Source: Bacillota bacterium (GTDB taxonomy: Bacteria > Bacillota > DTU030). Taken from it: 64,000 nt of DNA. Both the position numbers and the translations under genes were made by a program. The notes below the pieces were generated by a model. It was not told the DNA's origin and did not search any database. It saw only the letters and a list, made by a program, of their open reading frames with translations. Position 1 is the stretch's first letter; the number at the start of each line of letters is the position of its first letter. Shown here in pieces: positions 1 to 64,000 of this stretch. The stretch spans positions 14,895-78,894 of the forward strand of contig JAAYSG010000037.1 in NCBI GenBank assembly GCA_012518435.1, given 5' to 3'.

Positions 1-228
1 GGGCATCGTGAATGTAGGGAAATATGGTTGACCAATCTATTTTTTCGTAATGGTCCCGTGATAAATCCTTTATCACTCCCCAGGTCACCCCCACAGCAAT
101 GGATTACTTCTTTAATTCTCCACCCAACAGATCTATTCCTCCTTACCTGATGTATGTCATATTATTATTGTGAGACTATAATCTATTGTTAAATTATAGT
201 CATCTCCCACTATATTTGCTAGATCATA

Positions 229-1107
229 CTATCTTTTTGACCTACCGATACCGTCTAAAAATTCCAGGAAGGGAATAGCGGCGATAATTTTGCTCAGGGA
301 AAAGGCTTCGCAAAATACGTGCAGCCCAATGAGTAATAAAACCACTGTTACCTTTAGCCTGGGAGAAAATGACCAAAGTTGGGCCATACCAAGGCTTGCG
401 CCCAATAGGTTGGCCCCGGTATCCCCCAACATGGCCTGACCCTGCAAATCTGCGGGAAGATAGGCCAGCACAGACCCCAGCACAGCGGTGAGAAGGAAAA
501 GGGGTGCCGCCCTGCTACTGTGCCAAAGGGTAATGAACATGACTAGTAAAAAGGCTTTGCCGGAGCGTCCGGGCCTAAGATCAAGTAGGTTGAGGGCGTT
601 GGTGGAAAGACACAACAAGAGGCTATTGAGGAAAAATAGGTAGAGATCCCCCGATAGTAACCAGGAAACAAAAAGGGCTGTGCTAACCCCCCCCAAGGCC
701 TTAAGGAGTCCGGTGCTCAAACATCCCTCCCGGAAAAAGTAGTCCAAATGCCCCTGCAACCCCTTAATTCCTTTCTGGGAAAGGGAATCATCCAAAAGAC
801 CCAGTAAGCCAATGGCAAGCAAAAAAAAGAGGAAAACCAAGCCCTCCCTTTCCCACTGGGGCCAATAAAATGGCAACGTGCTCATGAGACTTACTCCGGT
901 GGCAATGAGGATAACAATACCCGCTCCTTCAGGTATCCTCTGGCCCTGGTAACTTTGGGCTGTCAGCATACCCCTGGTGAGTAAATCCAAAATACTGGGC
1001 AACAAAAGATAGGTAAGAAGATAGGAGTATACACCCAACCACAGTCCCATCAAACCCCTCCCAGGTCCTCCCAAAATAAGTGTAGCAAGGCTAAAAGTAT
1101 ATGGCAA
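229..1107 (-). CDS. Glycosyltransferase family 4 (MraY/WecA-like polyprenyl-phosphate sugar-1-phosphate transferase)
   Basis: Polytopic membrane protein. MraY/WecA-type motifs are present (LLDDSLS.., NALNLLDL, GDTGANLLG). The start may lie downstream because the ORF overlaps the upstream gene. Confidence 0.6.
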   Translation of the reverse strand: MPYTFSLATLILGGPGRGLMGLWLGVYSYLLTYLLLPSILDLLTRGMLTAQSYQGQRIPEGAGIVILIATGVSLMSTLPFYWPQWEREGLVFLFFLLAIGLLGLLDDSLSQKGIKGLQGHLDYFFREGCLSTGLLKALGGVSTALFVSWLLSGDLYLFFLNSLLLCLSTNALNLLDLRPGRSGKAFLLVMFITLWHSSRAAPLFLLTAVLGSVLAYLPADLQGQAMLGDTGANLLGASLGMAQLWSFSPRLKVTVVLLLIGLHVFCEAFSLSKIIAAIPFLEFLDGIGRSKR

Positions 1108-1763
1108 AATTGCCTCCCCCTATGCCACAATCCGGAGAAATTTAGGCCCGTATTCCTATGTTTCATGCCCACGGGAATTTCCTTGATCCGCAATCCCCGG
1201 CGGGCTGCACGCACATTTAGACCCACCTCCACACCAAACCCGGGCAAGAAGGGCTGCACTTCCCATAGGGCCTCCCGGGTAAAACCCCGCTGCCCAGATA
1301 GGGGCGCCTGTAATGTCAAGCCGGTTAGAAGCTTGGTTCCCAAGCGGGCTAGTCCCAGGGCAATACCCAAACCAGTTTTAGCCGCAACAGGTGGGAAAAC
1401 ACCTATTGTCATATCAGCCTCACCAGCCAGAAGGGGGGCTAGAAGGAGGTCGGCCTGGACAGCGGTATCACCCAGGTCTGCATCCAAAAGGAGTATTATA
1501 TTATTGCTGATACTGGATATTCCCTTGGTCAAGGCCTTCCCCTTCCCTTGATTCCGGGGCAAAGTTAGCACCTTGGCCCCGGCCCTGCGGGCGACCACAC
1601 CGGTTGCATCCCTTGAACCATCGTCAACAACTAGAACCTCCGTCACCTTGGCAATGGTGGAGGCAGCCTTCACCGTAGCACCAATGCGCTGGCCTTCATT
1701 ATAGGCGGGAATAATAACACTAACCTTCTCCCTCATCCTGCGGGCACCTGGTCCAAAAGCCAT
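1050..1763 (-). CDS. Glycosyltransferase family 2 (dolichyl-phosphate mannose synthase-like)
   Basis: N-terminal VSVIIPAYNE...VVDDGS and a DAD motif are typical of GT2. Overlaps the GT4 gene by about 58 nt. Confidence 0.6.
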   Translation of the reverse strand: MAFGPGARRMREKVSVIIPAYNEGQRIGATVKAASTIAKVTEVLVVDDGSRDATGVVARRAGAKVLTLPRNQGKGKALTKGISSISNNIILLLDADLGDTAVQADLLLAPLLAGEADMTIGVFPPVAAKTGLGIALGLARLGTKLLTGLTLQAPLSGQRGFTREALWEVQPFLPGFGVEVGLNVRAARRGLRIKEIPVGMKHRNTGLNFSGLWHRGRQFCHILLALLHLFWEDLGGV

Positions 1764-2668
1764 TCTAAGGGTAGGAGGGGGATTTGGCCTTCACCATGGC
1801 CAAAATGTTCCTCCACATCGTTGTCTAATAAATACAAGAGACTTAGGCGCCCAGCCAGTGTATTTAAATGACTGATGGTGGGAACGCCCATAGCCCTATA
1901 AAACCCCGGGGAGGCCTGGGGATCCATTTTTTCCGCTGCAACAACCCTTAGGCCTGCCTCCCTCCATATATCAAGGAAGCGCCCTTCCAACTCCACAGTT
2001 TCCGCTGGCCTTCCCTGCACTGAACTACCCAAGAGCAAAACAACATCAATCCCCGCCTCCGCCCCCCCTCTAATGGTAACCAAGCCCTGATCAATTAAAA
2101 AGGGCAGTATACCCTTCCCTTCCCCACCGATCATGGCATTGGCCAGATAACCGACAAATTGCAGCCAGTCTCCCTTCATTTCCGCGGCTGGGGCAGAATA
2201 CTCCTTCTCCAGGGCTGCCATTAATTTTTCATTGTGGGGACCAAGGGATGGGGAAATTTCCCCCAGGCAACACACATTAATACCATATTCCTGCAAGTAT
2301 TCCAAAAGCCCATAATCCAAATCTTCCCCACTGCTATTGACAATTGCCACCTGGGTGCCAATATCCCCCTCATTTTTAAGCAAGGGCAGAAATACCCGTT
2401 CCAGATCCCCCCCTGTCTCCTCCCATATCTCAAGGCCCCTTAACTGCTCTTCCAGCCGGTCATGTTCCCCCTGTAATTGGCAATAATTCCGCTGTAGACG
2501 CTCTATTACCTCCCGCTGTTGGCTAATGACCAGATCATTACCCAGGAGGGCATTGCCGATAAAAATACCAATGCTTAAGGACAAGAATACAACCATCAGG
2601 GTGATCAAGTAATGCCTTTGGTCGATCATCTTCCTTCCCCCCATCACAACCCTACTAAAAGGCGACAT
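1733..2668 (-). CDS. MctB/SteB-like membrane-anchored protein (partner of SteA)
   Basis: N-terminal transmembrane helix plus a coiled-coil region, located immediately downstream of a steA-like gene. The mycobacterial and corynebacterial SteA-SteB/MctB pairs have the same architecture. Confidence 0.4.
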   Translation of the reverse strand: MSPFSRVVMGGRKMIDQRHYLITLMVVFLSLSIGIFIGNALLGNDLVISQQREVIERLQRNYCQLQGEHDRLEEQLRGLEIWEETGGDLERVFLPLLKNEGDIGTQVAIVNSSGEDLDYGLLEYLQEYGINVCCLGEISPSLGPHNEKLMAALEKEYSAPAAEMKGDWLQFVGYLANAMIGGEGKGILPFLIDQGLVTIRGGAEAGIDVVLLLGSSVQGRPAETVELEGRFLDIWREAGLRVVAAEKMDPQASPGFYRAMGVPTISHLNTLAGRLSLLYLLDNDVEEHFGHGEGQIPLLPLEWLLDQVPAG

Positions 2669-3765
2669 TTGAATAGAAGCAACCGGAAAAAATACTGCAG
2701 GCGACTGGAAATTAGAAGTATAATTAAGAGGGGGAAAAGACCGGCCAGGGCAACACCGCCCACATATGAAAGACGTAGACCCCCCCGGTACAATTGGTTG
2801 ACCCCCTTGGCATCAATGAGAATGGAACCCACCTTCAGCCTCGCCAAAAGGGTGCTGGCCATACCCGGCCGCCCCTTTTCTAAAAAATCAATGAGGTTAG
2901 AATGAAGACCCACCGCCACGATGAGCTTTGCCCCTCCCCCATGGGCCAGCAACAAGGCAGCATCTTCACTGGTTCCAGGGGCGGGAAAAAGTGTAGACTG
3001 CAGATTAAGGTTTTCCAGCCTTGCCAACCCCGGGGCCCTCCCATTCTTGTAGGCATGGACAATGAGATGGGCACCACAATGCAAAACTTCGTCAGATACA
3101 CTATCCATATCACCGACTATATAATGGGGAGTATAACCCAATTCCAAGAGAGCATCCCCCCCGCCATCAACCCCTATTAGAACTGGGTCCTCCTCCCTTA
3201 TATAAGGATTAATGGCGGCCAGATCCTCGCGGTAATCATGCCCCCGGGCAACTATTAGAACATGCCTATCCTTTATTCTAACCGGTAGTTTCGGTACCCT
3301 TATTTTCCCCAGGAAAATCCTTTTTTCCCGGGCGGCATATTTTAGGGTATTGTTGATAAAAAGCTCCATTTCCCGCTGTAAATTTTCCTGGCCCTGGGCG
3401 ATTCTCCCTTGAACGATGGATAGAGTCAGCTGTTTCCCCACAGCAATCAACTTGTTTTCGCGAAAGATGCACCCCCCCGAAATGCGAATTTTGTCCCCCT
3501 CCGATAGCTGCTTGAAAATCCCTTCCCCCACGTTGTCCACAATGGGGATATGCGCCTGCAATAGTCTGCTGGGCCCCATATTGGGGTATCTGCCACTTAT
3601 GGATTGATGGGCATTGATCACCGCCCTCACCCGGGCCCTTTCCAGGCCCCTGGCCGCCAACTCGTCCAGATCCCGGTGGGCTATGAGGGCGATGTCGCCT
3701 GGCCGCAGGCGCCTGATGAGATCCTTAGTCCTTCTATCCAAGCGCACAGTTCCCCCAAGAGACAA
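2644..3765 (-). CDS. steA: SteA-like protein (thiamine pyrophosphokinase-like, putative cytokinesis-associated)
   Basis: About 370 aa with a central GVDGGGD...GDMDS region typical of the SteA/TPK-like family and a C-terminal hydrophobic tail. Confidence 0.5.
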   Translation of the reverse strand: MSLGGTVRLDRRTKDLIRRLRPGDIALIAHRDLDELAARGLERARVRAVINAHQSISGRYPNMGPSRLLQAHIPIVDNVGEGIFKQLSEGDKIRISGGCIFRENKLIAVGKQLTLSIVQGRIAQGQENLQREMELFINNTLKYAAREKRIFLGKIRVPKLPVRIKDRHVLIVARGHDYREDLAAINPYIREEDPVLIGVDGGGDALLELGYTPHYIVGDMDSVSDEVLHCGAHLIVHAYKNGRAPGLARLENLNLQSTLFPAPGTSEDAALLLAHGGGAKLIVAVGLHSNLIDFLEKGRPGMASTLLARLKVGSILIDAKGVNQLYRGGLRLSYVGGVALAGLFPLLIILLISSRLQYFFRLLLFKCRLLVGL

Positions 3766-3922
3766 AATTGCACCTCCTTTTCTAAACTTAGTATGTTACG
3801 GTAAAATGAGAAAAATGTAAGTCTAAAAGGAGAGGACAAGATCCAGCCCTGGAACAGGGGAAATTGGGGTCCGAAAATGGGGCTGAAAATAGGTTGTATG
3901 TCACCCTGGGCCCAGTTAACTA

Positions 3923-3977
3923 GAAAAAAGTCCCAATCCACCACTGGGCTCTTAAAGGCCAGCAGGTGAATTGGGAC
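3923..3977 (-). terminator. Candidate Rho-independent terminator downstream of spo0A
   Basis: On the minus strand, GUCCCAAUUCACC...GGUGGAUUGGGAC forms a stem of about 13 bp followed by UUUUUU. Confidence 0.4.
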
Positions 3978-4066
3978 ATCCCCTCATCCGGGCCCAAGGG
4001 TCACAGCGGCCCCCGCCGGGGATAGTTTTTACACTTCGTATTCCATCTCCATTATTGTAGCTTATT

Positions 4067-4846
4067 TTAACCCACCCTAAGCTCCATCCGTAATTTATCA
4101 GCAATCATGGCGATAAATTCTGAATTAGTCGGCTTGCCCCGCTCCAGATCAATGGTATAGCCAAAGAGATTGTTAATTTCCTCGACATTTCCCCGGCCCC
4201 AGGCAACTTCAATGGCATGGCGAATTGCCCTTTCCACCCTGCTGGCGGTGGTATTATATTTTTCCCCAATCAGGGGATATAATTCCTTGGTAACCGCACC
4301 AAGCAATTCAATATCTTCCACCACCATCAAAATGGCCTCCCGTAGGTAGAGGTACCCCTTGATATGGGCCGGAACACCCAACTGATGGATAATATTTGTC
4401 GTTTCCACATCCAGGCTCCGGGCCCTTTGGGGCGGGGCCACCTGCACAAATTGTCCATTACCCACCAATTGGCGGATCCTGTTAATTAGGATCTCCAGGC
4501 TAAAGGGCTTTAGTATGTAATAGTCAGCCCCCAGAGAAACGGCCCGCTGTGTGATATTCTCATGACCGAAGGCAGTTAAAATAATAATTTTTGGCCTCCG
4601 GGGTAAATCCATTTCGGCTAACTTTTCCAAAACACCTATTCCATCAAGATGGGGCATAATAATATCCAAAATAAGGACATCTGGCACCTTTTCCTCAAGT
4701 AGTTCTATTATCTTTTCTCCATTGTAGGCCACACCATCCACCCGGAAATCCGATTCCTTGTCGATGTATTCAAGGACTAGATCACAAAATTCCTTGTTAT
4801 CATCGGCAATCATGATGGATATTGATTCCCTCTTCAAAAAAAACAC
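4067..4846 (-). CDS. spo0A: Stage 0 sporulation protein A, master response regulator
   Basis: Receiver domain (ADDNKEF...[12 protein letters not shown]) plus the diagnostic Spo0A C-terminal DNA-binding domain ([16 protein letters not shown]...[18 protein letters not shown]). The true start is probably the internal ATG near 4813 (MIADDN...). Confidence 0.9.
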
Positions 4847-4920
4847 CCCCTTCTGTTTTGATTGTATATTCTTGCAACTAAAGCCATAATCCTGCTTTAA
4901 ATTGAAAAATGTGGAAATAA

Positions 4921-6252
4921 TTATGACAGAAGAAAAACCCCGGCACCGGCCAGGGCATCAATTTCCAATTCGTGCAACATCCATTCGGCAAATACGCCAT
5001 AACCACGGGTGGGATCATTTACAAAGACATGGGTGACAATTCCAATCAATTTCCCCCCCTTGATAATGGGGCTACCGCTCATTCCCTGGATAATTCCCCC
5101 CGTTTCCTTTAATAGTTGGGGATCCGTAACCCTGATGACCATACCCTTATCACTGGGGGTATTTTGATTAAAGATCCTTTCCACTTCCACTTCATAGCAG
5201 CCAATTTGATCCGCCGACAATACCGTCATTATTTCTGCCGACCCCGTGGTCACCTGAGAAGACAGGGCTATGGGAATTCCCTGGGGATAAAAGGGATTAT
5301 GAATTTGCTCGTGGATGGTGCCGAAAATCCCAAATTGGGTGTTTTTTTCTATGTCACCCAGCAGATGGGCATCCTCCTTAAACACTCCCACCTTTTCCCC
5401 CGGCTGCCCCTTGGACCCTCGGTTGATGCCGGTAACAAAGGCCTTGACCACCGATCCTTCCGCTACATTGAGGGGTTGATTTGTATCCGCATCGGTGATG
5501 ACATGGCCCAGGGCTCCATAGCGGCCCGTTTCCCGGTGATAAAATGAAAGGGTCCCCACCCCATTGGCCCCATCCCGCACATAGAGGCCAATGCGGTATC
5601 TTTTTGTTTCCCGACAAAGAATGGGCTTAATTTCGGAAAATAAGAAGGAGTCCTTCCTTTTGTATTCAATTTGTAGGGTTTGATCCCGCTGACCATATTC
5701 GTGCACCAATTCGGCCAAGTGCATCACACCCTGCACCCGCCTTCCATTCACCTTGAGGATGGTATCACCAACCCGTATGCCGGCCTCCCGGGCCGGATTT
5801 ATGGTCCTGCTGCCCCCTTTGCCAATGCCCGCCTCTCCCACAACTATTACCCCATGAGAAAGGAGGAGTACACCGATGGAATGGCCTCCAGGAATGACTT
5901 CCACCGGCGGCAGCACATTCACCGTCATTCTACGGACGGGTACACCGAACAAAAGTAATTCTACTTCCGCCTCCCCCCTCTGGAGCGGCTCCACCTTAAG
6001 GGGTACTCCCAAATTGACCTTGGCCGCCTGGGGGGAAAGGGGTAACCCGTTTAAATTGACAACACCCGTGCGATTGGAGCGGAGGTAAACGTTGACGGGA
6101 AAACCAAAGTAAAGATTTTGTGCTTGGCCCTCCAAAAATTGTAGCTGCTGGGGAAAGGTAACTATGTTTTTAAACTGGGGGGTAAAGGAAACTGCAATAA
6201 TTACCAGTGCAAGGAAAACACCGAAGAGTTTGCGGCGGTTTTCCCTAGGCAA
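4921..6252 (-). CDS. spoIVB: SpoIVB signalling serine peptidase (S55)
   Basis: N-terminal transmembrane helix, a PDZ domain and an S55 peptidase domain. It sits next to spo0A and recN, as in Bacillus. Confidence 0.85.
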
Positions 6253-6433
6253 GAGAAAATCACATCCCTTCGCTGGCTTTCATCCGGCAAAATCCCGCCC
6301 TTATAATCTTTTCCCAAAGGGCAGCCCTTTATGATGAAATTCTTTCCCCCTGCGGCCATAAAATGCCAAAAAAGTGCCACCTTGGTGGCACCTGTGACAC
6401 CCCCCGCCATTTACCCCAAGGGGGGAAAGCCAG

Positions 6434-8197
6434 TTATAGGTTCCTCTCCTTCGGGGCTGCCTTTTCCTTGTATTTATCCGCCAGGTTGAGCATTTCACGG
6501 GCGTGCCTTTTTGTTGTCCCCGTAACCTTGGTCCCCCCCAACATCCGGGCCAACTCCTCCACCTGTTCACCCGAACCCAGTGGCGTTAACTTGGTAAAGG
6601 TCCGTCCCGCCGTCACTTCCTTGGCAATTCGCCAGTGGGAATCCGCCATGGCCGCAATCTGGGGTAGATGAGTAACACAAAGGACCTGTCTTATCCTGGC
6701 CAGGCTGGCAAGCCTTTCCGCAACTGCCTGGGCCGACCTGCCCCCAATCCCGGCATCTATTTCATCAAAAATCATAGTAGGAATTGTATCAACACTGGCC
6801 AAGATGTTTTTCAAAGCCAGCATTATCCGGGATAACTCGCCCCCCGAGGCAATACGGGACAAAGGTTTAGGCTCCTCCCCCGGGTTAGGGGCAAGAAGAA
6901 ATTCAACCCCATCAATCCCATTCTCCCCAACCGCCAGCATTTTCCCATTTATCGGGATACCATCTTCAGCTTCCTCCTGGGAAAGGGAAACCTTAAATAT
7001 GGTTTTCTCCATCCCCAGGTAAGCCAACTCCGCCCTAACCTTGCCTTCCAATTGTGCAGCTAATTTATGCCTTTCCTCCGATAGATGGAGGGCACATTGG
7101 GATAGCTTTGCTTTTATCACCCTTTGCCTTTCCACCAATTCAGCACGGGATGCAGTGCTTTGTTCTAGTTTTTCTATTTCCCCTTGGACCCAGGCCTGGT
7201 AGGCAAGGATCTCCTGGATACTATCCCCGTACTTACGCTTCAATTGGGCAATGGCATAAAGGCGATCCTCAACCTCCATGAGGGCTGCGGGATTCAAATC
7301 TAAGGTGTCTCCGTAGGCCCGCAGGTCTCGGGCAATTTCTTCGATTTGGTAGAAGGCCGATTGGAGGTAGTCCACCATCTGGGTAAAACGTCCATCTACG
7401 GCTGCGGCCTCCCCCAGCCAGTCCACCACTAATCTAAGCTGTTCCAGCACAGAGCCATGGGTGGGACCATCCCCATACAAAACCCCGTAAGATTCCTGGC
7501 TCAGTTTTAAAAGTTTTTCCGTATGTTTGAGAACATCCCTACGGGCTGTAAGTTCCTCCTCCTCACCGGGTTTAAGGCCAGCGGCGGCTATTTCCTGGTC
7601 CTGGAATGAATACAGGTCTAGTTTTTGTGCCCGTTCCCTCTCCTCCTCCTTCAAGGCGGATATTTGTTTTTGCAAGGAACGGTAAGTCCGATAATTATTC
7701 TTCACCAATTGACGCAACTTCATTAATTCTGGGCCACCGTAGTTGTCCAGATAGGTAATATGATTCTTGGGATGTAGTAGGGATTGGTGTTCATGCTGGC
7801 CGTGAATATCCACCAAAAGCCGACCTAAGGAGCGGAGCATGCTTACGGTGGCAAGGCGGCCATTTATTCTACAGGTGCTTTTGCCGTTGGTATTCAGTTC
7901 CCGACACAGTATCAATTGTTGGTCGTGGTCCAGCTCTACCCCTAATTCCGCCAAGAGCTCCAGTATCTGGGGCTGGTCGGCCAGCTGGAAAAGGGCAGTC
8001 ACACTGGCTTGTTCCGCCCCGGTACGTATGTAGTGAAAACTTGCCCTTTCCCCCAAAACAAGACCAATGGCATCGATTAGGATGGATTTACCGGCCCCCG
8101 TCTCACCGGTTAGTATGTTCAGGCCCTTGGCCAGGGAAAGGTGCAGTTTCTCTATCACCGCAATGTTATTTACTTCAAGTTCCAGTAACACCCTCAT
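6434..8197 (-). CDS. recN: DNA repair protein RecN
   Basis: SMC-like protein with an N-terminal Walker A motif (GETGAGKSIL), a long coiled coil and a C-terminal signature/Walker B region. Synteny with argR and spoIVB is conserved. Confidence 0.9.
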   Translation of the reverse strand: MRVLLELEVNNIAVIEKLHLSLAKGLNILTGETGAGKSILIDAIGLVLGERASFHYIRTGAEQASVTALFQLADQPQILELLAELGVELDHDQQLILCRELNTNGKSTCRINGRLATVSMLRSLGRLLVDIHGQHEHQSLLHPKNHITYLDNYGGPELMKLRQLVKNNYRTYRSLQKQISALKEEERERAQKLDLYSFQDQEIAAAGLKPGEEEELTARRDVLKHTEKLLKLSQESYGVLYGDGPTHGSVLEQLRLVVDWLGEAAAVDGRFTQMVDYLQSAFYQIEEIARDLRAYGDTLDLNPAALMEVEDRLYAIAQLKRKYGDSIQEILAYQAWVQGEIEKLEQSTASRAELVERQRVIKAKLSQCALHLSEERHKLAAQLEGKVRAELAYLGMEKTIFKVSLSQEEAEDGIPINGKMLAVGENGIDGVEFLLAPNPGEEPKPLSRIASGGELSRIMLALKNILASVDTIPTMIFDEIDAGIGGRSAQAVAERLASLARIRQVLCVTHLPQIAAMADSHWRIAKEVTAGRTFTKLTPLGSGEQVEELARMLGGTKVTGTTKRHAREMLNLADKYKEKAAPKERNL

Positions 8198-8205
8198 CCT
8201 CCCCC

Positions 8206-8733
8206 CTAATCTGCGAGGCCTTCCAACTTGGCTACCAAGCCCTCCACCACGGCGCTGGAACTGGCTACAATTATAATTGTATCATCACCAGCAACGGTCC
8301 CTATTATTTCCGGTAGGTCCAAGCCATCTATAACCGCCGCCACGGCCTGGGCCGAACCCACCAGGGTTTTTATGACAATGTTGTTTTCACTGGCCGCAAT
8401 CTTTACAACAGACTCCCGAAAGAGGCGTTTTTGCCTTTCCATGAGGCCACCGGCCCCCCCGCCGGCTTGTCCATAACAATACCGGTTGCCCACCGGCACC
8501 TTTATAAGCCCTAGTTCCTTAATATCCCGGGATACCGTTGCCTGGGTTACTTCAATACCACTATCCTGCAACAGTCTTGCCAATTCCCCCTGTGTTTCTA
8601 CTTCGTGGGTATTAATTAATTCCAAAATTATCCTTTGCCGCCTATTTTTCACCCCTAGCACACCCCCTTCGCCATATCCCCAATAGTCTGATAGCATCTG
8701 GCAAAGCCTTGGCCCCGCCCAAAAGTACATCAC
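8206..8733 (-). CDS. argR: Arginine repressor ArgR/AhrC
   Basis: Winged-helix N-terminus (TQGELARLLQDSGIEVTQATVSRDIKEL) and a C-terminal oligomerisation domain with GTVAGDDTI. The true start probably lies inside the listed ORF. Confidence 0.8.
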   Translation of the reverse strand: MMYFWAGPRLCQMLSDYWGYGEGGVLGVKNRRQRIILELINTHEVETQGELARLLQDSGIEVTQATVSRDIKELGLIKVPVGNRYCYGQAGGGAGGLMERQKRLFRESVVKIAASENNIVIKTLVGSAQAVAAVIDGLDLPEIIGTVAGDDTIIIVASSSAVVEGLVAKLEGLAD

Positions 8734-8785
8734 AAGCAGTGCTAACGGCTAAATTAGACCCCTCGGCCATATCCCCATATCCATT

Positions 8786-9655
8786 CTACCTACCCACAGA
8801 TAGAGTGCCTTCCTGCAGTCGATCCCGGAATACTTGGTAAAAACTCTGTCCCGACAGCCGGACTAAATTGGCCCGGAAGGGAGCACGGAAAACTAGAATT
8901 TTATCCCCGGCCCGCAGGGGATAACCCTGCTGCCCGTCACAGGTCAACATTAAATCGTCATGGTCCGCCTTAACTACTATCTCAACCCTATCCCCTTCGG
9001 GGATCACCAGGGAACGGGCAAACAGGGTATGGGGGCAAATGGGGGTGATGATAATATTATGTAACTTGGGATTTATAATTGGACCTCCGGCAGATAGAGA
9101 ATAGGCAGTTGAACCCGTCGGTGTGGCCACGATGAGGCCATCCCCCGGATAGGTGGCACAGTACTCACCATTAATGATGGTCTCCAGGCGAATTAATCTA
9201 GCAAAGGCTCCCTTGGTCACCGCAATCTCATTTAGGGCCAGATAACCGTATATCTCCACGCCCTCCCGATAAATTTCACACTTTAACATCAGCCTTTGGT
9301 CAATAAAGTAATCCCCCCTGAGTACAGTGGCCAAGGCCGGAATAATATTGTTAGGTTCAACGGTGGTTAAAAAGCCCAAATGGCCCAAATTAACCCCCAT
9401 GATGGGAACATCAAAGGGGGAAAATAGGCGAGCCACCGTCAAAAGAGTCCCATCACCACCCAGGACCACCACCATATCCACCCTGTGGGCAAATTCATCC
9501 TCGGCCAGGGCCACACCGGACAAGCCCGTCGCCTGGGCCTGATCGGCTAATAAATACGCATCCTTGCCCTGTCCTTGCAACCACTTTATAATGTCTCGGG
9601 CCACCTCTTCAGCAGCATCCTTATCAAGGTTAAGGTATAATCCAATATTTTGCAT
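8786..9655 (-). CDS. nadK: NAD kinase
   Basis: GGDGTLL motif and a conserved NAD-kinase C-terminal domain. Confidence 0.85.
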   Translation of the reverse strand: MQNIGLYLNLDKDAAEEVARDIIKWLQGQGKDAYLLADQAQATGLSGVALAEDEFAHRVDMVVVLGGDGTLLTVARLFSPFDVPIMGVNLGHLGFLTTVEPNNIIPALATVLRGDYFIDQRLMLKCEIYREGVEIYGYLALNEIAVTKGAFARLIRLETIINGEYCATYPGDGLIVATPTGSTAYSLSAGGPIINPKLHNIIITPICPHTLFARSLVIPEGDRVEIVVKADHDDLMLTCDGQQGYPLRAGDKILVFRAPFRANLVRLSGQSFYQVFRDRLQEGTLSVGR

Positions 9656-9826
9656 GTTCTATCTCCCCTGTGTTTCCCCTAAGAAACTGGAATTTAGATT
9701 TTTCTTAATAGCCTGCTCGTCCGGGCTTATCTTACCACATCTCCCTCTGTTATTATTCCGCAATTTAACACCTATTACCTGCCTTCCTGGGCCAACTGGC
9801 AATATATTTCTGGTCAAGATAAAGGG

Positions 9827-10639
9827 TCATTTGACCTCCTGCCAAGCCAAAGCCACAGTATTTGCAATGATTTCCGCCCAGGAACCCCCCAGGTCCGCTG
9901 CGCCTTTTCTACCGTAAAGGAAATACTCCCTATTGCCCTTAGCACCACTGAGGGGGGAAAAGGTCAGACCCAGTATTCCAAATCCCAAGCGCCGGGTTAC
10001 TAAAATTACATCATGCAGTACTTCCCGGTGAACAGCTGGATCCCGAACAACGCCCCCCCGGCCTACTTTTTCCGGGCCGGCCTCAAACTGAGGCTTTATT
10101 AGGGCCACCACTTCACCATGGGGAAGGAGGATTTCCTCCACTGCAGGCAGCACCTTTTCCAGGGAAATAAAGGAGACATCTATGGTGGCCAAATCCACCC
10201 TTTCCGCAAGTTGGTCCGGCTTAAGATGGCGGATGTTGGTCCGCTCCATTACCACAACCCGGGGATCCTGCCGCAGGCACCAGGCCAACTGACCCCAACC
10301 CACATCCACAGCATAAACCCTCCGGGCACCATGTTTTAAGGCACAATGGGTAAAACCACCGGTTGAGGCCCCCACGTCCAGGACAACTTTCTCCCCCAGC
10401 TTAATTTCGAAAACCCGCAGGGCCTTCTCCAGCTTGAGCCCTCCCCTACTCACATAGGGATTATCGTCGGCCAAAATTCGCAGAGTGGCTTCCCGCCTAA
10501 CCCGAGTGCCAGCCTTGTCAATTTTTTCCCCATCAACCAAAATTAAACCCGCCATGATGGCCCCTTGGGCCCGTTGCCGGCTTTCATAAAACCCCCGCTC
10601 TACCAAAAGTATATCCAGCCGTTCCTTCTCCTTAGACAT
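9827..10639 (-). CDS. tlyA: TlyA family rRNA 2'-O-methyltransferase (hemolysin A-like)
   Basis: N-terminal S4 domain and an FtsJ-like methyltransferase domain ([12 protein letters not shown]). Its position between dxs and argR is conserved. Confidence 0.8.
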
Positions 10640-12563
10640 GACCCATCCCTTGTCCCGATAAATTTCGCAGCCGCTGTGGATGTTTCAACAATCTCCCAAC
10701 GGCCGCCACAATCCCGGCCGCTGTCAATTCATTTTCCGCCAAGAGGTAATCCCGTGAACCCTGCTCAACAAATTCATCCCCATAGCCCAAGATCTCCACC
10801 CGGCAGTCCTGGACACCCTCCTTGGCCAACAATTCCAACACTGCACTGCCAAAACCGCCCTGACGGGCATGGTCTTCCACAGTTACTATTTTCTTAACAC
10901 TGCGGGCCTGCTGCAAAATAAGCTCCTTGTCCAGGGGCTTGACAAAGCGGGCGTTTATAACCGCCACAGCAAGGCCAGTTGTGGCCAACATTTCCGCCGC
11001 CTCCAAGGCCCGACCCACCATGGGCCCCAGGGCCAAAATAGCAGCGTCCGAACCCTCCCTGAGGAGCTCTGCCCTGCCAATGGGCAAGGGAAGGGGGTTT
11101 TTCACAAGTTGGGCCCCCTCCCCCGCACCCCGGGGATAGCGAAGGGCAATGGGTCCGGAAGAATGGCGAAGGGCAGTCACCAGCATCCGCTGGAGCTCCG
11201 CCTCATCCTTGGGTGCCATCAAGGTCATACCCGGTATGTGGCGAAGAAAGGCCAGGTCAAAGACCCCATGGTGGGTGGGTCCATCCTCCCCCACAACCCC
11301 ACCCCGGTCAATGGCAAAAATAACGGGCAAACCCGGAAGGCAGACATCGTGGACAATCTGATCATAGGCCCGCTGCAAAAACGTTGAATAGATGGCAACA
11401 ACGGGTCGTAAACCCGCCGTCGCCAGCCCCGCAGCCAGGGAAACAGCATGCTGTTCCGCAATGCCCACATCGAAAAAACGCCGGGGAAACCTTTTCGCCA
11501 GCATATCCAATCCCGTCCCGGCGGGCATGGCCGCCGTAATACCAACAATATCCGCCTCTTCCTCCGATAATTGCACCAAGGTCTCGCCGAAGACCTGGGT
11601 ATAGGAAGGTGGAACACCCGCCTTCTTTTTTGCCCTTCCCGATACGGGGTCAAAGGCCCCAATACCATGAAAACGATGGGGCTGGTCCTCCGCCGGGGGG
11701 TATCCTTTGCCCTTCGTTGTCACAACATGAAGGAGCACCGGCCCTTTAACCTTACGGGCATTGACAAGGGCCCCCTTTAGTTGGGGAAGGTCATGCCCAT
11801 CTATGGGACCCAAGTATGTAAAACCCAACTCCTCAAAGAGGACACCCCTCACCAGCAAATATTTAAGGCTGTCCTTTAACCTTTCCACGGACTTGACAAC
11901 CTGCCCCCCAATGGCCGGTATTTTCCGCAATATAAATTCAATATCGGCCTTAATTTTTCCATAGGCGGGATCGGTACGCAACCGGCCCAAGTATGATGAC
12001 AAGGCCCCTACATTGGGGGCAATGGACATCTCATTATCATTTAATATCACAAGTAAATTTGTACCCAAATGGCCGGCATTGTTAAGTCCCTCCCAGGCCA
12101 TTCCCGCCGTCAAGGCCCCATCACCAATAACGGCACAGACACTATAGTCCTCACCCTTTAAATCCCGGGCCAGGGCTAGGCCCAAGGCAGAAGAAATAGA
12201 CGTACTGGTATGACCCGTCCCAATCACATCATGGGGGCTTTCCTCTGGTTTGGGAAAACCGCTGAGGCCACCGGCAGTGCGGATTGTCCGAAACTCCTTT
12301 CGCCGACCTGTCAGTAATTTATGGACATAGCTCTGGTGCCCCACATCCCAAACAATTTTGTCCCGGGGACTGCACAGTACACTATGAAGGGCCAGGGTTA
12401 ATTCAACCACACCCAAGTTGGGGGCCAGATGCCCCCCATTGCGGGATACAGTTTCCACTATTTCCTTCCTTATTTCCCCGGCCAGCTGGACTAATTCAGA
12501 ACAAGTAAGCCCCTGGAGATCCCTAGGACTGTTGATTCGTTCCAACCATTGTCCCAATTTCAT
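10632..12563 (-). CDS. dxs: 1-deoxy-D-xylulose-5-phosphate synthase
   Basis: 643 aa. TPP-binding motif ([18 protein letters not shown]), a transketolase-like fold and a conserved N-terminus. Confidence 0.95.
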
Positions 12564-12564
12564 T

Positions 12565-13179
12565 TCACCTCCGCCGCATCCTTCCCTTTTCCGCCAGAAT
12601 TTGTAAACCCAGCTTCAATTCAAGCCATGCCAAAAGGCAGCCAACCCGATGGGTTATTTCTTGGCAACGATGGAGGGCAAAATACTTGCCCGCAGCCTTT
12701 CCACCCACCGTAAAGGCAGCAACCAAGGCCACAATAAGAAGGGAAGCCACCGCCTGCTTGGCCACCAAACCCAAAAGAAAAAGATTAAAGACAATACTGG
12801 CAGCAGCCGCCCCACTCACCGTACCGCAAATGTCGCCCACCACATCGTTGCAAAAACTGCTAACCCGATCGGCATGGCGGATTAGGCGAATGGCCTGGAC
12901 TGAACCAAATACCTTTTTGGCCGCCATGGAATGAAAGGAGGATTCACCAGTGGCGGTAACGGCTATACCAATTATATCAAAAACTATCCCGGTAAATATA
13001 ATCAAGAACAAGATCGATACAGCGGCAACTAAACCAAATAGGGTTAGGATAGAATTAGCCATCAGTGTCAGCACTATTGACAAAATAAAGGTTACCAAGC
13101 CCATATAAAGGCCCTGACGCAGGGGACCTCTATCCTTATTTAGCCTATTTTTTCCCCCAGAAGCCAAATTCTCCCCCAC
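12565..13179 (-). CDS. oapA: Small four-transmembrane membrane protein, OapA-like (OLE-associated protein A)
   Basis: About 180-200 aa with four predicted transmembrane helices. It is directly upstream of dxs with a 1-nt gap and directly downstream of a long structured non-coding region and ispA, which is the arrangement of the described ole-oapA locus. Confidence 0.5.
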
Positions 13180-13199
13180 CCAATCTTAAATATAGAATA

Positions 13200-13900
13200 A
13201 TAAAAGGGAAAGCCTTCCCCCTTGAAGTATCTTTCCCCATTCAGAACCATGTATGTTTAAGGAGGACAGGTGCTAGCAAGCCGGGTAAACATTGCGGCTT
13301 AAGGTCTAGTAGGTTTTCCCAGCAATGCACCAGGATGTCGCCATCCGGGCGGTTTCCCTTCACCGCATTACTCCATGCCGTCACCGGGCATAGGACTAGA
13401 TTACCACTTAGTCCACACTGCAATCCCCGACCCGCCCCAATTCCAAATTGGGCAGTCTAGGAGCTTTCCTCGACAGCCAACCACCCTTTAGCCTCTTTTG
13501 CAATAGGAGTTTCACAGTCAAATCCCGAATTATCCGGGCCCAAGGGAAAATCCGGTTACCACCTGTATCCGCCCCTACCACTCAAGGCAGGCTACACTGT
13601 ACACAGCTTCGCACCGCATACAGGTTCACCCCAAGCCGTAGCCCTTCAATGGACCACATACTTGGGTCTCCACGGAAGCAGGGTCAGGATCCACATGCCA
13701 TTGTGGACTGCCCTTGCCCCCTTAACCCCCAGCACCAGCCCCCGACTGGGCGTCAGCGGCCAGCACCAGGGACTTCATCGATGTGCCCTTAACGGATTTT
13801 TAGCCCCGCCTTCAAGGGTGCTTGCACTGACTAGAATACTGCACCACCTGTCCATTTTGCAATTATCAAGCAGGGGAAATTATATCATATCTTCAACAAC
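13200..13900 (-). ncRNA. ole: Candidate OLE (ornate large extremophilic) RNA
   Basis: A roughly 750-nt region between ispA and oapA with no plausible ORF; the three ORFs in the track overlap and have odd composition. It contains many GC-rich imperfect hairpins and sits in the diagnostic ispA-ole-oapA-dxs-tlyA context. Boundaries are approximate. Confidence 0.5.
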
Positions 13901-13928
13901 GGTGCAACCCACACAAATTCCCATGCTG

Positions 13929-14837
13929 TCAATTATCCCTCTCCAAGACATAGTCGATGAGCTGTCGTAGGGGTTGAGCCGAAGGACCAAAGCGTTTTAG
14001 GGCCTCAAGTGCCTTGTCCCTTCCCTCCCGTGCCGCCCCCCTGGATTCATCGAGGCCAAATAGGGCGGGATAAGTTGCCTTACCCCTTTTGGCATCTGTG
14101 CCTACGGGCTTACCCATTCTTTCATCATCCCCGACTACATCAAGGATATCATCGGTGATTTGAAATACCAGGCCAAACTCTTCAGCATATCTAGTGAGGG
14201 CAGCCAAATCGTCGGGTCCAGCGCCGGAGAGAAGGGCCCCCGTACGCACGGAAACCCGGAGCAAGGCCCCTGTTTTACTGCGATGGATGTAGCGCAGGGT
14301 AGCGGCATCAATGTTTTTTCCCTCGGAAATAATATCCACCGTCTGCCCCCCCACCATTCCCCCGGGGCCAGCCGCCGCAGCTACCTCCCCTATAACCTGG
14401 CGCAATAGGGCATCACGGTTAGGGGGAAGATCGCAGTGGGCCAAAATCTCAAAAGCCTTGGTCAATAAGGCGTCACCGGCCAGGATGGCCACGGCCTCGC
14501 CATAAACCTTATGATTGGCCAGCCGCCCCCGGCGAAAATCGTCATCATCCATGGCCGGTAAATCATCATGGATAAGGGAATAGGTGTGGATAAGTTCAAT
14601 GGCACAGGCCGCTTCCAAAACATCCTCATCCCTTCCCCCCACCGTCTCCGCAGCCGCCAGGACCAAAATCGGCCGCAGCCTCTTCCCCCCAGCAAAGATA
14701 CTATAGCCCATGGCCTCATGTAATTGGGGGGGGACATCCTCGGCCGGCGCAAGCAGGTTTTTTAAGGTCTCGTCTATCTTCTTCGCCTTTTCCCTTATAT
14801 ATTGCCCCAATCCCATTATCCTTCCTCCCCCTCCCAA
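13929..14837 (-). CDS. ispA: Farnesyl diphosphate synthase (geranyltranstransferase)
   Basis: Two aspartate-rich motifs (LIHDDLPAMDDDD and FQITDDILD). Confidence 0.9.
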   Translation of the reverse strand: MGGGGRIMGLGQYIREKAKKIDETLKNLLAPAEDVPPQLHEAMGYSIFAGGKRLRPILVLAAAETVGGRDEDVLEAACAIELIHTYSLIHDDLPAMDDDDFRRGRLANHKVYGEAVAILAGDALLTKAFEILAHCDLPPNRDALLRQVIGEVAAAAGPGGMVGGQTVDIISEGKNIDAATLRYIHRSKTGALLRVSVRTGALLSGAGPDDLAALTRYAEEFGLVFQITDDILDVVGDDERMGKPVGTDAKRGKATYPALFGLDESRGAAREGRDKALEALKRFGPSAQPLRQLIDYVLERDN

Positions 14838-15043
14838 GTTTGTAATTGGAAGGAGTCATCCTCCAGCAGAAGTAATTTTATTTTACCCTCGGCCTCCTCC
14901 AGCTTTTCGTTGCAGGTGCGGGTAAGGCGAATTCCTTCTTCAAAAAGGGCCAATGCCTGTTCCAATGTTAAATCCCCCCGTTCCAGCAGCTGCACAATCT
15001 CCTCCAGGCGGGTTAACCCAGCGGCGAAGGTTTTTTCACTCAT
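14816..15043 (-). CDS. xseB: Exodeoxyribonuclease VII small subunit
   Basis: 75-aa helical protein (FEEGIRLTRTCNEKLEEAE) immediately downstream of xseA. Confidence 0.85.
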   Translation of the reverse strand: MSEKTFAAGLTRLEEIVQLLERGDLTLEQALALFEEGIRLTRTCNEKLEEAEGKIKLLLLEDDSFQLQTWEGEEG

Positions 15044-16253
15044 TGCCTTCTTCCCCCTTTACTTCATCAACCCTACACCCCAACTCTCCCCGGGCCAACT
15101 TTATTCTCAGCCGGGAGCCCACACTAACCCCTTGGGCCTCTCGAACAATATCACCATCCTCTGCAAAAACAACACTGTAACCCCTTTCCAAGACCCGTAA
15201 GGGGCTGAGGGAATTTAACTTGCCCCCCAATAGGGAAAGGGAGGTGCGCCAGGCCTCTGAATGACCGGCCATAACATGTTCCAACCGCTGTAGGTATCCA
15301 TCCATTAGCTGGCGCTGCTGGTTAAAAAACCCCTCGGGGTCGGCAAAGGGACGCCGCGTTGTCAGTTCCCGCACCGTCCGGCGCCCCCCTTCTATAATTT
15401 TTTTAATCCCCTGCAGGGCCCGCATCCTCAGCACCCGGAGGTTGTACTGTAATTCCTCCCGGGAGGGGACCGCCAATTCCGCCGCTGCCGATGGGGTAGG
15501 TGCCCGCATATCCGCGGCAAAATCCACCAGTGTATAATCGGTTTCATGGCCCACGGCGGCAATAACGGCCACCGGGCAAGCCACAATGGCCCGCACCAGG
15601 GCCTCATCATTAAAGGCCCACAGATCCTCCCAGGAGCCCCCTCCCCTCCCCAGAATAATCACATCCACCCCGGGTACCCGGGCTAGGGCGGCCAGGGAGG
15701 CCACCATTTGGGGGGCAGCCCTTTCGCCCTGCACCAACACCGGGGCCACAACCAGATCAATATTGGGAAAACGCCGCCGAGACACCGTAACAATATCCCG
15801 GATGGCCGCCCCAGTCCTGGAGGTAATTACCCCCACCTTGCGGGGAAGCAGTGGAAGTTCCTTTTTGCCTTCCTTTGCGAATAAACCCTCTTTTTCCAAA
15901 CGGTCCTTCAGTTCCAAAAAGGCCAGATGCAAAGAACCCAAACCCGCCGGTTCCATGGCCCGAACATAGAGTTGATAAACCCCACTCTTGCCATAGACCC
16001 CAATGGATCCTAGGGCTATAACTTGCCTACCATCCCCAGGGGAGAATTTTAATTTGCCACTATAACTGCGAAACATGACACACCGGAGGGTAGAGTTTTC
16101 ATCCCTAAGGGTAAAATACATGTGCCCCGAGCTGTGGTGTTTAAAATTCGAAATTTCCCCCCGCACACCCAAGTGAAGGAGAAAATCATCCCCCTCCAGT
16201 TTTTCCTTTACATATTGTGTTACCTCACTCACCTGGAGTATCTTGGGCTGCAT
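15036..16253 (-). CDS. xseA: Exodeoxyribonuclease VII large subunit
   Basis: N-terminal OB fold plus the ExoVII-large catalytic domain. The 4-codon overlap with xseB suggests translational coupling. Confidence 0.9.
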   Translation of the reverse strand: MQPKILQVSEVTQYVKEKLEGDDFLLHLGVRGEISNFKHHSSGHMYFTLRDENSTLRCVMFRSYSGKLKFSPGDGRQVIALGSIGVYGKSGVYQLYVRAMEPAGLGSLHLAFLELKDRLEKEGLFAKEGKKELPLLPRKVGVITSRTGAAIRDIVTVSRRRFPNIDLVVAPVLVQGERAAPQMVASLAALARVPGVDVIILGRGGGSWEDLWAFNDEALVRAIVACPVAVIAAVGHETDYTLVDFAADMRAPTPSAAAELAVPSREELQYNLRVLRMRALQGIKKIIEGGRRTVRELTTRRPFADPEGFFNQQRQLMDGYLQRLEHVMAGHSEAWRTSLSLLGGKLNSLSPLRVLERGYSVVFAEDGDIVREAQGVSVGSRLRIKLARGELGCRVDEVKGEEGNE

Positions 16254-16284
16254 TTCTTCCTCAACCCCTCCCGGACCATAGATA

Positions 16285-16322
16285 CAATAAATCCGGATTC
16301 CCCTCCGGGTCCGGATAAAAAT
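16285..16322 (-). terminator. Candidate terminator downstream of nusB
   Basis: On the minus strand, AUCCGGA-(12 nt)-UCCGGAU forms a 7-bp stem followed by UUAUUGUAU. Confidence 0.3.
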
Positions 16323-16412
16323 TCTTTGCTAGTAGATATTCTCAGTCTGCCATCTTATTTCCTGCCGCCAACTAGTAAAATCTTCCCCAGCAGCCTATAT
16401 TTTTGCAAACCA

Positions 16413-16907
16413 TTAGTCATCCCCTGAACCAGAACGATTCAATACTTGGCTAATTCCCCCCAAAATACCATTTACAAAACGGCTGGAGTCCGTACTACTA
16501 TACTTCTTGCACAACTCCACAGCCTCATTGATGGAAACACTGACAGGTATGTCCTCCCGATAGAGCATTTCATAAACCGCCAACCGCAGGATAGCCCTAT
16601 CAACCCGAGAAAGACGCTCCAAAGACCAAGCAACAGCAAATTCCCCAATGAGCTCGTCAATGCGCCCCTGGCTCTCCCACATCCCCCAAAGCAACTGCCG
16701 CACAAATTCCCGCCCACCGGCATTTAGGGGATTATCAGCCACCACACTCTCAAAGGCCTCCATTGGCGTCGCCTTGCCCACATCCAACTGGTAAATAGCC
16801 TTCAAAGCCTGCTCCCTTGCCGCCCTTCGCCCCAAGCCGCCCGTCTCCTTTCGCCAAGGCCCTGTTAGCGCCGGAATGATAGAAGGCGTTTTAGGGCTTC
16901 GCCCCAT
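16413..16907 (-). CDS. nusB: Transcription antitermination factor NusB
   Basis: The RRAAREQALKAIYQLDV... region matches the NusB helical core. The real start is probably a non-ATG codon inside the listed ORF. Confidence 0.85.
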   Translation of the reverse strand: MGRSPKTPSIIPALTGPWRKETGGLGRRAAREQALKAIYQLDVGKATPMEAFESVVADNPLNAGGREFVRQLLWGMWESQGRIDELIGEFAVAWSLERLSRVDRAILRLAVYEMLYREDIPVSVSINEAVELCKKYSSTDSSRFVNGILGGISQVLNRSGSGDD

Positions 16908-17137
16908 TCGCCCTCCTCATCGATATTTTTCCCGATGAGATAACCCAAAAGGACACAAATACAAAGAAGTAGGGTTGCCGCCAGCCCCCGGGTTATCAGA
17001 AGCCAACCCAAGAAAAAACCACCCAGGCCACACAATATTTTGCCCTTGTGGGCCAGAAAAATTGCTAGTATCTCTGCCAACATTCTCCCACCCCTTTTTG
17101 GCCGTCCGCCACAGGGCCCTTTACTGGATTTTCGCAC
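16865..17137 (-). CDS. DUF2273 small integral membrane protein
   Basis: About 70 aa with two transmembrane helices, downstream of amaP and asp23 as in the staphylococcal and Bacillus asp23 operons. Likely start is MLAEIL near 17083. Confidence 0.5.
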   Translation of the reverse strand: MRKSSKGPCGGRPKRGGRMLAEILAIFLAHKGKILCGLGGFFLGWLLITRGLAATLLLCICVLLGYLIGKNIDEEGEWGEALKRLLSFRR

Positions 17138-17660
17138 TACCGGCTTCCTCTGCTATATTTTCGATAAAGACCTCAACCTCTTCCAGATCAATACCCATGA
17201 TTTCCTTGACGCGCGCACCTACCACCTCTTGTATTTCCCGCGAAATCGCGGGAATATTATTCTTGGGGCTGACAACAGCCCTCAGCCTGACCTTTACCCC
17301 CCCTGGAAGGGGAAATACCTTCGTACTGGTTTCCCTAACCTCCTTAACTTCCCGCACAGATTTTTTTATTAGATTTTCCAGGGCAGCAAAGGATATTTTA
17401 ATTTCGCCCATTTCATTTCTGGATACAATACTCCTTGCTGCCCGACCCCTTGGGCCCAGGGCAATAAATAAGAGGCGAATGCAGGATAGAAGAAAAAACA
17501 GGGCAACAATTCCAGCATCCAACCTACCATAAAGGTGAGAAATGCTTGTCCCCAGAAAATCAAGGGAAATAAGGCCCAATGCCAAAAGTAGTGTGCCCAG
17601 GGAAATTAACAATAGGGTGATCATGCTGATAAAAAGAAGGATGCGATCAAAAAAGCCCAT
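17121..17660 (-). CDS. amaP: Asp23 membrane-anchoring protein AmaP-like
   Basis: N-terminal transmembrane helices and an Asp23-like C-terminal segment, directly downstream of asp23. Confidence 0.5.
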   Translation of the reverse strand: MGFFDRILLFISMITLLLISLGTLLLALGLISLDFLGTSISHLYGRLDAGIVALFFLLSCIRLLFIALGPRGRAARSIVSRNEMGEIKISFAALENLIKKSVREVKEVRETSTKVFPLPGGVKVRLRAVVSPKNNIPAISREIQEVVGARVKEIMGIDLEEVEVFIENIAEEAGSAKIQ

Positions 17661-17713
17661 TTCTTCCCAAACCCCTTTCCCGAAGCCCGCCTAAAGTACT
17701 TACCCAACCCCCC

Positions 17714-18172
17714 TTACTTTACCCGCACATCATCATCCTTTTCTTCCACAGCCATACTAACGCCCTGAATGTGGACATTAACCTCCACAACCTCCAGGCC
17801 GGTCATCGTTTCAACCTTCCTCTTAACATTTTCCTGCACCTTATAGGCAACATCTGGAATCCTAATCCCATACTCGGTAATGACGAATAGATCAACCGCC
17901 GCCTGCCGCTCCCCAACCTCGACCTTGACACCCTTGGTGAGGTTTTTGCGCCCCAGAAGTTCTGCAATACCGCCCGCAATGCCACCACTCATACCCGCCA
18001 ATCCTTCTACCTCTGTTGCAGCTAAACCCGCAATAACGGCTACCACTTCATCATCTATCTTGATTGTACCAATTCCATTTTCATTTTGAATCTGGCCGCC
18101 TGTTTCCAAAATGCCCACCTCCTGAGGTTTAGTAATAAGAAAATAACGTGTGGCAACTTCCAGCAACCACAA
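17714..18172 (-). CDS. asp23: Asp23/Gls24 family (alkaline shock protein)
   Basis: Asp23 signature IAGLAATEVEGLAGM..GGIAG. Confidence 0.8.
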   Translation of the reverse strand: MWLLEVATRYFLITKPQEVGILETGGQIQNENGIGTIKIDDEVVAVIAGLAATEVEGLAGMSGGIAGGIAELLGRKNLTKGVKVEVGERQAAVDLFVITEYGIRIPDVAYKVQENVKRKVETMTGLEVVEVNVHIQGVSMAVEEKDDDVRVK

Positions 18173-18239
18173 CTTGTTTTTTTATTATATCAGACTCCCC
18201 CGCCTAAAACAATTCTTCCCCAATACTTGTTTAGACATG

Positions 18240-18800
18240 TCAAGGATGATAATCAATGACAATATCCTCCAAAGAAACCGCACATAGGCCTGCAATGGCA
18301 TCACCTATCTGGGATACCTGCTCCAGCTCCAATTCCATCGCCTTGACCACCACATAAACCTGCTGGGGCCTGATAAATACCACAGCATCGGTAAAGCCCT
18401 TGGCCGTTAATAGGCCCTCCAACTCCACTTCCTTCTCCAAAGTGCTTGAAATTTGCAGGAGGGCTTCCTGGGCCTCCCGACGGCTATCTGCATCGGTATT
18501 GGGGTTTTGGACAATTTCCCACAGCATTTCTGCTTGCTGTCCCCGGGCCCGCTCCCTTTTTAGGCGATATTCCAGGAAATAATCCTCTGCCGCCATTACT
18601 GTTAACTCCGGCTGGGGGAGAAGGGGTATAGACTCCGCTGCTGTTTCCACCGTGTTTTCTTCCTCAGCCTGCTCCAGTTCCTGCAGGGCAATTGGTGGGT
18701 ATGTATGCCCTTCATTCATATACACAACAAATACCACCATTGCCAAGCAAAAAACCAGCCACAGCCACTCCCGACGTAAAATAACCATCATATGCCCCAC
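18240..18800 (-). CDS. spoIIIAH: Stage III sporulation protein AH
   Basis: Last gene of a collinear spoIIIA operon. N-terminal transmembrane helix plus a YscJ/FliF-like C-terminal domain. Confidence 0.75.
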   Translation of the reverse strand: MGHMMVILRREWLWLVFCLAMVVFVVYMNEGHTYPPIALQELEQAEEENTVETAAESIPLLPQPELTVMAAEDYFLEYRLKRERARGQQAEMLWEIVQNPNTDADSRREAQEALLQISSTLEKEVELEGLLTAKGFTDAVVFIRPQQVYVVVKAMELELEQVSQIGDAIAGLCAVSLEDIVIDYHP

Positions 18801-19520
18801 CTACCTTTCCTTGGGAAGTACCAGCACTTGGTGACTCCCAACCCCCAGCACCACCTGGGCGGCCCGGATTAACTCTGCCTTGACCCGGGGGTTCCCCGCC
18901 CCTTCTGCCACAATTAAAACCCCTTTAACCGGCGCCTGTAATTCCCTCTGCACTAGCCCTTCATCCCTAGTCCCCTGGGTGCTGGCAGCCATTACCAGTT
19001 GATTCTCCTCCCGCATTTCCTCTATTACCCTCTGGCCTCCACCGGTATCCTTTTCCTCAGTTATCCTGGATTCCACCCATTGATTCCGGGCGTAATCATA
19101 TTCTGGTCCACTCATGAGACTGACATAAAGCAAAACCTCGCCGGCACCCTCCACCTGTGTTAAAACTTGAGCCAAACGGCTTGACAGCTCCTCTTCATAT
19201 TCCCGCAGTGTCATGGGGCCTTCTTCCCCCAGGGGGTTATCAACCTTAATTGCCCCCTCCGGAATTAGGGAAGCCGGATCATCTGGCACTTTTTTCCCCC
19301 CTTGGCCAAAAAATCCCGCCGCCAGGAAAATCACCAGCCCCATAAGCCCCAGCACCACCAACCTTAGGGAAACACCCCTTTGGGACTTATCCCAAGATGC
19401 ACCCTTACCGGGAGCCGCCTCCCCCTTCGGGGGCCAAAATCCCAGACTCCTTTTTAAGTTGGTTAACAAGCCCATTATCCCGCCTCCTTTCCCTAATATA
19501 TATCCCCCCAAAAGCACCAT
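18801..19520 (-). CDS. spoIIIAG: Stage III sporulation protein AG
   Basis: Position in the operon, an N-terminal transmembrane helix and a conserved C-terminal beta-rich domain. Confidence 0.75.
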   Translation of the reverse strand: MVLLGGYILGKGGGIMGLLTNLKRSLGFWPPKGEAAPGKGASWDKSQRGVSLRLVVLGLMGLVIFLAAGFFGQGGKKVPDDPASLIPEGAIKVDNPLGEEGPMTLREYEEELSSRLAQVLTQVEGAGEVLLYVSLMSGPEYDYARNQWVESRITEEKDTGGGQRVIEEMREENQLVMAASTQGTRDEGLVQRELQAPVKGVLIVAEGAGNPRVKAELIRAAQVVLGVGSHQVLVLPKER

Positions 19521-19560
19521 CGGGGGGCTAGCATGGCCAATTTACCCCTTGGGTAGGTAT

Positions 19561-20214
19561 TTACCGGGCCTGATCCCCTTCAAGGGCGTAAATTGATACC
19601 CTTTGGGGATCAACGGTATAGAAAGCCGTCAGCACTGAAGTAATTTCCTCCCTCATTTCCCCCGGCACTTGGTACTCCCCGCCTGCATCGTCCCCTCCCC
19701 CTTCACAATCAGCACCACCGATCCTAACCTTTATTTCTTCCACCACTTTGTACTCTCCTTTGGGGTCCTTTTCCAGGCCCACCCAGACCTTAATCTTGCT
19801 AATCCCACCAAAATCCGGCTGTCCCCCCTTGGTTTCCAAGAAAACCTGGGCCCTGGCCTGGTTTACCCCCTCCAGGGAAAGAACCAAGGCCCTCACCTGT
19901 TCCTCCAGCCGCCGTTGGTAATGATGAATGACCTGGCCCTCAATTTTTTCCGCCAACAGCCTTCCCCCATCCCCGGTCCCCCCCTTCTCCCAGGTGCTGG
20001 CAGCCAACCCCAAATCCATGGGGTTAAGGGTTATATCCTGCTGGAATAGCAACAATAAGGGGTCCAGGAGGGCCATAATGATAAAAAGGCCAACAACCAC
20101 CTGGGCAAACTTGCGCATCTGGCCCAAGGGTAGCAGCATATCAACAAAACCCGCCAACACCACTATCAAAACCAACTGTCTAACATAATGGCGAAAAAAT
20201 CCCCACATGAACAT
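19561..20214 (-). CDS. spoIIIAF: Stage III sporulation protein AF
   Basis: Position in the operon and two N-terminal transmembrane helices. Confidence 0.7.
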   Translation of the reverse strand: MFMWGFFRHYVRQLVLIVVLAGFVDMLLPLGQMRKFAQVVVGLFIIMALLDPLLLLFQQDITLNPMDLGLAASTWEKGGTGDGGRLLAEKIEGQVIHHYQRRLEEQVRALVLSLEGVNQARAQVFLETKGGQPDFGGISKIKVWVGLEKDPKGEYKVVEEIKVRIGGADCEGGGDDAGGEYQVPGEMREEITSVLTAFYTVDPQRVSIYALEGDQAR

Positions 20215-20223
20215 CCCCCCAAT

Positions 20224-21414
20224 TTAGCGCAGCATCACTGTCATATTGCCGATACCAATGACAATGGTTATGGTTATAAAAAACATCACACCCACGGTGG
20301 CAACTGCTACCAGGACCACAGTAAGGCTGTTGGCCAAGGAATTAAGGCACTGGGTCAGCCTCCCTTCGGTAATGGGTTGAATTACAGCCGCCGCCACCTT
20401 ATAGATGAGGATGAGGGAAGCCAATTTTAAGATGGGAAAGGAACACAGCAAAATAACGGCAATGACACCCACAAGGCCAATGGCATTCTTTAAAAGAAGA
20501 GAACAACCGGCAATGGCATCTATGGTATCGGCAAGCATTTTTCCCACCAGGGGCACAAAGGTTCCCGCCAGAAACTTTACCGTCCGCAGGGAAACACCAT
20601 CGGAAACAGAAGCCGCCACCCCCTGGACAACAATAACCCCAATAAAAATGCTGATGACAAGGCCCAGGAAGGCAAGGGAGACTTCCTGAATTAAGCTGGC
20701 CAGCCGGGAAATACTAACACCCGGCGATAACTGGCTAACTATGGTCAACACAGCCGCAATGTAGATGAGGGGAAACATGGTCGATTTGATCAGGGTGGCC
20801 AAAACACTGATTACCAGAAACAGGAGGGGATGAAAGACCGCCGCCGATGCAACTCCTCCCACTGCAGTCAGGAGGGTCAAGAGCAGCGGTAGTAAGGCCT
20901 GCATAAAGGTAACCATTTTCTCTATGGCCTCTTGCCCGGCGCTTATGGCAATACCAAAGGTTTGCACCGCCAAGGCCAAAAGGACAAGAAAACACACTGA
21001 ATATGCAAGCTGTCCCACCCCCTGGGCGGCAAAAGCCTCCTGAATATTATTGAGAATGGCGGCTATAACAGCCAACAGGAGGAGCTGCCCCAAGAGGCGG
21101 GAATTGGCCACCACCTCTTTAAAAAGGTATTGCAAAAGGCCGCCAAGAAGAGCGCCCACATTGAAAATTTCCTTGCCAGCCACCATTCTTCCTATTAGCT
21201 CCCTAATATTCAACTCCGGCACCTGGGCAGCAGCCTGCCGATTGATATCACCTATAAGTGCCTCAATCCCGTGCAAATCAAGTATATCTAGCTGCTCCTC
21301 TATTATTTTTTCCCGGTCTAAAGCTGGCCCTCCCCCCTGGGCAGCCAGTGTAGGAGAACAGAGAATAAGGACCAGGGAAAAGACAACAATTGGCAGGGAA
21401 ATATTTTTTACCAT
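20224..21414 (-). CDS. spoIIIAE: Stage III sporulation protein AE
   Basis: Signal peptide plus a polytopic membrane protein of about 400 aa. Confidence 0.85.
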   Translation of the reverse strand: MVKNISLPIVVFSLVLILCSPTLAAQGGGPALDREKIIEEQLDILDLHGIEALIGDINRQAAAQVPELNIRELIGRMVAGKEIFNVGALLGGLLQYLFKEVVANSRLLGQLLLLAVIAAILNNIQEAFAAQGVGQLAYSVCFLVLLALAVQTFGIAISAGQEAIEKMVTFMQALLPLLLTLLTAVGGVASAAVFHPLLFLVISVLATLIKSTMFPLIYIAAVLTIVSQLSPGVSISRLASLIQEVSLAFLGLVISIFIGVIVVQGVAASVSDGVSLRTVKFLAGTFVPLVGKMLADTIDAIAGCSLLLKNAIGLVGVIAVILLCSFPILKLASLILIYKVAAAVIQPITEGRLTQCLNSLANSLTVVLVAVATVGVMFFITITIVIGIGNMTVMLR

Positions 21415-21463
21415 CTGTAACCCACCTCAGATGAATATCAGGAGCGAAAGGGAGAAAACCCCC

Positions 21464-21850
21464 TCAGGGCAAAAGTCTCAGGACAGAATCCAAAATAACC
21501 AAAAGGAGGGGAATGGCCAATAGCATAATCATAATCTTGCCGGCCAATTCGATCTTGCTGGCAATGGCACCCTCCCCCGCATCGCGGCAAATTTGGGAGC
21601 CAAACTGGGCAATATAGGCAATGGCCACAATCCTCAGCACAGTATTTAAATAAAAGAAATCAATATCAGCCCGGAAGGCCAACTGCTCCAAAAGGTTAAA
21701 TACAACGGCTATACGACCCAGAATTAGAAAGAAGATCAGGACCCCAGCAGACAGGCTCAGTAACAGGGCCAATTCTGGTCTTTGCTCCCGCAAAAGGATA
21801 ACAAGTATTGTCACCACAATTCCGATGCCGACAATGGGCATCAAGTCCAA
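21464..21850 (-). CDS. spoIIIAD: Stage III sporulation protein AD
   Basis: 128-aa four-helix membrane protein at the correct operon position. Confidence 0.8.
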   Translation of the reverse strand: MDLMPIVGIGIVVTILVILLREQRPELALLLSLSAGVLIFFLILGRIAVVFNLLEQLAFRADIDFFYLNTVLRIVAIAYIAQFGSQICRDAGEGAIASKIELAGKIMIMLLAIPLLLVILDSVLRLLP

Positions 21851-21862
21851 GTGACCACCCCT

Positions 21863-22063
21863 TTAATAAATGCGAAATACAGTGCGGACAGTATTAAAGA
21901 GCTGATTGATGAGCTGCACAACCATCAATAGAACAATAACAACTCCCGTCAGGGTGAGCATTTGGGCCTGTTCCTGTTTCCCAGCCTGGAGGAGAACAGT
22001 ATTTAATATGGAAATCAAAATTCCAATACCTGCTATTTTAAAAATTAGATCAATGTCCACCAT
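21863..22063 (-). CDS. spoIIIAC: Stage III sporulation protein AC
   Basis: 66-aa two-helix membrane protein. Confidence 0.8.
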   Translation of the reverse strand: MVDIDLIFKIAGIGILISILNTVLLQAGKQEQAQMLTLTGVVIVLLMVVQLINQLFNTVRTVFRIY

Positions 22064-22081
22064 TAGCCGCCCCCTTAGCTA

Positions 22082-22600
22082 TTAATAAAAGGTCAAAATC
22101 AACATTACCCCCAGGAGAAACCCCAGATAACGCCATAACCTCTCATTGGGGCCACTCCTCTCCCTCTCCCTCATTTCTGCCTCCTTAAGCTGTTGGCAGG
22201 TGAGGAGAAGGTGTTTTACCTGATCCTCCCTATCTGAACAACCCAATATCCCCCCCAGGGGCAGGAGGAGTTCCAATTCCCTGGGTCCCAAAACGCTATA
22301 CCTACCCAAATCCTTCAACCCCCGCTCCCAGGCCTCCCGGAAACTCAAAGACTGGGAAAGAAGGAGCTGGTCCCGGACCAGAAGAAAAAATGCTGCAAGT
22401 TGAGGATCTGTTAACGCCGCTACTTTTTTCAAAGCAGCTAACAGGGGAGTAACTCCATAGTTTATTTCGGTCTGTAAAAACTGCAGTGCCGTTTGCAAGG
22501 AGCGAAGCAGGCGGGGGCGTTGGGCATAACCGCGGGCAATATCATTTCCCAGTAGCCCACAGACAACAATCACCAGAATTGCCCCGGTAAATTTTAGCAT
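22082..22600 (-). CDS. spoIIIAB: Stage III sporulation protein AB
   Basis: 172 aa with a GspF-like fold, at the correct operon position. Confidence 0.75.
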   Translation of the reverse strand: MLKFTGAILVIVVCGLLGNDIARGYAQRPRLLRSLQTALQFLQTEINYGVTPLLAALKKVAALTDPQLAAFFLLVRDQLLLSQSLSFREAWERGLKDLGRYSVLGPRELELLLPLGGILGCSDREDQVKHLLLTCQQLKEAEMRERERSGPNERLWRYLGFLLGVMLILTFY

Positions 22601-22623
22601 TGGATCGTCCCCCTTCCCTTGGA

Positions 22624-23643
22624 TCAGCGCAGCGGATTTGCCAACAAGGAGGTGTTTGTTTCACCATCATACACCGCCTCCAGAGTACCCACACCCAGGG
22701 AAAAACCAAGAAATAGTATGCGTTGGAAAATCCCTCCGGCCAAGATATGGGCCAGGCTTGGGCGTCTTCTAAGGCTGTCCAGGCTATGTCCATGGGCCGT
22801 TGCCAATACCTTCACCCCCGCATGCAGGGCTTCGCCAATGGCCTCAGCATCCTCCCCATGCCCCAGTTCATCGGTGGCAATAACCTGGGGTGACATGGAT
22901 CGGACCAACATCATCATCCCTTCCGCCTTGGGACAGCCATCCAAAATGTCGGTCCGGGGCCCCAAATCCGCCTGGGGCACACCGGCACTACAGGCAGCAA
23001 TTTCCGAGCGTTCGTCCACTACCCCCACCTTCAAACCGGAAAAACCCAAGGAGGGTATCCCCCAACTTATCTGCCGGATGAGATCCCGCAAAAGAGTTGT
23101 CTTTCCCCCCAGGGGGGGTGATACGATGAGGGAATGGAATATGGTATTTCTTTTTTTATCAAGAAGGTAGGGGATTGCCTTGTCGCCCACACCGGGTAAC
23201 TCCCTGGCTAGGCGTATATTCATACCGGTAACATGCTTTAACAGCCTTACCCGCCCCTTTTCCAGAACCACCCTCCCGGTGAGCCCCACCCGGTGTCCAC
23301 CCTCCAGGGTTAAAAAACCTTGGCGCAGTTCCTCGGCAAAACTGTAAATGGAACAGCCACTCATGAGTTCTAAGGTCCTTGTCATGTCATCCCCCGTTAC
23401 AATATAGGCCCCAGGGGCTGAGGAAGCCATCCCCCCCTGGGGGCCAAGGAAACAATCCCCTTGGGCCAATACCAGCATAAGGGGTCTATTTTGCCGCAGG
23501 CGAATTTCCTCCACCTTTGCCCAAGTATCCCGGGGAATCTTCTTTAGGATATTACGGATCGGCACCGCCAAGGTGACCAAGATTTGCTCCAGATCCAAAA
23601 CCTTCCCCCTAACCCCCCCGTCCAGCAGCGCCAGAGCAGACAC
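22624..23643 (-). CDS. spoIIIAA: Stage III sporulation protein AA (secretion-type ATPase)
   Basis: Walker A motif PPLGGKTTLLRDL. First gene of the operon. Confidence 0.85.
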   Translation of the reverse strand: MSALALLDGGVRGKVLDLEQILVTLAVPIRNILKKIPRDTWAKVEEIRLRQNRPLMLVLAQGDCFLGPQGGMASSAPGAYIVTGDDMTRTLELMSGCSIYSFAEELRQGFLTLEGGHRVGLTGRVVLEKGRVRLLKHVTGMNIRLARELPGVGDKAIPYLLDKKRNTIFHSLIVSPPLGGKTTLLRDLIRQISWGIPSLGFSGLKVGVVDERSEIAACSAGVPQADLGPRTDILDGCPKAEGMMMLVRSMSPQVIATDELGHGEDAEAIGEALHAGVKVLATAHGHSLDSLRRRPSLAHILAGGIFQRILFLGFSLGVGTLEAVYDGETNTSLLANPLR

Positions 23644-23703
23644 AAAAACCCCCCCTTCCCTTCTATAGATATTATCCTCCTGGCAAAATTATGAAAATAA
23701 AAT

Positions 23704-23733
23704 AAAAAAACTGTCCCCCATTTGTGGACAGCC
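23704..23733 (-). terminator. Rho-independent terminator downstream of the dam-like gene
   Basis: On the minus strand, GGCUGUCC-ACAAAUGGG-GGACAG is followed by UUUUUUU. Confidence 0.5.
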
Positions 23734-23771
23734 ATCTACGACGAAACTCAAGGATAGAACCCCATTTTATG

Positions 23772-24692
23772 TTAATAATTCCTGATGATTAATTCCGTAA
23801 TTTCACCCCTTTTCTTTCCATGGCAGTTTATATTTCGCTTGGCAAAAACCCGCTCCATGCGAAAACCCCGATATAAATGGTCGAAAAAATCATCCCGGGG
23901 ATCCCTTGCCACCGGATCAGAGTTGCTAAGAAGTAAAAATGCATTCCTTTGGTCCAACTTTCGGAAATACTTGGCCAGGCGGATCTGGTCTTCATCGGTA
24001 AAATCCCCCCCGGTATAACTTGTAAACCTTGCCGTCCTTGTCAATGGTCTATAGGGCGGATCGAAATAGACCAGACTGCCCGCCTGGACATAGGCTTCAG
24101 AGGAGAGGAAATCTGCACAGAGCAGATTTACCCCCGCCAGTGCTTTACTCACCTCCCTGATGTTGGCTGCAGCACAAATGGCAGGTTTTTTGTAACGCCC
24201 GTGGGGGACATTAAATTCACCTCTTTTATTCTGCCTAAATAAACCATTGAAGCAAGTCTTGTTTAAAAATATTAACTGACTGGCCCGCCGGCTCCAGTCT
24301 TTTCCGTAAGACCCATAATCAAAGGTCAACCTTTGTCGGTTATATTGTTGCCTAATTTGATAGTATAGTTCCCTTCTACCAGAAGTATCCAAGCATAAAT
24401 ACTCTTCCTCCAGCCGGTCTAAATGAGAAATTAAGGCCTCCGGTTCCCGTTGCACCACCTTGTAAGCCAGCATCAGTTCCTTGTTAATATCCATTAAATA
24501 CACATTTTCCAGTGCAAACATTTCTTGAAGGTAAAAGAAGAAGGCCCCTCCCCCCAAAAAAGGTTCCACATAGGTGCTAATGGTTTTTGATTCCTTTATT
24601 TGCGCCGGCAATCTTCGGGATAACTCCGCCAATAACTGTGTTTTGCCCCCCGCCCATTTTAAGAAGGGTTTTGCCGAAAATCCCCTGCTCAC
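23772..24692 (-). CDS. dam: Dam-family DNA N6-adenine methyltransferase (orphan, no adjacent restriction endonuclease)
   Basis: N-terminal KPFLKWAGGK motif and a catalytic DPPY motif. At 306 aa it is the typical size of Dam/DpnM/MboIA-type methyltransferases. No cognate endonuclease ORF lies nearby. Confidence 0.85.
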   Translation of the reverse strand: MSRGFSAKPFLKWAGGKTQLLAELSRRLPAQIKESKTISTYVEPFLGGGAFFFYLQEMFALENVYLMDINKELMLAYKVVQREPEALISHLDRLEEEYLCLDTSGRRELYYQIRQQYNRQRLTFDYGSYGKDWSRRASQLIFLNKTCFNGLFRQNKRGEFNVPHGRYKKPAICAAANIREVSKALAGVNLLCADFLSSEAYVQAGSLVYFDPPYRPLTRTARFTSYTGGDFTDEDQIRLAKYFRKLDQRNAFLLLSNSDPVARDPRDDFFDHLYRGFRMERVFAKRNINCHGKKRGEITELIIRNY

Positions 24693-24699
24693 TGGTGTT

Positions 24700-25532
24700 C
24701 ACCCCCTCCCAATATTATCCACTGGCACTGCTCCTTGTCAAATTTCTTCGCAGCGGGCCGCCTTGGGGTACACCTTCTGGGCTGTCTTCAAATATTCCCT
24801 CCACCATAACTCCTGCTTGTTTGCCAGGTCCATGTCTACCACGAAGCGATATCCTTCTGTGATGTCGGCCCGGGCCTTTTGTAGCGCCCCGTGGGCGCTC
24901 CTTCTTGGTCGGAAGCCAAAGCTGTTGTTTGAAAACTGTTCTTCAAAGAAGGGGACAGGACTTGGCATATGGCTTTTCCCGGTGTTCGCGAAGGTATGGA
25001 AGAAGTCCTTCAACTTTCATGCCGTCGATGCCACCGGCACCCTTGTTCTTCTTTACCCGCTTGTAGGCACGGTTTAGATTGTCTCGGGTTAATATTTGCT
25101 CCAGCAGTCCTACGGTCTGTTTGGTGGTGTTGGTGATGTCGGTTTTGGTCATCTTGGGTGGCGCGCACACTACTGCATATTCTTTCCGTTCCGCGGATAC
25201 CTTTTGCAGATAGTCTTCATATCGAAGTTGTCCGTGTTTTACTAGGCCACTTGCAGTGACTGTCATTGACCCTCACCCCCGATGGTTCGGCCCTTCCGCT
25301 CTGCCACATTTACTGCGGGCAATTCCGTGTAGTTATTGGGCTTTGACTTGTTAAGCAGTCTTACCCTTGCTTACAGCCTTATGTGGTTTCTATTCGTCAG
25401 ACCGGGGGTTTGCCTACACCTTCCTTCAGATTCCACCTCGCGATGGATACCCTTGGTGTTCGGCTATTCCCTTCCCACTACCGGGCGGGTTCGGGACTTG
25501 CACCCTTTAGATTGCATCCATGCCGGGCGCAC
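24700..25532 (-). mobile_element. Degenerate bacterial class C-like group II intron (5' portion only)
   Basis: The minus strand begins with GUGCGCC immediately after terminator hairpin + UUUUUUAU, which is the characteristic class C insertion site. About 380 nt of ribozyme domains precede the RT start. The 3' part of the RT and ribozyme domains V/VI are absent. Confidence 0.6.
24738..25266 (-). pseudogene. Truncated, frameshifted group II intron reverse transcriptase/maturase
   Basis: Two overlapping frames encode LLEQILTRDNLNRAYKRVKKNKGAGGIDGM (RT domain 0/1) and FGFRPRRSAHGALQKARADITEGYRFVVDMDL (RT domain 2). Only about 170 aa of the expected more than 400 aa are present. Confidence 0.7.
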
Positions 25533-25570
25533 ATAAAAAAGGGCGGCTCCTGGCCGCCCCACTTAATTGC
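25533..25570 (-). terminator. Rho-independent terminator of the zinc-ribbon gene (and group II intron target site)
   Basis: On the minus strand, GGGGCGGCCAGGAGCCGCCC is followed by UUUUUUAU. Confidence 0.65.
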
Positions 25571-25591
25571 CTCACAAATTGAAGGGATATT

Positions 25592-26120
25592 TTAAAAATC
25601 TATTTCAGCATCCCCAACTGCCTCATCCTTGGCTTCAAATTCTTCTAATTCTGCATCGTCGTCTTCATCATCATCCCCATCTTCATAGTCATCTTCATAA
25701 TCATAGTCATAGTCTTCATAGTCAAAATCGTCATCTTCGGTGCTAAAGACAACAGCGCCACAATTGGGACAGGTTATTTCAATTATTGTCTCTTCATCTT
25801 CGTCAAGGGCCCCCTCCTCAAAGAAGACCGTTTCCCCACATTCAGGACATTCAACCTCGATGTACTCCCCATCCTCATGGCCAATGCCCTCGATATCGTC
25901 GTAATAGTCGTCCTCCAGTTCTCCCAGGCTTTCATCAACGGCGCCTACATACTCCTCCAGATCCTGGTAGTCACCGGCTATTTCTTCCATCTCAGCGGTT
26001 ATTTCAGCCAAAACTTCCAGTATTCCCCCCAAAATCTTCCCTTCCCCAGTATCCTGTTTGAGGTCCAGGCCTTCAGCCAACCCCTGTAAGTAGGCAATCC
26101 TTTCCATGAGCTCCCGCATG
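25592..26120 (-). CDS. Acidic zinc-ribbon protein of unknown function
   Basis: Two CxxC pairs (CPECG and CPNCG) and an extremely acidic Asp/Glu/Tyr-rich C-terminus (DDDFDYEDYDYDYEDDYEDGDDDEDDD). The probable start is ATG at 26120, which has a strong ribosome-binding site (GGAAGGGAGGAG); the ORF-track start at 26149 overlaps that site. Confidence 0.5.
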
Positions 26121-26196
26121 TGACACTCCTCCCTTCCTTGCTTTACCAATTTGATAGTTATAGTATAACACAGGAATGCAAAAATAACACCTGGAG

Positions 26197-26754
26197 TTAA
26201 ACCCGTTCCATGTATTCTCTAGAGCGGGTATCAACCCTAATTACATCACCTTCCTCAATAAAAAGGGGAACCAACACCTCGGCCCCGGTTTCCAATACGG
26301 CCCTTTTAGTCGCTCCAGATACTGTGTCTCCCCTAATTCCCGGTTCAGTCTCCGTAATGGCCAATTCAACAAAATTCGGCAGTTCTATACCAATGACATC
26401 CCCCTTGTATTCCATAACATAGATGAGCATATTCTCCTTGAGAAGGCTAATGGTATCTCCCAATTCTTCCTGGGGAAAATTAATCTGTTCAAAGCTTTCA
26501 GTGTCCATAAAGACCAAAAATTCCCCCGAACGATATAAGTATTGCATCTCCCTTCTTTCCACATGGGCCCGGCTAACCTTTTCCCCGGCCCGAAAGGTTT
26601 TGTCAATGGTCGCCTCCGTGCGAATATTCTTCAGTTTGCTGCGAACAAAGGCGGCACCCTTGCCCGGCTTAACATGCTGAAAATATACTACCGTATATAC
26701 TTCCCCATCCAGCTCAATGGTCATCCCAGTCTTAAAATCATTGGTTGAAATCAC
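26197..26754 (-). CDS. efp: Translation elongation factor P
   Basis: 185 aa. The [15 protein letters not shown] loop carries the conserved modified lysine. Confidence 0.9.
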
Positions 26755-26771
26755 TGGCGGTTCCTCCCCAT

Positions 26772-27842
26772 TTATTGTATTCTTATAAGTTCACGGGTAG
26801 ACCGATGCAAAACTTCGCTTCCAGTTTCAGTTATCAGCAGCAAGTCTTCAATCCTCACTCCACCCCAGCCGGGAATATAAATCCCCGGCTCTATGGTAAC
26901 AAGCATTCCCGGAAGTAAAACCGTGTCCGCCCCAGGGAACAGGTTGGGGCCTTCGTGGATATTTAAACCCACACCGTGGCCCAGCCCATGGCCAAAAAAG
27001 GCACCAAACCCCCTGTCGTTGATTACCCGCCGGGCAAGGGCATCAATTTCACCGGCGGTTACCCCCGGGGCCAGGGCCGCCACAGCGGCCCGTTGGGCCT
27101 CCAGGACAACCTCATAGACTTCTGTCTGTTTCGCCGTTGCTTCCCCTACGATTACAGTCCGGGTAAAATCCGAATGATAGCCATTAACTATGGTCCCAAA
27201 GTCCATAATAACAAATTCCCCTGCCTGGATCAACTTCTTACTGGCAACCCCGTGGGGCAGCGCAGCTCGGGGACCGGAGGCAACTATTATATCAAAACTG
27301 GCCCCTTCCCCGCCGCGCCGGCGGGCGAAGAATTCCAATTCCAAGGCCACCTCTTTTTCCCGACGGCCCGGCTCCAGGTATTTAATAATATGTTCAAAGG
27401 CCAGATCATCCAACCGAGACGCCCTTTTGATACTTTCTATTTCTGTAGCATCCTTTCGCATCCGGAGGGTTTCCACCAAACCGCTGACGGGAAACCATTG
27501 GACCCCCTGAACCTTGTCCACTAACCTTTGATAAATCTGATAGCTAATATGTTCCTCTTCAAAACCAAGTGTCTTTAGGCCAGTGTCCACGACAAGCTGG
27601 GAAAGGGTCCCAGTAAAGGGCCGCCGATATTCCACAACCTCCCACCCCCCGGCCTCCTCCCGAGCCTGCCCCACATACCGAAAATCAACACAGAGGAAGG
27701 CCCTGTCCCTGGTCACCAATAACCAGCCCTCACTACCGGTAAAACCACTCATGTACAGGCAGTTTTCCCTATTGCCTATGAGTAAGCCATCTAAATTGGT
27801 CTCTGCCAGCCTACGGCGCAGTTTCTTTAGGCGTACCGGCAA
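26772..27842 (-). CDS. pepP: Xaa-Pro aminopeptidase (M24 family)
   Basis: Creatinase-like N-terminal domain plus an M24 catalytic domain with its metal ligands ([13 protein letters not shown]). Confidence 0.8.
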
Positions 27843-27922
27843 ATCCCATCACCTTCCCTCCTAACACAAATTAAAGCCAGCGCAAGGGTTTGTCCTGGTA
27901 TTAAAGGCGGGGAAACCACCTT

Positions 27923-29275
27923 TTACTCCCCGCTAACCGCCATGGGACCAAAGCGTATACTGGGGGAGCCATAACCCAAATAAAAACGGAGGTCATTGCC
28001 CAGGGCTTCAACACCACGAAATAGATCTAAAATATTACCGGCCACGGCCACACCCCGAACGGGATAAGCCAACTCTCCCTTTTCAATCCAGATCCCGGCT
28101 GCACCAACGGAGAAATCCCCGGAAATGGGATTAGCCGTATGCATACCCAAAACCTCCAGAAGATAAAATCCCTGGGCAATATCCTTAAGCAATTCCCCTT
28201 GGTTACAATCCCCGGCCTCAAGGTAAAGATTGCTTGGTCCAATTTCCGGGGTGCCCCGATAGGAAGGACGGGAAGCATTGCCCGTTGAGTCGGTACCATC
28301 CTTGCTGGCGGTATAGGTATTGTAAAGGTAGGTCTGTAATTGCCCCCCTTCTATCAACACCGTCCTGCCAGAGGGAACACCTTCCCCATCCACTGGACTG
28401 GAATTGATTCCCCGGGGCAATGTTCCATCATCTATTAAGGTTACCCTTGGGGATGCCACCATTTCCCCTAATTTACCCGCCAGGAGGGAGCGACCCTTTT
28501 GCACAGCCTCTGCACTTAGGGCCGGGGCAAGCACTCCCAAAAACTGGGTCGCAACCCGGGGCGGCATGACAAGGGGCACCCTTTGGGAAGAGACCTTTTT
28601 CGCCCCCAGCATTGCCACCGCCTCTTGGCTGGCCTCCTGGCCGATGACCTCAGGTTTTAAATCAGCAAAATCGAGTACATAGTCCATGCCAGAACCAGTT
28701 TGGGTATCACCATTTTCCCGGGCCACCACCCACACGGAGCCGCCGCAAAAGGAACCCCTGTAATTCACATCTACACCCCGGGAATTGACAATGCTGACCT
28801 CATAGACCGTATCTCCATAGCTGGCATGTTCAGTTTTAATTACCCGGGGGTCAGCAGCAAAGGCAGCCTCCTCCACGGCCTTGGCGACCCTAATCTTTTC
28901 TTCCACTGGCGTGGCCACAATCTTGGGATCATAAAGTACAAGTTCCGGTATCCTTGCCGGCGAAGCCGGCAGGGCATTATTTTTATCAGCGGCGGTTTTG
29001 GCCGCATTGGCAATGGCCTGGGAAACAGTCTTCTCTACCGGCCCTTTGGCCAAAAAGGAGGTATAGGCAAACCCCATTCGTTCACCAACTAAAACCCTAA
29101 TACCCAGGCCCCTTTCCTCAGCCTGCTCGATGGACTCCACCTTCCCTTGCCTTACCCGCACGCTAAAGGATTTGTCCCTGAGCAAGAATGCCTCCGCCAA
29201 TTCTGCCCCCTGTTTCTGGCTCTGTGCCACCGCCCAGTGGGCAATCTCTTCATTTTTCATCATCCAACCTCCCAA
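27923..29275 (-). CDS. tldE: PmbA/TldE family metallopeptidase
   Basis: 450 aa in the TldD/PmbA fold, adjacent to tldD. Confidence 0.8.
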   Translation of the reverse strand: MGGWMMKNEEIAHWAVAQSQKQGAELAEAFLLRDKSFSVRVRQGKVESIEQAEERGLGIRVLVGERMGFAYTSFLAKGPVEKTVSQAIANAAKTAADKNNALPASPARIPELVLYDPKIVATPVEEKIRVAKAVEEAAFAADPRVIKTEHASYGDTVYEVSIVNSRGVDVNYRGSFCGGSVWVVARENGDTQTGSGMDYVLDFADLKPEVIGQEASQEAVAMLGAKKVSSQRVPLVMPPRVATQFLGVLAPALSAEAVQKGRSLLAGKLGEMVASPRVTLIDDGTLPRGINSSPVDGEGVPSGRTVLIEGGQLQTYLYNTYTASKDGTDSTGNASRPSYRGTPEIGPSNLYLEAGDCNQGELLKDIAQGFYLLEVLGMHTANPISGDFSVGAAGIWIEKGELAYPVRGVAVAGNILDLFRGVEALGNDLRFYLGYGSPSIRFGPMAVSGE

Positions 29276-29374
29276 CTAAGTCCAATAAATACCCCCAAAA
29301 TGCAAACCCTCTTATCAGGACAAAAATGTTGGGGCGCAAAAGGGCAAGTCTCCCCTGTGCGGCGCAAAGCCCCC

Positions 29375-30814
29375 CTATTGCCCCGTCCCGCCCACTATCA
29401 ACTGCTTAATTAGTATCGTCGGTTGGGCATCAGAAACTGGCACCCCCTGTCCCTCCTTGCCACAGGTGCCGATGGCAAAACCCAGGTCGCTACCCACCAA
29501 TTCAATTTCCCGCAGGGCCTCTGGCCCATTGCCCGTCAGGGTGGCACCCCGGACAGGGATGGTGATCCGGCCATTTTCAATGAGGTAGGCCTCGGATACG
29601 TCAAAGACAAAATCACCGGTGGTGGGGTTTACCTGACCACCACCCATCTTTTTGACCAAGAGGCCCTTCTTGGTCTGGGCAATTATTTCCCCTGGGTCTG
29701 TATTCCCAGGAGCAATATAGGTATTGGTCATGCGGGGAATGGGACGGTGGGCAAAGGATTGGCGCCTGCCATTGCCCGTTAAAGGGTGTCCATCCTGGCG
29801 GGCACTCAGGCGATCGTACATATATGAGGTGAGAATCCCATCCTTGATAAGAACATTGCGCCCCGAGGGTGTACCCTCATCATCAAAGCTAAAGGAACCA
29901 TACTTATTGGGCAAGGTTCCATCATCAATAATAGTAACAATTTCGGCAGCGACCCTTTCCTTTAATTTGCCTGTATAAACAGAGAGGTCCTTCTGAACCA
30001 AATCCGCCTCCAAACCATGGCCACAAGCCTCATGCACCATGGTACCCCCCGCCTCCGCCGCCATCACCACCGGCATCCTCCCCGAAGGAGCTGGTTTAGC
30101 CCCCAGCATTAATAGCGCCTGGCGGGCGGCAATTTCGGCCAGTCGTTCTGGCTCATCCCCCCTCACCAGCTCAAACCCCGTTAGGCCGCCTATGGCCTCA
30201 TAACCGGTCTGAATTAGGCTCCCCTCCTGGGCCACAACATGCACAACAAAACGGGTGCGAACCCGCTCATCCTCAACTAAATCACCCATGCTGTTGGCCA
30301 CCTGAATCCTCTGTACCACATCACCATAGCTGACCATGACCTGGGCAATTCGCTCATCAAGCGCCCGGGCACTCCTATTGCCCTTTATTACAGCCTCCAC
30401 CTTTTCATCGATGGGTACATCCTCTGGCTGGCGTAATATTTCAAATACTGTCCTGGGTTTTTGGCGACAAAGATCAACCACCGTGGTTCCCTTAACCTTG
30501 TCACTGGCTGCCTTACTTGCCACATGGGCAGCCTTCTTAACTGCAGAAAGGTTGAGGTCATTGGTGTATACATAGGCGGTTGATTGACCCGAAAGCACCC
30601 GGATACCAACACCGGCTTCCAAACCGGAATTAACCCTTTCGATTAAATCATCTTCACATACCACAGAATTGCTCACCTTTTCCTCCGTAAAAACATCCGC
30701 AAAGTCACCGCCCTCCTGCAGGGCTACGGCCAATATCTCCTGGAGCTCCCCCACGGTAAACAAAAAAACCACCTCCACTACTTTCTCCTGGTAAAAATAC
30801 CCGTCCGAATACAA
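29375..30814 (-). CDS. tldD: TldD metallopeptidase
   Basis: 479 aa with an HEACGHGLEAD metal-binding motif. Confidence 0.85.
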   Translation of the reverse strand: MYSDGYFYQEKVVEVVFLFTVGELQEILAVALQEGGDFADVFTEEKVSNSVVCEDDLIERVNSGLEAGVGIRVLSGQSTAYVYTNDLNLSAVKKAAHVASKAASDKVKGTTVVDLCRQKPRTVFEILRQPEDVPIDEKVEAVIKGNRSARALDERIAQVMVSYGDVVQRIQVANSMGDLVEDERVRTRFVVHVVAQEGSLIQTGYEAIGGLTGFELVRGDEPERLAEIAARQALLMLGAKPAPSGRMPVVMAAEAGGTMVHEACGHGLEADLVQKDLSVYTGKLKERVAAEIVTIIDDGTLPNKYGSFSFDDEGTPSGRNVLIKDGILTSYMYDRLSARQDGHPLTGNGRRQSFAHRPIPRMTNTYIAPGNTDPGEIIAQTKKGLLVKKMGGGQVNPTTGDFVFDVSEAYLIENGRITIPVRGATLTGNGPEALREIELVGSDLGFAIGTCGKEGQGVPVSDAQPTILIKQLIVGGTGQ

Positions 30815-30858
30815 CTATTATAACCCATTTCCGGCCAATTAACCTCCCCCAGGCCCGC

Positions 30859-31443
30859 CTAATCCTCCCCCGCGGGATGGGGAAGGGAGAAAACCTCCAG
30901 GGATATATCCGCCTCCACCCCTTCAGTACCGGCAGGCAAAAATAAATCGAGGGCCTGGAGCCTGACAAAGCGAGGAAACTCCGCCAGTAATTCCAAAAAA
31001 CCGGCAATATCCCCGTAGCCGCCCCTCACCCCTATTTGCAAGGAATAAACCGTTAGTTTACCCTCTTCCCTTGTTTCATTCCACTCTAGGAATTGCAAAG
31101 CCAAATCATTAGCCGAAAGGGCCTCGGCCAAAAATAAAAGCAGGGTCGGCTCCGACTTATCGTGGGGAAGTAAATTCACCAGTTCCCGGTAAGATTCATC
31201 CACCTGCCCATAGGTCGCCGCCATATTTCCCTCCTCGACCAGCAGCCCTTTATTCTTGGCAAGGATTTCTTCCTCCTCCCGCACCGCAGCCTGCAAGCTG
31301 TTGAGCTGGGTCCTGAGGGGCCGATAAAGGAAATGATGACCACCAACGGCAAGGAGGACCAGCAACAATGAGAGTAAAAGGTATTTTTCCCTTTTCGTCA
31401 GGGCGGCGTTCAACACCTTCCCTTCCCCCCCGTCCTTACCCAT
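30859..31443 (-). CDS. pilO: Type IV pilus assembly protein PilO
   Basis: N-terminal transmembrane helix, a coiled coil and a periplasmic domain, immediately after pilM and pilN. Confidence 0.6.
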   Translation of the reverse strand: MGKDGGEGKVLNAALTKREKYLLLSLLLVLLAVGGHHFLYRPLRTQLNSLQAAVREEEEILAKNKGLLVEEGNMAATYGQVDESYRELVNLLPHDKSEPTLLLFLAEALSANDLALQFLEWNETREEGKLTVYSLQIGVRGGYGDIAGFLELLAEFPRFVRLQALDLFLPAGTEGVEADISLEVFSLPHPAGED

Positions 31444-31955
31444 CCTTGGATATCAAAGGTCCAGCCACCCTCTTTATCCACCTGCAAATAATTAAGGTCC
31501 ACAGTTGCCAAACTTGGCAGAGCAGTTAATTTGGACAAAAATGTGGCCAGAGCGGGGAGCCCCGTTACCCTACCCTCCAGGACTACCCCCCCATCCGCCG
31601 CGAAGGATATTCTCCTGAGGGTAATTCCTTGCAAATCAAGGCCCCTAATTTCCCGCAAAAGGGCTGGCCAGGGGAGGCGGGTCCCTTCCAATTCTGCCAG
31701 GACTTCCCGCCGCTCCTCAAGGACAAGCATCTTTTTTTCTAATTCCCGGGCCCGCTCCAAGTTAGGGAGTTGATTATGCTCAAACTGCAGTTCCCTTAGC
31801 CGGGCCCGGTAAGCCCCTAGCCGTATGTGGGAAGCAATTAGGCAAATTCCCAAGAGGCAGATGACAATTGCCCCTGCTACCATAGCCAACCTTTGCCGCC
31901 TTTTACCCCGGCGCTGCAAGTTGTAATCGGCAGGCAAAAGGTTAATACCCGCCAT
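31410..31955 (-). CDS. pilN: Type IV pilus assembly protein PilN
   Basis: 181 aa; MAGINLLP... N-terminus followed by a transmembrane helix. Confidence 0.65.
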   Translation of the reverse strand: MAGINLLPADYNLQRRGKRRQRLAMVAGAIVICLLGICLIASHIRLGAYRARLRELQFEHNQLPNLERARELEKKMLVLEERREVLAELEGTRLPWPALLREIRGLDLQGITLRRISFAADGGVVLEGRVTGLPALATFLSKLTALPSLATVDLNYLQVDKEGGWTFDIQGWVRTGGKGRC

Positions 31956-32895
31956 TGGCCACCACCCCCCGCAGACCTAAGCCGATGGCTGCGGCAAACA
32001 AGAACCTTTCTTCCTCAGGTATTTCCGCAAGCCAGGTCAATTTTGTTTTGCCCAAGCCAGCCCACTGGGCCGGTAGGCCAAGTCCAGCGGCAAGTTCCTT
32101 TAGAAGGGAACAATTATCTATTTCCTTGTCGGAGTAAAGGACCAGCCGTTGGGGGGCATCACCCAGGCCATGGGCCTGATAATATTGTAGGGTACTTTTA
32201 CATTCCTGGAGGAGCTCCCCCCTGGTAACAGACAAAGGGGAGCCTTTCCTGACCGGGATCTCCCAAGGGACAACCCTAATAAATGGTATTTTCCCCGGGG
32301 TAGAAATAATAAATGTTATGTATTTGTACTCAATTAAAACGTATAGGGAGACCACTTCCCCCTGGTCCACTGTCCTAAGCAGGGCCAGTGGTTTCGGTTC
32401 CAAAACCTTGGCTTCCAAACCTGATAGGGTCAAACCCTTGAGATAACCCGCGACAATTTCCTTCTCTACCGCAATAAGGAGGTGCTTTCCCAGCCTGGTT
32501 TCTGAAGCCTTTCCATTCCCCGGGGAAAGACAGGCAAAGACCGCCTCCTGGGCGGAAAAGGGCAAGTAGTCCTCCAGCTCCCATTCCAGGGCTTTTTTTA
32601 ATTCCTCCTGGGGAATAATGGGCATGGTAAGCATGCGGTAGTATACCCGGGGGCCACTTAGGGCAAGCAAAACCGGTTTCTTTTTCCCCAACCCCACCTT
32701 GCGCCAAAGTTCCCCAAGGGCCTTCGCCAGTAAGGGGGGATCCACTATGGCACCTGCAGAATAGGCCCGCGGTGGTGTTTCTATCAGCCCAGCCTTGACA
32801 ACCTGGATCTGGGAGGACCTAAGCCGAAGTTTTACAACCTTTATGCTGGCCCCCCCAATATCAACGCCAATATGACTCCTGCGAAAAATTCCCAT
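31942..32895 (-). CDS. pilM: Type IV pilus assembly ATPase-like protein PilM
   Basis: Actin-like ATPase fold with HIGVDIGGASIKVV at the N-terminus. Confidence 0.8.
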   Translation of the reverse strand: MGIFRRSHIGVDIGGASIKVVKLRLRSSQIQVVKAGLIETPPRAYSAGAIVDPPLLAKALGELWRKVGLGKKKPVLLALSGPRVYYRMLTMPIIPQEELKKALEWELEDYLPFSAQEAVFACLSPGNGKASETRLGKHLLIAVEKEIVAGYLKGLTLSGLEAKVLEPKPLALLRTVDQGEVVSLYVLIEYKYITFIISTPGKIPFIRVVPWEIPVRKGSPLSVTRGELLQECKSTLQYYQAHGLGDAPQRLVLYSDKEIDNCSLLKELAAGLGLPAQWAGLGKTKLTWLAEIPEEERFLFAAAIGLGLRGVVANGGY

Positions 32896-32934
32896 CCCTT
32901 CGTTCGCCTTCCCTTCCCACAGCGGCCTCCGGCC

Positions 32935-33249
32935 TCAATGGCGAGGGTTATCCGCCACCTTCTCCACTGCCCGCATGATGGCCATGAGGACGTCAGCTTC
33001 AAACTGACATTCCAATTGGGATACCTTGGCAAAGACTTGCCCCCGGTCAGTTACTATATAACGGGGTGGAAGCTCATTGAGGGCCAGGGCAGCCATGTCC
33101 ATCTTGCATTTTTCACAACCGCATATACCAGGATTATCCGCCAAAAATCTATCCAGGGCGCGCCTTACCACCTCTTCCATGTAATTCTTTAACTTCGCCA
33201 TTCTTCTACCCCCTTCATAATTGTTTCCCCATAACCATTTGCTTGGCAA
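32935..33249 (-). CDS. comFB: ComFB-like late competence protein
   Basis: About 90 aa with a CGCEKCKMDMAALALNELPPRY motif typical of the ComFB family. Confidence 0.55.
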   Translation of the reverse strand: MPSKWLWGNNYEGGRRMAKLKNYMEEVVRRALDRFLADNPGICGCEKCKMDMAALALNELPPRYIVTDRGQVFAKVSQLECQFEADVLMAIMRAVEKVADNPRH

Positions 33250-34260
33250 CTATTGGATCAGATAGGACCTCGTCACACGGTACCACATCTTTTCCAACAC
33301 CAAGGTGGGTGGTAGGTTGTGGAGCAATTCATCCTCCTTCCCACCGTGTCCCCCTATCTTTATCCCACCCCCCAGTTCAACCCCTCCACCAGACCAAACC
33401 TTGCCGCTAATATACCCATCTTCGCCACCTATGCAACAAAACATTCCGGGGGTATACAACAAACCCTTCACCCTTGTAATTCCGGTCAAAAAGATCCCCT
33501 GGGCGGCCATAATAACAAAATTCCCTTCCAAAGCAGCATCCCCCGAAACTACCAAGCTGCCGGTTATCATAAGGACTGCACTGCCGGCAATGCCGTCCCC
33601 TTCCTCTGTTAGTTCAACATCCCCGTCAACATAAATAAAACCTTCCAGTTCCCTTTGTCCAGCTAATTCATCCGGTCTTAGACTCTGCCCCTTTAACTCC
33701 CGCCGGTATAATTCCCAGTCAGCCATTGGGGGAAAGGTGAAATCCTCCATTTTCAGGGAAATATCCATGCCCTGGGGGATCTGGGCCTCCCCGCTGCACA
33801 AAACCCCTCCCTCTACCCGGGGGAATCCCTCCAAACCGGGCGGCAAAATAACATGGAAGTCACCCGCACACATAATTGTCTCCCCAATGGCAATGAGAGG
33901 CCTATGGTCAACCAGCTGAAAACGGGTTGCCAGGCTTCTTTGTACACCTTCCTTCATCCCCCGGGAGGTGACCCTTAAATAATCACCTTCCTCAACTATA
34001 CTAACCTCCGTCTCCCCTCCCCCATCCCACTTGATCCTGAAACCCTCCCTATGGTGGGGCTCCAGGGCCAGGAGGGCGGCCATCTTTTCCAGCCCAGCCT
34101 CGGCCAAGTAAAAGGCCGCCGTGCTGCGATATTGATAAAAAGCCATGCGGGTTTCAACCTGGGCCATTGTTAAGAGGCCAGTACTGAGCAGTGTTACCAC
34201 CAGCAACACCAGCAGGGTAAATATTAGGGCACTCCCCCCTTCCCCTTCTAACACCTTCAC
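33250..34260 (-). CDS. PilX-like minor pilin / pilus-associated protein with a Gly-rich beta-helix-like C-terminus
   Basis: N-terminal hydrophobic pilin-like segment (ALIFTLLVLLVVTLLSTGLL) and a C-terminal half rich in G/V repeats. Confidence 0.45.
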   Translation of the reverse strand: MKVLEGEGGSALIFTLLVLLVVTLLSTGLLTMAQVETRMAFYQYRSTAAFYLAEAGLEKMAALLALEPHHREGFRIKWDGGGETEVSIVEEGDYLRVTSRGMKEGVQRSLATRFQLVDHRPLIAIGETIMCAGDFHVILPPGLEGFPRVEGGVLCSGEAQIPQGMDISLKMEDFTFPPMADWELYRRELKGQSLRPDELAGQRELEGFIYVDGDVELTEEGDGIAGSAVLMITGSLVVSGDAALEGNFVIMAAQGIFLTGITRVKGLLYTPGMFCCIGGEDGYISGKVWSGGGVELGGGIKIGGHGGKEDELLHNLPPTLVLEKMWYRVTRSYLIQ

Positions 34261-34264
34261 CCCT

Positions 34265-34828
34265 TCAACCTCCCTTCCGGAGGTTTCGTAAATAGGCAGA
34301 TGTCACCATCTTTGCTCTAGCCCCTTCTTTTACAGCCTCCACGCTGATCTCCAACAGACCTTCCGAACCTGCCGGGGCTTTAAATTGCACCTGGTCAATA
34401 TACAGGGCAATGGGGTTGTGTCCTCCGGTGTCACGGATAAGGGAATTACCCTGTAGATAGTAACGCACCGATAATATCGGTTCCCCCGCTGTTAACTGGG
34501 GAATCCCCAAACTCACTTCCCCACCATTTTTTAGCTCACAGGTACCACCTGCGCTTAAATCCCGCCAAGTTTTATCAAGGGGAGTGCGATATTTCAAGGA
34601 TAAGGTCTGCTGCAGATCAGGTACCAACTCCGCCAAGACTACCCGGACCTGTTGCTGGACCTCTGTTTGATCATTATTTCGCCTCCACAGGCTTACAGTT
34701 GTCGTATAATATAGAGCAATGGTAGCAAAAACCATACTCAAGAGGGCAGCCGCGATTATCGTTTCCAGGAGGGCAAACCCCTTTTCCCCCTCCCCCGCAA
34801 GCCCTTTTATCACCTTTTTCGACAGCAC
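34265..34828 (-). CDS. Prepilin-type minor pilin (PilW/GspJ-like)
   Basis: Prepilin-like N-terminus: KGFALLETIIAAALLSMV. Confidence 0.5.
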   Translation of the reverse strand: MLSKKVIKGLAGEGEKGFALLETIIAAALLSMVFATIALYYTTTVSLWRRNNDQTEVQQQVRVVLAELVPDLQQTLSLKYRTPLDKTWRDLSAGGTCELKNGGEVSLGIPQLTAGEPILSVRYYLQGNSLIRDTGGHNPIALYIDQVQFKAPAGSEGLLEISVEAVKEGARAKMVTSAYLRNLRKGG

Positions 34829-35232
34829 TGCAGCCTAATCTCCTTTTCCTTTGCCCCCTCATCACCCCAACCAACAACTACAATAATGTTTTCGGTCCCA
34901 TCCCCGTTATCCTCTATCCGGGTGTTTATCCTATAATCAGCCGGCGCCTCTTGTGGCCTATTAAAACCGCCCAGAAGCCCTTCCATTTCCCCCTGGGCCA
35001 GGGATGTGGCAATGGCTATGCGTTCCCCTTCCCGGGTTGCCAAAAAGCCGGTGGTGAGACTGCCAATCAGGGGAAGCAAAATTATCGCCACCAGTACCAG
35101 CGCCACCAGCACTTCTATCAGGGTCATCCCCCTTTCCCCGGACAAGACCCCCATGATTTTACAGTTCCTTTGCCACCCGCACCCGGCCGGCACCGACGGT
35201 AACCATGACATACATCTTTTCTCCCCTTTCAT
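34810..35232 (-). CDS. Prepilin-type minor pilin (PilV/GspI-like)
   Basis: GMTLIEVLVALVLVAIILLP class III signal. The real start is probably the internal Met. Confidence 0.5.
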   Translation of the reverse strand: MKGEKRCMSWLPSVPAGCGWQRNCKIMGVLSGERGMTLIEVLVALVLVAIILLPLIGSLTTGFLATREGERIAIATSLAQGEMEGLLGGFNRPQEAPADYRINTRIEDNGDGTENIIVVVGWGDEGAKEKEIRLQCCRKR

Positions 35233-35725
35233 TTATCAGGGTTATGGTTCCTCCCCGGGAGGGAGCACCCGAGGGGTGAAAGGTAACCTCATTATTGGGA
35301 AAGGTTGTATGCTCTATTTTGACCCCGGTCGGAAGGGTAAAGGTAACCCTCTTTCCACTGGAGTCAACAATGAGACAATATTGTGACTTTAAGATAAATG
35401 TCAGCCAGAAGGATTCCTCCCGAACAACTGCCCGCTGTTGAGTCTGCCGAATTTCCCTGGCCAATTGCTGGGCGGCCTCCTCCAATAGAAACCTTCCCAA
35501 ACTCACTTCTAGGGCGGGCCAAGCAATGGTCGCCAAAATTGAAAGGAGTAGAAGGACAATTATTACCTCAATTAAAGTATAGCCGGCAGAAGCCATTTTC
35601 CCCTCCTTTTCCCATCCCTGCTGCCAAGCCAACGGGGGGTAATGGCTGCGGACCAGGTCCACCCCCACCCAGGCCAGCCTCAATACCAAAGCCGGAAATA
35701 CCAGGCAAGGAGCTGCCTCTCCCAA
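35159..35725 (-). CDS. GspH/FimT-like minor pseudopilin
   Basis: AGYTLIEVIIVLLLLSILATIAWP prepilin leader plus a GspH-like C-terminus. The real start is probably the internal Met. Confidence 0.5.
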   Translation of the reverse strand: MGEAAPCLVFPALVLRLAWVGVDLVRSHYPPLAWQQGWEKEGKMASAGYTLIEVIIVLLLLSILATIAWPALEVSLGRFLLEEAAQQLAREIRQTQQRAVVREESFWLTFILKSQYCLIVDSSGKRVTFTLPTGVKIEHTTFPNNEVTFHPSGAPSRGGTITLINERGEKMYVMVTVGAGRVRVAKEL

Positions 35726-36423
35726 AAAAGGCTAACAATGACAGCAGCGGCAATGTAGGGGGCAAAGGCCACCGTATCCCGCCTACCCTTGATCCCCAAG
35801 AAAAGCAGGCCCAGGGCCCCCATTCCACCCCCTAGAAAGGATAAAAAGAGAATTAAGGGCACCCGCCCTAGGCCCAGCCAGGCCCCCAGGGCCGCCATGA
35901 GTTTAATGTCCCCTCCCCCCATCCCCCCACGGCTGAGAAGGGCGATTGTCGTTAACACCCCGCCCCCCAGTAGGGCTCCGGCAACACTTTCCCATAGGGT
36001 ATTGGGGGGGAAAAGGGCCGAATAAAGGATCCCCATCCCCAGGGCCGGCAAAACAACGGCATCGGGAATAATACCCTCCTTTAAGTCAGTACAGGTTGCC
36101 ACCAGCACAAGGGCTGTAACAGCTGTAGCGGGGAAAAAATCAACGGGGGGAAGGGTAAAATAAAGGGTCGGCAGGAGGAGGCCCATCACCAGTTCCAAGA
36201 GGGGATAGCGGCGGGATATGAGTTTTTGGCAATGGCGGCAGCTTCCCCGCAAAATAATATAGCTCAGTAGGGGAACTAGATCCCGCCATTTCAGCCGCTG
36301 TCCACAGTATGGACAATGGGATGCGGGAAAGAGCAGTGATTCCCCCCGGGGGAGACGGTGGATGCAGACATTTAAAAAGCTGCCCAAAATTGTACCTACT
36401 ATGAAGAAAAAGAAATGCCCCAT
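35680..36423 (-). CDS. pilD: Prepilin peptidase / N-methyltransferase (A24 family)
   Basis: CxxC...CxxC zinc motif (HCPYCGQRL...CRHCQ) followed by polytopic membrane helices. Confidence 0.85.
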   Translation of the reverse strand: MGHFFFFIVGTILGSFLNVCIHRLPRGESLLFPASHCPYCGQRLKWRDLVPLLSYIILRGSCRHCQKLISRRYPLLELVMGLLLPTLYFTLPPVDFFPATAVTALVLVATCTDLKEGIIPDAVVLPALGMGILYSALFPPNTLWESVAGALLGGGVLTTIALLSRGGMGGGDIKLMAALGAWLGLGRVPLILFLSFLGGGMGALGLLFLGIKGRRDTVAFAPYIAAAVIVSLFWERQLLAWYFRLWY

Positions 36424-36447
36424 GGGAACAAGGCCCCCAAAAAGGGA

Positions 36448-36792
36448 TTAACCCTCATGGGTTTCTCCCCCATGATTACAGGAGACACTACCATCTCCCT
36501 GGATTGTATATTCTCCCCCAAGGGGACATTTGGGTTTTTCACGAAGATACTCGCCAATGTCCCCCAAATCCCCGGGGATATCCCCATCCTGAGCAGCCGA
36601 ATAGGCGGCAACGGCTGTCTCAATGGCCTTTATATTGGCTTCACAGGCCTGCCTTTTGGCCCGGGTGGTAAAGCCCGAGAGTTTAGGCACTGCGATGGCG
36701 GCAATAATACCAATAATAACCAGTACTATCATCACTTCCACCAGGGTAAAACCCCTTTGTTTCTTAACAAGGGCAATGCTTTTCCCCAGCAC
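36448..36792 (-). CDS. pilA: Type IV major pilin
   Basis: KKQRG|FTLVEVMIVLVIIGIIAAIAVP class III signal peptide; 114 aa. Confidence 0.75.
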   Translation of the reverse strand: MLGKSIALVKKQRGFTLVEVMIVLVIIGIIAAIAVPKLSGFTTRAKRQACEANIKAIETAVAAYSAAQDGDIPGDLGDIGEYLREKPKCPLGGEYTIQGDGSVSCNHGGETHEG

Positions 36793-36824
36793 AGCTCCAT
36801 CTCCTTCCCCAAGTCAAAGTAATT

Positions 36825-38042
36825 TTATCCCAAGACAGTTACCAAACTGATGAGGGGCAGCATGATGCTGATTACAATAAAACCCACGATTCCAGACACC
36901 AAAAGCACCAAGACCGGTTCCAAAAGGGAAGAAAAACGCGCCAGGATGAAGTCTACCTCCTGCTCATAATAGGCAGAAACCTGGACCAGCATCCTGGGGA
37001 GGGTTCCTGTTTTCTCCCCCGCTGTAACCATCTGGACCACCATGGGGGGAAAAATGGAATTAGCCGCGAAAAGGTCAGAGGGACTCAACCCCTTTTGCAC
37101 TCCTACTTCCACTTCCTTTAGGGCCTGGGTTATAACCCGGTTGCCCGCAGTGTTCTTTACCACGCTCAAGGCAGTCAGGAGGGGGACACCAGCGGCCAAC
37201 AAGGTTCCCGTGGTACGGCAAATTCGGGCCAGGTCAACCTGTAGCAGGACGGAACCCACCCCGGGCAAGGTCAGCAAGAGGCGATCCTTACAAAGGCTAC
37301 CTCCCTCCGTTTGGAGATACAGGTACAGCGCTAGCAATATTAGCAAGGTGCCCCCGACAAGCCAATACCAGCTTCCACTTATAAGCCGGCTGGCCCCCAG
37401 GAGTAGCCGGGTCGGCCAGGGCAGGGACAAGCCAGAAGCAAGAAAAAGGTTAGTAAAGCTGGGAAGAACAAAGGCCACTAGAAAAAAGACGGCGGCCAGG
37501 GAAACCAAGGTAACAACCCCCGGATAGGTTAGGGCCCCCCTTATCTTTTCCTGAAGCCTCTGTTCCCGCTCAAAGTAGTGGGCCATCCAGTCCAGGACAT
37601 CGTCTAATATTCCTCCCGTTTCCCCGGCCTTCACCATATGTACTAGGACAGGAGGGAAAATTCGGGGCTGCCTCCCCAGGGCCTCGGATAGCAAGCTGCC
37701 CCCACTTAAATCCCCTTCCAACACAGACACCGCCCGCCGCAGACGGGGGTTTGGGTGCTGTTCCTTTATGATCCTTAGGGTGGGCGCCAGTTCCAAACCA
37801 GCCGTCGACATGGTTGCCAGTTGGCGGCAGAACAGGGCCAGCTCGCCACTGGATCCCCCGCGCCGAAAGGGCAATCCACCACCCAGCCCAATACCCGGCC
37901 TCTGGGCTCTGATATCCGTTACAAGATAGCCCTTCTCCCTTAACCTGCTCACCGCTTGGTGAATACTGTCGGCCTCAATGGTACCCTTGATTCTTTTTCC
38001 CCTTTGGTTGCGGGCCCGATAGATGAAAGAAGGTGTCATCAT
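36825..38042 (-). CDS. pilC: Type IV pilus platform protein PilC (GspF family)
   Basis: Two GspF repeats; 405 aa. Confidence 0.85.
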   Translation of the reverse strand: MMTPSFIYRARNQRGKRIKGTIEADSIHQAVSRLREKGYLVTDIRAQRPGIGLGGGLPFRRGGSSGELALFCRQLATMSTAGLELAPTLRIIKEQHPNPRLRRAVSVLEGDLSGGSLLSEALGRQPRIFPPVLVHMVKAGETGGILDDVLDWMAHYFEREQRLQEKIRGALTYPGVVTLVSLAAVFFLVAFVLPSFTNLFLASGLSLPWPTRLLLGASRLISGSWYWLVGGTLLILLALYLYLQTEGGSLCKDRLLLTLPGVGSVLLQVDLARICRTTGTLLAAGVPLLTALSVVKNTAGNRVITQALKEVEVGVQKGLSPSDLFAANSIFPPMVVQMVTAGEKTGTLPRMLVQVSAYYEQEVDFILARFSSLLEPVLVLLVSGIVGFIVISIMLPLISLVTVLG

Positions 38043-38077
38043 AAAATAATCCCTTCAAAATTTTGGCCCCCCTCCCC

Positions 38078-39610
38078 CTAGGAGGCCACACGCAAGACCT
38101 CCTCCAAGGTGGTTTTACCCGCCAGTACTTTACTAAAGCCATCTTCAAGGAGGGAAACCAGGCCTGCCTTCCTGGCTGTGGTGCGCAGGGCCTCCCTGGG
38201 GGCCTTGCGCAAGATTAGTTGTTCCAGTTCTTGGTCCATTATTAGGGCCTCGTGGATGGCCATCCGCCCCCGATAGCCGGTGTAATTGCAATGCTTACAC
38301 CCCTGACCCCGATAGAGGGTTAGGGGTGCCTGATCTTCAACACCCAAGGTTACCCTCACCCTGTCTCCGGGGGCAATTTCCCGGGGACTACGGCAATGGG
38401 AACAGATTAGCCGAACCAACCGCTGGGCAATAATGCCCACAACGGAGGAAGCAATTAGGTATGGCTCAACCCCCATATCCAAAAGGCGGGTTAAGGCCCC
38501 GGTGGCATCGTTGGTATGAAGGGTACTGAGAATTAAATGTCCGGTGAGGGCGGAACGCACAGCAATATCAGCTGTTTCCCCATCCCGTATTTCCCCCACC
38601 ATAATAATGTCGGGATCCTGGCGCAAAATAGAGCGCAGGCCCCGGGCAAAGGTTAAACCAGCCTTGGTATTTATCTGCACCTGGTTTACGCCCCGTAAAC
38701 GGTATTCAATGGGGTCTTCTATGGTTACAATATTATGGCTAGCAACGTTAAGCTCCCGCAGGGCAGAGTAAAGGGTGGTGGTCTTGCCCGAACCCGTTGG
38801 GCCGGTAACCAAAACCATGCCATGGGAGCGCTGGATCATATTCTTAAATTTCTGGAGGTTGAACTGGGAAAAACCCAGTTGGTCGAAATGCAAAGGAAGG
38901 CTAGCACTATCCAGGAGGCGGATGACCATTTTTTCCCCCATCACGGTCGGGAGGGTAGAAACCCGCATGTCTAATTCCTTACCACCCAGTTGTATTCGTA
39001 TGCGTCCATCCTGGGGCAGGCGCCTTTCTGCAATATCCATGCCGGCCATGATCTTAATGCGGGTTAGGATGGGGGCATAAACATAGCCCGGTAGGCAAAG
39101 GGCCTCCAAAAGGACCCCATCAACCCGATAACGAATGCGCAGATTTTTCTCCTGGATTTCCAGGTGAATATCACTGGCCCCCTCGCCGGCCGCTTGGGCA
39201 AAGAGGGAATTAACAGCTTGGACAACAGGAGCCCCGGCCACAATATCCCTTAAATCCTCCGGAGAAAGGATGCCATCCTCCATATAGGCTTCCCGTTCTT
39301 CCCGGAAAACCTCGACAACCCTATCCATTTCCTCCCGGACCCCAAAATGCCAGCTGAGTATCTGGTTAAATTCTTCCTCACCGATGATAACGGGCCGGAC
39401 CCTGGCCCCCGTCAGCAAATAAATTTCATCCCTGGCTATTACATTGAGGGGATCAACCATTCCCAGGGTAATCTCATCCCCTTTTCTTTCTATGGGTATC
39501 ACCCGATGCTGCCGTACCGTTGAGTAAGGGACACTATGTAAAAGATCCAGATCAATATTATATTCATAAAGATTGACACGGGGGATATCCCCCCAACCCT
39601 TTCTCCCCAT
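38078..39610 (-). CDS. pilB: Type IV pilus assembly ATPase PilB (GspE family)
   Basis: Walker A motif GPTGSGKTTT, Asp and His boxes and a C-terminal tetracysteine motif. Confidence 0.9.
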   Translation of the reverse strand: MGRKGWGDIPRVNLYEYNIDLDLLHSVPYSTVRQHRVIPIERKGDEITLGMVDPLNVIARDEIYLLTGARVRPVIIGEEEFNQILSWHFGVREEMDRVVEVFREEREAYMEDGILSPEDLRDIVAGAPVVQAVNSLFAQAAGEGASDIHLEIQEKNLRIRYRVDGVLLEALCLPGYVYAPILTRIKIMAGMDIAERRLPQDGRIRIQLGGKELDMRVSTLPTVMGEKMVIRLLDSASLPLHFDQLGFSQFNLQKFKNMIQRSHGMVLVTGPTGSGKTTTLYSALRELNVASHNIVTIEDPIEYRLRGVNQVQINTKAGLTFARGLRSILRQDPDIIMVGEIRDGETADIAVRSALTGHLILSTLHTNDATGALTRLLDMGVEPYLIASSVVGIIAQRLVRLICSHCRSPREIAPGDRVRVTLGVEDQAPLTLYRGQGCKHCNYTGYRGRMAIHEALIMDQELEQLILRKAPREALRTTARKAGLVSLLEDGFSKVLAGKTTLEEVLRVAS

Positions 39611-39699
39611 TCCCCACTTTTCCCCCAGAACCTTTTCATATAATGCTAAATTTCCACATAAGGCTGTTTTTTCCTGCTAAAAGATGCATAAATTTAAGG

Positions 39700-39731
39700 G
39701 GCCTATGATTTTCCCAAATCACAGGCCCCCC
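39700..39731 (-). terminator. Candidate terminator downstream of yqeG
   Basis: On the minus strand, GGGGCCUGUGAUUUGGGAAAAUCAUAGGCCCC followed by a U-rich tract. Confidence 0.35.
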
Positions 39732-39738
39732 GGGCAAT

Positions 39739-40257
39739 TTAAATTTTATCCTTTAGTAGCTTGCGGCGCCTTAAGACCCTAATTACCAACCGTTCCAAAA
39801 GCCGCACACACTTGGTCCCAATAAATTCATTCTTACTCAGGGGAACCACAAGGATTGTGTAGAGACCCAAGCGGTTGCCACCCAAAACATCGGTGAAAAT
39901 CTGATCCCCTATCACCGCAGTACTTTCCACCTCTGTTTCAAGATTATTTAGGGCCGCCAAAAAGGCTCGCCCCATGGGTTTATAGGCCCTGGGTATGGCG
40001 CAGACATCCAATAAACGACCAAAGTCCCTAACCCTCTCCCGCTGGCCACTATTGGAAACAAGGCAAATCTTAAATCCCTTTTCCAGCAGCCCAGCAAACC
40101 ACTCTAGGGTTTTGGCATCAAGTTCCCTCCCCCTCCAGCCGGTCAATGTGTTGTCCACATCAAAGATTAAACCCCGAATACCCCTCTGCCAAAGGGCATC
40201 TATGGGTATGGCAAAAATCGAATCTACATAAAGACGCGGGCACAGCATATTCCACAT
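39739..40257 (-). CDS. yqeG: YqeG-family HAD-IIIA phosphatase
   Basis: HAD motif I (LIFDVDNTL) and motif IV (GDQIFTDV). Confidence 0.7.
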   Translation of the reverse strand: MWNMLCPRLYVDSIFAIPIDALWQRGIRGLIFDVDNTLTGWRGRELDAKTLEWFAGLLEKGFKICLVSNSGQRERVRDFGRLLDVCAIPRAYKPMGRAFLAALNNLETEVESTAVIGDQIFTDVLGGNRLGLYTILVVPLSKNEFIGTKCVRLLERLVIRVLRRRKLLKDKI

Positions 40258-40457
40258 GGTATATTCTCCTATCCCAAGAATTCAGGTTCAATTATACCAT
40301 AGACAGGGGGAAAACCGAAGGAAAAATGGTAACCACCAGATAATAGTAACCCGTGATTTAGGTCCATGGGGATAATTTGCCCTTTGTCACTTTCCCTGGG
40401 GTCTGCATATCCTATTAGAAGCGATGAGGGGAATATCTAGCCAAAGGAGGTTAGTCA

Positions 40458-41306
40458 GTGCAAAAGAAAAATTGGCAGGGAAAACATCCCCCCAGTTCAT
40501 ATTCCCTTTGGGCCGGGATCCATCCCCAAACAAGGAAGGCTATACCCTATTTACTGTTACTTCTTGCTTGGCAGCTTATGGCCACCCTGGTATGGACCCT
40601 AAGGGGCATCCCCTTCCCTAACCCCGGGGAGACAATTCTCCATTTTTTTAGGCTCCTATGGGGAAGCCCCCTCTTGGGCAGCAGCATATTTTTACATGTC
40701 GGTGTCAGCCTCTCCAGGTGGTTGTTGGGTTTTACCCTGGCCGCCCTCCTGGGTATAGGGGTTGGCATTATAACGGGTTGGTTTGCGTATCTGGACACTA
40801 TAATAACACCCCTCCTCACATTGTTGCAACCAATCCCCAGCCTGGCCTGGATCCCAGTGGCCATCCTCCTCCTGGGTCTGGGGTTTACCTCCACCGTCTT
40901 CATCATAATTTTGGCAGCCTTCTTTCCCATTGCCGTCACCACCAGCAGCGGCATTAAAAATGTCGATCCCATACTTATCCAGGCCGCCCGCATGTTGGGA
41001 GCAAAAAATTATACTATTCTAATTCGGGTTGCCCTGCCGGCCTCTCTGCCCCAAATTTTGTCGGGACTAAGGGTGGGTTTGGCCAATGGTTGGCGGGCTT
41101 TAATTGCCGCCGAAATGGTGGCCGGAACGGGTAGTGGATTGGGCTTTGCAATTTACCAATCCCGTTGGAACCTTGATTATCCCTCCGCCTTTGCCTGCAT
41201 TTCCCTCATTGCCCTTACAGGGCTCTTGGTAGAGGGGTTCGTATTTACCACCATGGAGGAGAGGACAATAAAAAGATGGGGTGGAAGCACCAGGGAGGTT
41301 AAATAA
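40458..41306 (+). CDS. ABC transporter permease (NitT/TauT family)
   Basis: BPD-transporter domain with the EAA-like loop (AARMLGAKNYTIL). GTG start with an AAGGAGG ribosome-binding site. Confidence 0.8.
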   Translation: MQKKNWQGKHPPSSYSLWAGIHPQTRKAIPYLLLLLAWQLMATLVWTLRGIPFPNPGETILHFFRLLWGSPLLGSSIFLHVGVSLSRWLLGFTLAALLGIGVGIITGWFAYLDTIITPLLTLLQPIPSLAWIPVAILLLGLGFTSTVFIIILAAFFPIAVTTSSGIKNVDPILIQAARMLGAKNYTILIRVALPASLPQILSGLRVGLANGWRALIAAEMVAGTGSGLGFAIYQSRWNLDYPSAFACISLIALTGLLVEGFVFTTMEERTIKRWGGSTREVK

Positions 41307-41308
41307 AC

Positions 41309-42079
41309 ATGTTATCCCTTAGAAACGTGGAAAAAACCTTTCAGAATCGCCAAGGGCAAAAACCCCTCCAGGCCCTCAAAAATATTTCCTTTACCGTGGC
41401 CAGCGGAGAATTTACATCCATCATTGGCCCCAGCGGCAGCGGCAAGACTACCCTCATAAACCTCATTGCCGGTTTCCTCCATCCCAGCCAAGGCTCCATT
41501 CGCCTTGGGGGGCATCCCATCCGGGAACCAGGAGCAGATCGGGGGGTTGTCTTTCAGGAAGCGGCCCTCTTTCCCTGGCTTACCGCCCGGGAAAATATAG
41601 CCTTTGGCCTGCTCAATATGGGCTGCAAGGGTAAAAGTGGTAGGAAAAGGGCCCTCCATTACCTGGGCCTTGTGGGTTTGCAGGACTATGCTAACTCATA
41701 TCCCCACGAACTCTCCGGCGGTATGAAACAGCGCGTTGCCCTGGCCCGGGTCTTGGCCTTAAACCCCCAAGTATTGCTTCTGGATGAGCCCTTTTGTTCC
41801 CTGGACAATCAAAATAGATGCGGCCTGCAGGATTTAGTCACGGCCATTTGCTGGGCTAAGAAGACCGTCTTATTTGTCACCCATGATGTAAAAGAGGCGA
41901 TTATTTTATCAGATCGGATCCTGCTCCTTAGCCCCCGGCCGGGGCAAATAGTTGGCGATTTTCAGGTGAACATCCCCCGCCCTAGACGAAATCACATGGG
42001 GGCGGTGCAGGCTTGGGAGAATAAATTGCTAGGCCACCTGGGCCCCAATGCTCACCAAGGCTTTCCCATATCCATATGA
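41309..42079 (+). CDS. ABC transporter ATP-binding protein (NitT/TauT family)
   Basis: Walker A (GPSGSGKTT), signature (LSGGMKQR) and Walker B (LLLDEP). Confidence 0.85.
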   Translation: MLSLRNVEKTFQNRQGQKPLQALKNISFTVASGEFTSIIGPSGSGKTTLINLIAGFLHPSQGSIRLGGHPIREPGADRGVVFQEAALFPWLTARENIAFGLLNMGCKGKSGRKRALHYLGLVGLQDYANSYPHELSGGMKQRVALARVLALNPQVLLLDEPFCSLDNQNRCGLQDLVTAICWAKKTVLFVTHDVKEAIILSDRILLLSPRPGQIVGDFQVNIPRPRRNHMGAVQAWENKLLGHLGPNAHQGFPISI

Positions 42080-43056
42080 AGGAGAGGAAAAAAGTGAAAT
42101 ACTATACCATTTTACTTGTCTGCCTTTGTCTCCTATTCTCTAGTGGGTGCGGAGAGAGAAAGGAAACCACCTTGCGCCTGGCCTACCAAACATCCATTGC
42201 CAATGCCGTTGCAGCAGTTGCCGACAAGGGAGGGTTTCTATTAGCCGAGGGACTGGAGGTTGAATCCCAAGTCTACAATTCCGGTCCCATGATCAACGAA
42301 GTTTTGGCGGCGGGCCACGCCGATGTGGGTATTATGGGTGATGTACCCGCCGTCTTGGCGGCGGCCGGGGGAATTCCCATCAAAATAGTAGCCACCGTCG
42401 GTGGTGGCAATCAGCGCCACCGCCTCCTGGTACCACTTGATAGCCCCTTGCGGAATTTGCCCGACCTTTTGGGCAAGCAGCTGGGCATCACCCTGGGTTC
42501 CACGGCCCACAGTGGGTATTATCATTTAATGGAGAAATATAACCTAAATCCCCAGGACATAACCCTTGTCAACCTCAACCCAGGCGACATGCCCGAAGCC
42601 CTGGCCGCCAGACAAGTAGATGCCGTGTTAATCTGGGAGCCCATTCCCAGCCTAATTGAATCCAAGGGTTTGGGCCGGGAACTCTTAACATTGGCGGAAA
42701 CAGATAATTTATACCCCGTCCTTGCCCTCATCACCAACAGCTTTGCCCAAAAACACCCCCAAGAGGTGGAAGCCCTTCTTAGGGGTTTAGAAAAGGCGGC
42801 GGAATTTATTATTACTGAGCCAGAGGCTGCCTGCCACATAATTTCCACTGTTACGGGTCTGGACCCCGACGTGGCCCTAAAAGCCTTGGCATATCACTAT
42901 TTTGGTGTCTACTTTACCGAAGAGATCCAGCAGGAACTGGCGGCCACCGCCCAATTTCTGCTTCAGATGGGTACAATCACCACCGTACCCGCCATGGAGT
43001 CCTTCATTGATAGAAGTTATTTTCCCCCCAAGCCCCCGGGACAAATGACAAATTAA
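42076..43056 (+). CDS. ABC transporter substrate-binding lipoprotein (NMT1/SsuA-like)
   Basis: Lipobox LFSSGC and an NMT1/THI5-like periplasmic domain. Confidence 0.75.
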   Translation: MKERKKVKYYTILLVCLCLLFSSGCGERKETTLRLAYQTSIANAVAAVADKGGFLLAEGLEVESQVYNSGPMINEVLAAGHADVGIMGDVPAVLAAAGGIPIKIVATVGGGNQRHRLLVPLDSPLRNLPDLLGKQLGITLGSTAHSGYYHLMEKYNLNPQDITLVNLNPGDMPEALAARQVDAVLIWEPIPSLIESKGLGRELLTLAETDNLYPVLALITNSFAQKHPQEVEALLRGLEKAAEFIITEPEAACHIISTVTGLDPDVALKALAYHYFGVYFTEEIQQELAATAQFLLQMGTITTVPAMESFIDRSYFPPKPPGQMTN

Positions 43057-43505
43057 GTCCCACCGGACCCCTGTTTCATGGCGGTTGAGGCGTGGATACA
43101 AGCAACCACCGGTTTTTCCCGCAGCTTGAAAAAAGGGGAATTGATAAAACCAGGCCTCCACCATTGAATAAATATGGGGAGGGGACAGCATGGGCTTTTA
43201 CAAAGGATGACCAGGGATAGGAAAAGCACCAGCAAGGAGAACAAAAAAAATGAGCAATTAAAGCACATTGGGGATGGCCGCCGGCATTATCAACACAGAA
43301 CCGGTGTAAGGCTAACCCAGCCACAGGGTAAACTCCCGCTCTTTGTTGCCTTGGCCCAGTTAGGCCACCTTGAACGCCGGCCCTGCTGGCCTACTGAAAG
43401 TGAATTGCCGGCCCGCAGGGGATATTCACTCCACCTTCCGGTGCAATAAGGTTCCCAAATGGAGGGCCGGCATTTCGATAATTTATAATACCTACAAACC
43501 AGAAA

Positions 43506-44219
43506 CTACATGCTAACCTCGTCCAGGGCTAACTCCCTACCCAATTTGGCCAAGGCTCTTTTTTCTATCCGGGAGACATAAGAGCGGGAAATGCCCAGTA
43601 TTTGGGAAATTTCCCTTTGGGTCTTTTTAATACCATCCCGAAGTCCATAACGATACTCCACAACCCTTCTTTCCCGACTACCAAGCCTCCCTACCTTTTC
43701 CAGCAGCCTCTCCCTTTCAAACTTTATTTCTATCAGTTCCGGCACCGCATCAGCATCTGTGCCCAAAATTTCCATAAGGTTTATTTCGTTACCTTCCTTA
43801 TCTACGCCTATGGGCTCATAAAGGGAGACCTCCCTTTTGATCCTTTTGGAACTGCGCAAAAACATCAAAATCTGGTTTTCAATGCAGCGGGCAGCATAGG
43901 TGGCTAGGCGGGTGCCCTGCTTCCGATCAAAGGTATCAATGGCCTTGATGAGGCCCACAGTACCAATGGAAATAAGATCATCAATATCCTCACCGGTGTT
44001 ATCAAACTTTTTCACTATATGGGCCACAAGGCGCAAATTCCTCTCCACCAATAGATCCCGGGCAATTTTATCCCCCTGTTCCAGCCGTTGGAGACACCTT
44101 AGCTCCTCCTTTTCCGAAAATGGCAGGGGAAAGGCATTGCTGCTTGTGACATAGGAAACAAGTATTATTAAACCCCTGGCCAGGGAAAGGGCCAATACCA
44201 CTATGGGTAGTGGGGCCAT
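43506..44219 (-). CDS. sigK: Sporulation sigma factor pro-sigma-K (intact, not interrupted)
   Basis: The pro-sequence plus region 2 (LVSYVTSSNAFPLPFS, LRLVAHIVKKFDNTGEDIDDLISIGTVGLIKAI) and region 4 (ISRSYVSRIEKRAL) align almost collinearly with B. subtilis sigma-K. Confidence 0.85.
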   Translation of the reverse strand: MAPLPIVVLALSLARGLIILVSYVTSSNAFPLPFSEKEELRCLQRLEQGDKIARDLLVERNLRLVAHIVKKFDNTGEDIDDLISIGTVGLIKAIDTFDRKQGTRLATYAARCIENQILMFLRSSKRIKREVSLYEPIGVDKEGNEINLMEILGTDADAVPELIEIKFERERLLEKVGRLGSRERRVVEYRYGLRDGIKKTQREISQILGISRSYVSRIEKRALAKLGRELALDEVSM

Positions 44220-44360
44220 CTACTTCACCTCCTCAGAAAAAAATTGGCCTGTTTTTTATCCTATGCCCCTAGACCCCACTTTGTGCTTGTCTAGGACAAA
44301 TGCCCCTGGCCATTTTCATTCTGCCAAGGAAATTACTGCCCTCCTTACCTGCCGCCCTGC

Positions 44361-46034
44361 TTAATTATACTTTAATTCTGCCACTGGTATTTCCGCGATG
44401 ATGCGTTGCAGTATTTCCCGAAAAACCGGTGCTGCCACCTGACTGCCACTCCCCCCCTCTTCCACTAAAACTACCACCGCCATTAAGGGGGCCTGGAGAG
44501 GGGCAAAACCGGCAAACCAGGCATGGCATATAGCCTGACCATTGGCATCCTTCAGCCCCGTCTCAGCCGTACCCGTCTTACCACCGCTGGTCCAGGAAGA
44601 CAAGGCCGCTGCTGTTCCAGTACCATCCGTCACAGTACGCTGCAGGGCCGTGGCAAGGGCCGCCACCGTTGTTCCAGACAATACTGTTCTCCCCGTTGGG
44701 GCATCTCCTCGCGGGGAATCCCCCCTTGTTATTTGCAAGGGTATATAGACACCCCCGTTGGCAATGGCCTGGGTCATTTGGGCTATCTGAAGGGGTGTAA
44801 CCAAAATTGAACCTTGCCCCAGGGATATATTGGCCAGATCGCCGGCGTAAACAGCTTCAGGGCCGAGATGCCCCAGCATCTCCTCCGCTAGTCCCAAAAC
44901 AGCCGCACCCAGACCCAGGCGATGGGCATAGTTTAAGAGTTTTACCGAACCCAACCTCTGGGCCAAGGAAATAAAGATCGGGTTGCAAGATTTAGCAAAG
45001 GCTTCCGTTAGGTCCAGGGGCCCATGGCCCCCGTCCTGATAACGGTGGCAACGAAAGATCTCAGCACCCACCTCCAGGAAGCCCCCACAGTAAAAATCTT
45101 CATCCAATTGGGTTAAGCCTTCTTCCAGAGCCGCGGCGGTTACTATTATTTTAAATAGGGAGCCCGGGGGATAATTGCGCAGGGCCCTATTTATAAGGCA
45201 GGCATCTGTATTATTTAGATATTCCTTTATCCGGTCTTGGCAATAATTGGGCCTACTGGCCAAGGCCATAATTTCCCCCGTTCTCACCTGGACCACAACC
45301 ACCGCCCCGGCCCTGACCTTCTCATCCATCACCTCTTCTACAATCCTTTGCACCCGGGCGTCAAGGGTCAGTACCAAATCTCCCTTGCCCTCTGTCCCCC
45401 GCAAGACCTGCTGTAAACCAAGGTCGGGGATAATACTTCCATTGGCATCAACCCAGGCCATGAGGTCAAGTCCCTGCCCCTTCCGCAAATGGGAATCATA
45501 GTGGCGCTCCAGACCGGCCACTCCACCACCATTTTCCCCCTGGATATAGCCGATAAGATGTTGGGCCAGGGCCATTTCTCCATATCGCTTCGCCCTTTGC
45601 AAAAGGAAAACCCCGGGAAAGGAACCGGTGTCAAAAACGGCCAAACCGGGGAAGACCCTTTTAACGGTTAGGGTAAAGGGCTGACCCCTTTTAAGACAAG
45701 AATGTAGATCCGCAAATTCCCCCCCAAAGAGGGCAGCCAGCTCCCGAGCGGTGGCCCCTTTGTCCTCCACCAGGGTGGGAAATATTGCCAGCACCGGCTG
45801 ATTTTGGGAGCCGGTAAGGGAGACAAAATTCCGATCGTATATACCACCTCGGGGAAAATCCAAAGTTAGTATATGCCCCTGCTGCTTTATAGCCCGGGCC
45901 TCCAAATCGGCTCCCAGCCACAACTGAAGGCGGACCAACTGCAAGCTTAGGAAGCTAAAAATAAGGACTAGCCCAATAAAAATCACCTTAAAGCGTTGGC
46001 TACAGACCCGCATACCCTTGTCACCCGCCACCAT
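44361..46034 (-). CDS. Penicillin-binding protein, class B transpeptidase (SpoVD-like)
   Basis: N-terminal transmembrane helix, a dimerisation domain and SxxK (SLFKI), SxN and KTG motifs. Confidence 0.8.
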   Translation of the reverse strand: MVAGDKGMRVCSQRFKVIFIGLVLIFSFLSLQLVRLQLWLGADLEARAIKQQGHILTLDFPRGGIYDRNFVSLTGSQNQPVLAIFPTLVEDKGATARELAALFGGEFADLHSCLKRGQPFTLTVKRVFPGLAVFDTGSFPGVFLLQRAKRYGEMALAQHLIGYIQGENGGGVAGLERHYDSHLRKGQGLDLMAWVDANGSIIPDLGLQQVLRGTEGKGDLVLTLDARVQRIVEEVMDEKVRAGAVVVVQVRTGEIMALASRPNYCQDRIKEYLNNTDACLINRALRNYPPGSLFKIIVTAAALEEGLTQLDEDFYCGGFLEVGAEIFRCHRYQDGGHGPLDLTEAFAKSCNPIFISLAQRLGSVKLLNYAHRLGLGAAVLGLAEEMLGHLGPEAVYAGDLANISLGQGSILVTPLQIAQMTQAIANGGVYIPLQITRGDSPRGDAPTGRTVLSGTTVAALATALQRTVTDGTGTAAALSSWTSGGKTGTAETGLKDANGQAICHAWFAGFAPLQAPLMAVVVLVEEGGSGSQVAAPVFREILQRIIAEIPVAELKYN

Positions 46035-46302
46035 TTATCTTCTACCTTCCTTATAACCAAATAAATGCCTCCTTATACAAGGGGGGGATGGGAGGATTAA
46101 TTTCTTCACCGGCCTCCCAGACCACCATGGATGTCCTTCGGTATACAAAGGTTAAAGGGTTAGGCCCATCCTTCTTCCCACCCCTCCCTTTTCTTCCGGC
46201 TAACGCCAGATGATACCCCAACCATTGGCTAGGTGCCCAGCAGCAACAACTCCCACCGGGAACTTGCACTCCCTGGGCCGCACCCTTGCCGGGCAACCCA
46301 AA

Positions 46303-46345
46303 AAGGCAGGTACAATAATTGTACCTGCCTTTGACCCTTAACCTT
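46303..46345 (-). terminator. Strong Rho-independent terminator downstream of mltG
   Basis: Near-perfect palindrome GGCAGGUACAAUUAUUGUACCUGCC followed by UUUUU on the minus strand. Confidence 0.6.
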
Positions 46346-46432
46346 AGGAGGGCTGTTATTTTTCCAATGACAATGGGCAATGGTCTAGTGCCGGGAACCA
46401 TAGGAGTTCAGGGGGTAAAAAAGGCAGCAAAA

Positions 46433-47461
46433 TTACTTGCGGTACTGCCTTTTGGCCTGGTTATGCTCTGATAGGGTGCTACTAAAGGCATGGCTACCGT
46501 CATCCTTGGCACAGAAATAGAAGTATTTATTTTCCTCCGGGTTGGCCGCCGAAAGAAGGGAATCCTCTCCAGGGGCACCTATAGGCCCCGGGGGTAAACC
46601 GACATGGATATAGGTGTTATAAGGGGAGGGGATCTGAGTATCCGCCGTCGACAAATTCGCCTTTGCTTCACCCAATATATACTGGATAGTGGCACAGGAC
46701 TGTAGCTTCATCCCTTTTTGCAGACGTTTATGGAAAACCCCGCTGATAACCGGTTTCTCCTCTGCCAAAAGGGCCTCCCTTTCGATGATGGAGGCCAGGG
46801 TTACCAATTGGTGCAGGGACATACCCAATTCCTCAGCCCTTTCTTGGATTTCAGGGATGGTTATTTCCTCAAACCGTTGGAGCATGCGGTTTATAATGGC
46901 CTCCTCCCCCTCGGTGGGAGAAAAATAGTAGGTATCAGGGAATAAATAACCCTCCAGCCTATAGTCTGCACCCTCCTCCAAGTCAGGTAAAAATTCGTAG
47001 GCAAAGTTACCATTTTGTACCAGGGTAAGAAACCTCTCCCCATCAAAACCCTTCTGGTCCAAAAGTTTGGCCATTTGCAGGACCGTATAGCCCTCCGGTA
47101 TTGTAACCGGGACCTGATCTTGGACAATATTGCCCTCAAGGAGTTGCCGGATAATTTCCCGGGGGGACATGGTGGGGCAAAGTTCATATTCTCCCGCCTG
47201 GAGTTCCCCCGCCACCCCCTGCCAACGGATGAGGAGGTTGAAGAAAAACTCACTTTTTATTAAACCCTCAGCGGCCAATAATTGGGCTATGTCTCCCCCC
47301 GTTGATCCGGAAGCAATGGTAACCCGCACCGGGGCTGCCGTACCCTCCACCATTACGGGCTCTATGAGTTCCTTTGCCCCGCCAAGGGTTAATATTAAGG
47401 CCAATAAAAGGCCAACAATTACATATCGCCGCAGATGCTGTAAAGGATGAGGTGCAGCCAT
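46433..47461 (-). CDS. mltG: Endolytic murein transglycosylase MltG (YceG family)
   Basis: N-terminal transmembrane helix and a YceG-like domain; 342 aa. Confidence 0.85.
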   Translation of the reverse strand: MAAPHPLQHLRRYVIVGLLLALILTLGGAKELIEPVMVEGTAAPVRVTIASGSTGGDIAQLLAAEGLIKSEFFFNLLIRWQGVAGELQAGEYELCPTMSPREIIRQLLEGNIVQDQVPVTIPEGYTVLQMAKLLDQKGFDGERFLTLVQNGNFAYEFLPDLEEGADYRLEGYLFPDTYYFSPTEGEEAIINRMLQRFEEITIPEIQERAEELGMSLHQLVTLASIIEREALLAEEKPVISGVFHKRLQKGMKLQSCATIQYILGEAKANLSTADTQIPSPYNTYIHVGLPPGPIGAPGEDSLLSAANPEENKYFYFCAKDDGSHAFSSTLSEHNQAKRQYRK

Positions 47462-47622
47462 TTCTATCCCGCCTCCCCAGGGGATGTCCAGAAAGATCCT
47501 GGTATTAGAGAAGAATTGGCAAATCCGTACAATCTATTATATATCCAGTGCAGGAGGATAACAAGCCACTGGGGCTCCCCGAAAAAATTTACACCCGCCT
47601 GGACCCGGCCAAAACCCTATTT

Positions 47623-49371
47623 TCAAACCGTGGGCACTTCCTTTACCCGGGACAAGATCCTGGCCTTGGCATAGGTGCGGAAAACCTTGGTTACCTCCAC
47701 ATTGAGCCGCTGACCCACCAGGTCTCCTCCCCCCTCTATATCAATTACATAGCCATGGATACGGCTTATTCCGTCCCGGGGGTTTGAAATGTGGGGTTCT
47801 TCCACCCGGAGAATTACCTTTTCCCCCTCGGAAACAGGGCGGTAATACTGGGCCAGCTCGGCCTCTGACCGAAAGGCCTTGAGGGAAATATCTTCGATAT
47901 GCATATTATCATGGCCCTTAATATAAATGGGAATACCAAAATGCTTTTCCAACTCCTCCAGGTTGCTGCCCCCCGAACCTATGAGATAGGCAGCAACTGC
48001 AGAATGTACCTCTACCAAGAGGGCAGGTATTTTCCCCTCCCGCAGTAACCTACTAATACGACGTTTTACCAAAAGGGCAACGGTTTCTTCCGTTAAAACC
48101 CTACCCTTGCCCCCACAGTTGGGGCAATATTTCATCAAAATATTGGCTAAGGACTGCCTGGCCTTTTTCCGGGTCATTTCCACCAAACCCAACTGGGTCA
48201 AACCCAAGACCCTACCCTTTACCTTATCCTTAGAGAGTTCCTCCTGGAGGGCGGCCAAAACGGTAGCCTGGGCTTCCTTGGTGTTCATATCAATAAAATC
48301 GATAATAATAATTCCCCCCACATTTCGCAGCCTCAGCTGGCGGGCAATCTCCTTGGCCGCCTCCAGGTTAGTTTTTAAGACGGTGTCGGCCAGATTGGTG
48401 GTACCCACATATTTTCCCGTGTTAACATCTATGGCCGTCAGGGCTTCAGTTTGGTCGAAGACCAGATAGCCCCCAGATTTAAGCCATACCCTCCTCTTGA
48501 GGGCCCTTTCCAACTCCGCCTCCAGGCCATAGGAGAGAAGGATATCCTGTTCTGGGGCATAATAGTAAACCCGTTCCTTAAGGTGGGGGGCATAGATATC
48601 CAAAAGGTAAAGAATTTTCTCCAATACTTCCCGACTATCCACCGTAACCCTTTCAATGTCATCTGTATAAAGATCCCTCATGATCCGGTAGACCAGATCC
48701 AAATCCTTGTATAATAAGGCCGGTGTGGGGCCCTTGCGCATCCGCCGCCGGATCCTGGCCCAAAGGCGCTGGAGGAAGTCCAAATCCTGCTGCAGTTCCT
48801 CTATTCCCTCCTTCCCCTCCGCCGCTGTGCGAACAATAAGGCCCATCCCCTTAGGTCTGAGGTTTTCCGCCAGTTCCCGCAGCCGCTCCCGTTCCTTTTC
48901 AGCGACAATGCGACGGGAAACTCCGGCATAATCCACATGGGGCATGAGTACCAGGTTGCGTCCCGGAAGGGTAATGTGGGTTGTGACCCTGGCCCCTTTA
49001 CTACCAATGGGTTCCTTCACAACCTGGACAACAACCTTCTGCCCCGGTTGTAATATTCTATTGATGGGGGCCCTGGACCCCTTGGCCCTTTTAGCCGCAG
49101 GCCTCCCCCGCCGTTTTTGGGGCCGGGCGTCATCCACATATAAAAAGGCATTGCGTTCCAAACCTATATCCACAAAGGCAGCCTGCATACCGGGAAGAAC
49201 ATTTTCCACTCGCCCCCGGTAGATATTGCCTACTATCCGCTCATTGGCGGATCTTTCCAAATACAATTCAACTAAAGATCTATCTTCCAGCAGAGCCACC
49301 CATGTTTCTTCTTCACATACATGGATTACTATTTCCTTCACATATTCACCTCTCTTCACTTCTATTTTCAA
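47623..49371 (-). CDS. rng: Ribonuclease G/E family
   Basis: S1 domain followed by the RNase E/G catalytic core and a CPxCxGxG zinc-link motif (CPNCGGKG). Confidence 0.85.
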   Translation of the reverse strand: MKIEVKRGEYVKEIVIHVCEEETWVALLEDRSLVELYLERSANERIVGNIYRGRVENVLPGMQAAFVDIGLERNAFLYVDDARPQKRRGRPAAKRAKGSRAPINRILQPGQKVVVQVVKEPIGSKGARVTTHITLPGRNLVLMPHVDYAGVSRRIVAEKERERLRELAENLRPKGMGLIVRTAAEGKEGIEELQQDLDFLQRLWARIRRRMRKGPTPALLYKDLDLVYRIMRDLYTDDIERVTVDSREVLEKILYLLDIYAPHLKERVYYYAPEQDILLSYGLEAELERALKRRVWLKSGGYLVFDQTEALTAIDVNTGKYVGTTNLADTVLKTNLEAAKEIARQLRLRNVGGIIIIDFIDMNTKEAQATVLAALQEELSKDKVKGRVLGLTQLGLVEMTRKKARQSLANILMKYCPNCGGKGRVLTEETVALLVKRRISRLLREGKIPALLVEVHSAVAAYLIGSGGSNLEELEKHFGIPIYIKGHDNMHIEDISLKAFRSEAELAQYYRPVSEGEKVILRVEEPHISNPRDGISRIHGYVIDIEGGGDLVGQRLNVEVTKVFRTYAKARILSRVKEVPTV

Positions 49372-49400
49372 GAATATTCGGCAGGCGGAAGGCTGACCGC

Positions 49401-50216
49401 CTAAAATTCAATTTTTAGGGGGGAAAGAAGACAGTCATCTTGAAGGATAAACAAGCCTTTCCTTTGGATTACAGGCTGACAACCCTCATAGCCGGCAAAA
49501 TCCCAAAAGGCCTGCAATAATTCCCCGGGGCGAATATTTCCCCGGGACCCCAAGTGCAAGTCGATGTAGGCCAGAGCGGTATTGTCTCCCTCCAGGTAAA
49601 CTCTCTGGTCGTGGACATGGGAAATGAGATTAAAGGTACGCATTCCCTTCTTAGTTTGTCGACACACCTTGACCTCTTCCTGCTGGTAAAAATCCCTCCA
49701 AGTGGCAAGGAAGACCCTAGCCTTAATTTCCGGGGGGAGGCGAAAACTAATCTTATAGCGGGCCAAATTAATTAGGGCCATCAAGGCCGGCGCAGCGTAA
49801 GCCACCTCTTTTATGGCAACTATTTTCAACCCAGTGGGAAGCTGTTTGTTTAGTTGCTCTTTGAATTCTTCCGGTTGATGGGGATTTTTAGGAATGAATT
49901 CCACGTACTCGCCACAGCTGGTCATACCCACGGGCAAGGCGGAAGCAAAGGATATCCGGGGGCGCGGGTTATAGCCCCTGGTAAAGGAGAGGGGCAACCC
50001 AGCTCGACGCAAGGCCTTTTCCATAGCCCGGAGGAGATCCAAGTGGGAAATAAAACGTACCTCCGGACCTTTAATCAACTGGGCCCATAATTTTTGGAAA
50101 ATTATCATCACCCCCTCTGAGACGGATAGGTAATTCCAGGGTGGGACACACACCACACTGGCTGCAGCTGCTGAAACTACAGTCGGGAGTAATTTCTCCC
50201 GCCAGGGCCCGCTCAT
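49401..50216 (-). CDS. TIGR03936/DUF2344 family protein (partner of a radical SAM enzyme)
   Basis: Characteristic pairing immediately downstream of a TIGR03960-like radical SAM gene. The start is probably the internal Met near 50108. Confidence 0.55.
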   Translation of the reverse strand: MSGPWREKLLPTVVSAAAASVVCVPPWNYLSVSEGVMIIFQKLWAQLIKGPEVRFISHLDLLRAMEKALRRAGLPLSFTRGYNPRPRISFASALPVGMTSCGEYVEFIPKNPHQPEEFKEQLNKQLPTGLKIVAIKEVAYAAPALMALINLARYKISFRLPPEIKARVFLATWRDFYQQEEVKVCRQTKKGMRTFNLISHVHDQRVYLEGDNTALAYIDLHLGSRGNIRPGELLQAFWDFAGYEGCQPVIQRKGLFILQDDCLLSPLKIEF

Positions 50217-51978
50217 ATTCTTGCCAAAGAAAACCCTTGTCCAACCCGGGGCTTAAATGATCCCAAGGCAGTACCTCTTCGGGGGAGCGTTGCCTCCTAT
50301 TATAAAATGCCGGATCAATTCCGGTAAGGGTTAGAGCCTCTTGCCATTTATCCCACCTAAAATGTTCCCGCCAGCCATCAAGGCGGCATCCCAGGCGCCA
50401 AGCCGCCAGTAATAACTTCCCCAGGCGGCGATCTCCCCGGGAGAAAATCCCCTCCAAAAGGCTGCTGTCGGGGTGGTGGCCGGTGATAATAACCCGCCTG
50501 TCCTTTATTCTCCCCCGAATTAATTCCTGCCGACGCAAAAGTTCCTCTGCACCCACCTGGGATACCCATTGAAAGGGTGTATGGGGTTTGGGAACAAAAT
50601 TGGCGATACTTACGGTGACCCTTCTCACCCCCCGGTTCCCCTTTGGCGTCCGGGTTTTTACCAGCCCTTCTGCCATTCGGGCAATCTCCACAATATCTTC
50701 ATCCTTCTCCGTGGGAAGGCCGATCATAAAGTAGAGCTTAAAGGCATCCCAGCCGCCCGCCACAGCACTATTTACTGCCTCTTGAATATCGTCCTCACTT
50801 ATATTCTTATTGATTACATTCCGCAGGCGCTGGCTGCCCGCCTCCGGGGCCAGGGTTAAGCTGGATTTGCGCAAGCCCTCCGTCTCCCGGGCCAGGTTTA
50901 CGGAAAAGCTATCCACCCTAAGGGAGGGTAGGCTCATCCTGAGGCCGCCTTCCCCATAGTGAGCCTTCAGGTGGCCTATTAGCTCCCGTATCCGGCTGTA
51001 GTCACTACTACTAAGGGAAGTTAGGGAAAGCTCGGGGTAACCCGTGGACTGTAGCAGCTCCTTTGTCAGGGCCAGGTTTTTCTCTAAGGATCTCTCCCGC
51101 ACCGGCCGGTAGATCATACCCGCCTGGCAAAAACGGCACCCCCGGACACACCCCCGGAAAAGTTCTATCATCGCCCGATCGTGGACAACATCCATGTAGG
51201 GTACAATGGGGGCTGTGGGATAATCGGCCTCGTTTAAATCAGCCACAACCCGCTTTTCCACCCGCCGGGGTATCCCGGCCACCAGTGGCTCAACATTTAG
51301 GACTAGACCATCATCCCCATAATCTATGCGATAGAAGGAAGGAACATAGACACCGGGAATTTGGGCTGCCGCCAGGAGGAATTCCCGTCTATTACCACTG
51401 CCTTCCTCCTTCCAGTCCTTTAAAAGAGTTAATAGCTCCCCTATAACCTCCTCCCCTTCCCCCAGCACCACCAGATCCAAGAAATCGGCCAAGGGTTCGG
51501 GGTTAAAGGCACAGGGGCCCCCGGCAATAACAAAAGGGTCCCCAGGACCCCGTTTTGCTTGAGAAGGGGGTATGTTCCCCAAGGATAGCATATTTAAGAC
51601 GTTGGTGTAGGTCAGTTCATATTGGAGGCTAAAACCAATCATATCAAAATCTGCCAGGGGTGTGCCAGTTTCCAGGCCAAAAAGAGGAAAAGATATCTCC
51701 CTCAGTTTTGCCTCCATGTCGGTCCAGGGGGCAAAGACCCTTTCTGCCACTGCATCCTCACGTTTGTTTATAATGTGGTAGAGAATTTTGGAACCCAAAT
51801 GGGACATGCCCACCTCGTAGACATCGGGAAAGGCCAGGGCAAAACTTACAGCAATTTGCCGGTGATCCTTTTTTATTACATTCCATTCCATCCCCAAATA
51901 ACGGGTTGGCTTTGACACCTGGGGCAATATTTCCTCCAGTTCCGGCTTCATAGAGGACCATCCTCCTTTAGCATCCAA
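50071..51978 (-). CDS. Radical SAM protein with N-terminal B12-binding-like domain (TIGR03960 family)
   Basis: CxxxCxxC motif (RGCVRGCRFCQAG); 635 aa. The conserved position upstream of rng is known from many Firmicutes. Confidence 0.75.
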   Translation of the reverse strand: MDAKGGWSSMKPELEEILPQVSKPTRYLGMEWNVIKKDHRQIAVSFALAFPDVYEVGMSHLGSKILYHIINKREDAVAERVFAPWTDMEAKLREISFPLFGLETGTPLADFDMIGFSLQYELTYTNVLNMLSLGNIPPSQAKRGPGDPFVIAGGPCAFNPEPLADFLDLVVLGEGEEVIGELLTLLKDWKEEGSGNRREFLLAAAQIPGVYVPSFYRIDYGDDGLVLNVEPLVAGIPRRVEKRVVADLNEADYPTAPIVPYMDVVHDRAMIELFRGCVRGCRFCQAGMIYRPVRERSLEKNLALTKELLQSTGYPELSLTSLSSSDYSRIRELIGHLKAHYGEGGLRMSLPSLRVDSFSVNLARETEGLRKSSLTLAPEAGSQRLRNVINKNISEDDIQEAVNSAVAGGWDAFKLYFMIGLPTEKDEDIVEIARMAEGLVKTRTPKGNRGVRRVTVSIANFVPKPHTPFQWVSQVGAEELLRRQELIRGRIKDRRVIITGHHPDSSLLEGIFSRGDRRLGKLLLAAWRLGCRLDGWREHFRWDKWQEALTLTGIDPAFYNRRQRSPEEVLPWDHLSPGLDKGFLWQEYERALAGEITPDCSFSSCSQCGVCPTLELPIRLRGGDDNFPKIMGPVD

Positions 51979-52136
51979 GGCTGTGAAGATTACGGCGGAA
52001 TTTTACTTTTCTTTATAGCCTAATTCACATAGTATTATTCCCCACTGGTCTAGCAATATTTTCTTCCCCCACCCCCATAATACCTTCGACATTGGGGGAA
52101 ATAATCCTTTTGAAATACTATATTTTTCCAATACCC

Positions 52137-53021
52137 TCAGGGCCTTTGTTTCACCAGCTCCCCCAGGGTAATGGCAAAACCCTGCTCCAGCAAGGTATTT
52201 ATAATCTCTGCTTCGGTAAGCACCTCCAGCTGCCAATCCCCCTTGGGAACAAATACCAAATGATAGCGCCCGGGGATAAAGCGGCGCACCACCTCTCCCA
52301 AGGTAGTGTTTTCCCTCGCCATCAAGGCCTCGACGGCCAGTAGCCCCTTATCTCGCAACTCCCTTTTTTTACGGGTGAGAAAACGCATAAAAACATAGGA
52401 GGCCGTCATCCTTTCTTCCTTAACCACCCGATAAATAAAAAGGGAAAGGAAGGTAAGGCTGATATTGGCCCAGGAAAAGTAAAGACCCAGGATGCCGACA
52501 AGGGCCAAGAGGATGGCCATCCCCCGCCCATAGCCAAGGACCTTTTCCGTCGCCTCCTTAAAACCCATCCTGTGCATTAGGTAGGCCCTGTAGATACGCC
52601 CCCCATCCAACGGAAGCACCGGCAGAAGGTTGAAAACCGCCAATACTAAATTACAATGGATAAAAAAGCTGGCCGGCCCCTCCTGCCAGACCAGAAAATA
52701 ACGCAGGGCAAAGCCAACCCCTGCCAAGAGAAGATTCTGCAGGGGCCCAGCCAAGGCAATATTTATCTCCACCTCCGGATCCAAGGAAGCCAAATCCAGA
52801 TCCTCAATCCGGGCAACGCCGCCAAAGGGCAAGAGTTCTATTTCCTTTACTCGGTAGCCGTAATGCCAGGCCACCAGCACATGGGCCAGTTCATGGATAA
52901 AGACTAGCACAAATACTGTTATCACCTGGGGCAAAAGGCCAAGGCTCCCATAGAACAAAAGGAGAAGAAGAAAGAATTTATCCACAAGTATTCGGACACC
53001 GAAGGCCTTGCCCACTATCAT
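52137..53021 (-). CDS. spoIVFB: Site-2 protease (M50) with C-terminal CBS-like domain, SpoIVFB-like
   Basis: HExxH (HELAHVL) in the first transmembrane region, an LDG motif and a cytoplasmic C-terminal domain. It is adjacent to an M23 spoIVFA-like gene. Confidence 0.65.
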   Translation of the reverse strand: MIVGKAFGVRILVDKFFLLLLLFYGSLGLLPQVITVFVLVFIHELAHVLVAWHYGYRVKEIELLPFGGVARIEDLDLASLDPEVEINIALAGPLQNLLLAGVGFALRYFLVWQEGPASFFIHCNLVLAVFNLLPVLPLDGGRIYRAYLMHRMGFKEATEKVLGYGRGMAILLALVGILGLYFSWANISLTFLSLFIYRVVKEERMTASYVFMRFLTRKKRELRDKGLLAVEALMARENTTLGEVVRRFIPGRYHLVFVPKGDWQLEVLTEAEIINTLLEQGFAITLGELVKQRP

Positions 53022-53039
53022 GCTGCCAGCTCAACTCCT

Positions 53040-53846
53040 TCAGGAGCCATCCCCCGCTAAAAGATCAAGCCACACCGCCGGATCAACATTCACCCCCCCT
53101 TCCTTTATTTCAAAATGCAAGTGGGGATTTTCGCTAAGTCCCGTGCTACCGACCCGGGCTATTATCTCCCCCCTTTGGACAGGTTGATTTTCCTCCACCA
53201 GCACTTCACTACAATGGGCGTAGATGGTCTCAATACTTGCCCCATGGTCCACAGAAACAACTAGACCCAAATCCTCAGTTTCCTCCACACGGGATACTAA
53301 TCCACCGGCTGCCGCACGAACCACAGTCCCCTCCGGTGCGGCGATGTCTATCCCATAGTGGAAACGCTCCTCCAGCAGCACTGGATGGTGGCGCCAGCCA
53401 AAGCCAGAGGTTACTTCCCCGGCCAAGGGCATGAGCATCATACCCTTTTCATCCTTGCTGGAGCCGGGGGGAGCCGGAGATTCCTCCTGCCTGGACTGTA
53501 AGGGTTTGTAGACGGGCAGCCACGTTCCGGGTTTCTGCAACCACTCCGTTTCACTGAGCTGTTCCCAATTTAGGCTCAGCTGATATTCACAAAATACATA
53601 CTGGGCATGGGCCAAAACCTTCTTAATGGGGGAAAAGTGGAGCTGGGTTAAAGTCAAAAAGAAAAGGTAAATTAAGACGGCCAGCAGGACCTTGCGCCAA
53701 ATCCTCCACTGGATAATCCGGCGCCAAGCCGTCTTCAACCGAAATAAAATTCTATTTAGGAGACTCATTTGGGCCGCCTCCCCTGTTTTTATTAAATGCC
53801 TGTTCTTAAAATATATGGCCGCAGGTGGGAGTTTATGAATCCCCAA
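53040..53846 (-). CDS. spoIVFA: M23 peptidase-domain membrane protein, SpoIVFA-like
   Basis: N-terminal transmembrane helix and a C-terminal LytM/M23 domain (HYGIDIA...HLHFE), upstream of and co-oriented with the M50 protease. Confidence 0.5.
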   Translation of the reverse strand: MGIHKLPPAAIYFKNRHLIKTGEAAQMSLLNRILFRLKTAWRRIIQWRIWRKVLLAVLIYLFFLTLTQLHFSPIKKVLAHAQYVFCEYQLSLNWEQLSETEWLQKPGTWLPVYKPLQSRQEESPAPPGSSKDEKGMMLMPLAGEVTSGFGWRHHPVLLEERFHYGIDIAAPEGTVVRAAAGGLVSRVEETEDLGLVVSVDHGASIETIYAHCSEVLVEENQPVQRGEIIARVGSTGLSENPHLHFEIKEGGVNVDPAVWLDLLAGDGS

Positions 53847-53856
53847 TAATAGGGAA

Positions 53857-53881
53857 GGACCCCGGAAAATCCGGGGTCCTA
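53857..53881 (-). terminator. Candidate terminator downstream of the DUF362 gene
   Basis: Perfect 9-bp hairpin GGACCCCGG-AUUUU-CCGGGGUCC followed by a weak U-tract. Confidence 0.35.
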
Positions 53882-53903
53882 GGGTAGGGCCCTTAGCCCG
53901 TCT

Positions 53904-55217
53904 TTAGAGTTCTCCAGCCGCAATTGCCTGCAAGTCAGCATTGATTTGGGCAAAGATATAGACCGGGGCACAGCCAGGATAAGTAAAGACCCGCTTGGCC
54001 AGTTTCATGGCCTCCTCCACCTTGGGAGCAGAGGGGAACCACTGCCAGCAGTCTCCGGTTACAAAGAGGTTCTTGCCCTCCACATAGGCGGGATCAAAAT
54101 CCGGTACGCCGCCGGCGATAAATACACATTCACCGTGTTCTTCGACAAATTTATCAATATCAATCCCAGTGTTTTTAAAGGAATCCAAGGAGCCCCTAAT
54201 ATTTACATAACACCCCGGGGTTGCCTGCTGAATTAAAACTGTCAGACCCCGGTACATACCAACGGGATTGTCATTGGGACGTTTAAAGATCTTGCGCACG
54301 CTATCTGGATCTACACCGACAAGTTCCATTTTCCCCAAGTCAATTTCACCCTGTCCCTCAGTGCCGGCAATTCGGACTGCCGGAATTTCCATGGGATCGA
54401 AGCCCATAATATGGCAACAGACGGCATCCACAGCCACAGTGTCCTGACCAGCAACAATTAATCCCATTTCAATGGGCGTCCCGGCGTGGGGCCCTTGTCC
54501 CTCCATGCCAATAATGGCATCCACAATGGTCAGATCAGCCCTTCTAATCCGATAGAGGTCAGCCATCTTCTGGCCCAAATCGATACGATGGGCCCCCTGT
54601 TGCTGGGAACTGGGGTGCCTGTTGGGTATTATACCATTCCAGTTTTTCAGGCCCAAGGTAACGGTCCCCGCCAAATGCACCTTCATCTTAGGGAGGTTAA
54701 TAACCACATCTGCATCCAGGAAGGGGCGAAATACCTCGGCACATTTAAAAACCTTGGCTGCTGGTATTTTTACCTCAACGGTTGCAGTTTCGTCAAAATA
54801 AATAACCCGATCCGCTCCCCCCCGCAGGGCAGCCTCCTCCATCCCCGATTCCTTAAAGGCAGGTGCTGCCCGCCCCACTTGCAAGCCCAAGGAAGGATTA
54901 TCCCCTACCCAGACTTCGGCCGCCCGGGAGTTTTCCTTCACATAGGCCACAACGGCCTCCACAACCCTGGGGTCCACCACTGCGTGGCCCTCCGGAGGTG
55001 CCTGAAAGGCCAAGTTGGGTTTAATTAAAACCCGATCTCCTTGTTGAATAATATTATCCAGGGAACCGATGGCCAACTCCACCGATTCGGCCACTGCCTT
55101 CTTAATGGCCGCCACATCCTCCTCATAGCGAACAAACTTTCCCCCCATAAATTCTTCATTGCCCTTCAGGGCACCGGCTTTAACCACAGCAACCTTCGGT
55201 TTTGCCATGGAAGTCAC
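53904..55217 (-). CDS. DUF362 domain protein
   Basis: 437 aa. The LIKPNL...DAIIGMEGQGP region is typical of the DUF362 family. Confidence 0.55.
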   Translation of the reverse strand: MTSMAKPKVAVVKAGALKGNEEFMGGKFVRYEEDVAAIKKAVAESVELAIGSLDNIIQQGDRVLIKPNLAFQAPPEGHAVVDPRVVEAVVAYVKENSRAAEVWVGDNPSLGLQVGRAAPAFKESGMEEAALRGGADRVIYFDETATVEVKIPAAKVFKCAEVFRPFLDADVVINLPKMKVHLAGTVTLGLKNWNGIIPNRHPSSQQQGAHRIDLGQKMADLYRIRRADLTIVDAIIGMEGQGPHAGTPIEMGLIVAGQDTVAVDAVCCHIMGFDPMEIPAVRIAGTEGQGEIDLGKMELVGVDPDSVRKIFKRPNDNPVGMYRGLTVLIQQATPGCYVNIRGSLDSFKNTGIDIDKFVEEHGECVFIAGGVPDFDPAYVEGKNLFVTGDCWQWFPSAPKVEEAMKLAKRVFTYPGCAPVYIFAQINADLQAIAAGEL

Positions 55218-55543
55218 TCCTTTCCTTTCTCATAACTGGCGCTGGCAACCCTAGCCCATGGCCATCCTAAATGATACCCGGTTTTGCGAAGTTCCCCCCT
55301 CACCTCCTCCCCTACTTGCCCTCCCCCGGGGCGGGGAAAGGGCGATAAGTAGTCCGACTATAGTTAATATTCTCCAAGCGGCCCGAATATCCTGCTTAAA
55401 TATTGCCCCTATTCCAATTATTTTTCTTCCCATCCAGCCCCGGGGGTAAAGGAGAGGGGTTATCGACAAAAATTTATATTTTTACCCCTCTTCCCAAGTA
55501 AACAAATCCATCTGGGGCAATACTATTGGGGAGGTGATAAATT

Positions 55544-55771
55544 ATGCGATATAACATTGGTCCTGCAGATAGAACCATTCGCGCCTTTATGGGTTTGGCC
55601 ATGTCCCTGCTGGGAATACTGCGCCTTTTGAAAAGCCGACGGAGTCTAGCCCTGGTCCTGATGGGCCTTGGCCTTCTTGCAGGGAGTCTTTTGGGTTATT
55701 GTGTTTCCTATGATCTCATGGGTATTTCAACGGTAAAACCAAGATTTGTAAAGGCCGCTAAAGACCTTTAG
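55544..55771 (+). CDS. DUF2892 (YgaP-like) small membrane protein
   Basis: 75 aa with two transmembrane helices and an N-terminal GPADRxIR motif. Confidence 0.5.
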   Translation: MRYNIGPADRTIRAFMGLAMSLLGILRLLKSRRSLALVLMGLGLLAGSLLGYCVSYDLMGISTVKPRFVKAAKDL

Positions 55772-55794
55772 GTAGCCCCTATTCCCCCGCCATT

Positions 55795-56490
55795 TTATTT
55801 TATAATGACAACGGGGGTAAAATCCACGGCATCTGCGGCCACCAAATGGTAGAAAACCCCCCGCCACTTCCCCCTCAAGGCCGTGGCTTGGGCTGCACCG
55901 TGGAGGTGTCCATACACACACTTTTTTACCGGGTACTGGGCAAATAAGGTGGTAAATCCCGATTCTTCGTGCTTTCCATTGGTGGGGGGATAATGGAGGG
56001 CAACCACGATTTTTTCATAACCAGCCCTTTGGGCACTTTTGAGGGATAACTCCAAGCGTTGAACTTCCCTAAGGTAGATCCTCTCATCCCTTTGGTAATC
56101 AAAGCCTTCGTTTCCCGGGCAAAGCCAGCCCCTGCTGCCACAAATGGCCCACTTGCCATAGGCAAAATGATCATTTTGCAAGGCCTGGATATTAGGAGGA
56201 AGGGCCCGCCGCACCTTGCCAATCCCCGACCACCAGTAATCATGATTGCCCCGCAGTAAAAGTTTTTCCCCCGGAAGTTGGGCCAGCCACTTTAAATCCG
56301 GCAAGGCCTCTTCCAGTTTTAGGGCCCAGGAAATATCACCGGGTATAAGAACCATATCCTGGGGTTTTACCACCCGCCTCCAATTGGCAGCAATTTTGTC
56401 CATATGATTGTGCCAAATTGGAGCAAAAATATCCATGGGTTTTTTCCCATCAAGGGATAAATGTAGGTCAGCCAAGGCCAAGAGGGCCAT
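55795..56490 (-). CDS. Metallophosphoesterase (calcineurin-like)
   Basis: ALADLHLS, GDISW and GNHDYWW metal-binding motifs. Confidence 0.75.
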   Translation of the reverse strand: MALLALADLHLSLDGKKPMDIFAPIWHNHMDKIAANWRRVVKPQDMVLIPGDISWALKLEEALPDLKWLAQLPGEKLLLRGNHDYWWSGIGKVRRALPPNIQALQNDHFAYGKWAICGSRGWLCPGNEGFDYQRDERIYLREVQRLELSLKSAQRAGYEKIVVALHYPPTNGKHEESGFTTLFAQYPVKKCVYGHLHGAAQATALRGKWRGVFYHLVAADAVDFTPVVIIK

Positions 56491-56587
56491 GGTCCATCAC
56501 CCTTTCTCCACCACCACTTATTTTTGCCTTCCTGACAAATAAAACCCCTTCCCAAATGCCCCTAAAACCGCATATTTGCTCCCGCCA

Positions 56588-56632
56588 TTGACAAGGATAG
56601 ACCCCTGTGGCATAATACCCCCAGGGGTATAA
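56588..56632 (+). promoter_or_regulatory. Sigma-A-like promoter upstream of the selenoprotein candidate
   Basis: TTGACA, a 17-nt spacer and CATAAT, with a second TATAAT 10 nt downstream. An inverted repeat CCCCTG...CAGGGG overlaps the -10 region. Confidence 0.4.
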
Positions 56633-56658
56633 TAGACTTCCCGAAAGGAGGAATAAGC

Positions 56659-56949
56659 ATGATTACTATAACACCCGAAGCAAAGGACAAACTCTTGGAA
56701 CTAATGGAAAAGGAACCCAAGAAGGGCCTTGTACGCATCTACCTGCGGGGTTTTGGTTGAGGCGGTCCCCGGTTTGGCCTGACTCTGGAGGAGTCGGTTC
56801 GTACTGAGGATCTAGTTGCCAAGGTAAATGGACTTGAGATTGCAATGGAAAAGGATCTTGAACCCTACTTGGTCGGTAGCACCATTGACTACCGCAAATC
56901 GTGGCTGGGAGGAGGATTTCAGATCCGGGCCAGCGGGGTTTCTTGTTAA
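56659..56949 (+). CDS. HesB/IscA-like protein with in-frame UGA (candidate selenoprotein; Sec at codon 34)
   Basis: ATG at 56659 with an AAGGAGG ribosome-binding site. The frame runs MITITPEAKDKLLELMEKEPKKGLVRIYLRGFG-[TGA 56758-56760]-GGPRFGLTLEES...IDYRKSWLGGGFQIRASGVSC and ends with TAA at 56947. The TGA aligns with the first cluster-ligand Cys of A-type carriers. A hairpin (CUGACUC-UGGAG-GAGUCGG) lies about 20 nt downstream. Confidence 0.55.
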
Positions 56950-57102
56950 GCGGGGGCCAATACGGTGCCTTGGGCGAAGCTGGGAGCCCCCCGGTTTTCC
57001 TCATCCTTGTTTTATCCAAATACACATCCATTATACCCCAAAGGGGCCGGCATCCCCAATGCCGGCCCCTTTGGAACCCCTTAGGAAGGGAAAACCCCAA
57101 GC

Positions 57103-58359
57103 TCATTCCACCTCCACCAGGGGGAATTCCAGGGTAAATACAGCCCCTTGGTCCGGTGCACTGCTGACAGATAAGCTGCCGCCATTACTTCGTATCAACC
57201 GCTGAGATATGGCCAAGCCCAAACCCGTCCCCCCAACCTTTTCGGCACTAAAGAAGGGTTCAAAAATTCTCCCCATATTCTCCGGGGCGATTCCGGGGCC
57301 ATTATCGCCAATGACCAGCTGTGCCCTTTTGCCCCGCCCCTTCACCTTCATAAAGACAATACCCTTGCCCTGTACAGCATCAAAGGCATTTTCCACAATG
57401 TTTAGGACCACTTGTTTAATCTGGTCCTGATCAATGGCAATCCAAATGGGTGTCTTTTTTGGATTAACCCTCAACTCCACACCATTGAGTCTGGCACGGC
57501 CTTCCAACAAAGCCCCTATTTCCCCAACCAGTCCATTGAGATCAACAATCCTTATCTGCGGTTCAAGGGGCTGGGTAAAGGATAGCATAGCAGAGGCAAT
57601 GCCATTGAGCCGATCCACCTCCTTGAGCATAAGGTGGATATAATCCCTATGTTTTTCGTAGGCCGCTGGGTCATCGGCCAGAAGGGTATACTCCAACAGC
57701 TGTAAACAGCCCCGGAGGGTGGTAAGGGGGTTTTTAATCTCGTGGGCGGTGGCGGCGGCCATTTCCTCCGCCGCCGCTATTTTCCGGGCCTGTCCCTGGG
57801 ATTGCTCGATAATTGCCCGGCTGTAGGTCAATTCCTGCTGTGTTCTTGCCGCCAGCCAGTTGACCAGGAATAAGACCCCAATAGTCAGCATATCCACTTC
57901 CAGAAAGGCATTCCAAGCCGCCAGGCCGGGACTACCCCGGCGGGCAAAGCTAAAGAGGGCCAAGGTTGCGATGCTGCAGGCCACCATTCCCTCCTTCAAG
58001 CCAAATTGGAGGGAGTACAGAAGGGTAACGGGTAAAAAGAGGAGCTTGTAGTTACTGTGGACCCCACCGGTTAGGTATACTATTAGTGCCACCAGCAGCA
58101 TACTCAGTAGCAATTTGAGGCATTCAGCGCATCTTCCCACACTTATACCATCCCATAGAAGGAGGGACCGATATTTATCCACCTCAGCGACACAGCAGAG
58201 ATAAAATAAAAGGGGTACCAGGGCCAAGGCAAAAAAAGGAGGATATAATCTCCAGCGCAAATTCAAAAGGGCCACGTACATAAATATTAGGGTGAATATG
58301 CCGATGACCGGGACCATAATCCCCAGCCGTTGCTCTTGCTCCCGCCGATAGTCCCCCAC
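57103..58359 (-). CDS. Sensor histidine kinase (membrane, HisKA + HATPase_c)
   Basis: N-terminal polytopic membrane region, an H-box (AHEIKNPLTTLRG), and N, G1 and G2 boxes. Confidence 0.8.
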   Translation of the reverse strand: MGDYRREQEQRLGIMVPVIGIFTLIFMYVALLNLRWRLYPPFFALALVPLLFYLCCVAEVDKYRSLLLWDGISVGRCAECLKLLLSMLLVALIVYLTGGVHSNYKLLFLPVTLLYSLQFGLKEGMVACSIATLALFSFARRGSPGLAAWNAFLEVDMLTIGVLFLVNWLAARTQQELTYSRAIIEQSQGQARKIAAAEEMAAATAHEIKNPLTTLRGCLQLLEYTLLADDPAAYEKHRDYIHLMLKEVDRLNGIASAMLSFTQPLEPQIRIVDLNGLVGEIGALLEGRARLNGVELRVNPKKTPIWIAIDQDQIKQVVLNIVENAFDAVQGKGIVFMKVKGRGKRAQLVIGDNGPGIAPENMGRIFEPFFSAEKVGGTGLGLAISQRLIRSNGGSLSVSSAPDQGAVFTLEFPLVEVE

Positions 58360-58559
58360 AGCCCATTACCCCTTTCCCCCTCAATTGGTAATTACTTCTA
58401 CATTGGGGGGGACTTTTCCTACCAGGTTTTGGCCATCGGGATAATTAAGTTCCTAGCCCCCCGGGCGGAGGGGCCTTGCATTACCACGGGATAATATTGA
58501 AATTATAGAGCAAATAACATATACTAGGCTAGGTATTAGGTTACCGGGGGTGACAGCCC

Positions 58560-60287
58560 ATGCAGCGATTTCTCCAGTATTTGCGGCCATTACGCCTGGC
58601 CATTCTATCTGTCCTTATGCTGGTAACGGTGAGGGTGTTGGCGGACCTGTATCTACCCACACTGACGGCGGATATCGTAAATAATGGAATTATCCCGGGG
58701 AATCCCGGCCATATACTGCATGTGGGTATCCGCATGCTATCCGTGGCTGCTCTAAGTGGTGCAGCCTCCATTGCGGCCAGCTACCAATCAGCCAGGGTCG
58801 CCGCATCCTTTGCCCGGGTGGTGCGGGAAGAGGTGTTTACCCAGGTGGGGGACTTCTCCCTGGCCGAATTTGATAATTTCGGAACCACATCCCTCATCAC
58901 TCGGACAACCAATGATATCACCCAGCTGCAGATGGTCCTGTTATTTGGGATGCGCATGATCGTCACAGCCCCCCTCATGAGTATCGGCGGTATATTTATG
59001 GCCTTTTCCCTAGACCCCACCCTCTCCCTAATCTTTGTCGCCTCCCTCCCCGTCCTAATAGCAATTATAACCCTCATTGCCAGGCGGGGAATCCCCCTCT
59101 TTCGCAGGATGCAAAAAAAGCTGGACAAGTTGAATTTAATTCTGCGGGAGGCATTGACGGGCATTCGCGTCGTCCGGGCCTTTAACCGTGATACCTACGA
59201 AAGGGAACGTTTTGAGGAGGCAAACCTGGACTACACCACCACGGCAATTTCAGTTCAGCGAACCATGGCCATAATGCGCCCGGTGATGATGTTGATCATG
59301 AACCTGACGACAATCGCCATAATTTGGTTTGGCGGCCTGCGCATCGACAGGGGCTTTATGCAGCTGGGGGATCTGATGGCCTTTATTCAATACGGTACCC
59401 AAATCATGTTTTCCTTGGTCATGTTATCCATGATGTTCGTGCAAATACCCCGGGCCACCGCCTCTGCCCATAGGGTGGCTGAGGTTTTGGCTACTGTCCC
59501 TAAAATACACGACGGGGAAGCCGTGGCACCCAGAAGGCCCATAAAGGGTTACCTGGAGTTTAGGGATGTCACCTTTAGTTACCCCGGGGCAGAGCGCCCA
59601 GCCCTGAGCAACATTTCATTTCGGGCTGTCCCAGGCCAGGTCACGGCCATCATCGGCGGTACTGGTTCAGGTAAATCAACCCTTACCAATTTGATTTTAC
59701 GTCTCTATGATATCGATGAGGGCAGTATTCTCCTTGATGGCATTGATATCCGCCAATTGGCCCAGGAGGATCTGCGCCGAAGTATTGGCTTTGTTCCCCA
59801 GAAGGCGGTACTCTTTGGCGGCTCCATAGCGGATAATATCCTCTTTGGCAATGAAAATGCCACAAATGCGGATCTCATCTGGGCGGCGGAGGTTGCCCAG
59901 GCCGCTGAATTTATTGAAAAAATGCCCTCTGGCTATGCATCATTGATCACCCAAGAGGGTAGGAATGTCTCTGGGGGGCAAAAACAAAGGCTGGCCATTG
60001 CCCGGGCCCTGGCCCGTCGCCCACAGATTTATATCCTGGACGATTTTTTCTCCGCCCTTGATTTTCAGACCGGGGCCCGCCTGCGTTCAGCCCTTAGGCA
60101 GGAGACAAAGGATGCCACAGTCATTATCATTGCCCAGCGGGTAAACACAATCATGGCCGCCGATGAGATCATAGTCCTGGATGAGGGAAGAATGGTGGGC
60201 AAGGGAAGCCATGGGGAACTCTTGGCCACCTGCAGGGTCTACAGGGAAATTGCCGCGTCCCAACTGGTAGGGGAGGAAATTGCATGA
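58560..60287 (+). CDS. ABC transporter ATP-binding/permease (type I exporter)
   Basis: Six-helix transmembrane domain fused to an ABC domain: Walker A (GGTGSGKST), signature (SGGQKQR) and Walker B (ILDD). Confidence 0.85.
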   Translation: MQRFLQYLRPLRLAILSVLMLVTVRVLADLYLPTLTADIVNNGIIPGNPGHILHVGIRMLSVAALSGAASIAASYQSARVAASFARVVREEVFTQVGDFSLAEFDNFGTTSLITRTTNDITQLQMVLLFGMRMIVTAPLMSIGGIFMAFSLDPTLSLIFVASLPVLIAIITLIARRGIPLFRRMQKKLDKLNLILREALTGIRVVRAFNRDTYERERFEEANLDYTTTAISVQRTMAIMRPVMMLIMNLTTIAIIWFGGLRIDRGFMQLGDLMAFIQYGTQIMFSLVMLSMMFVQIPRATASAHRVAEVLATVPKIHDGEAVAPRRPIKGYLEFRDVTFSYPGAERPALSNISFRAVPGQVTAIIGGTGSGKSTLTNLILRLYDIDEGSILLDGIDIRQLAQEDLRRSIGFVPQKAVLFGGSIADNILFGNENATNADLIWAAEVAQAAEFIEKMPSGYASLITQEGRNVSGGQKQRLAIARALARRPQIYILDDFFSALDFQTGARLRSALRQETKDATVIIIAQRVNTIMAADEIIVLDEGRMVGKGSHGELLATCRVYREIAASQLVGEEIA

Positions 60288-62146
60288 CTAGAGATAAACA
60301 CCCAGTATCTCCCGGATTTAGACCCCGGGGGCGGGGAGGTAGGCATTTTGCCATGTCCCTACCGGCAGAAAAGCCCCTCCATTTCAAAAAAACCCTTTTC
60401 CGCCTTCTTCAATACCTTAAACCCCATTTGCCTTCCCTGCTTTTTGTGCTATTGGCGGCCATCATGGGGACAGTCTTTACCGTTCTAGCCCCCAGAATCA
60501 TGGGGGAGATCACAACTATTATATTTAAGGGCTTAATTGATAAGCTGAATGGATTCCCCGCTGCCCACATAGACTTTGGCCAAATTAAAAGACTACTTTT
60601 CCTCTTGGGCGGGCTTTACCTGGTTAGTTCCCTTTTTTTGTACCTGGAACATGTTGTCATGGTTGGTGTCTCCCAAGGGACCGTTTATAAACTGAGGAGG
60701 GAGGTTAGGGGAAAAATTACCCGCCTCCCCCTTAAATACTTGGACTCCCAGCCCCACGGTGAAATTCTCAGCCGGGTCACCAACGACATGGATCTCATCG
60801 GGAGCAGCCTCCAGCAAAGTATGACCCAGGTCATCGAAGCACTAGTTACAATTCTGGGTGTCCTCACCATGATGCTCCTGCTCAACCATTGGTTAACCCT
60901 CATCACCCTGGTGACCCTCCCCCTGTCCTTTGCCGTTACGGTCCTAATAACCCGCCGCTCACAAAAACATTTCGCCAACCAACAGAGGGAATTGGGGGAA
61001 CTCAACAGCCACATAGAAGAAATGTATGGCGGCCATCTGGTGGTAAAGGCCTTTAATTACGAGGGTAAATCCCGGGAGCGTTTCCGGGCTATCAACCAGC
61101 GCCTTTATGCTGCCGGCTGGCAGGCCCAGTTTATGTCGGGCATCATCATGCCCCTCCTATCCTTTGTCAACAATATGGGTTATGTTTTCATTGCTGTTGT
61201 TGGCAGTATTTTTGTCACCCGGGGCCTCATGGCCATAGGGCATGTGCAGGCCTTCTTTCAATACTCAAGGCGTTTTTCCCATCCCATTGTTCAAACTGCC
61301 AATATAACCAACCTGTTGCAATCAACCATTGCGGCTGCCGAACGTGTTTTCCAACTTTTAGACGAAGAAGAGGAAGCACCGGACCGGGAAGGGGCCAGGG
61401 GGGAATTCACACCCCGGGGAGATGTGCAATTTAAAAATGTGAGTTTTGGTTATAGGGAGGGGGAAACCCTCATCAAAAATTTAAATATAGACATCAAGGC
61501 TGGGCAGACGGCGGCCATTGTGGGCCCCACCGGGGCGGGGAAAACCACCCTTGTGAACTTAATGCTCCGCTTTTATGAAATCGATACCGGAATCATAAGT
61601 ATTGATGGTGTCGACAGCAGAAATATCCAACGGGGTGGACTGCGCAACATCTTTGGCATGGTTTTACAGGACACCTATCTTTTTACCGGTACCATTAGGG
61701 ACAATATTGCCTATGGACGGGAAGGGGCCAGCCTTCGGGAAATTCAAGACGCTGCCAAGGCAGCCCATGCCGACCATTTTATTCGCACCCTGCCGGGGGG
61801 CTATGACACCCTTCTCAATGAAGGGGCAAGCAATATCTCCTATGGCCAAAGGCAACTCCTTACCCTGGCCCGTGCGCTTCTGGCTGATCCACCCATTTTG
61901 ATACTGGACGAAGCGACCAGCAATGTTGATACCCGCACGGAAATCCTCATCCAAAAGGCAATGGCCCGCCTTATGAAAGGACGGACCACCTTTGTCATTG
62001 CCCACCGGCTTTCAACCATCCGCAATGCCGACATCATTCTGGTCCTGAACAAGGGGGAAATTATAGAACAGGGTACCCACGAAGAACTCATGGCCCGGGA
62101 CGGCTTTTATGCCCGTTTATACCGTAGCCAATTTTCTGCCCCTTGA
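60284..62146 (+). CDS. ABC transporter ATP-binding/permease (type I exporter, heterodimer partner)
   Basis: Same architecture as the upstream exporter (GPTGAGKTT, SYGQRQ, ILDEAT). The 4-nt overlap suggests translational coupling. Confidence 0.85.
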   Translation: MTRDKHPVSPGFRPRGRGGRHFAMSLPAEKPLHFKKTLFRLLQYLKPHLPSLLFVLLAAIMGTVFTVLAPRIMGEITTIIFKGLIDKLNGFPAAHIDFGQIKRLLFLLGGLYLVSSLFLYLEHVVMVGVSQGTVYKLRREVRGKITRLPLKYLDSQPHGEILSRVTNDMDLIGSSLQQSMTQVIEALVTILGVLTMMLLLNHWLTLITLVTLPLSFAVTVLITRRSQKHFANQQRELGELNSHIEEMYGGHLVVKAFNYEGKSRERFRAINQRLYAAGWQAQFMSGIIMPLLSFVNNMGYVFIAVVGSIFVTRGLMAIGHVQAFFQYSRRFSHPIVQTANITNLLQSTIAAAERVFQLLDEEEEAPDREGARGEFTPRGDVQFKNVSFGYREGETLIKNLNIDIKAGQTAAIVGPTGAGKTTLVNLMLRFYEIDTGIISIDGVDSRNIQRGGLRNIFGMVLQDTYLFTGTIRDNIAYGREGASLREIQDAAKAAHADHFIRTLPGGYDTLLNEGASNISYGQRQLLTLARALLADPPILILDEATSNVDTRTEILIQKAMARLMKGRTTFVIAHRLSTIRNADIILVLNKGEIIEQGTHEELMARDGFYARLYRSQFSAP

Positions 62147-62237
62147 GAAAGCACCCACTGGGTCCCCACAAGCCCCCATGGCAGCCACTTCCACCCGGCG
62201 GTGGATGACGGTAAATAGGGTTTTGCCCCAGGGGCAA

Positions 62238-63344
62238 CTAAAAAAGAATTTTTTGGCGGCGCATACCCACATTGAGCAAAAGACCAATTGCTAACAAGGT
62301 TGAAAGCAGGGAGCTACCACCGTAACTGAGCAGGGGAAGGGGTAACCCTGTAATGGGCATAATACAAATGGTCATGCCCACATTCACCATTACCTGAAAG
62401 AGCAGCATGGTGACAACACCGCCGGCCATGATGGTCCCCAGCATATCCCGGGCATTGATGGCAATTCGGATCCCCCGGTAAATTATAATAAAATACAATA
62501 AAAGCAGCAGCCCCGCTCCCAAAAACCCCAGCTCCTCTCCCACCACAGAATAAATGAAGTCGGTATGCTGTTCGGGAATAAAATTAAGCTGGTTTTGGGG
62601 GCCGGCCAAAAAGCCCTGGCCCAGCATCCTGCCGGAACCAATGGCGATCATGGACTGGATGACATGGTAGCCGCTGCCCGTTGGATCTATGTTGGGATCA
62701 AGGAAAACCAAAAGACGGTTCTTCTGGTAGTCCTTTAGATATTTCCATAATATCGGGAGGGAAGCCCCACCGGCCAGTATTAAAGTAAAAATGTACTGCA
62801 TTTTTATACCGGTAAGAAAAAGGAGACCCAGGAGAATTGCGACAAAAACCAGGGAGGTACCCAGATCCGGTTGGGCCATTATTAAAACCATGGGTAGAGC
62901 AACATGGATCAAGACGGGAACAAGATCCATCAGAGTAGTCATATCCCCCATTGTTTTGGCCAGGAAATTGGCCAGGGTGATAATCAAGAATACCTTGGCG
63001 AACTCCGATGGCTGCAGGCGAAAAAAACCCAAATCTATCCAGCGGCCCGCCCCCTTGGCTTCGGCGGGCACCAGTAAAACGGCAAGCAGCATGGCTATAT
63101 TGGCTATATAGAGGTAGACGGCATAGTGGGCCATGGTATGATAATCAATTGTTAAAACCAGGGCCATTATTATTAGCCCCACCCCCATCATCATTGCCTG
63201 TCGCTTGACATAATAGTAGGGTGAAGTGTTCCCCGAAAGGGTGTGGCTAGCACTGGCTATCATCGCCAGACCAATGGCCATGACAAGAAATACTGCCAGC
63301 AGTAGTACAAGATCAAGGTTTTTTAACATGCGACGCTCAAACAC
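62238..63344 (-). CDS. SEDS family protein (FtsW/RodA/SpoVE)
   Basis: 368 aa with about ten transmembrane helices and conserved SEDS motifs. Confidence 0.8.
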   Translation of the reverse strand: MFERRMLKNLDLVLLLAVFLVMAIGLAMIASASHTLSGNTSPYYYVKRQAMMMGVGLIIMALVLTIDYHTMAHYAVYLYIANIAMLLAVLLVPAEAKGAGRWIDLGFFRLQPSEFAKVFLIITLANFLAKTMGDMTTLMDLVPVLIHVALPMVLIMAQPDLGTSLVFVAILLGLLFLTGIKMQYIFTLILAGGASLPILWKYLKDYQKNRLLVFLDPNIDPTGSGYHVIQSMIAIGSGRMLGQGFLAGPQNQLNFIPEQHTDFIYSVVGEELGFLGAGLLLLLYFIIIYRGIRIAINARDMLGTIMAGGVVTMLLFQVMVNVGMTICIMPITGLPLPLLSYGGSSLLSTLLAIGLLLNVGMRRQKILF

Positions 63345-63480
63345 TTCTCCTACCTCCGGTCAATGCAAATACCACCTGGCCACCATTATACCCCATGGGT
63401 AAAGGCCCGTCCATTAAAGATAAAAGGTAAAACATGGTGAAGCGCCAATGGGCCTGGCGGCCCCCCGCCCCATATTTTAT

Positions 63481-64000
63481 TTACAAGCTAGCCCCCACCG
63501 CCAAAAGCCGCATGGCCCTTTCGGCGGCAGCACTTATGAGCTCAGCGGCTCTAGCCATTGCCTCCTCAAGGGACATGGGGCCGGGAACAATTGCCTTTAG
63601 GGCATCTATACCCGCATCATAGACCACTTCAGCTCCGGGTTCGATGCAACCCACCAGGGCAATTACCGGCACCTTGTATTTTTGCGCCAACTTGGCCACA
63701 CCCACGGGGGTTTTGCCGTAAATGGTCTGATGATTAATTGCCCCTTCCCCAGTGATGACCAGATCTACCCCCTCCTCCAGTATTTCCTCCAGTTTAACGG
63801 CTTCCAAGACCAATTGGACCCCGGGGACTAGCCGGGCCCCCGTAAAGGCCATTAAACCCGCACCCAAACCCCCGGCGGCCCCGGCTCCGGGTATATCCTC
63901 CACATCCTGGCCCAGATCCCGGCGGAGAAGGGAAGCAAATCTATGCAAAATCCCATCAAGTTCCTCCACCATCTTGGGGCCGGCCCCCTTTTGGGGTCCG
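63481..64000 (-). CDS. Glycerate kinase (C-terminal part; gene runs off the window end)
   Basis: Glycerate-kinase-family C-terminal region (GAAGGLGAGL...VITGEG). The N-terminus lies beyond position 64000. Confidence 0.6.
   Translation of the reverse strand, partial: GPQKGAGPKMVEELDGILHRFASLLRRDLGQDVEDIPGAGAAGGLGAGLMAFTGARLVPGVQLVLEAVKLEEILEEGVDLVITGEGAINHQTIYGKTPVGVAKLAQKYKVPVIALVGCIEPGAEVVYDAGIDALKAIVPGPMSLEEAMARAAELISAAAERAMRLLAVGASL

Follow-up and report, generated by a model that had tools for sequence, protein, structure and literature searches.

What occupies positions 13180–13928 of the window (the whole 64,000-nt stretch of DNA that was analysed), between a farnesyl diphosphate synthase gene and the gene of a small membrane protein? 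The first-pass annotation had proposed a candidate OLE RNA there, with the membrane protein as its partner OapA. Our analysis makes it almost certain that positions 13254–13863 of the minus strand are a full-length OLE RNA gene, ole, and that the next gene, at 12565–13179, encodes the membrane partner OapA. The computation covered RNA identity, the intact fold, the binding determinants and synteny, and for OapA both orthology and fold; every examined sequence-level requirement of OLE and OapA is intact.

Gene block and host

The RNA lies in a block of minus-strand genes in the order xseA-xseB-ispA-ole-oapA-dxs-tlyA. Its upstream neighbour is ispA (13929–14837, minus strand, about 908 nt), a farnesyl diphosphate synthase gene according to PF00348 and NF045485 (379.5 bits). 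Downstream on the same strand follow oapA (12565–13179), whose product is a small CNNM-like membrane protein identified by motifs, predicted fold and linkage to OLE; dxs (10632–12563), for DXP synthase (TIGR00204, 837 bits); and tlyA (9827–10639), for an rRNA 2'-O-methyltransferase (TIGR00478, 266 bits), which overlaps the end of dxs by 8 nt. The order of ispA, non-coding stretch, membrane-protein gene, dxs and tlyA is confirmed by the ORF list and the family profiles. The 1-nt gap reported between the membrane-protein gene and dxs is exact, as read from the stop codon of oapA (TGA, 12567–12565) and the ATG of dxs at 12563. Two start codons are candidates for oapA, GTG at 13179 (204 aa) and TTG at 13167 (200 aa, preceded by GGGGGAG), and depending on the choice the 3' end of ole lies 75–87 nt from the oapA start. 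The whole of 13180–13928 had been marked as the non-coding stretch of interest. A structured RNA is indeed inside it, but the RNA covers only 13254–13863, with a core at 13266–13851; 5' of it lies a promoter-like region, and 3' of it are a hairpin resembling a terminator and the ribosome-binding site of oapA.

The nearest genomes to the window are Bacillota MAGs. The nearest GTDB species genome is DUTA01000073 (hereafter L001), an anaerobic-digester MAG named 'Bacillota bacterium AS04akNAM_96', in which OapA is 71% and the OLE RNA 85% identical to those of the window, the latter scoring 519 bits. Among ENA metagenome contigs, ERZ2647830 NODE_82 (131,778 bp) is 99.92% identical to the window over 6.6 kb, and a second contig is 99.4% identical. 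The host is an uncultured and presumably spore-forming Bacillota bacterium, seen in metagenome assemblies only; the window encodes Spo0A, SpoIVB and the SpoIIIA operon (spo0A, spoIVB, spoIIIAA-AH), and type IV pilus genes are present as well. OLE typically occurs in Bacillota that are anaerobes, extremophiles or spore formers. One report relates the presence of OLE to sporulation (PMC11332333), a correlation into which the spo genes of the window fit. Among the roughly 70 ORFs scanned in the 64-kb window, none was oapB (ybzG, KOW), oapC (ybxF, L7Ae), the gene of bS21 or mpfA (CNNM+CBS+CorC); a genome with OLE would be expected to carry the first three and no mpfA.

Identity of the RNA

When all of the window was scanned with Rfam 15, the single decisive hit was RF01071, on the minus strand at 13254–13863, which sets the limits of the 610-nt ole. 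The score of 494.1 bits (E 5.9e-142) is about ten times the gathering score of 50, and the match is untruncated, covering model positions 1–616 of 616. The covariance-model search that had been suggested as a check on the candidate therefore gave a full-length hit, and with conserved positions and fold intact the candidate is confirmed as an OLE RNA. The window RNA agrees with the consensus at 239 of the 249 highly conserved positions (96%) and with every column that is invariant across 19 aligned OLE RNAs. Among its 159 consensus pairs, 147 are canonical, 9 non-canonical and 3 gapped, the last two kinds falling mostly in the variable P9–P10 region. The Rfam-confirmed OLE RNAs of 19 other genomes, cultured species included, score 457–578 bits, a range within which the window copy lies. 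The Rfam scan gave no hit to GOLLD, ROOL, HEARO or raiA, and none to a riboswitch or leader family.

The full-length type of OLE, as Fernando and Breaker defined it in 2024, is distinguished by P7–P9 and, at the end of P13, a site for OapB (PMC11332333). Since the helices at model positions 198–241, 249–277 and 286–385 (P7, P8 and P9) are all matched and the OapB site is present, the window RNA is of this type and is neither variant 1 nor variant 2. Compared with the full-length type of RF01071, for which the ole RNA of Halalkalibacterium halodurans is the model, nothing structural differs. The conserved blocks, P7–P9, the P13 loop and bulge, the P14.1 loop, the k-turn strands and the position of oapA downstream are all shared. 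The window RNA differs in a P7 loop shorter by 7 nt, in one A deleted from the conserved AAAGGG block, in a P13 bulge that is C and not U, and in being GC-richer, at 55%.

Fold and covariation

The fold was tested on the window RNA together with 18 OLE RNAs from other genomes or contigs, each confirmed by Rfam and aligned with MAFFT (n = 19). Over the 22 helices tested, 89.6% of cells are paired, as against 39–47% when the partners are slid by 1–3 columns; the structure was projected from the row of the window itself, which somewhat favours the window fold on this measure. Changes on both sides of a pair occur in 102 of 147 pairs, the covariation score is 0.519 compared with at most 0.171 in the slid controls, and none of 500 shuffles reached the observed values. 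The weakest helices are 13 and 14, with about 53% of cells paired; they lie in the variable P9–P10 region, in which MAFFT cannot align stems of variable length.

Covariation also reveals a closing helix, P1, that the Rfam consensus structure lacks. In it ACAGGUG (13851–13845) pairs with CACCUGU (13272–13266) on the minus strand. Across the 19 OLE RNAs 94% of its cells are paired and 5 of its 7 pairs show double changes; its covariation score of 0.71 compares with at most 0.24 in slid controls and was equalled by none of 500 shuffles. The folded unit is accordingly taken as 13266–13851, where P1 closes the structure.

As an example of the GC-rich hairpins in this stretch, the first-pass annotation had named AAGCCG and CGGCUU, separated by 11 nt and flanked by CUAG. 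The string is present, at 13300–13278 of the minus strand, but a local hairpin formed by it is not conserved and was rejected: no more than 52.6% of cells pair, a level that 368 of 500 shuffles also reach. In the OLE fold its two arms are parts of two long-range helices, 18 and 17, which are 96–97% paired.

Protein-binding determinants on the RNA

In H. halodurans, the OapB site is made up of the GNRA loop and the single-nucleotide bulge of P13, and P14.1 contributes another GNRA loop (PMC7936274). [quoted passage not shown] As helix 20 of the tested set it has 94.7% of cells paired and shows covariation in 7 of its 8 pairs, and the P14.1 loop of the window RNA is GCGA. The strands flanking P5 are known in H. 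halodurans to refold to a k-turn that is bound by OapC/YbxF (PMC9723947). In the window the P5 region with its joining strands lies at 13720–13789 (minus strand), where GGGCACAUCGAUGAAGU and GUUAAGG both agree with the consensus, with the sole exception of the A deleted just 5' of GGGCACAUCGAUGAAGU; most columns of these strands are invariant in the 19 OLE RNAs. Judged by these nucleotides, the binding determinants of both OapB and OapC are intact in the window RNA.

The membrane protein

Scans of the 204-aa protein with Pfam (E ≤ 0.001) and NCBIfam returned no family, and a search of PDB sequences yielded nothing beyond a chance match (E = 2). With no curated family model for a direct test, membership in OapA was examined by published criteria, namely motifs, fold and linkage. 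Its homologs number 1,849 at E ≤ 0.001, and the best 120 of them are almost all 170–235 aa long; most are unnamed, and a few carry a CorB or CNNM-like label in the source records. In an alignment of 33 homologs, both aspartates of the DxxxD motif, here D112-V-V-G-D116, are invariant, a motif that separates OapA from CNNM domains (PMC11332333). D68 and GGK161-A-x-G-K165 provide further invariant positions, and the window protein matches 17 of the 17 columns that are invariant in the 33 sequences. The characteristic proline of CNNM is absent, since the protein contains a single proline, P19, in the N-terminal tail ahead of the first predicted helix.

A basic loop lies between predicted helices 2 and 3 at positions 83–105 (H83, K88, K89, R98, R101, H102 and R105) and includes an AAKK...RxADR block that is conserved in homologs, and the C-terminal tail, KGRMRRR at positions 198–204, is also basic. 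This basic cluster may be the counterpart of the proposed RNA-binding face. The AF2 model predicts long helices at 19–48, 50–76, 103–135 and 142–170, and hydropathy gives two broad hydrophobic blocks, at 22–78 and 113–165; both would be compatible with an arrangement of 2+2 helices. The predicted fold appears closest to the transmembrane domains of CorB and CorC. The protein falls below the Pfam threshold of the CNNM/CorB/CorC/MpfA family (PF01595; PDB 7M1U, 7CFG), to which it is related in fold only; it differs from these proteins in having no CBS pair and no CorC/HlyC domain and in carrying DxxxD, and it is predicted to have one transmembrane helix more than CorB, which has three. With OapA of H. 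halodurans and C. botulinum the protein shares a length of about 200 aa, DxxxD, a basic loop, a basic C-terminal tail, the lack of the CNNM proline and a gene directly downstream of ole, and it may share the four long hydrophobic helices; the likeness to H. halodurans OapA is judged by family-wide motifs and by OLE linkage in other genomes. The earlier assignment of the membrane protein to OapA is thus upheld by DxxxD, the missing CNNM proline, the basic loop and tail, and the linkage to OLE.

Linkage of oapA homologs to OLE

Linkage to OLE is the strongest membership test for OapA. It was measured with nhmmer, using the window OLE as query, on 80 oapA-homolog loci from GTDB species genomes and 3 ENA loci. 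Of the 80 GTDB loci, 76 have an OLE RNA directly upstream in the same orientation, as do all 3 ENA loci, which makes 79 of 83, and three of the four loci without OLE are on contigs that end less than 210 nt upstream. When only loci with an upstream flank of at least 1.7 kb are counted, OLE is directly upstream in 63 of 64. When 20 of the loci were sampled, Rfam recognised an OLE of full length in 19, and the OLE-positive cultured genera include Thermoanaerobacter, Thermoanaerobacterium, Aeribacillus, Thalassobacillus, Gracilibacillus, Lentibacillus and Fervidibacillus. The OLE-linked oapA homologs include those of Bacillaceae such as Halobacillus, Gracilibacillus and Aeribacillus.

The other neighbours recur too. 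A dxs gene follows the oapA homolog on the same strand at 71 of 78 loci, and an ispA-like gene precedes it on the same strand at 39 of the 64 loci with enough flank. The gene order that the first-pass annotation had given as the typical context of OLE is borne out by the counts on the 80 loci; a literature search for the ispA/dxs context of OLE found no written description of it and returned metabolic-engineering papers only.

Promoter and terminator candidates

A candidate sigma-A promoter of ole was read from the sequence, and from its conservation in L001, at 13879–13907 (minus strand). It consists of a -35 element TTGCAC (13907–13902), a 17-nt spacer with TG at 13887–13886 (-15/-14), and a -10 element TATAAT (13884–13879). 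The predicted transcription start is near 13872, about 9 nt before the start of the Rfam model. L001 retains the -35 element, the TG, the -10 element (as TATTAT) and the 17-nt spacing, while the sequence of the spacer has diverged; this makes the candidate plausible, as a real promoter would leave the hexamers kept and the spacer diverged. A scan with the consensus promoter found no site above threshold at ole, because the -35 element agrees with TTGACA in no more than 3 of 6 positions. The gene probably has a promoter of its own, of the extended -10 kind.

At the other end, a terminator scan identified 13223–13203, within a terminator-like hairpin at 13198–13238 (minus strand) that is formed by GGGGAAAG and CUUUCCCU and followed by the U-tract UUUUAUUAUU. 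The core of the hairpin, GGCUUUCCCUUUU, is kept in L001. It is not significantly stabler than shuffles (MFE -15.4 kcal/mol, z -1.2). With so weak a hairpin, oapA-dxs-tlyA would be reached by read-through, and read-through from ole into oapA seems likely from the sequence. The most economical reading is that the ole promoter would drive ole with partial read-through to oapA-dxs-tlyA, beside the promoters of the upstream operon.

Alternative readings of the stretch

Instead of a structured RNA, one or more of the internal ORFs could encode real small proteins. Three such ORFs do exist in the ORF list of 13180–13928 at a cut-off of at least 60 aa: one of 60 aa on the minus strand (13241–13423), and two of 114 aa (13448–13792) and 102 aa (13662–13970) on the plus strand. 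However, no frame is consistently open across the 19 OLE RNAs. The longest open frame, of 134 codons in the window, shrinks to 68 in the 99.4%-identical strain and to 63 in L001, and substitutions in the OLE stretch track base-pairing and not codon structure. That any of these ORFs is a real gene has virtually no chance of being right, and the claim that the stretch holds no credible ORF stands, as the three are short and none is kept open in relatives. Alternatively, the stretch could be what is left of an OLE gene in decay or without function, persisting only through its position in an essential operon. The 9 non-canonical and 3 gapped consensus pairs, the A deleted from the AAAGGG block and the shortened P7 loop might be taken as signs of decay. 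Nevertheless, the highly conserved positions are 96% intact, the score of 494 bits sits inside the range of other genomes including cultured species, the changes relative to the 85%-identical copy of L001 and to other relatives keep the pairing, and the partner oapA is itself intact, with all 17 invariant columns matched. Decay is exceedingly improbable in view of these observations.

A further possibility is that the stretch is mainly a cis-regulatory part of the oapA-dxs-tlyA mRNA, forming a long and structured leader at its 5' end, and not a stand-alone RNA. It lies on the same strand 75–87 nt 5' of oapA, the terminator-like hairpin is weak, and with dxs 1 nt after oapA a single long transcript is plausible. 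However, the covarying P1 helix closes the RNA on itself, as is expected for a discrete folded unit, and no riboswitch or leader family of Rfam was matched. The OLE RNA of H. halodurans is moreover an abundant component of an RNP that binds OapA, OapB and OapC (PMC9723947, PMC12265935), and co-transcription with oapA is compatible with such a role. We regard a mainly cis-regulatory leader as very improbable, and the stand-alone OLE RNA is the reading followed below.

Proposed function and significance

If it behaves like its homologs in H. halodurans and C. botulinum, in which the OLE RNP has been studied (PMC12265935, PMC12286853, PMC9723947, PMC7936274, PMC10898510), the window RNA would fold into a many-helix architecture and dimerise. 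OapA, a four-helix CNNM-like putative divalent-cation transporter, would bind OLE cooperatively and take the RNA to the membrane; this binding and the membrane localisation of OLE RNA are known from H. halodurans only (PMC12265935). OapB would dock on the GNRA loop and bulge of P13, and OapC on the k-turn beside P5. The complete RNP may help the cell to withstand cold, excess Mg2+ and short-chain alcohols and to manage on poor carbon sources. OapA is presumably related to MpfA and CorB, and the RNA possibly stands in for the regulatory domains that OapA lacks, in line with a proposal that OLE RNA supplies the functions of these domains (PMC12265935). For the host organism, we infer expression, transcript ends, membrane localisation and physiological role by homology.

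Like GOLLD, ROOL, HEARO and raiA, OLE is large, highly structured and non-coding. Homo-oligomers have been described by cryo-EM for OLE, GOLLD and ROOL (PMC12286853), whereas the membrane link through OapA belongs to OLE only and not to GOLLD, ROOL, HEARO or raiA. OLE has been reported in 2,822 GTDB Bacillota genomes from almost all classes (PMC11332333), and the window copy is an ordinary, standard full-length member of this well-known class. The expectation that the locus would add another OLE RNP lineage holds to the extent that the copy is new; it carries little weight, because so many genomes, and the sister genome L001 among them, already have OLE.

The nearly universal placement of ole-oapA directly ahead of dxs, and often behind ispA, raises the possibility of a functional coupling between the RNP and isoprenoid-lipid supply that goes beyond an inherited gene order. 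We consider such a coupling unlikely. If it were true, polyprenyl lipids could help to accommodate or shield the proposed membrane-spanning RNA, or the RNP could tune the flux of the MEP pathway under membrane stress. A promoter of ole with read-through, combined with the 1-nt gap between oapA and dxs, would tie OLE transcription to dxs expression.

The value of the window copy is mainly that of a correct annotation, within an OLE class that is large, highly conserved and membrane-associated. Pfam-A and NCBIfam still hold no OapA model, and oapA genes are therefore unnamed in annotation. The locus supplies a GC-rich sequence from an uncultured lineage for the alignments of OLE and OapA, and the promoter footprint gives a candidate start site of ole in the clade of the window.

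Closure of the OLE RNA and a divergent patch within it

The 5′ and 3′ ends of the OLE RNA are joined by a P1 helix (window 13845–13851 with 13266–13272, minus strand). Covariation in this helix is strong (94% paired, covariation score 0.71); in the Rfam RF01071 consensus structure the P1 positions are shown unpaired.

The window and a metagenome contig, L082 (ENA ERZ2648292 NODE_157), share 99.4% identity over 6.6 kb, and 30 of the 37 differing positions fall within a single 113-nt patch of OLE spanning P5.1–P7 (L082 nt 2430–2537, compared with window nt 13632–13744). The differences in the patch touch 13 base pairs, 7 of which retain pairing through the changes. L082 has a version of the patch close to the general OLE consensus, whereas that of the window resembles the version in the sister genome L001. 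Such a patch may be either a tract produced by recombination between OLE alleles or a chimera of metagenome assembly arising at conserved OLE blocks.

OapA and its homologs

Neither Pfam-A nor NCBIfam includes a model for the OapA protein (window 12565–13179, minus strand), although its homologs number more than 1,800 and carry invariant motifs. Where the source records give a label, these homologs are called hypothetical, CNNM domain-containing or CorB.

An oapA homolog of 45% identity lies in the usual ispA...oapA-dxs context in Firmicutes bacterium UBA5435 (DIRN01000097.1, nt 1131–4983; L007). No OLE RNA was found within 2.5 kb on either side of it, by nhmmer or by Rfam at the gathering score and at E ≤ 1, and the place of ole is taken by an ORF for a membrane protein of about 150 aa. 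This is the only oapA locus without OLE among the 64 having enough upstream flank.

Other features of the window

A gene cluster resembling type IV pilus and type II secretion systems (30859–39610, minus strand) lies downstream of the PmbA/TldD pair and includes PilM, PilO, PilX_N, a GspH-like pseudopilin, prepilin peptidase A24, T2SSF and a T2SSE ATPase. It is unrelated to the OLE/oapA finding.

A strong match to group II intron domains D1–D4 (Rfam RF02001, 123.8 bits; 25284–25447, minus strand) is inserted between spoIIIAA and efp. The match, whose neighbours lie at 23772–24692 and 24943–25266, adjoins a D12-class (Dam-type) adenine methyltransferase gene. Domains D5/D6 gave no Rfam match at E ≤ 0.1 across 23600–26300, and there is no reverse-transcriptase/maturase ORF near the match. 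Most likely the match represents either an orphan piece of an intron or what is left of a mobile element.

What the first reader, a model, noticed from the sequence alone, without database searches (positions are those of the whole stretch)
23704..24737. Orphan Dam-family m6A methyltransferase wedged between spoIIIAA and the intron remnant
A complete Dam/DpnM-type N6-adenine methyltransferase gene (KPFLKWAGGK and DPPY motifs) has its own ribosome-binding site and terminator. It sits in a roughly 2-kb insertion, together with the intron fragment, that interrupts the otherwise conserved efp...spoIIIAA synteny. No restriction endonuclease ORF is adjacent. The methyltransferase start lies only 45 nt from the point where the intron RT ORF breaks off. 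This suggests either that the methyltransferase displaced the intron's 3' half or that both arrived as one mobile cassette. Orphan m6A methyltransferases in sporeformers can influence sporulation and gene regulation, and this one sits immediately upstream of the spoIIIA promoter.
Basis: partly seen in the sequence, partly recalled or inferred. Interest (0 to 1): 0.55.

Follow-up and report, generated by a model that had tools for sequence, protein, structure and literature searches.

The report
Solitary Dam-type GATC methylase beside spoIIIA
This is an intact Dam-family DNA adenine methylase with no restriction partner nearby, which a small group of uncultured biogas-reactor Bacillota has inherited next to the spoIIIA sporulation operon; it is an ordinary member of a well-known enzyme family, and it did not arrive with the broken group II intron beside it.

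Summary
A complete 306-aa Dam/DpnM-type m6A methyltransferase gene lies on the minus strand at 23772-24692. It has its own sigma-70-type promoter, ribosome-binding site and terminator. No endonuclease gene was found anywhere in the 64-kb window.

More distant relatives have efp, a zinc-ribbon gene and spoIIIAA directly adjacent, so the methylase is an insertion into that synteny. But the insertion is old. Three further lineages carry the same gene at the same spot (69-73% amino-acid identity). In them it diverges in step with its neighbours under strong purifying selection (dN/dS 0.06-0.12), and none of them has the intron.

Only about 780 bp (24751-25532) is specific to this species. It is a decayed group IIC-like intron that inserted after the zinc-ribbon gene's terminator. 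A later deletion cut it off about 9 nt upstream of the methylase's -35 box.

All E. coli Dam residues that contact GATC are conserved. At least 29 of 80 more distant family members sit beside a type II restriction endonuclease gene (DpnII, a second family, or MutH-like), so GATC specificity is likely.

I found no evidence of a link to sporulation. The spoIIIA promoter contains no GATC site, and a conserved terminator separates the two transcription units.

Verdict: a new member of a known kind, of low to moderate interest.

The parts
23772..24692 (-). Dam-family (D12 class, alpha-type) N6-adenine DNA methyltransferase CDS, 306 aa, GTG start
   Evidence: ORF list. PF02086 E 9e-56. TIGR00571 at 276.7 bits. 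DpnM and E. coli Dam are the best PDB hits. dN/dS 0.06-0.12 against orthologues.
24702..24710 (-). Ribosome-binding site GGGAGGGGG upstream of the GTG start
   Evidence: Read from the sequence. The purine-rich block is retained in the alignment of four lineages.
24714..24741 (-). Sigma-70-type promoter of the methylase: TTGACA (24741-24736), 16-nt spacer, GATAAT (24719-24714)
   Evidence: Promoter scan, 11 of 12 consensus positions. Both hexamers fall in invariant columns across window, L009, L011 and L013.
23704..23733 (-). Intrinsic terminator of the methylase gene (GGCTGTCC...GGACAG followed by seven T)
   Evidence: RNA fold of -13.2 kcal/mol. Stem and T-run are conserved in L009, L010 and L013 while the loop varies.
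23644..23703 (-). Nearly invariant spoIIIA promoter/leader block (TTTCATAATTTTGCCAGGAGGATAATATCTATAGAAGGGAAGG). It contains no GATC.
   Evidence: Alignments A1 and A3. It is also conserved in outgroup L014, where it directly follows the zinc-ribbon gene's terminator. Its resemblance to a sigma-E promoter is my own reading and was not tested.
22624..23643 (-). spoIIIAA, first gene of the spoIIIAA-AH operon downstream
   Evidence: PF19568 E 5.5e-98. Operon gene list.
24751..25532 (-). Decayed group II (IIC-like) intron remnant. It keeps the 5' end GTGCG, domains D1-D4 and three RT fragments. It lacks D5/D6 and the 3' half of the RT.
   Evidence: Rfam RF02001 at 25284-25447, E 6e-26, with no D5/D6 hit. 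The frame-corrected translation matches GsI-IIC RT 6ar1 at residues 2-51, 95-141 and 172-195, E 4e-26. The remnant is absent from L009-L014.
25540..25560 (-). Terminator hairpin of the zinc-ribbon gene. The intron 5' end lies immediately after its T-run.
   Evidence: Terminator scan. RNA fold of -17.6 kcal/mol.
25592..26149 (-). Acidic zinc-ribbon protein (CD1247 N-terminal domain family). It is the conserved neighbour that lies between efp and spoIIIA in many sporeformers.
   Evidence: NF045650 E 1.2e-21. tblastn synteny across loci L011-L089.
26197..26754 (-). efp (elongation factor P), the upstream anchor of the synteny
   Evidence: Three EF-P Pfam domains.

Best explanation
This gene encodes a solitary ('orphan') Dam/DpnM-type DNA methyltransferase. 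It most likely uses S-adenosyl-methionine to methylate N6 of the adenine in GATC by base flipping.

It is its own transcription unit, with a conserved sigma-70-type promoter, ribosome-binding site and terminator. It probably derives from a DpnII/MboI-type GATC restriction-modification module. It entered the gap between the zinc-ribbon gene and the spoIIIA promoter in the common ancestor of a small clade of uncultured anaerobic-digester Bacillota. Since then it has been inherited vertically under purifying selection.

The adjacent intron fragment is unrelated. A terminator-targeting group IIC-like intron inserted later, in this species only, after the zinc-ribbon gene's terminator. A deletion then removed its 3' half and an ancestral neighbouring gene, and stopped just short of the methylase promoter.

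Shown: family membership, intact motifs, conserved position, selection, absence of a nearby endonuclease, and independence from the intron.

Inferred: GATC specificity, constitutive expression, and the selective benefit. The benefit I think most likely is genome-wide GATC methylation that serves host physiology. Protection against the DpnII-type enzymes common in this gene family is a second possible benefit.
For: Family and motifs:
- PF02086 and TIGR00571 above its cut-off.
- DpnM and E. coli Dam are the best PDB matches.

GATC specificity:
- The E. coli Dam residues K9, N120, L122, R124, P134 and Y138 are described as cognate GATC recognition or contact residues in PMC4417163.
- They align to K12, N149, L151, R153, P163 and Y167 of this protein.
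- The intercalating residue Y119 is F148 here, as in DpnM.
- Of 80 more distant homologues (44-60% identity), at least 29 sit next to a type II endonuclease. Sixteen have DpnII (PF04556, E 6e-96). Ten have a DUF6996/6997 protein that PADLOC calls REase_II. Three have a MutH-like protein.

Solitary state:
- No homologue of those endonucleases is in the window or in close relatives' loci.
- All annotated genes in the 64 kb are core genes.
- GATC is not avoided: observed/expected is 0.95.
- PADLOC scores the orphan-methylase model at 307 bits and the type II model at 300 bits.

Age and vertical descent:
- Orthologues lie directly upstream of spoIIIAA or downstream of efp and the zinc-ribbon gene in L009-L013.
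- The four proteins form one clade with the window sequence branching first.
- Methylase dN is 0.10-0.19, against 0.12-0.16 for SpoIIIAA. dN/dS is 0.06-0.12.
- Eighty outgroup spoIIIAA loci lack the gene.
- GC content is 45%, against 52.4 +/- 1.9% for long ORFs, a possible trace of foreign origin.

Separate transcription unit:
- The promoter and the terminator are both conserved.

Intron independence.
Against: - Specificity and activity are inferred from sequence only. There are no methylome data.
- Only 64 kb of a multi-megabase genome was examined, plus gene lists that lie inside the same span. A cognate endonuclease elsewhere cannot be excluded.
- dS is saturated (1.6-3.2 in window comparisons), so the dN/dS values are approximate.
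- The clade is known from just four lineages, all metagenomic contigs. L011/L012 end before spoIIIAA.
- 'Intron later' rests on parsimony. One gain is favoured over a gain plus a clean loss.
- The predicted transcript start would leave a very short leader (about 15 nt), and this has not been checked.
- efp and the zinc-ribbon gene also have low GC (45-47%), so the composition argument is weak.
Confidence: 0.78

Rival explanations
1. The methylase is a sporulation-linked epigenetic regulator. On this view its conserved position immediately upstream of the spoIIIA promoter reflects a functional coupling to spoIIIA expression or sporulation timing, analogous to CamA in Clostridioides difficile.
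For: - The methylase-spoIIIAA adjacency is conserved on the same strand in the three lineages whose contigs reach spoIIIAA (window, L009/L010, L013) despite saturated synonymous divergence.
- The orphan methylase CamA is required for normal sporulation in C. difficile (PMC8187626 and bioRxiv 10.1101/398891, listed).
Against: - A conserved intrinsic terminator separates the two units, and the methylase has a sigma-70-type promoter, not a sporulation-type one.
- The invariant spoIIIA promoter block has no GATC site.
- GATC is not enriched in intergenic DNA: 11 sites against 18.6 expected.
- The same spoIIIA promoter works without any methylase in L014 and 79 other outgroup loci.
- The next-closest homologues sit in unrelated contexts.
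- The region upstream of spoIIIA varies among sporeformers in general, so the adjacency may just mark a permissive insertion site.
Confidence: 0.1
2. The methylase is half of a split type II restriction-modification system, and its GATC-specific endonuclease is encoded elsewhere in the genome.
For: - At least 29 of 80 more distant family members are adjacent to a type II endonuclease.
- PADLOC scores the type II methylase model almost as high as the orphan model.
- Only 64 kb of the genome was inspected.
Against: - No homologue of the three partner endonuclease families is in the window or in relatives' loci.
- In this family the partner, where present, lies within about 400 bp.
- The closest homologues with inspected contexts (P0002-P0005, P0010, P0012, P0025) also have no recognised endonuclease next to them. 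P0006, at 66% identity, does have an uncharacterised candidate nuclease 17 bp downstream.
- The fixed position and purifying selection across speciation are typical of solitary methylases.
- GATC is not depleted.
Confidence: 0.08
3. The enzyme recognises a motif other than GATC. Other D12-class enzymes such as M.EcoRV and M.FokI have different targets.
For: - The D12 class contains enzymes that do not target GATC (general knowledge).
- Identity to the characterised GATC enzymes is modest; the matches to DpnM and E. coli Dam are E 5e-45 and 3e-37.
Against: - All E. coli Dam base-contact residues are conserved or conservatively replaced, as in DpnM.
- The TIGR00571 'dam' model is passed at more than twice its cut-off.
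- Homologues pair with DpnII-family and MutH/Sau3AI-like endonucleases, families whose characterised members cut at GATC (their GATC specificity is general knowledge).
Confidence: 0.08
4. One reading: the methylase and the intron fragment arrived together as one ~2-kb mobile cassette, or insertion of the methylase destroyed the intron's 3' half.
For: - The two features are physically next to each other.
- RT homology ends only 9 nt upstream of the methylase -35 box.
- Both features are absent from outgroups.
Against: - Three sister lineages have the methylase at the same site, with the same promoter and terminator, and no intron.
- The intron's 5' end lies exactly after a terminator T-run, as expected for autonomous group IIC insertion (PMC1702495 abstract).
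- The relatives carry a 199-209-aa gene where the window has the intron remnant. A deletion spanning the intron 3' half and that gene therefore explains the junction.
Confidence: 0.03

Closest known systems
M.DpnII (DpnM, PDB 2dpm) and M.MboIA/M.MjaIII-type GATC modification methylases of type II R-M systems
   Same: - Best solved-structure match (E 5e-45, full length).
- Same D12/alpha architecture: N-terminal KWxGGK, FxGxG and DPPY motifs.
- Same Phe at the intercalating position.
- More distant homologues of the window protein sit directly upstream of DpnII-family endonucleases.
   Different: - No endonuclease or second methylase (DpnA-like) is nearby.
- The gene is fixed in a core chromosomal position and has been inherited through several speciation events.
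E. coli Dam (PDB 2g1p), the paradigm solitary GATC methylase
   Same: - Solitary state and its own promoter.
- Conserved GATC-contact residues K9, N120, L122, R124, P134 and Y138.
- PADLOC orphan-methylase model at 307 bits.
   Different: - It fails the E. coli-type equivalog model NF008152 (154.9 bits against a cut-off of 441), so it is not an orthologue.
- The host is a Bacillota sporeformer, and Bacillota are not known to use MutH/SeqA-type Dam-dependent functions (general knowledge).
- The gene is restricted to a narrow clade, not a whole class.
CamA of Clostridioides difficile (orphan m6A methylase needed for normal sporulation)
   Same: Both are orphan m6A methyltransferases conserved within a lineage of sporeformers.
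   Different: - CamA methylates CAAAAA (PMC8187626 abstract), whereas the window enzyme carries the E. coli Dam GATC-contact residues.
- CamA did not appear among the solved-structure sequence matches to the window protein.
- Nothing here links the window enzyme to sporulation other than its position.
Bacterial group IIC introns (e.g. B.h.I1; GsI-IIC RT, PDB 6ar1). This applies to the neighbouring remnant only.
   Same: - The 5' end lies just after an intrinsic terminator, the typical IIC location (PMC1702495 abstract).
- The RT fragments match GsI-IIC RT best.
   Different: The element is a non-functional fragment. It has two internal RT deletions and a frameshift, and it lacks D5/D6 and the RT C-terminal half.

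Membership tests
Dam family / D12-class (alpha) N6-adenine DNA methyltransferases | Full-length match to the family profiles above their curated cut-offs | tested here: met
   PF02086 at 189.8 bits against a cut-off of 22, covering profile positions 1-253 of 253. TIGR00571 at 276.7 bits against 114.85.
Dam family / D12-class (alpha) N6-adenine DNA methyltransferases | Catalytic DPPY motif and AdoMet-binding FxGxG motif, in alpha order (AdoMet-binding region, then the target-recognition region, then the catalytic motif) | tested here: met
   EPFLGGG at aa 43-49, the target-recognition region around aa 140-170, and DPPY at aa 211-214. All align to DpnM and E. coli Dam.
Dam family / D12-class (alpha) N6-adenine DNA methyltransferases | GATC-recognition residues as in E. 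coli Dam (K9, Y119, N120, L122, R124, P134, Y138) | tested here: met
   K12, F148 (Tyr to Phe, as in DpnM), N149, L151, R153, P163 and Y167 in the HMMER alignment. The residue roles are taken from PMC4417163.
Dam family / D12-class (alpha) N6-adenine DNA methyltransferases | Demonstrated m6A methylation of GATC | not testable with these tools
   This needs methylome sequencing or DpnI/DpnII digestion assays.
E. coli-type Dam orthologue (NF008152 equivalog) | Score above the equivalog cut-off | tested here: not met
   154.9 bits against a cut-off of 441.
Type II restriction-modification system (DpnII/MboI type) | A cognate restriction endonuclease gene adjacent to the methylase | tested here: not met
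   The neighbours are spoIIIAA and an intron remnant. tblastn with DpnII, REase_II (DUF6996/6997) and MutH-like representatives found no hit below E=1 in the window and none at the 1e-3 cut-off in close relatives' loci.
Type II restriction-modification system (DpnII/MboI type) | A cognate endonuclease anywhere in the genome | not testable with these tools
   Only the 64-kb window could be inspected, and it holds only core genes. The gene lists of L001 and L179 lie inside the same span.
Persistent solitary ('orphan') methyltransferase | Conserved at one chromosomal position across related species, under purifying selection, without an endonuclease | tested here: met
   Four lineages share the locus. 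dN/dS is 0.06-0.12. The four proteins form one clade. No endonuclease was found.
Group IIC intron (neighbouring remnant) | Insertion downstream of an intrinsic terminator, plus a IIC-type RT | tested here: met
   GTGCG at 25532 directly follows the T-run of the hairpin at 25540-25560. The best RT match is GsI-IIC RT, E 4e-26.
Group IIC intron (neighbouring remnant) | A complete ribozyme (D5/D6) and an intact RT/maturase ORF | tested here: not met
   Rfam finds only D1-D4 (RF02001) at E<=1 across 21000-28000. The RT is in three fragments that end at motif RT4.

The most novel reading that the evidence does not exclude
The clade-specific solitary GATC methylase has been kept immediately upstream of the spoIIIA promoter because GATC methylation feeds into the developmental programme of these uncultured sporeformers, for example through hemimethylation-dependent timing of sporulation genes. 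That would make it a second, independently recruited 'sporulation methylase' after CamA, built on a Dam scaffold.
Probability: 0.08. Interest if true: 0.55.

Novelty: new member of a known kind. Interest (0 to 1): 0.24.

Why it matters
The finding matters only modestly.

- It adds one more case of a restriction-modification-derived Dam-type methylase that became a solitary, vertically inherited chromosomal gene. Here the host is an uncultured biogas-reactor lineage of sporeforming Bacillota.
- It predicts that these genomes are fully GATC-methylated. That is useful for binning by methylation signal, for choosing restriction enzymes, and for any future genetic work.
- The locus is a clear small example of how a deletion next to a decaying group II intron was tolerated only up to the promoter of a selected gene.
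- It does not open a new mechanism or answer a long-standing question.

Tried and rejected
- **Cassette idea.** blastn against relatives showed that only the ~870-bp intron segment is window-specific, so I rejected it.
- **Linkage of D12 methylases to spoIIIAA in general.** None of 80 outgroup spoIIIAA loci has it; L051 has only a 30%-identical methylase 9 kb away on the other strand. None of 80 metagenomic methylase loci has it either.
- **GATC avoidance or clustering as a sign of restriction pressure or regulation.** Observed/expected is 0.95. Intergenic sites number 11 against 18.6 expected. No site lies in the spoIIIA promoter. This is uninformative or negative.
- **Candidate endonucleases next to close homologues.**
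  - The 209-aa protein in L009/L011 has only a weak, sub-threshold DUF2680 hit.
  - The 237-aa protein next to P0010/P0012 has an apparent N-terminal signal sequence (my reading of the sequence) and no family hit.
  - Neither looks like a nuclease.
- **Pfam on the individual RT fragments.** This gave nothing. Only a frame-corrected concatenation matched group II RTs in the PDB.
- **One contig look-up failed.** The protein from 6434-8197 was not on record, probably because the gene caller used a different start. I annotated that part of the window with Pfam directly instead.
- **Not attempted.** I ran no structure prediction, because the sequence-level matches to solved Dam and DpnM structures were unambiguous.
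Full report
**What is there**

The minus strand carries an ORF at 23772-24692 that encodes a 306-aa protein beginning MSRGFSAKPFLKWAGGK.
- It matches Pfam PF02086 (D12-class N6-adenine methyltransferase) over the whole profile, E 9e-56.
- It passes NCBIfam TIGR00571 'dam' at 276.7 bits against a cut-off of 114.85.
- It fails the E. coli-type equivalog NF008152 (154.9 against 441).
- The best solved structures are DpnM (2dpm, E 5e-45) and E. coli Dam (2g1p, E 3e-37).
- The KWAGGK, EPFLGGG and DPPY motifs are all present.

The gene lies between spoIIIAA (22624-23643, PF19568) and a group II intron fragment. Rfam RF02001 (domains D1-D4) hits 25284-25447 at E 6e-26, and there is no D5/D6 hit. Further upstream are an acidic zinc-ribbon protein of the CD1247 family (25592-26149) and efp (26197-26754).

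**Expression signals**

Alignment with three related loci shows two conserved signal sets.
- Upstream is a sigma-70-type promoter, TTGACA (24741-24736), a 16-nt spacer, and GATAAT (24719-24714). It is conserved in all four lineages. The consensus scan scores it 11 of 12.
- Downstream is a hairpin plus a run of seven T at 23704-23733, with conserved stem and variable loop.
- Immediately after the terminator comes a ~60-nt block that is almost invariant (23644-23703). It is also present in the outgroup locus L014, directly after the zinc-ribbon gene's terminator.
- This block is the spoIIIA promoter/leader. By my reading it resembles the sigma-E consensus, but I did not test that.

The methylase is thus a self-contained transcription unit placed between a terminator and the spoIIIA promoter.

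**Source organism and relatives**

The exact protein occurs on eight contigs from biogas and anaerobic-digester metagenomes, all with the same arrangement. A source names it 'MAG: Firmicutes bacterium'.

The three closest homologues were located on their contigs.
- P0002 (73% identity) lies directly upstream of spoIIIAA-AH in L009.
- P0004 (72%) lies downstream of efp and the zinc-ribbon gene in L011. That contig ends just after the methylase.
- P0003 (70%) lies between efp/zinc-ribbon gene and spoIIIAA in L013.
- None of these loci has the intron. Between the zinc-ribbon gene and the methylase they carry other genes. These are a 199-209-aa protein in all three lineages, a two-component system in L010 and L011 (with a trace at the cut edge of L009), and an Ogt-like protein in L013.

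blastn shows that the window is homologous to these loci over 26800-25588 and 24719-22621. Only about 870 bp in between is window-specific.

**How old is the insertion**

A scan of one genome per species with SpoIIIAA returned 80 loci. tblastn of the six local proteins against them gave the following.
- pepM24, efp, the zinc-ribbon gene and spoIIIAA are widely syntenic. Examples are L014 at 64% SpoIIIAA identity, Pelotomaculum and Thermincola.
- No methylase lies between them. The only D12 hit (L051) is 30% identical, 9 kb away and on the other strand.

The methylase is therefore an insertion relative to the wider synteny, but it is shared by a clade of at least four species-level lineages.
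- Within that clade the four proteins form one group, with the window sequence branching first.
- Non-synonymous divergence of the methylase (dN 0.10-0.19) is in the same range as that of SpoIIIAA (0.12-0.16).
- dN/dS is 0.06-0.12 with saturated dS, comparable to the flanking genes.
- The gene's GC content (45%) is below that of all 32 long ORFs in the window (52.4 +/- 1.9%). This is weak evidence of foreign origin, because efp and the zinc-ribbon gene are also GC-poor.

**The intron remnant**

- The intron's 5' end (GTGCG, 25532) directly follows the T-run of the zinc-ribbon gene's terminator (25540-25560). That is the typical location of group IIC introns (PMC1702495 abstract).
- A frame-corrected translation matches the group IIC reverse transcriptase GsI-IIC RT (6ar1, E 4e-26) in three pieces: residues 2-51, 95-141 and 172-195.
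- The remnant therefore has two internal deletions and a frameshift, and it ends at RT motif 4 (GVPQGGPL) at about 24751.
- From about 9 nt further on, the sequence is the conserved methylase promoter.

The simplest history has four steps:
1. The methylase was already in place.
2. The intron inserted on its own after the terminator, in this lineage only.
3. A deletion removed the intron's 3' half together with the ancestral 199-209-aa gene.
4. Only deletions that spared the methylase promoter survived.

Steps 2 to 4 are inference from parsimony.

**Specificity and relation to restriction-modification systems**

The E. coli Dam residues described as making cognate GATC contacts are K9, Y119, N120, L122, R124, P134 and Y138 (PMC4417163). 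They align to K12, F148, N149, L151, R153, P163 and Y167 here. DpnM also has Phe at the intercalating position.

A metagenome scan with the methylase returned 80 loci at 44-60% identity. I clustered their immediate neighbours and annotated the clusters.
- 16 have a DpnII-family endonuclease (PF04556, E 6e-96).
- 10 have a DUF6996/DUF6997 protein that PADLOC calls a type II restriction enzyme (E 1.5e-56).
- 3 have a MutH/Sau3AI-like protein.
- 5 have a second N6/N4 methylase.

The family is thus largely the modification arm of GATC restriction-modification systems, and GATC specificity for the window enzyme is likely.

Several results point to the window enzyme being solitary.
- Representatives of those endonucleases find nothing in the window or in the close relatives' loci.
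- The rest of the window is core chromosome. It holds spo0A, spoIVB, recN, argR, nadK, dxs, OLE RNA, ispA, xseAB, nusB, the spoIIIA operon, efp, pmbA/tldD, pilus genes, a PBP, RNase G and others.
- The next-closest homologues (62-66% identity) are in unrelated contexts, mostly with no recognised endonuclease beside them.
- GATC is not avoided: observed/expected is 0.95.
- PADLOC scores the orphan and type II methylase models about equally, 307 against 300 bits.

**Link to sporulation**

I found none beyond adjacency.
- There is no GATC in the spoIIIA promoter block.
- GATC sites are not enriched in intergenic DNA (11 against 18.6 expected).
- The same promoter works without a methylase in the outgroups.
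- A conserved terminator insulates the two units.

The CamA precedent (PMC8187626) concerns an orphan methylase with a different target motif (CAAAAA), which did not appear among the sequence matches to solved structures.

**Verdict**

This is a real and intact gene of an ordinary kind: a solitary Dam-family, probably GATC-specific, methylase. It is clade-conserved, was probably domesticated from a DpnII-type restriction-modification module, and is unrelated in origin to the intron debris next to it.

The 'recent ~2-kb cassette with the intron', the 'displaced the intron' idea and the implied role at spoIIIA are not supported.

The main open points are untested activity and specificity, and the unseen rest of the genome.

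Noticed in passing
window 13254-13863 (minus strand): A full-length OLE (ornate large extremophilic) RNA, RF01071, 494 bits. It lies between ispA/xseB/xseA and a 204-aa ORF (12565-13179) that has no Pfam hit and could be an OLE-associated protein.
   Followed up: no
L099, L100, L102, L109, L110, L115, L116, L118, L123, L165 (ORF directly downstream of the methylase, e.g. L118:4365-5672): Ten Dam-family methylase loci carry a DUF6996/DUF6997 protein in place of DpnII; the longer forms also have a DUF7226 domain. PADLOC labels the protein REase_II (E 1.5e-56). These Pfam 'domains of unknown function' therefore look like a GATC-system restriction endonuclease.
   Followed up: partly
L183:2550-3707 and L105:5920-7071: A 385-aa protein with no Pfam or PADLOC hit lies 17 bp downstream of the methylase homologue P0006. 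A 58%-identical copy lies downstream of the methylase in L105. It may be an uncharacterised partner nuclease, but that is unexplained.
   Followed up: partly
window 23644-23703; L014:4655-4715; L009, L010, L013: A ~60-nt spoIIIA promoter/leader block is almost invariant across lineages whose coding sequences have saturated synonymous divergence. The motif is TTTCATA(A/T)TTTTGCCAG...ATATCTATAGAAG. It resembles a sigma-E-type promoter by eye.
   Followed up: partly
window 25592-26149 and many loci among L011-L089: An acidic zinc-ribbon protein (CD1247 N-terminal domain family) lies between efp and spoIIIAA in many clostridial and bacillary sporeformers. Its function is unknown.
   Followed up: no
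L096, L097, L180, L181: A second group of methylases in the same subfamily (P0010, P0012; 64-65% identity) is also solitary. They share another context across contigs from several samples: radical-SAM gene, DUF2200, a 56-aa ORF, the methylase, a 237-aa protein with an apparent signal sequence, then (in L096) a V-type ATPase operon. Some of these contigs come from the same biogas samples as the window organism.
   Followed up: partly
L009:414-1043, L011:7195-7824, L013:5975-6574: A 199-209-aa protein with a hydrophobic N-terminal segment, several cysteines toward the C-terminus and only a weak DUF2680 hit lies upstream of the methylase in all three sister lineages. It has been deleted in the window species.
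   Followed up: no
window 23772-24692: The methylase has lower GC (45%) than all 32 ORFs of at least 250 aa in the window (minimum 48.3%). Four GATC sites cluster in its 3' third (23900, 23915, 23982, 24059).
   Followed up: no

Follow-up and report, generated by a model that had tools for sequence, protein, structure and literature searches.

Group II introns of class C (IIC) are the closest described systems to the element analysed here. They are distinguished by small size, by a distal stem of domain V that is shortened by 2 bp and by a CGC triad which replaces AGC there (PMC1702495). Further hallmarks are an 11-nt epsilon-prime bulge with a conserved AGGAA and an EBS1-IBS1 pairing of 3-4 bp, with no EBS2 (PMC1702495). 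Introns of this class have no En domain (En-minus), and their insertion sites are intrinsic terminators or attC sites (PMC4424553), the distance from stem-loop to insertion point ranging from 3 to 11 nt (PMC1702495). In bacteria, truncation of group II intron copies is the rule and not the exception (PMC4424553).

We examine a 64,000-nt stretch of DNA from a Bacillota bacterium, referred to below as the window. An earlier note, made from the sequence alone, had read positions 24700 to 25570 as a decayed class C intron placed directly after a Rho-independent terminator. With high confidence, we read the locus as a class C intron which inserted past the terminator of a Zn-ribbon gene, was killed by deletions and is now an inert remnant. 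The following features frame the locus:

25592 to 26149, minus strand: upstream host gene, coding for an acidic Zn-ribbon protein whose N-terminal domain is of the CD1247 type (NCBIfam NF045650, E 1.2e-21); not intron
25533 to 25560, minus strand: intrinsic terminator, with hairpin 25560-25541 GGGGCGGCCAGGAGCCGCCC (GGGGCGGC-CAGGA-GCCGCCC(C)) and T-tract 25540-25533 TTTTTTAT; the class C insertion target
24752 to 25532, minus strand: whole intron remnant, 781 nt of an original of about 1894 nt; four collinear blastn blocks with 92-98% identity to the intact relative L001
24714 to 24741, minus strand: predicted native promoter of Dam, with TTGACA and GATAAT 16 nt apart and agreement with the consensus at 11 of 12 positions; not intron-derived
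23772 to 24692, minus strand: Dam-family N6-adenine DNA methyltransferase (Pfam PF02086, 9.4e-56; TIGR00571, 2.2e-82), the downstream neighbour of the remnant

The insertion point is sharply delimited. The terminator hairpin has 8 pairs, 7 of them G-C, and a loop of 5; it is present in both the MFE and the centroid structures of the RNA fold, and the site 25560-25533 (minus strand) ranks first among the terminator-like sites of 23400-26400. The earlier note had described a clean terminator followed by GUGCGCC on the minus strand, and this arrangement holds: the intron 5′ end GTGCGCC directly abuts the T-tract at 25532 (minus strand), where GTGCGCCCGGCATGG begins, and the spacing from the hairpin to the start of the remnant is 8 nt. 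The GUGYG-type 5′ boundary, GTGCG at 25532-25528 (minus strand), occurs only once in the window and lines up with the point where 14 intact relatives begin.

Relatives were collected by a scan with the composite RT peptide, one genome being taken per species, which gave 70 loci with L001 as the best. Among their distinct 5′ junctions, 35 of 43 (81%) show a hairpin and a T-run upstream, against 2.7% of 1000 control positions, a junction being counted when the upstream 50 nt fold at -12 kcal/mol or below and the last 14 nt hold at least 6 T. Insertion just 3′ of a terminator, which the earlier note had named as a class C hallmark, is thus shared by the window copy and by most of its relatives. 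Furthermore, orthologous hairpins without an intron end the Zn-ribbon gene in the relatives L081 and L083 (GGGCGGCC...GGCCGCCC, then TTAATCAT or TTATCTAT). In effect, the two unoccupied terminators are empty sites.

For the origin of the remnant, we propose that an approximately 1.9-kb IIC retroelement with an En-less RT/maturase retrotransposed into the DNA behind the CD1247-like gene, 8 nt past its terminator hairpin and reading in the same direction as the gene. If the element followed the published behaviour of its family, the target would have been chosen through the terminator stem-loop and a 3-4-nt IBS1, and entry would have taken place by reverse-splicing into a DNA strand and subsequent copying from a replication-fork primer. 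GC skew of the plus strand is negative throughout, and the sense strand of the intron is the G-rich one. En-less introns have a known orientation bias, with which the G-rich sense strand here agrees weakly.

The ribozyme sequence establishes what the element is. The earlier note had proposed a scan with Rfam group II models and an alignment of the RT fragment to class C proteins, and both gave matches. In the first, RF02001 (group-II-D1D4-3) matches 25447-25284 (minus strand) over the full model 1-170 with 123.8 bits (E 5.5e-25, gathering score 32), although the last ~25 model positions run across a deletion and align poorly there. At curated thresholds, the whole 64-kb window contains only one further Rfam match, a distant OLE RNA. 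Within RF02001, the 11-nt single-stranded AUCUGAAGGAA at 25431-25421 (minus strand) falls on the 11 positions which the model leaves unpaired behind its first hairpin, and it is invariant in the alignment of relatives (alignment A1). The element is a group II intron: it has the 5′ end, the Rfam domain I match and near-identity (92-98% at the DNA level) to an intact intron, which bears out the identity that the earlier note had given.

The OLE RNA (RF01071) is full-length at 13254-13863 (minus strand) and scores 494 bits. It lies between an ispA-like gene (13929-14837) and a 204-aa oapA-like membrane ORF (12565-13179), which is followed by dxs (10632-12563), so that the neighbourhood covers 10632-14837. 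We take this RNA to be a member of the known OLE class, and the gene order presumably corresponds to the arrangement described for it.

In the protein comparison, a composite peptide of the RT pieces in the window matched only IIC RTs in the PDB, with E from 3e-30 to 3e-24. The best match is GsI-IIC at 2.8e-30; three chains from E. rectale / R. intestinalis come next, with E between 1e-25 and 3e-24, whereas LtrA (IIA) and the 6me0 maturase RT fall short of E 1e-3. We take the 6me0 protein to be T.el4h, of class IIB. It might be asked whether the RT-like segment belongs to another class of retroelement (a retron, a DGR, an Abi/defence RT or a group II-like RT) and lies beside GUGCG by chance, since Pfam, including RVT_1, returned no match with the two ORF fragments or with the composite of pieces. 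However, Pfam misses the sequence because the deletions split the RT domain and not for want of homology. At the DNA level, the remnant has 92-98% identity to an intron whose ribozyme is complete and whose protein scores 430 bits with TIGR04416 and far lower with retron and Drt models. Together with the RF02001 match and the IIC-only PDB matches, this identity led us to reject another retroelement class, to which we assign a negligible probability.

The class of the intron is best read from its intact relatives. These are 1893-1909 nt long, counted from GUGYG through the ...CGAU 3′ end, a length from which the original size of the window copy was estimated, and they carry RF02001, RF01998 and RF00029 in order over ~1.9 kb. 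The closest, L001, lies on contig DATERQ010000076.1 of the MAG SMAG_U9077 and contains RF02001, RF01998, a 432-469-aa ORF and RF00029 in this order. A 36-nt exact pattern common to the window and L001 had no match in the metagenome contigs scanned. The intron-encoded protein (IEP) of L001 has RVT_1 and GIIM as its only domains, and no nuclease (En, H-N-H) domain was found in it. In the PDB, it matches GsI-IIC RT over its full length (2e-124), then the 7uim group II intron RT/maturase chain (6e-121), LtrA (5e-44) and the 6me0 maturase RT (2e-38). The 7uim chain is, as we assume, the IIC enzyme of E. rectale.

Domain V of L001, CCGCCGUAU-ACC-GAAC-GGU-AC-GUACGGUGG, shows a CGC triad and a 3-bp distal stem, both of which are also found in L003 and L053. 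The triad is not universal in this group, because the domain V of L010 and L013 (about 5319-5355), GGAGCCGUAU, has AGC, though these two are otherwise IIC-like, with the 3-bp distal stem and the terminator insertion. As to size, the intact relatives with their ORF fall at the ~1.9 kb of the class, and the window copy is 781 nt long. Taken together, the RT pieces, the AUCUGAAGGAA motif, the IIC-type domain V and En-less protein of L001 and the position behind a terminator indicate class C, as the earlier note had held, an assignment made from features and matches.

Beyond its 5′ end, the window copy is heavily eroded. Compared with L001, it breaks down as follows:

25300 to 25532, minus strand: Segment A, the 5′ end GTGCGCC, undamaged, and the first part of ribozyme domain I (RF02001 match; alignment A1); 25447-25300 = L001 1-148, 98.0% identity by blastn
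25299 to 25300, minus strand: junction of deletion 1, 128 nt gone (L001 149-276), which removes most of RF01998 (D1D4-1)
24976 to 25299, minus strand: Segment B, pre-ORF sequence and the N-terminal ~60 aa of the IEP, MTKTD...LLEQILTRDNLNRAYKRVKKNKGAGGIDGM...REHREK (blastn, translation, tblastn); 25299-24969 = L001 277-607, 91.8% identity by blastn
24969 to 24975, minus strand: junction of deletion 2, 127 nt gone (L001 601-727), with ~42 aa lost (LLQSLQDGKYRPKPVRRVEIPK...GIPTVVDRLIQQ)
24820 to 24968, minus strand: Segment C, AICQVLSP / PFFEEQFSNNSFGFRPRRSAHGALQKARADITEGYRFVVDMDLA, its frame shifted by a 1-nt deletion in a C-run; 24975-24820 = L001 728-884, 93.6% identity by blastn
about 24951-24954, minus strand: the 1-nt deletion, in a C5 run, from the gapped alignment
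24819 to 24820, minus strand: junction of deletion 3, 94 nt gone (L001 885-978), with ~31 aa lost
24752 to 24819, minus strand: Segment D, QAGVMVEGIFEDSPEGVPQGGPL, the final intron-derived stretch; = L001 979-1046, 95.6% identity by blastn
24746 to 24752, minus strand: 3′ truncation junction, the last ~763 nt gone (L001 1047-1809), including YADD, the maturase/X domain and domains V and VI

L001 belongs to another MAG and is closely related to the window copy, but it is not the true parent, and the positions and sizes of the junctions are therefore good to a few nt only; the limits of deletion 2 were set after allowing for a 7-nt overlap of the blocks at the second junction. The contig of L001 ends within the intron, so that its first 85 nt are missing, and the 5′ end of the window copy was compared with more distant relatives instead. 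The stretch which L001 lacks aligns collinearly in five other intact relatives, and over its first 233 nt the window copy is collinear with intact relatives, among them a Halalkalibacterium halodurans intron.

Altogether, 1113 of ~1894 nt, about 60% of the sequence, are gone from the window copy. The losses comprise the D1D4-1 ribozyme region, the YRPKPVRRVEIPK...GIPTVVDRLIQQ block of the RT, the YADD active site, the maturase domain and domains V and VI. The gaps are losses in the window copy and not gains in L001, because RF01998 is present in 16 of 18 scanned loci (at 219-286 in L001 and in 15 other relatives) and because the missing protein parts match conserved GsI-IIC RT residues, about 52-100 and 142-171. 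The description of a decayed copy without its 3′ half is upheld, with ~763 nt missing after L001 1046, and decay itself is real; the earlier account had nevertheless missed three internal deletions of ~100 nt, one of them in the ribozyme.

The absence of domain V/VI downstream, also claimed before, was confirmed in two ways. RF00029 has no match in the whole window at its gathering score and none in 22500-26300 at E<=10, and blastn finds nothing that corresponds to L001 1047-1809; catalytic domain V, the branch-point domain VI and the 3′ splice site are accordingly absent from the window copy. RF01998 likewise has no match in 22500-26300 at E<=10, where the other Rfam matches are to HIV_FS2 and snoRNA models only, at chance level (E>2). 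Blastn and tblastn with the intact L001 found neither a displaced 3′ half nor other intron pieces across the 64-kb window. With domains V/VI and most of the IEP absent, the window copy is a remnant and not a functional member of the group II introns.

Since decay has spared the 5′ end and the first 233 nt of domain I, which are well conserved, with 98% identity to L001, one could imagine that the remnant is one half, the 5′ one, of an intron that is split, splices in trans or still functions in some other way (ORF-less). We regard this as very improbable: a 128-nt hole lies in the ribozyme where relatives carry RF01998, D5/D6 are missing from the window, and the intergenic spacer past the terminator offers no exon to join. 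The density of SNPs, ~16-fold over the flanks (see below), also speaks against a functional intron.

The RT reading frame records the same damage. The RT-like peptides LLEQILTRDNLNRAYKRVKKNKGAGGIDGM and FGFRPRRSAHGALQKA...FVVDMDL, which the earlier note had picked out, are present on the minus strand in different frames. About 135 of the 432 aa of the IEP survive, spread over three frames, and the order of frames along the remnant (1 -> 0 -> 2 -> 1) agrees with the deletion sizes modulo 3. The changes of frame are thus real; they do not come from one simple frameshift, as had been supposed, but from the 127- and 94-nt deletions and the 1-nt deletion in the C-run. RT sequence is retained as well, yet not as contiguous domains 0-2: aligned to GsI-IIC RT, the pieces cover residues roughly 2-50, 103-141 and 172-195. 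By motif name, we take them to be RT0, the FGFRP...VVDMDL block and QAGVM...PQGGPL, and the deleted block with YRPKPVRRVEIPK...GIPTVVDRLIQQ presumably corresponds to RT1/RT2.

Public assemblies annotate a 107-aa ORF (24943-25266, minus strand) and a 76-aa ORF (24738-25013, minus strand) at this place (P0017, P0049). These are pseudogene pieces of the broken intron RT and not genes. A protein homologue search with the composite peptide returned only short proteins (<=233 aa), many of them frameshifted N-terminal fragments; it led to this locus in eight assemblies but not to the parent intron. Among the homologues P0071-P0113, many short N-terminal fragments leave the RT frame at or just past ...LRE(N/H)REE-LLQS..., near deletion 2 of the window copy. 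This loss of frame could reflect a decay hot spot or homopolymer sequencing error.

How the gaps arose may be considered in two ways. In the simplest history, the intron inserted in the lineage of the window and was later cut back by a deletion to the Dam promoter. The alignment shows three internal deletions (128, 127 and 94 nt), the 1-nt deletion in the C-run and one large deletion, which begins midway through the RT gene and ends a few bases short of the Dam -35 box; host DNA that lay in between may have gone with it. Alternatively, the internal gaps might have been made in one step at insertion, by jumping of the RT along its RNA template during cDNA synthesis, which would have installed a defective self-copy from the start. 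Template switching is a known property of group II intron RTs. The gaps are alike in size, two of them near-equal, in sequence that is 92-98% identical, and the retained ORF pieces contain no stop codons, which speaks for such an event. However, cDNA synthesis begins at the intron 3′ end, the part which is missing here, so that one or more deletions must have followed in any case, and the isolated loss of 1 nt also calls for a later event. The junctions show neither diagnostic extra nucleotides nor microhomology, and nothing separates template jumping from ordinary deletional decay.

Relative to L001, no exact microhomology was found at the deletion junctions, deletion 2 showing an imperfect 7-nt repeat (5/7); the comparison is a weak one, as L001 is 2-8% diverged from the true parent. 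The lack of clear junction microhomology against L001 means that no deletion mechanism is supported. On balance, we consider template jumping unlikely and retain ordinary deletional decay. Were template jumping true, which the data do not demand, the locus would be a natural case in which a group II intron inserted a cDNA copy of itself that already had internal deletions.

The 3′ break deserves separate attention. The earlier note had let the element reach to 24700, but it ends at about 24752-24746, and the 50 nt ahead of the Dam start codon are the native promoter and leader of Dam. On the intron side, the break falls at RT codon ~209; on the other, it lies 4-10 nt upstream of the Dam -35 box. 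From the last intron-derived base to the Dam start codon, there are about 50-60 nt of non-intron sequence, made up of the Dam promoter and leader.

Comparison with relatives places this region in an older context. In L079, L081 and L083, Dam lies downstream of efp and the Zn-ribbon gene, and in L081 and L083 the orthologue of the Zn-ribbon gene follows efp. The Dam proteins of the three loci share 70-73% aa identity with that of the window, and each gene is preceded by a TTGACA...GATAGTATT/GATAGCATT block, then by a Shine-Dalgarno sequence and the start codon. SpoIIIAA directly follows Dam in L079 and L083, whose contigs reach past Dam. L079, L081 and L083 carry no intron sequence. As the Dam start lies only ~60 nt past the last intron-derived base, it could be thought that Dam came with the 3′ half of the intron or took its place, as cargo or by a later insertion. 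Dam and its promoter occupy the same place in the three intron-free loci, however, and we give this view hardly any weight. Because synteny and promoter are kept in intron-free relatives, Dam is ancestral upstream of spoIIIAA and not intron cargo, and the cargo explanation was rejected on this ground. That the deletion halted at the Dam promoter probably reflects selection for Dam expression.

The interval between the Zn-ribbon terminator and the Dam promoter is a variable spot (24752-25592 in the window, 1790-4990 in L081, 2573-4990 in L083). It holds a histidine kinase, a response regulator and a 209-aa ORF in L081, a 199-aa ORF and an MGMT-like gene in L083, and the intron remnant alone in the window. 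Dam, whose homologues are named MjaIII-type, is preceded by a near-consensus promoter of its own and lacks a restriction enzyme gene alongside, and it lies directly upstream of the spoIIIA operon in the two relatives whose contigs extend to it. Possibly it is an orphan methylase with a link to sporulation genes.

Population data show how far the remnant has settled. A 941-nt region is common to eight independent metagenome assemblies, including some from biogas fermenters, with 99.1-99.9% identity, no indels and the same deletions. Because the eight assemblies agree without indels, the structure of the remnant is real and fixed. Repeated mobile elements are often mis-assembled in metagenomes, which might invite the view that the deletion pattern is an assembly artefact; the concordance of eight assemblies from different samples leads us to reject this, and we consider it next to impossible.

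The assemblies differ at 12 sites within the 781 nt of the remnant and at 9 sites within ~9200 nt of flanking genes (odds ratio 16, Fisher p 7e-9). This excess of SNPs, ~16-fold over the flanks, fits neutral decay with no purifying selection; it could partly stem from reads of paralogous introns mixed into the assemblies. The remnant cannot splice, encode an active protein or move. Placed behind a strong terminator and ahead of the Dam promoter, with neither a catalytic core nor an intact ORF, it is for these reasons presumably inert, and the sequence data suggest a neutrally drifting spacer from terminator to Dam promoter in an uncultured Bacillota population.

The remnant is real but ordinary genomic debris, and its importance beyond annotation is small. 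New here are the anatomy of decay, the near-identical intact relative, the empty orthologous sites and the conserved Dam promoter at the break. The locus offers a clean, dated example of class C targeting, with an occupied terminator here against orthologous empty terminators in relatives. It also illustrates how such elements are erased, the large deletion ending just short of the promoter of a conserved neighbour. Lastly, L001, apparently an intact close relative, could serve as a source of a IIC reverse transcriptase.

Among known systems, the L001 intron is nearest. It shares with the window copy 92-98% DNA identity over the four retained blocks, the ribozyme elements and the IEP. It differs in having RF01998, a 432-aa RT/maturase and D5/D6, complete downstream of the contig end, and in its genome and site. 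B.h.I1 of Bacillus (Halalkalibacterium) halodurans, the class C archetype (PMC1702495), resembles the window intron in lying a few nt after a terminator-type stem-loop and in its GUGYG 5′ end; with the family of the window intron it shares an RF02001-type domain I with the AGGAA bulge, a length of ~1.9 kb and an En-less IEP. B.h.I1 is nevertheless an active ribozyme and the window copy a wreck, and their sequence similarity is distant (composite IEP ~33% identical). L053, the intron of H. halodurans DSM 497, is presumably a copy of B.h.I1, and it aligns collinearly with the 5′ 233 nt of the window copy. At the protein level, GsI-IIC RT (6AR1) and the IIC RTs of Eubacterium rectale and Roseburia intestinalis (7UIM, 5HHJ, 5HHL) are the nearest in the PDB to both the L001 IEP and the window fragments. 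These are full-length active enzymes, whereas the window keeps three residue blocks in three frames. Finally, in comparison with truncated or inactivated bacterial group II copies in general, the window copy does not show one truncation but a 3′ loss combined with several internal deletions of ~100 nt.
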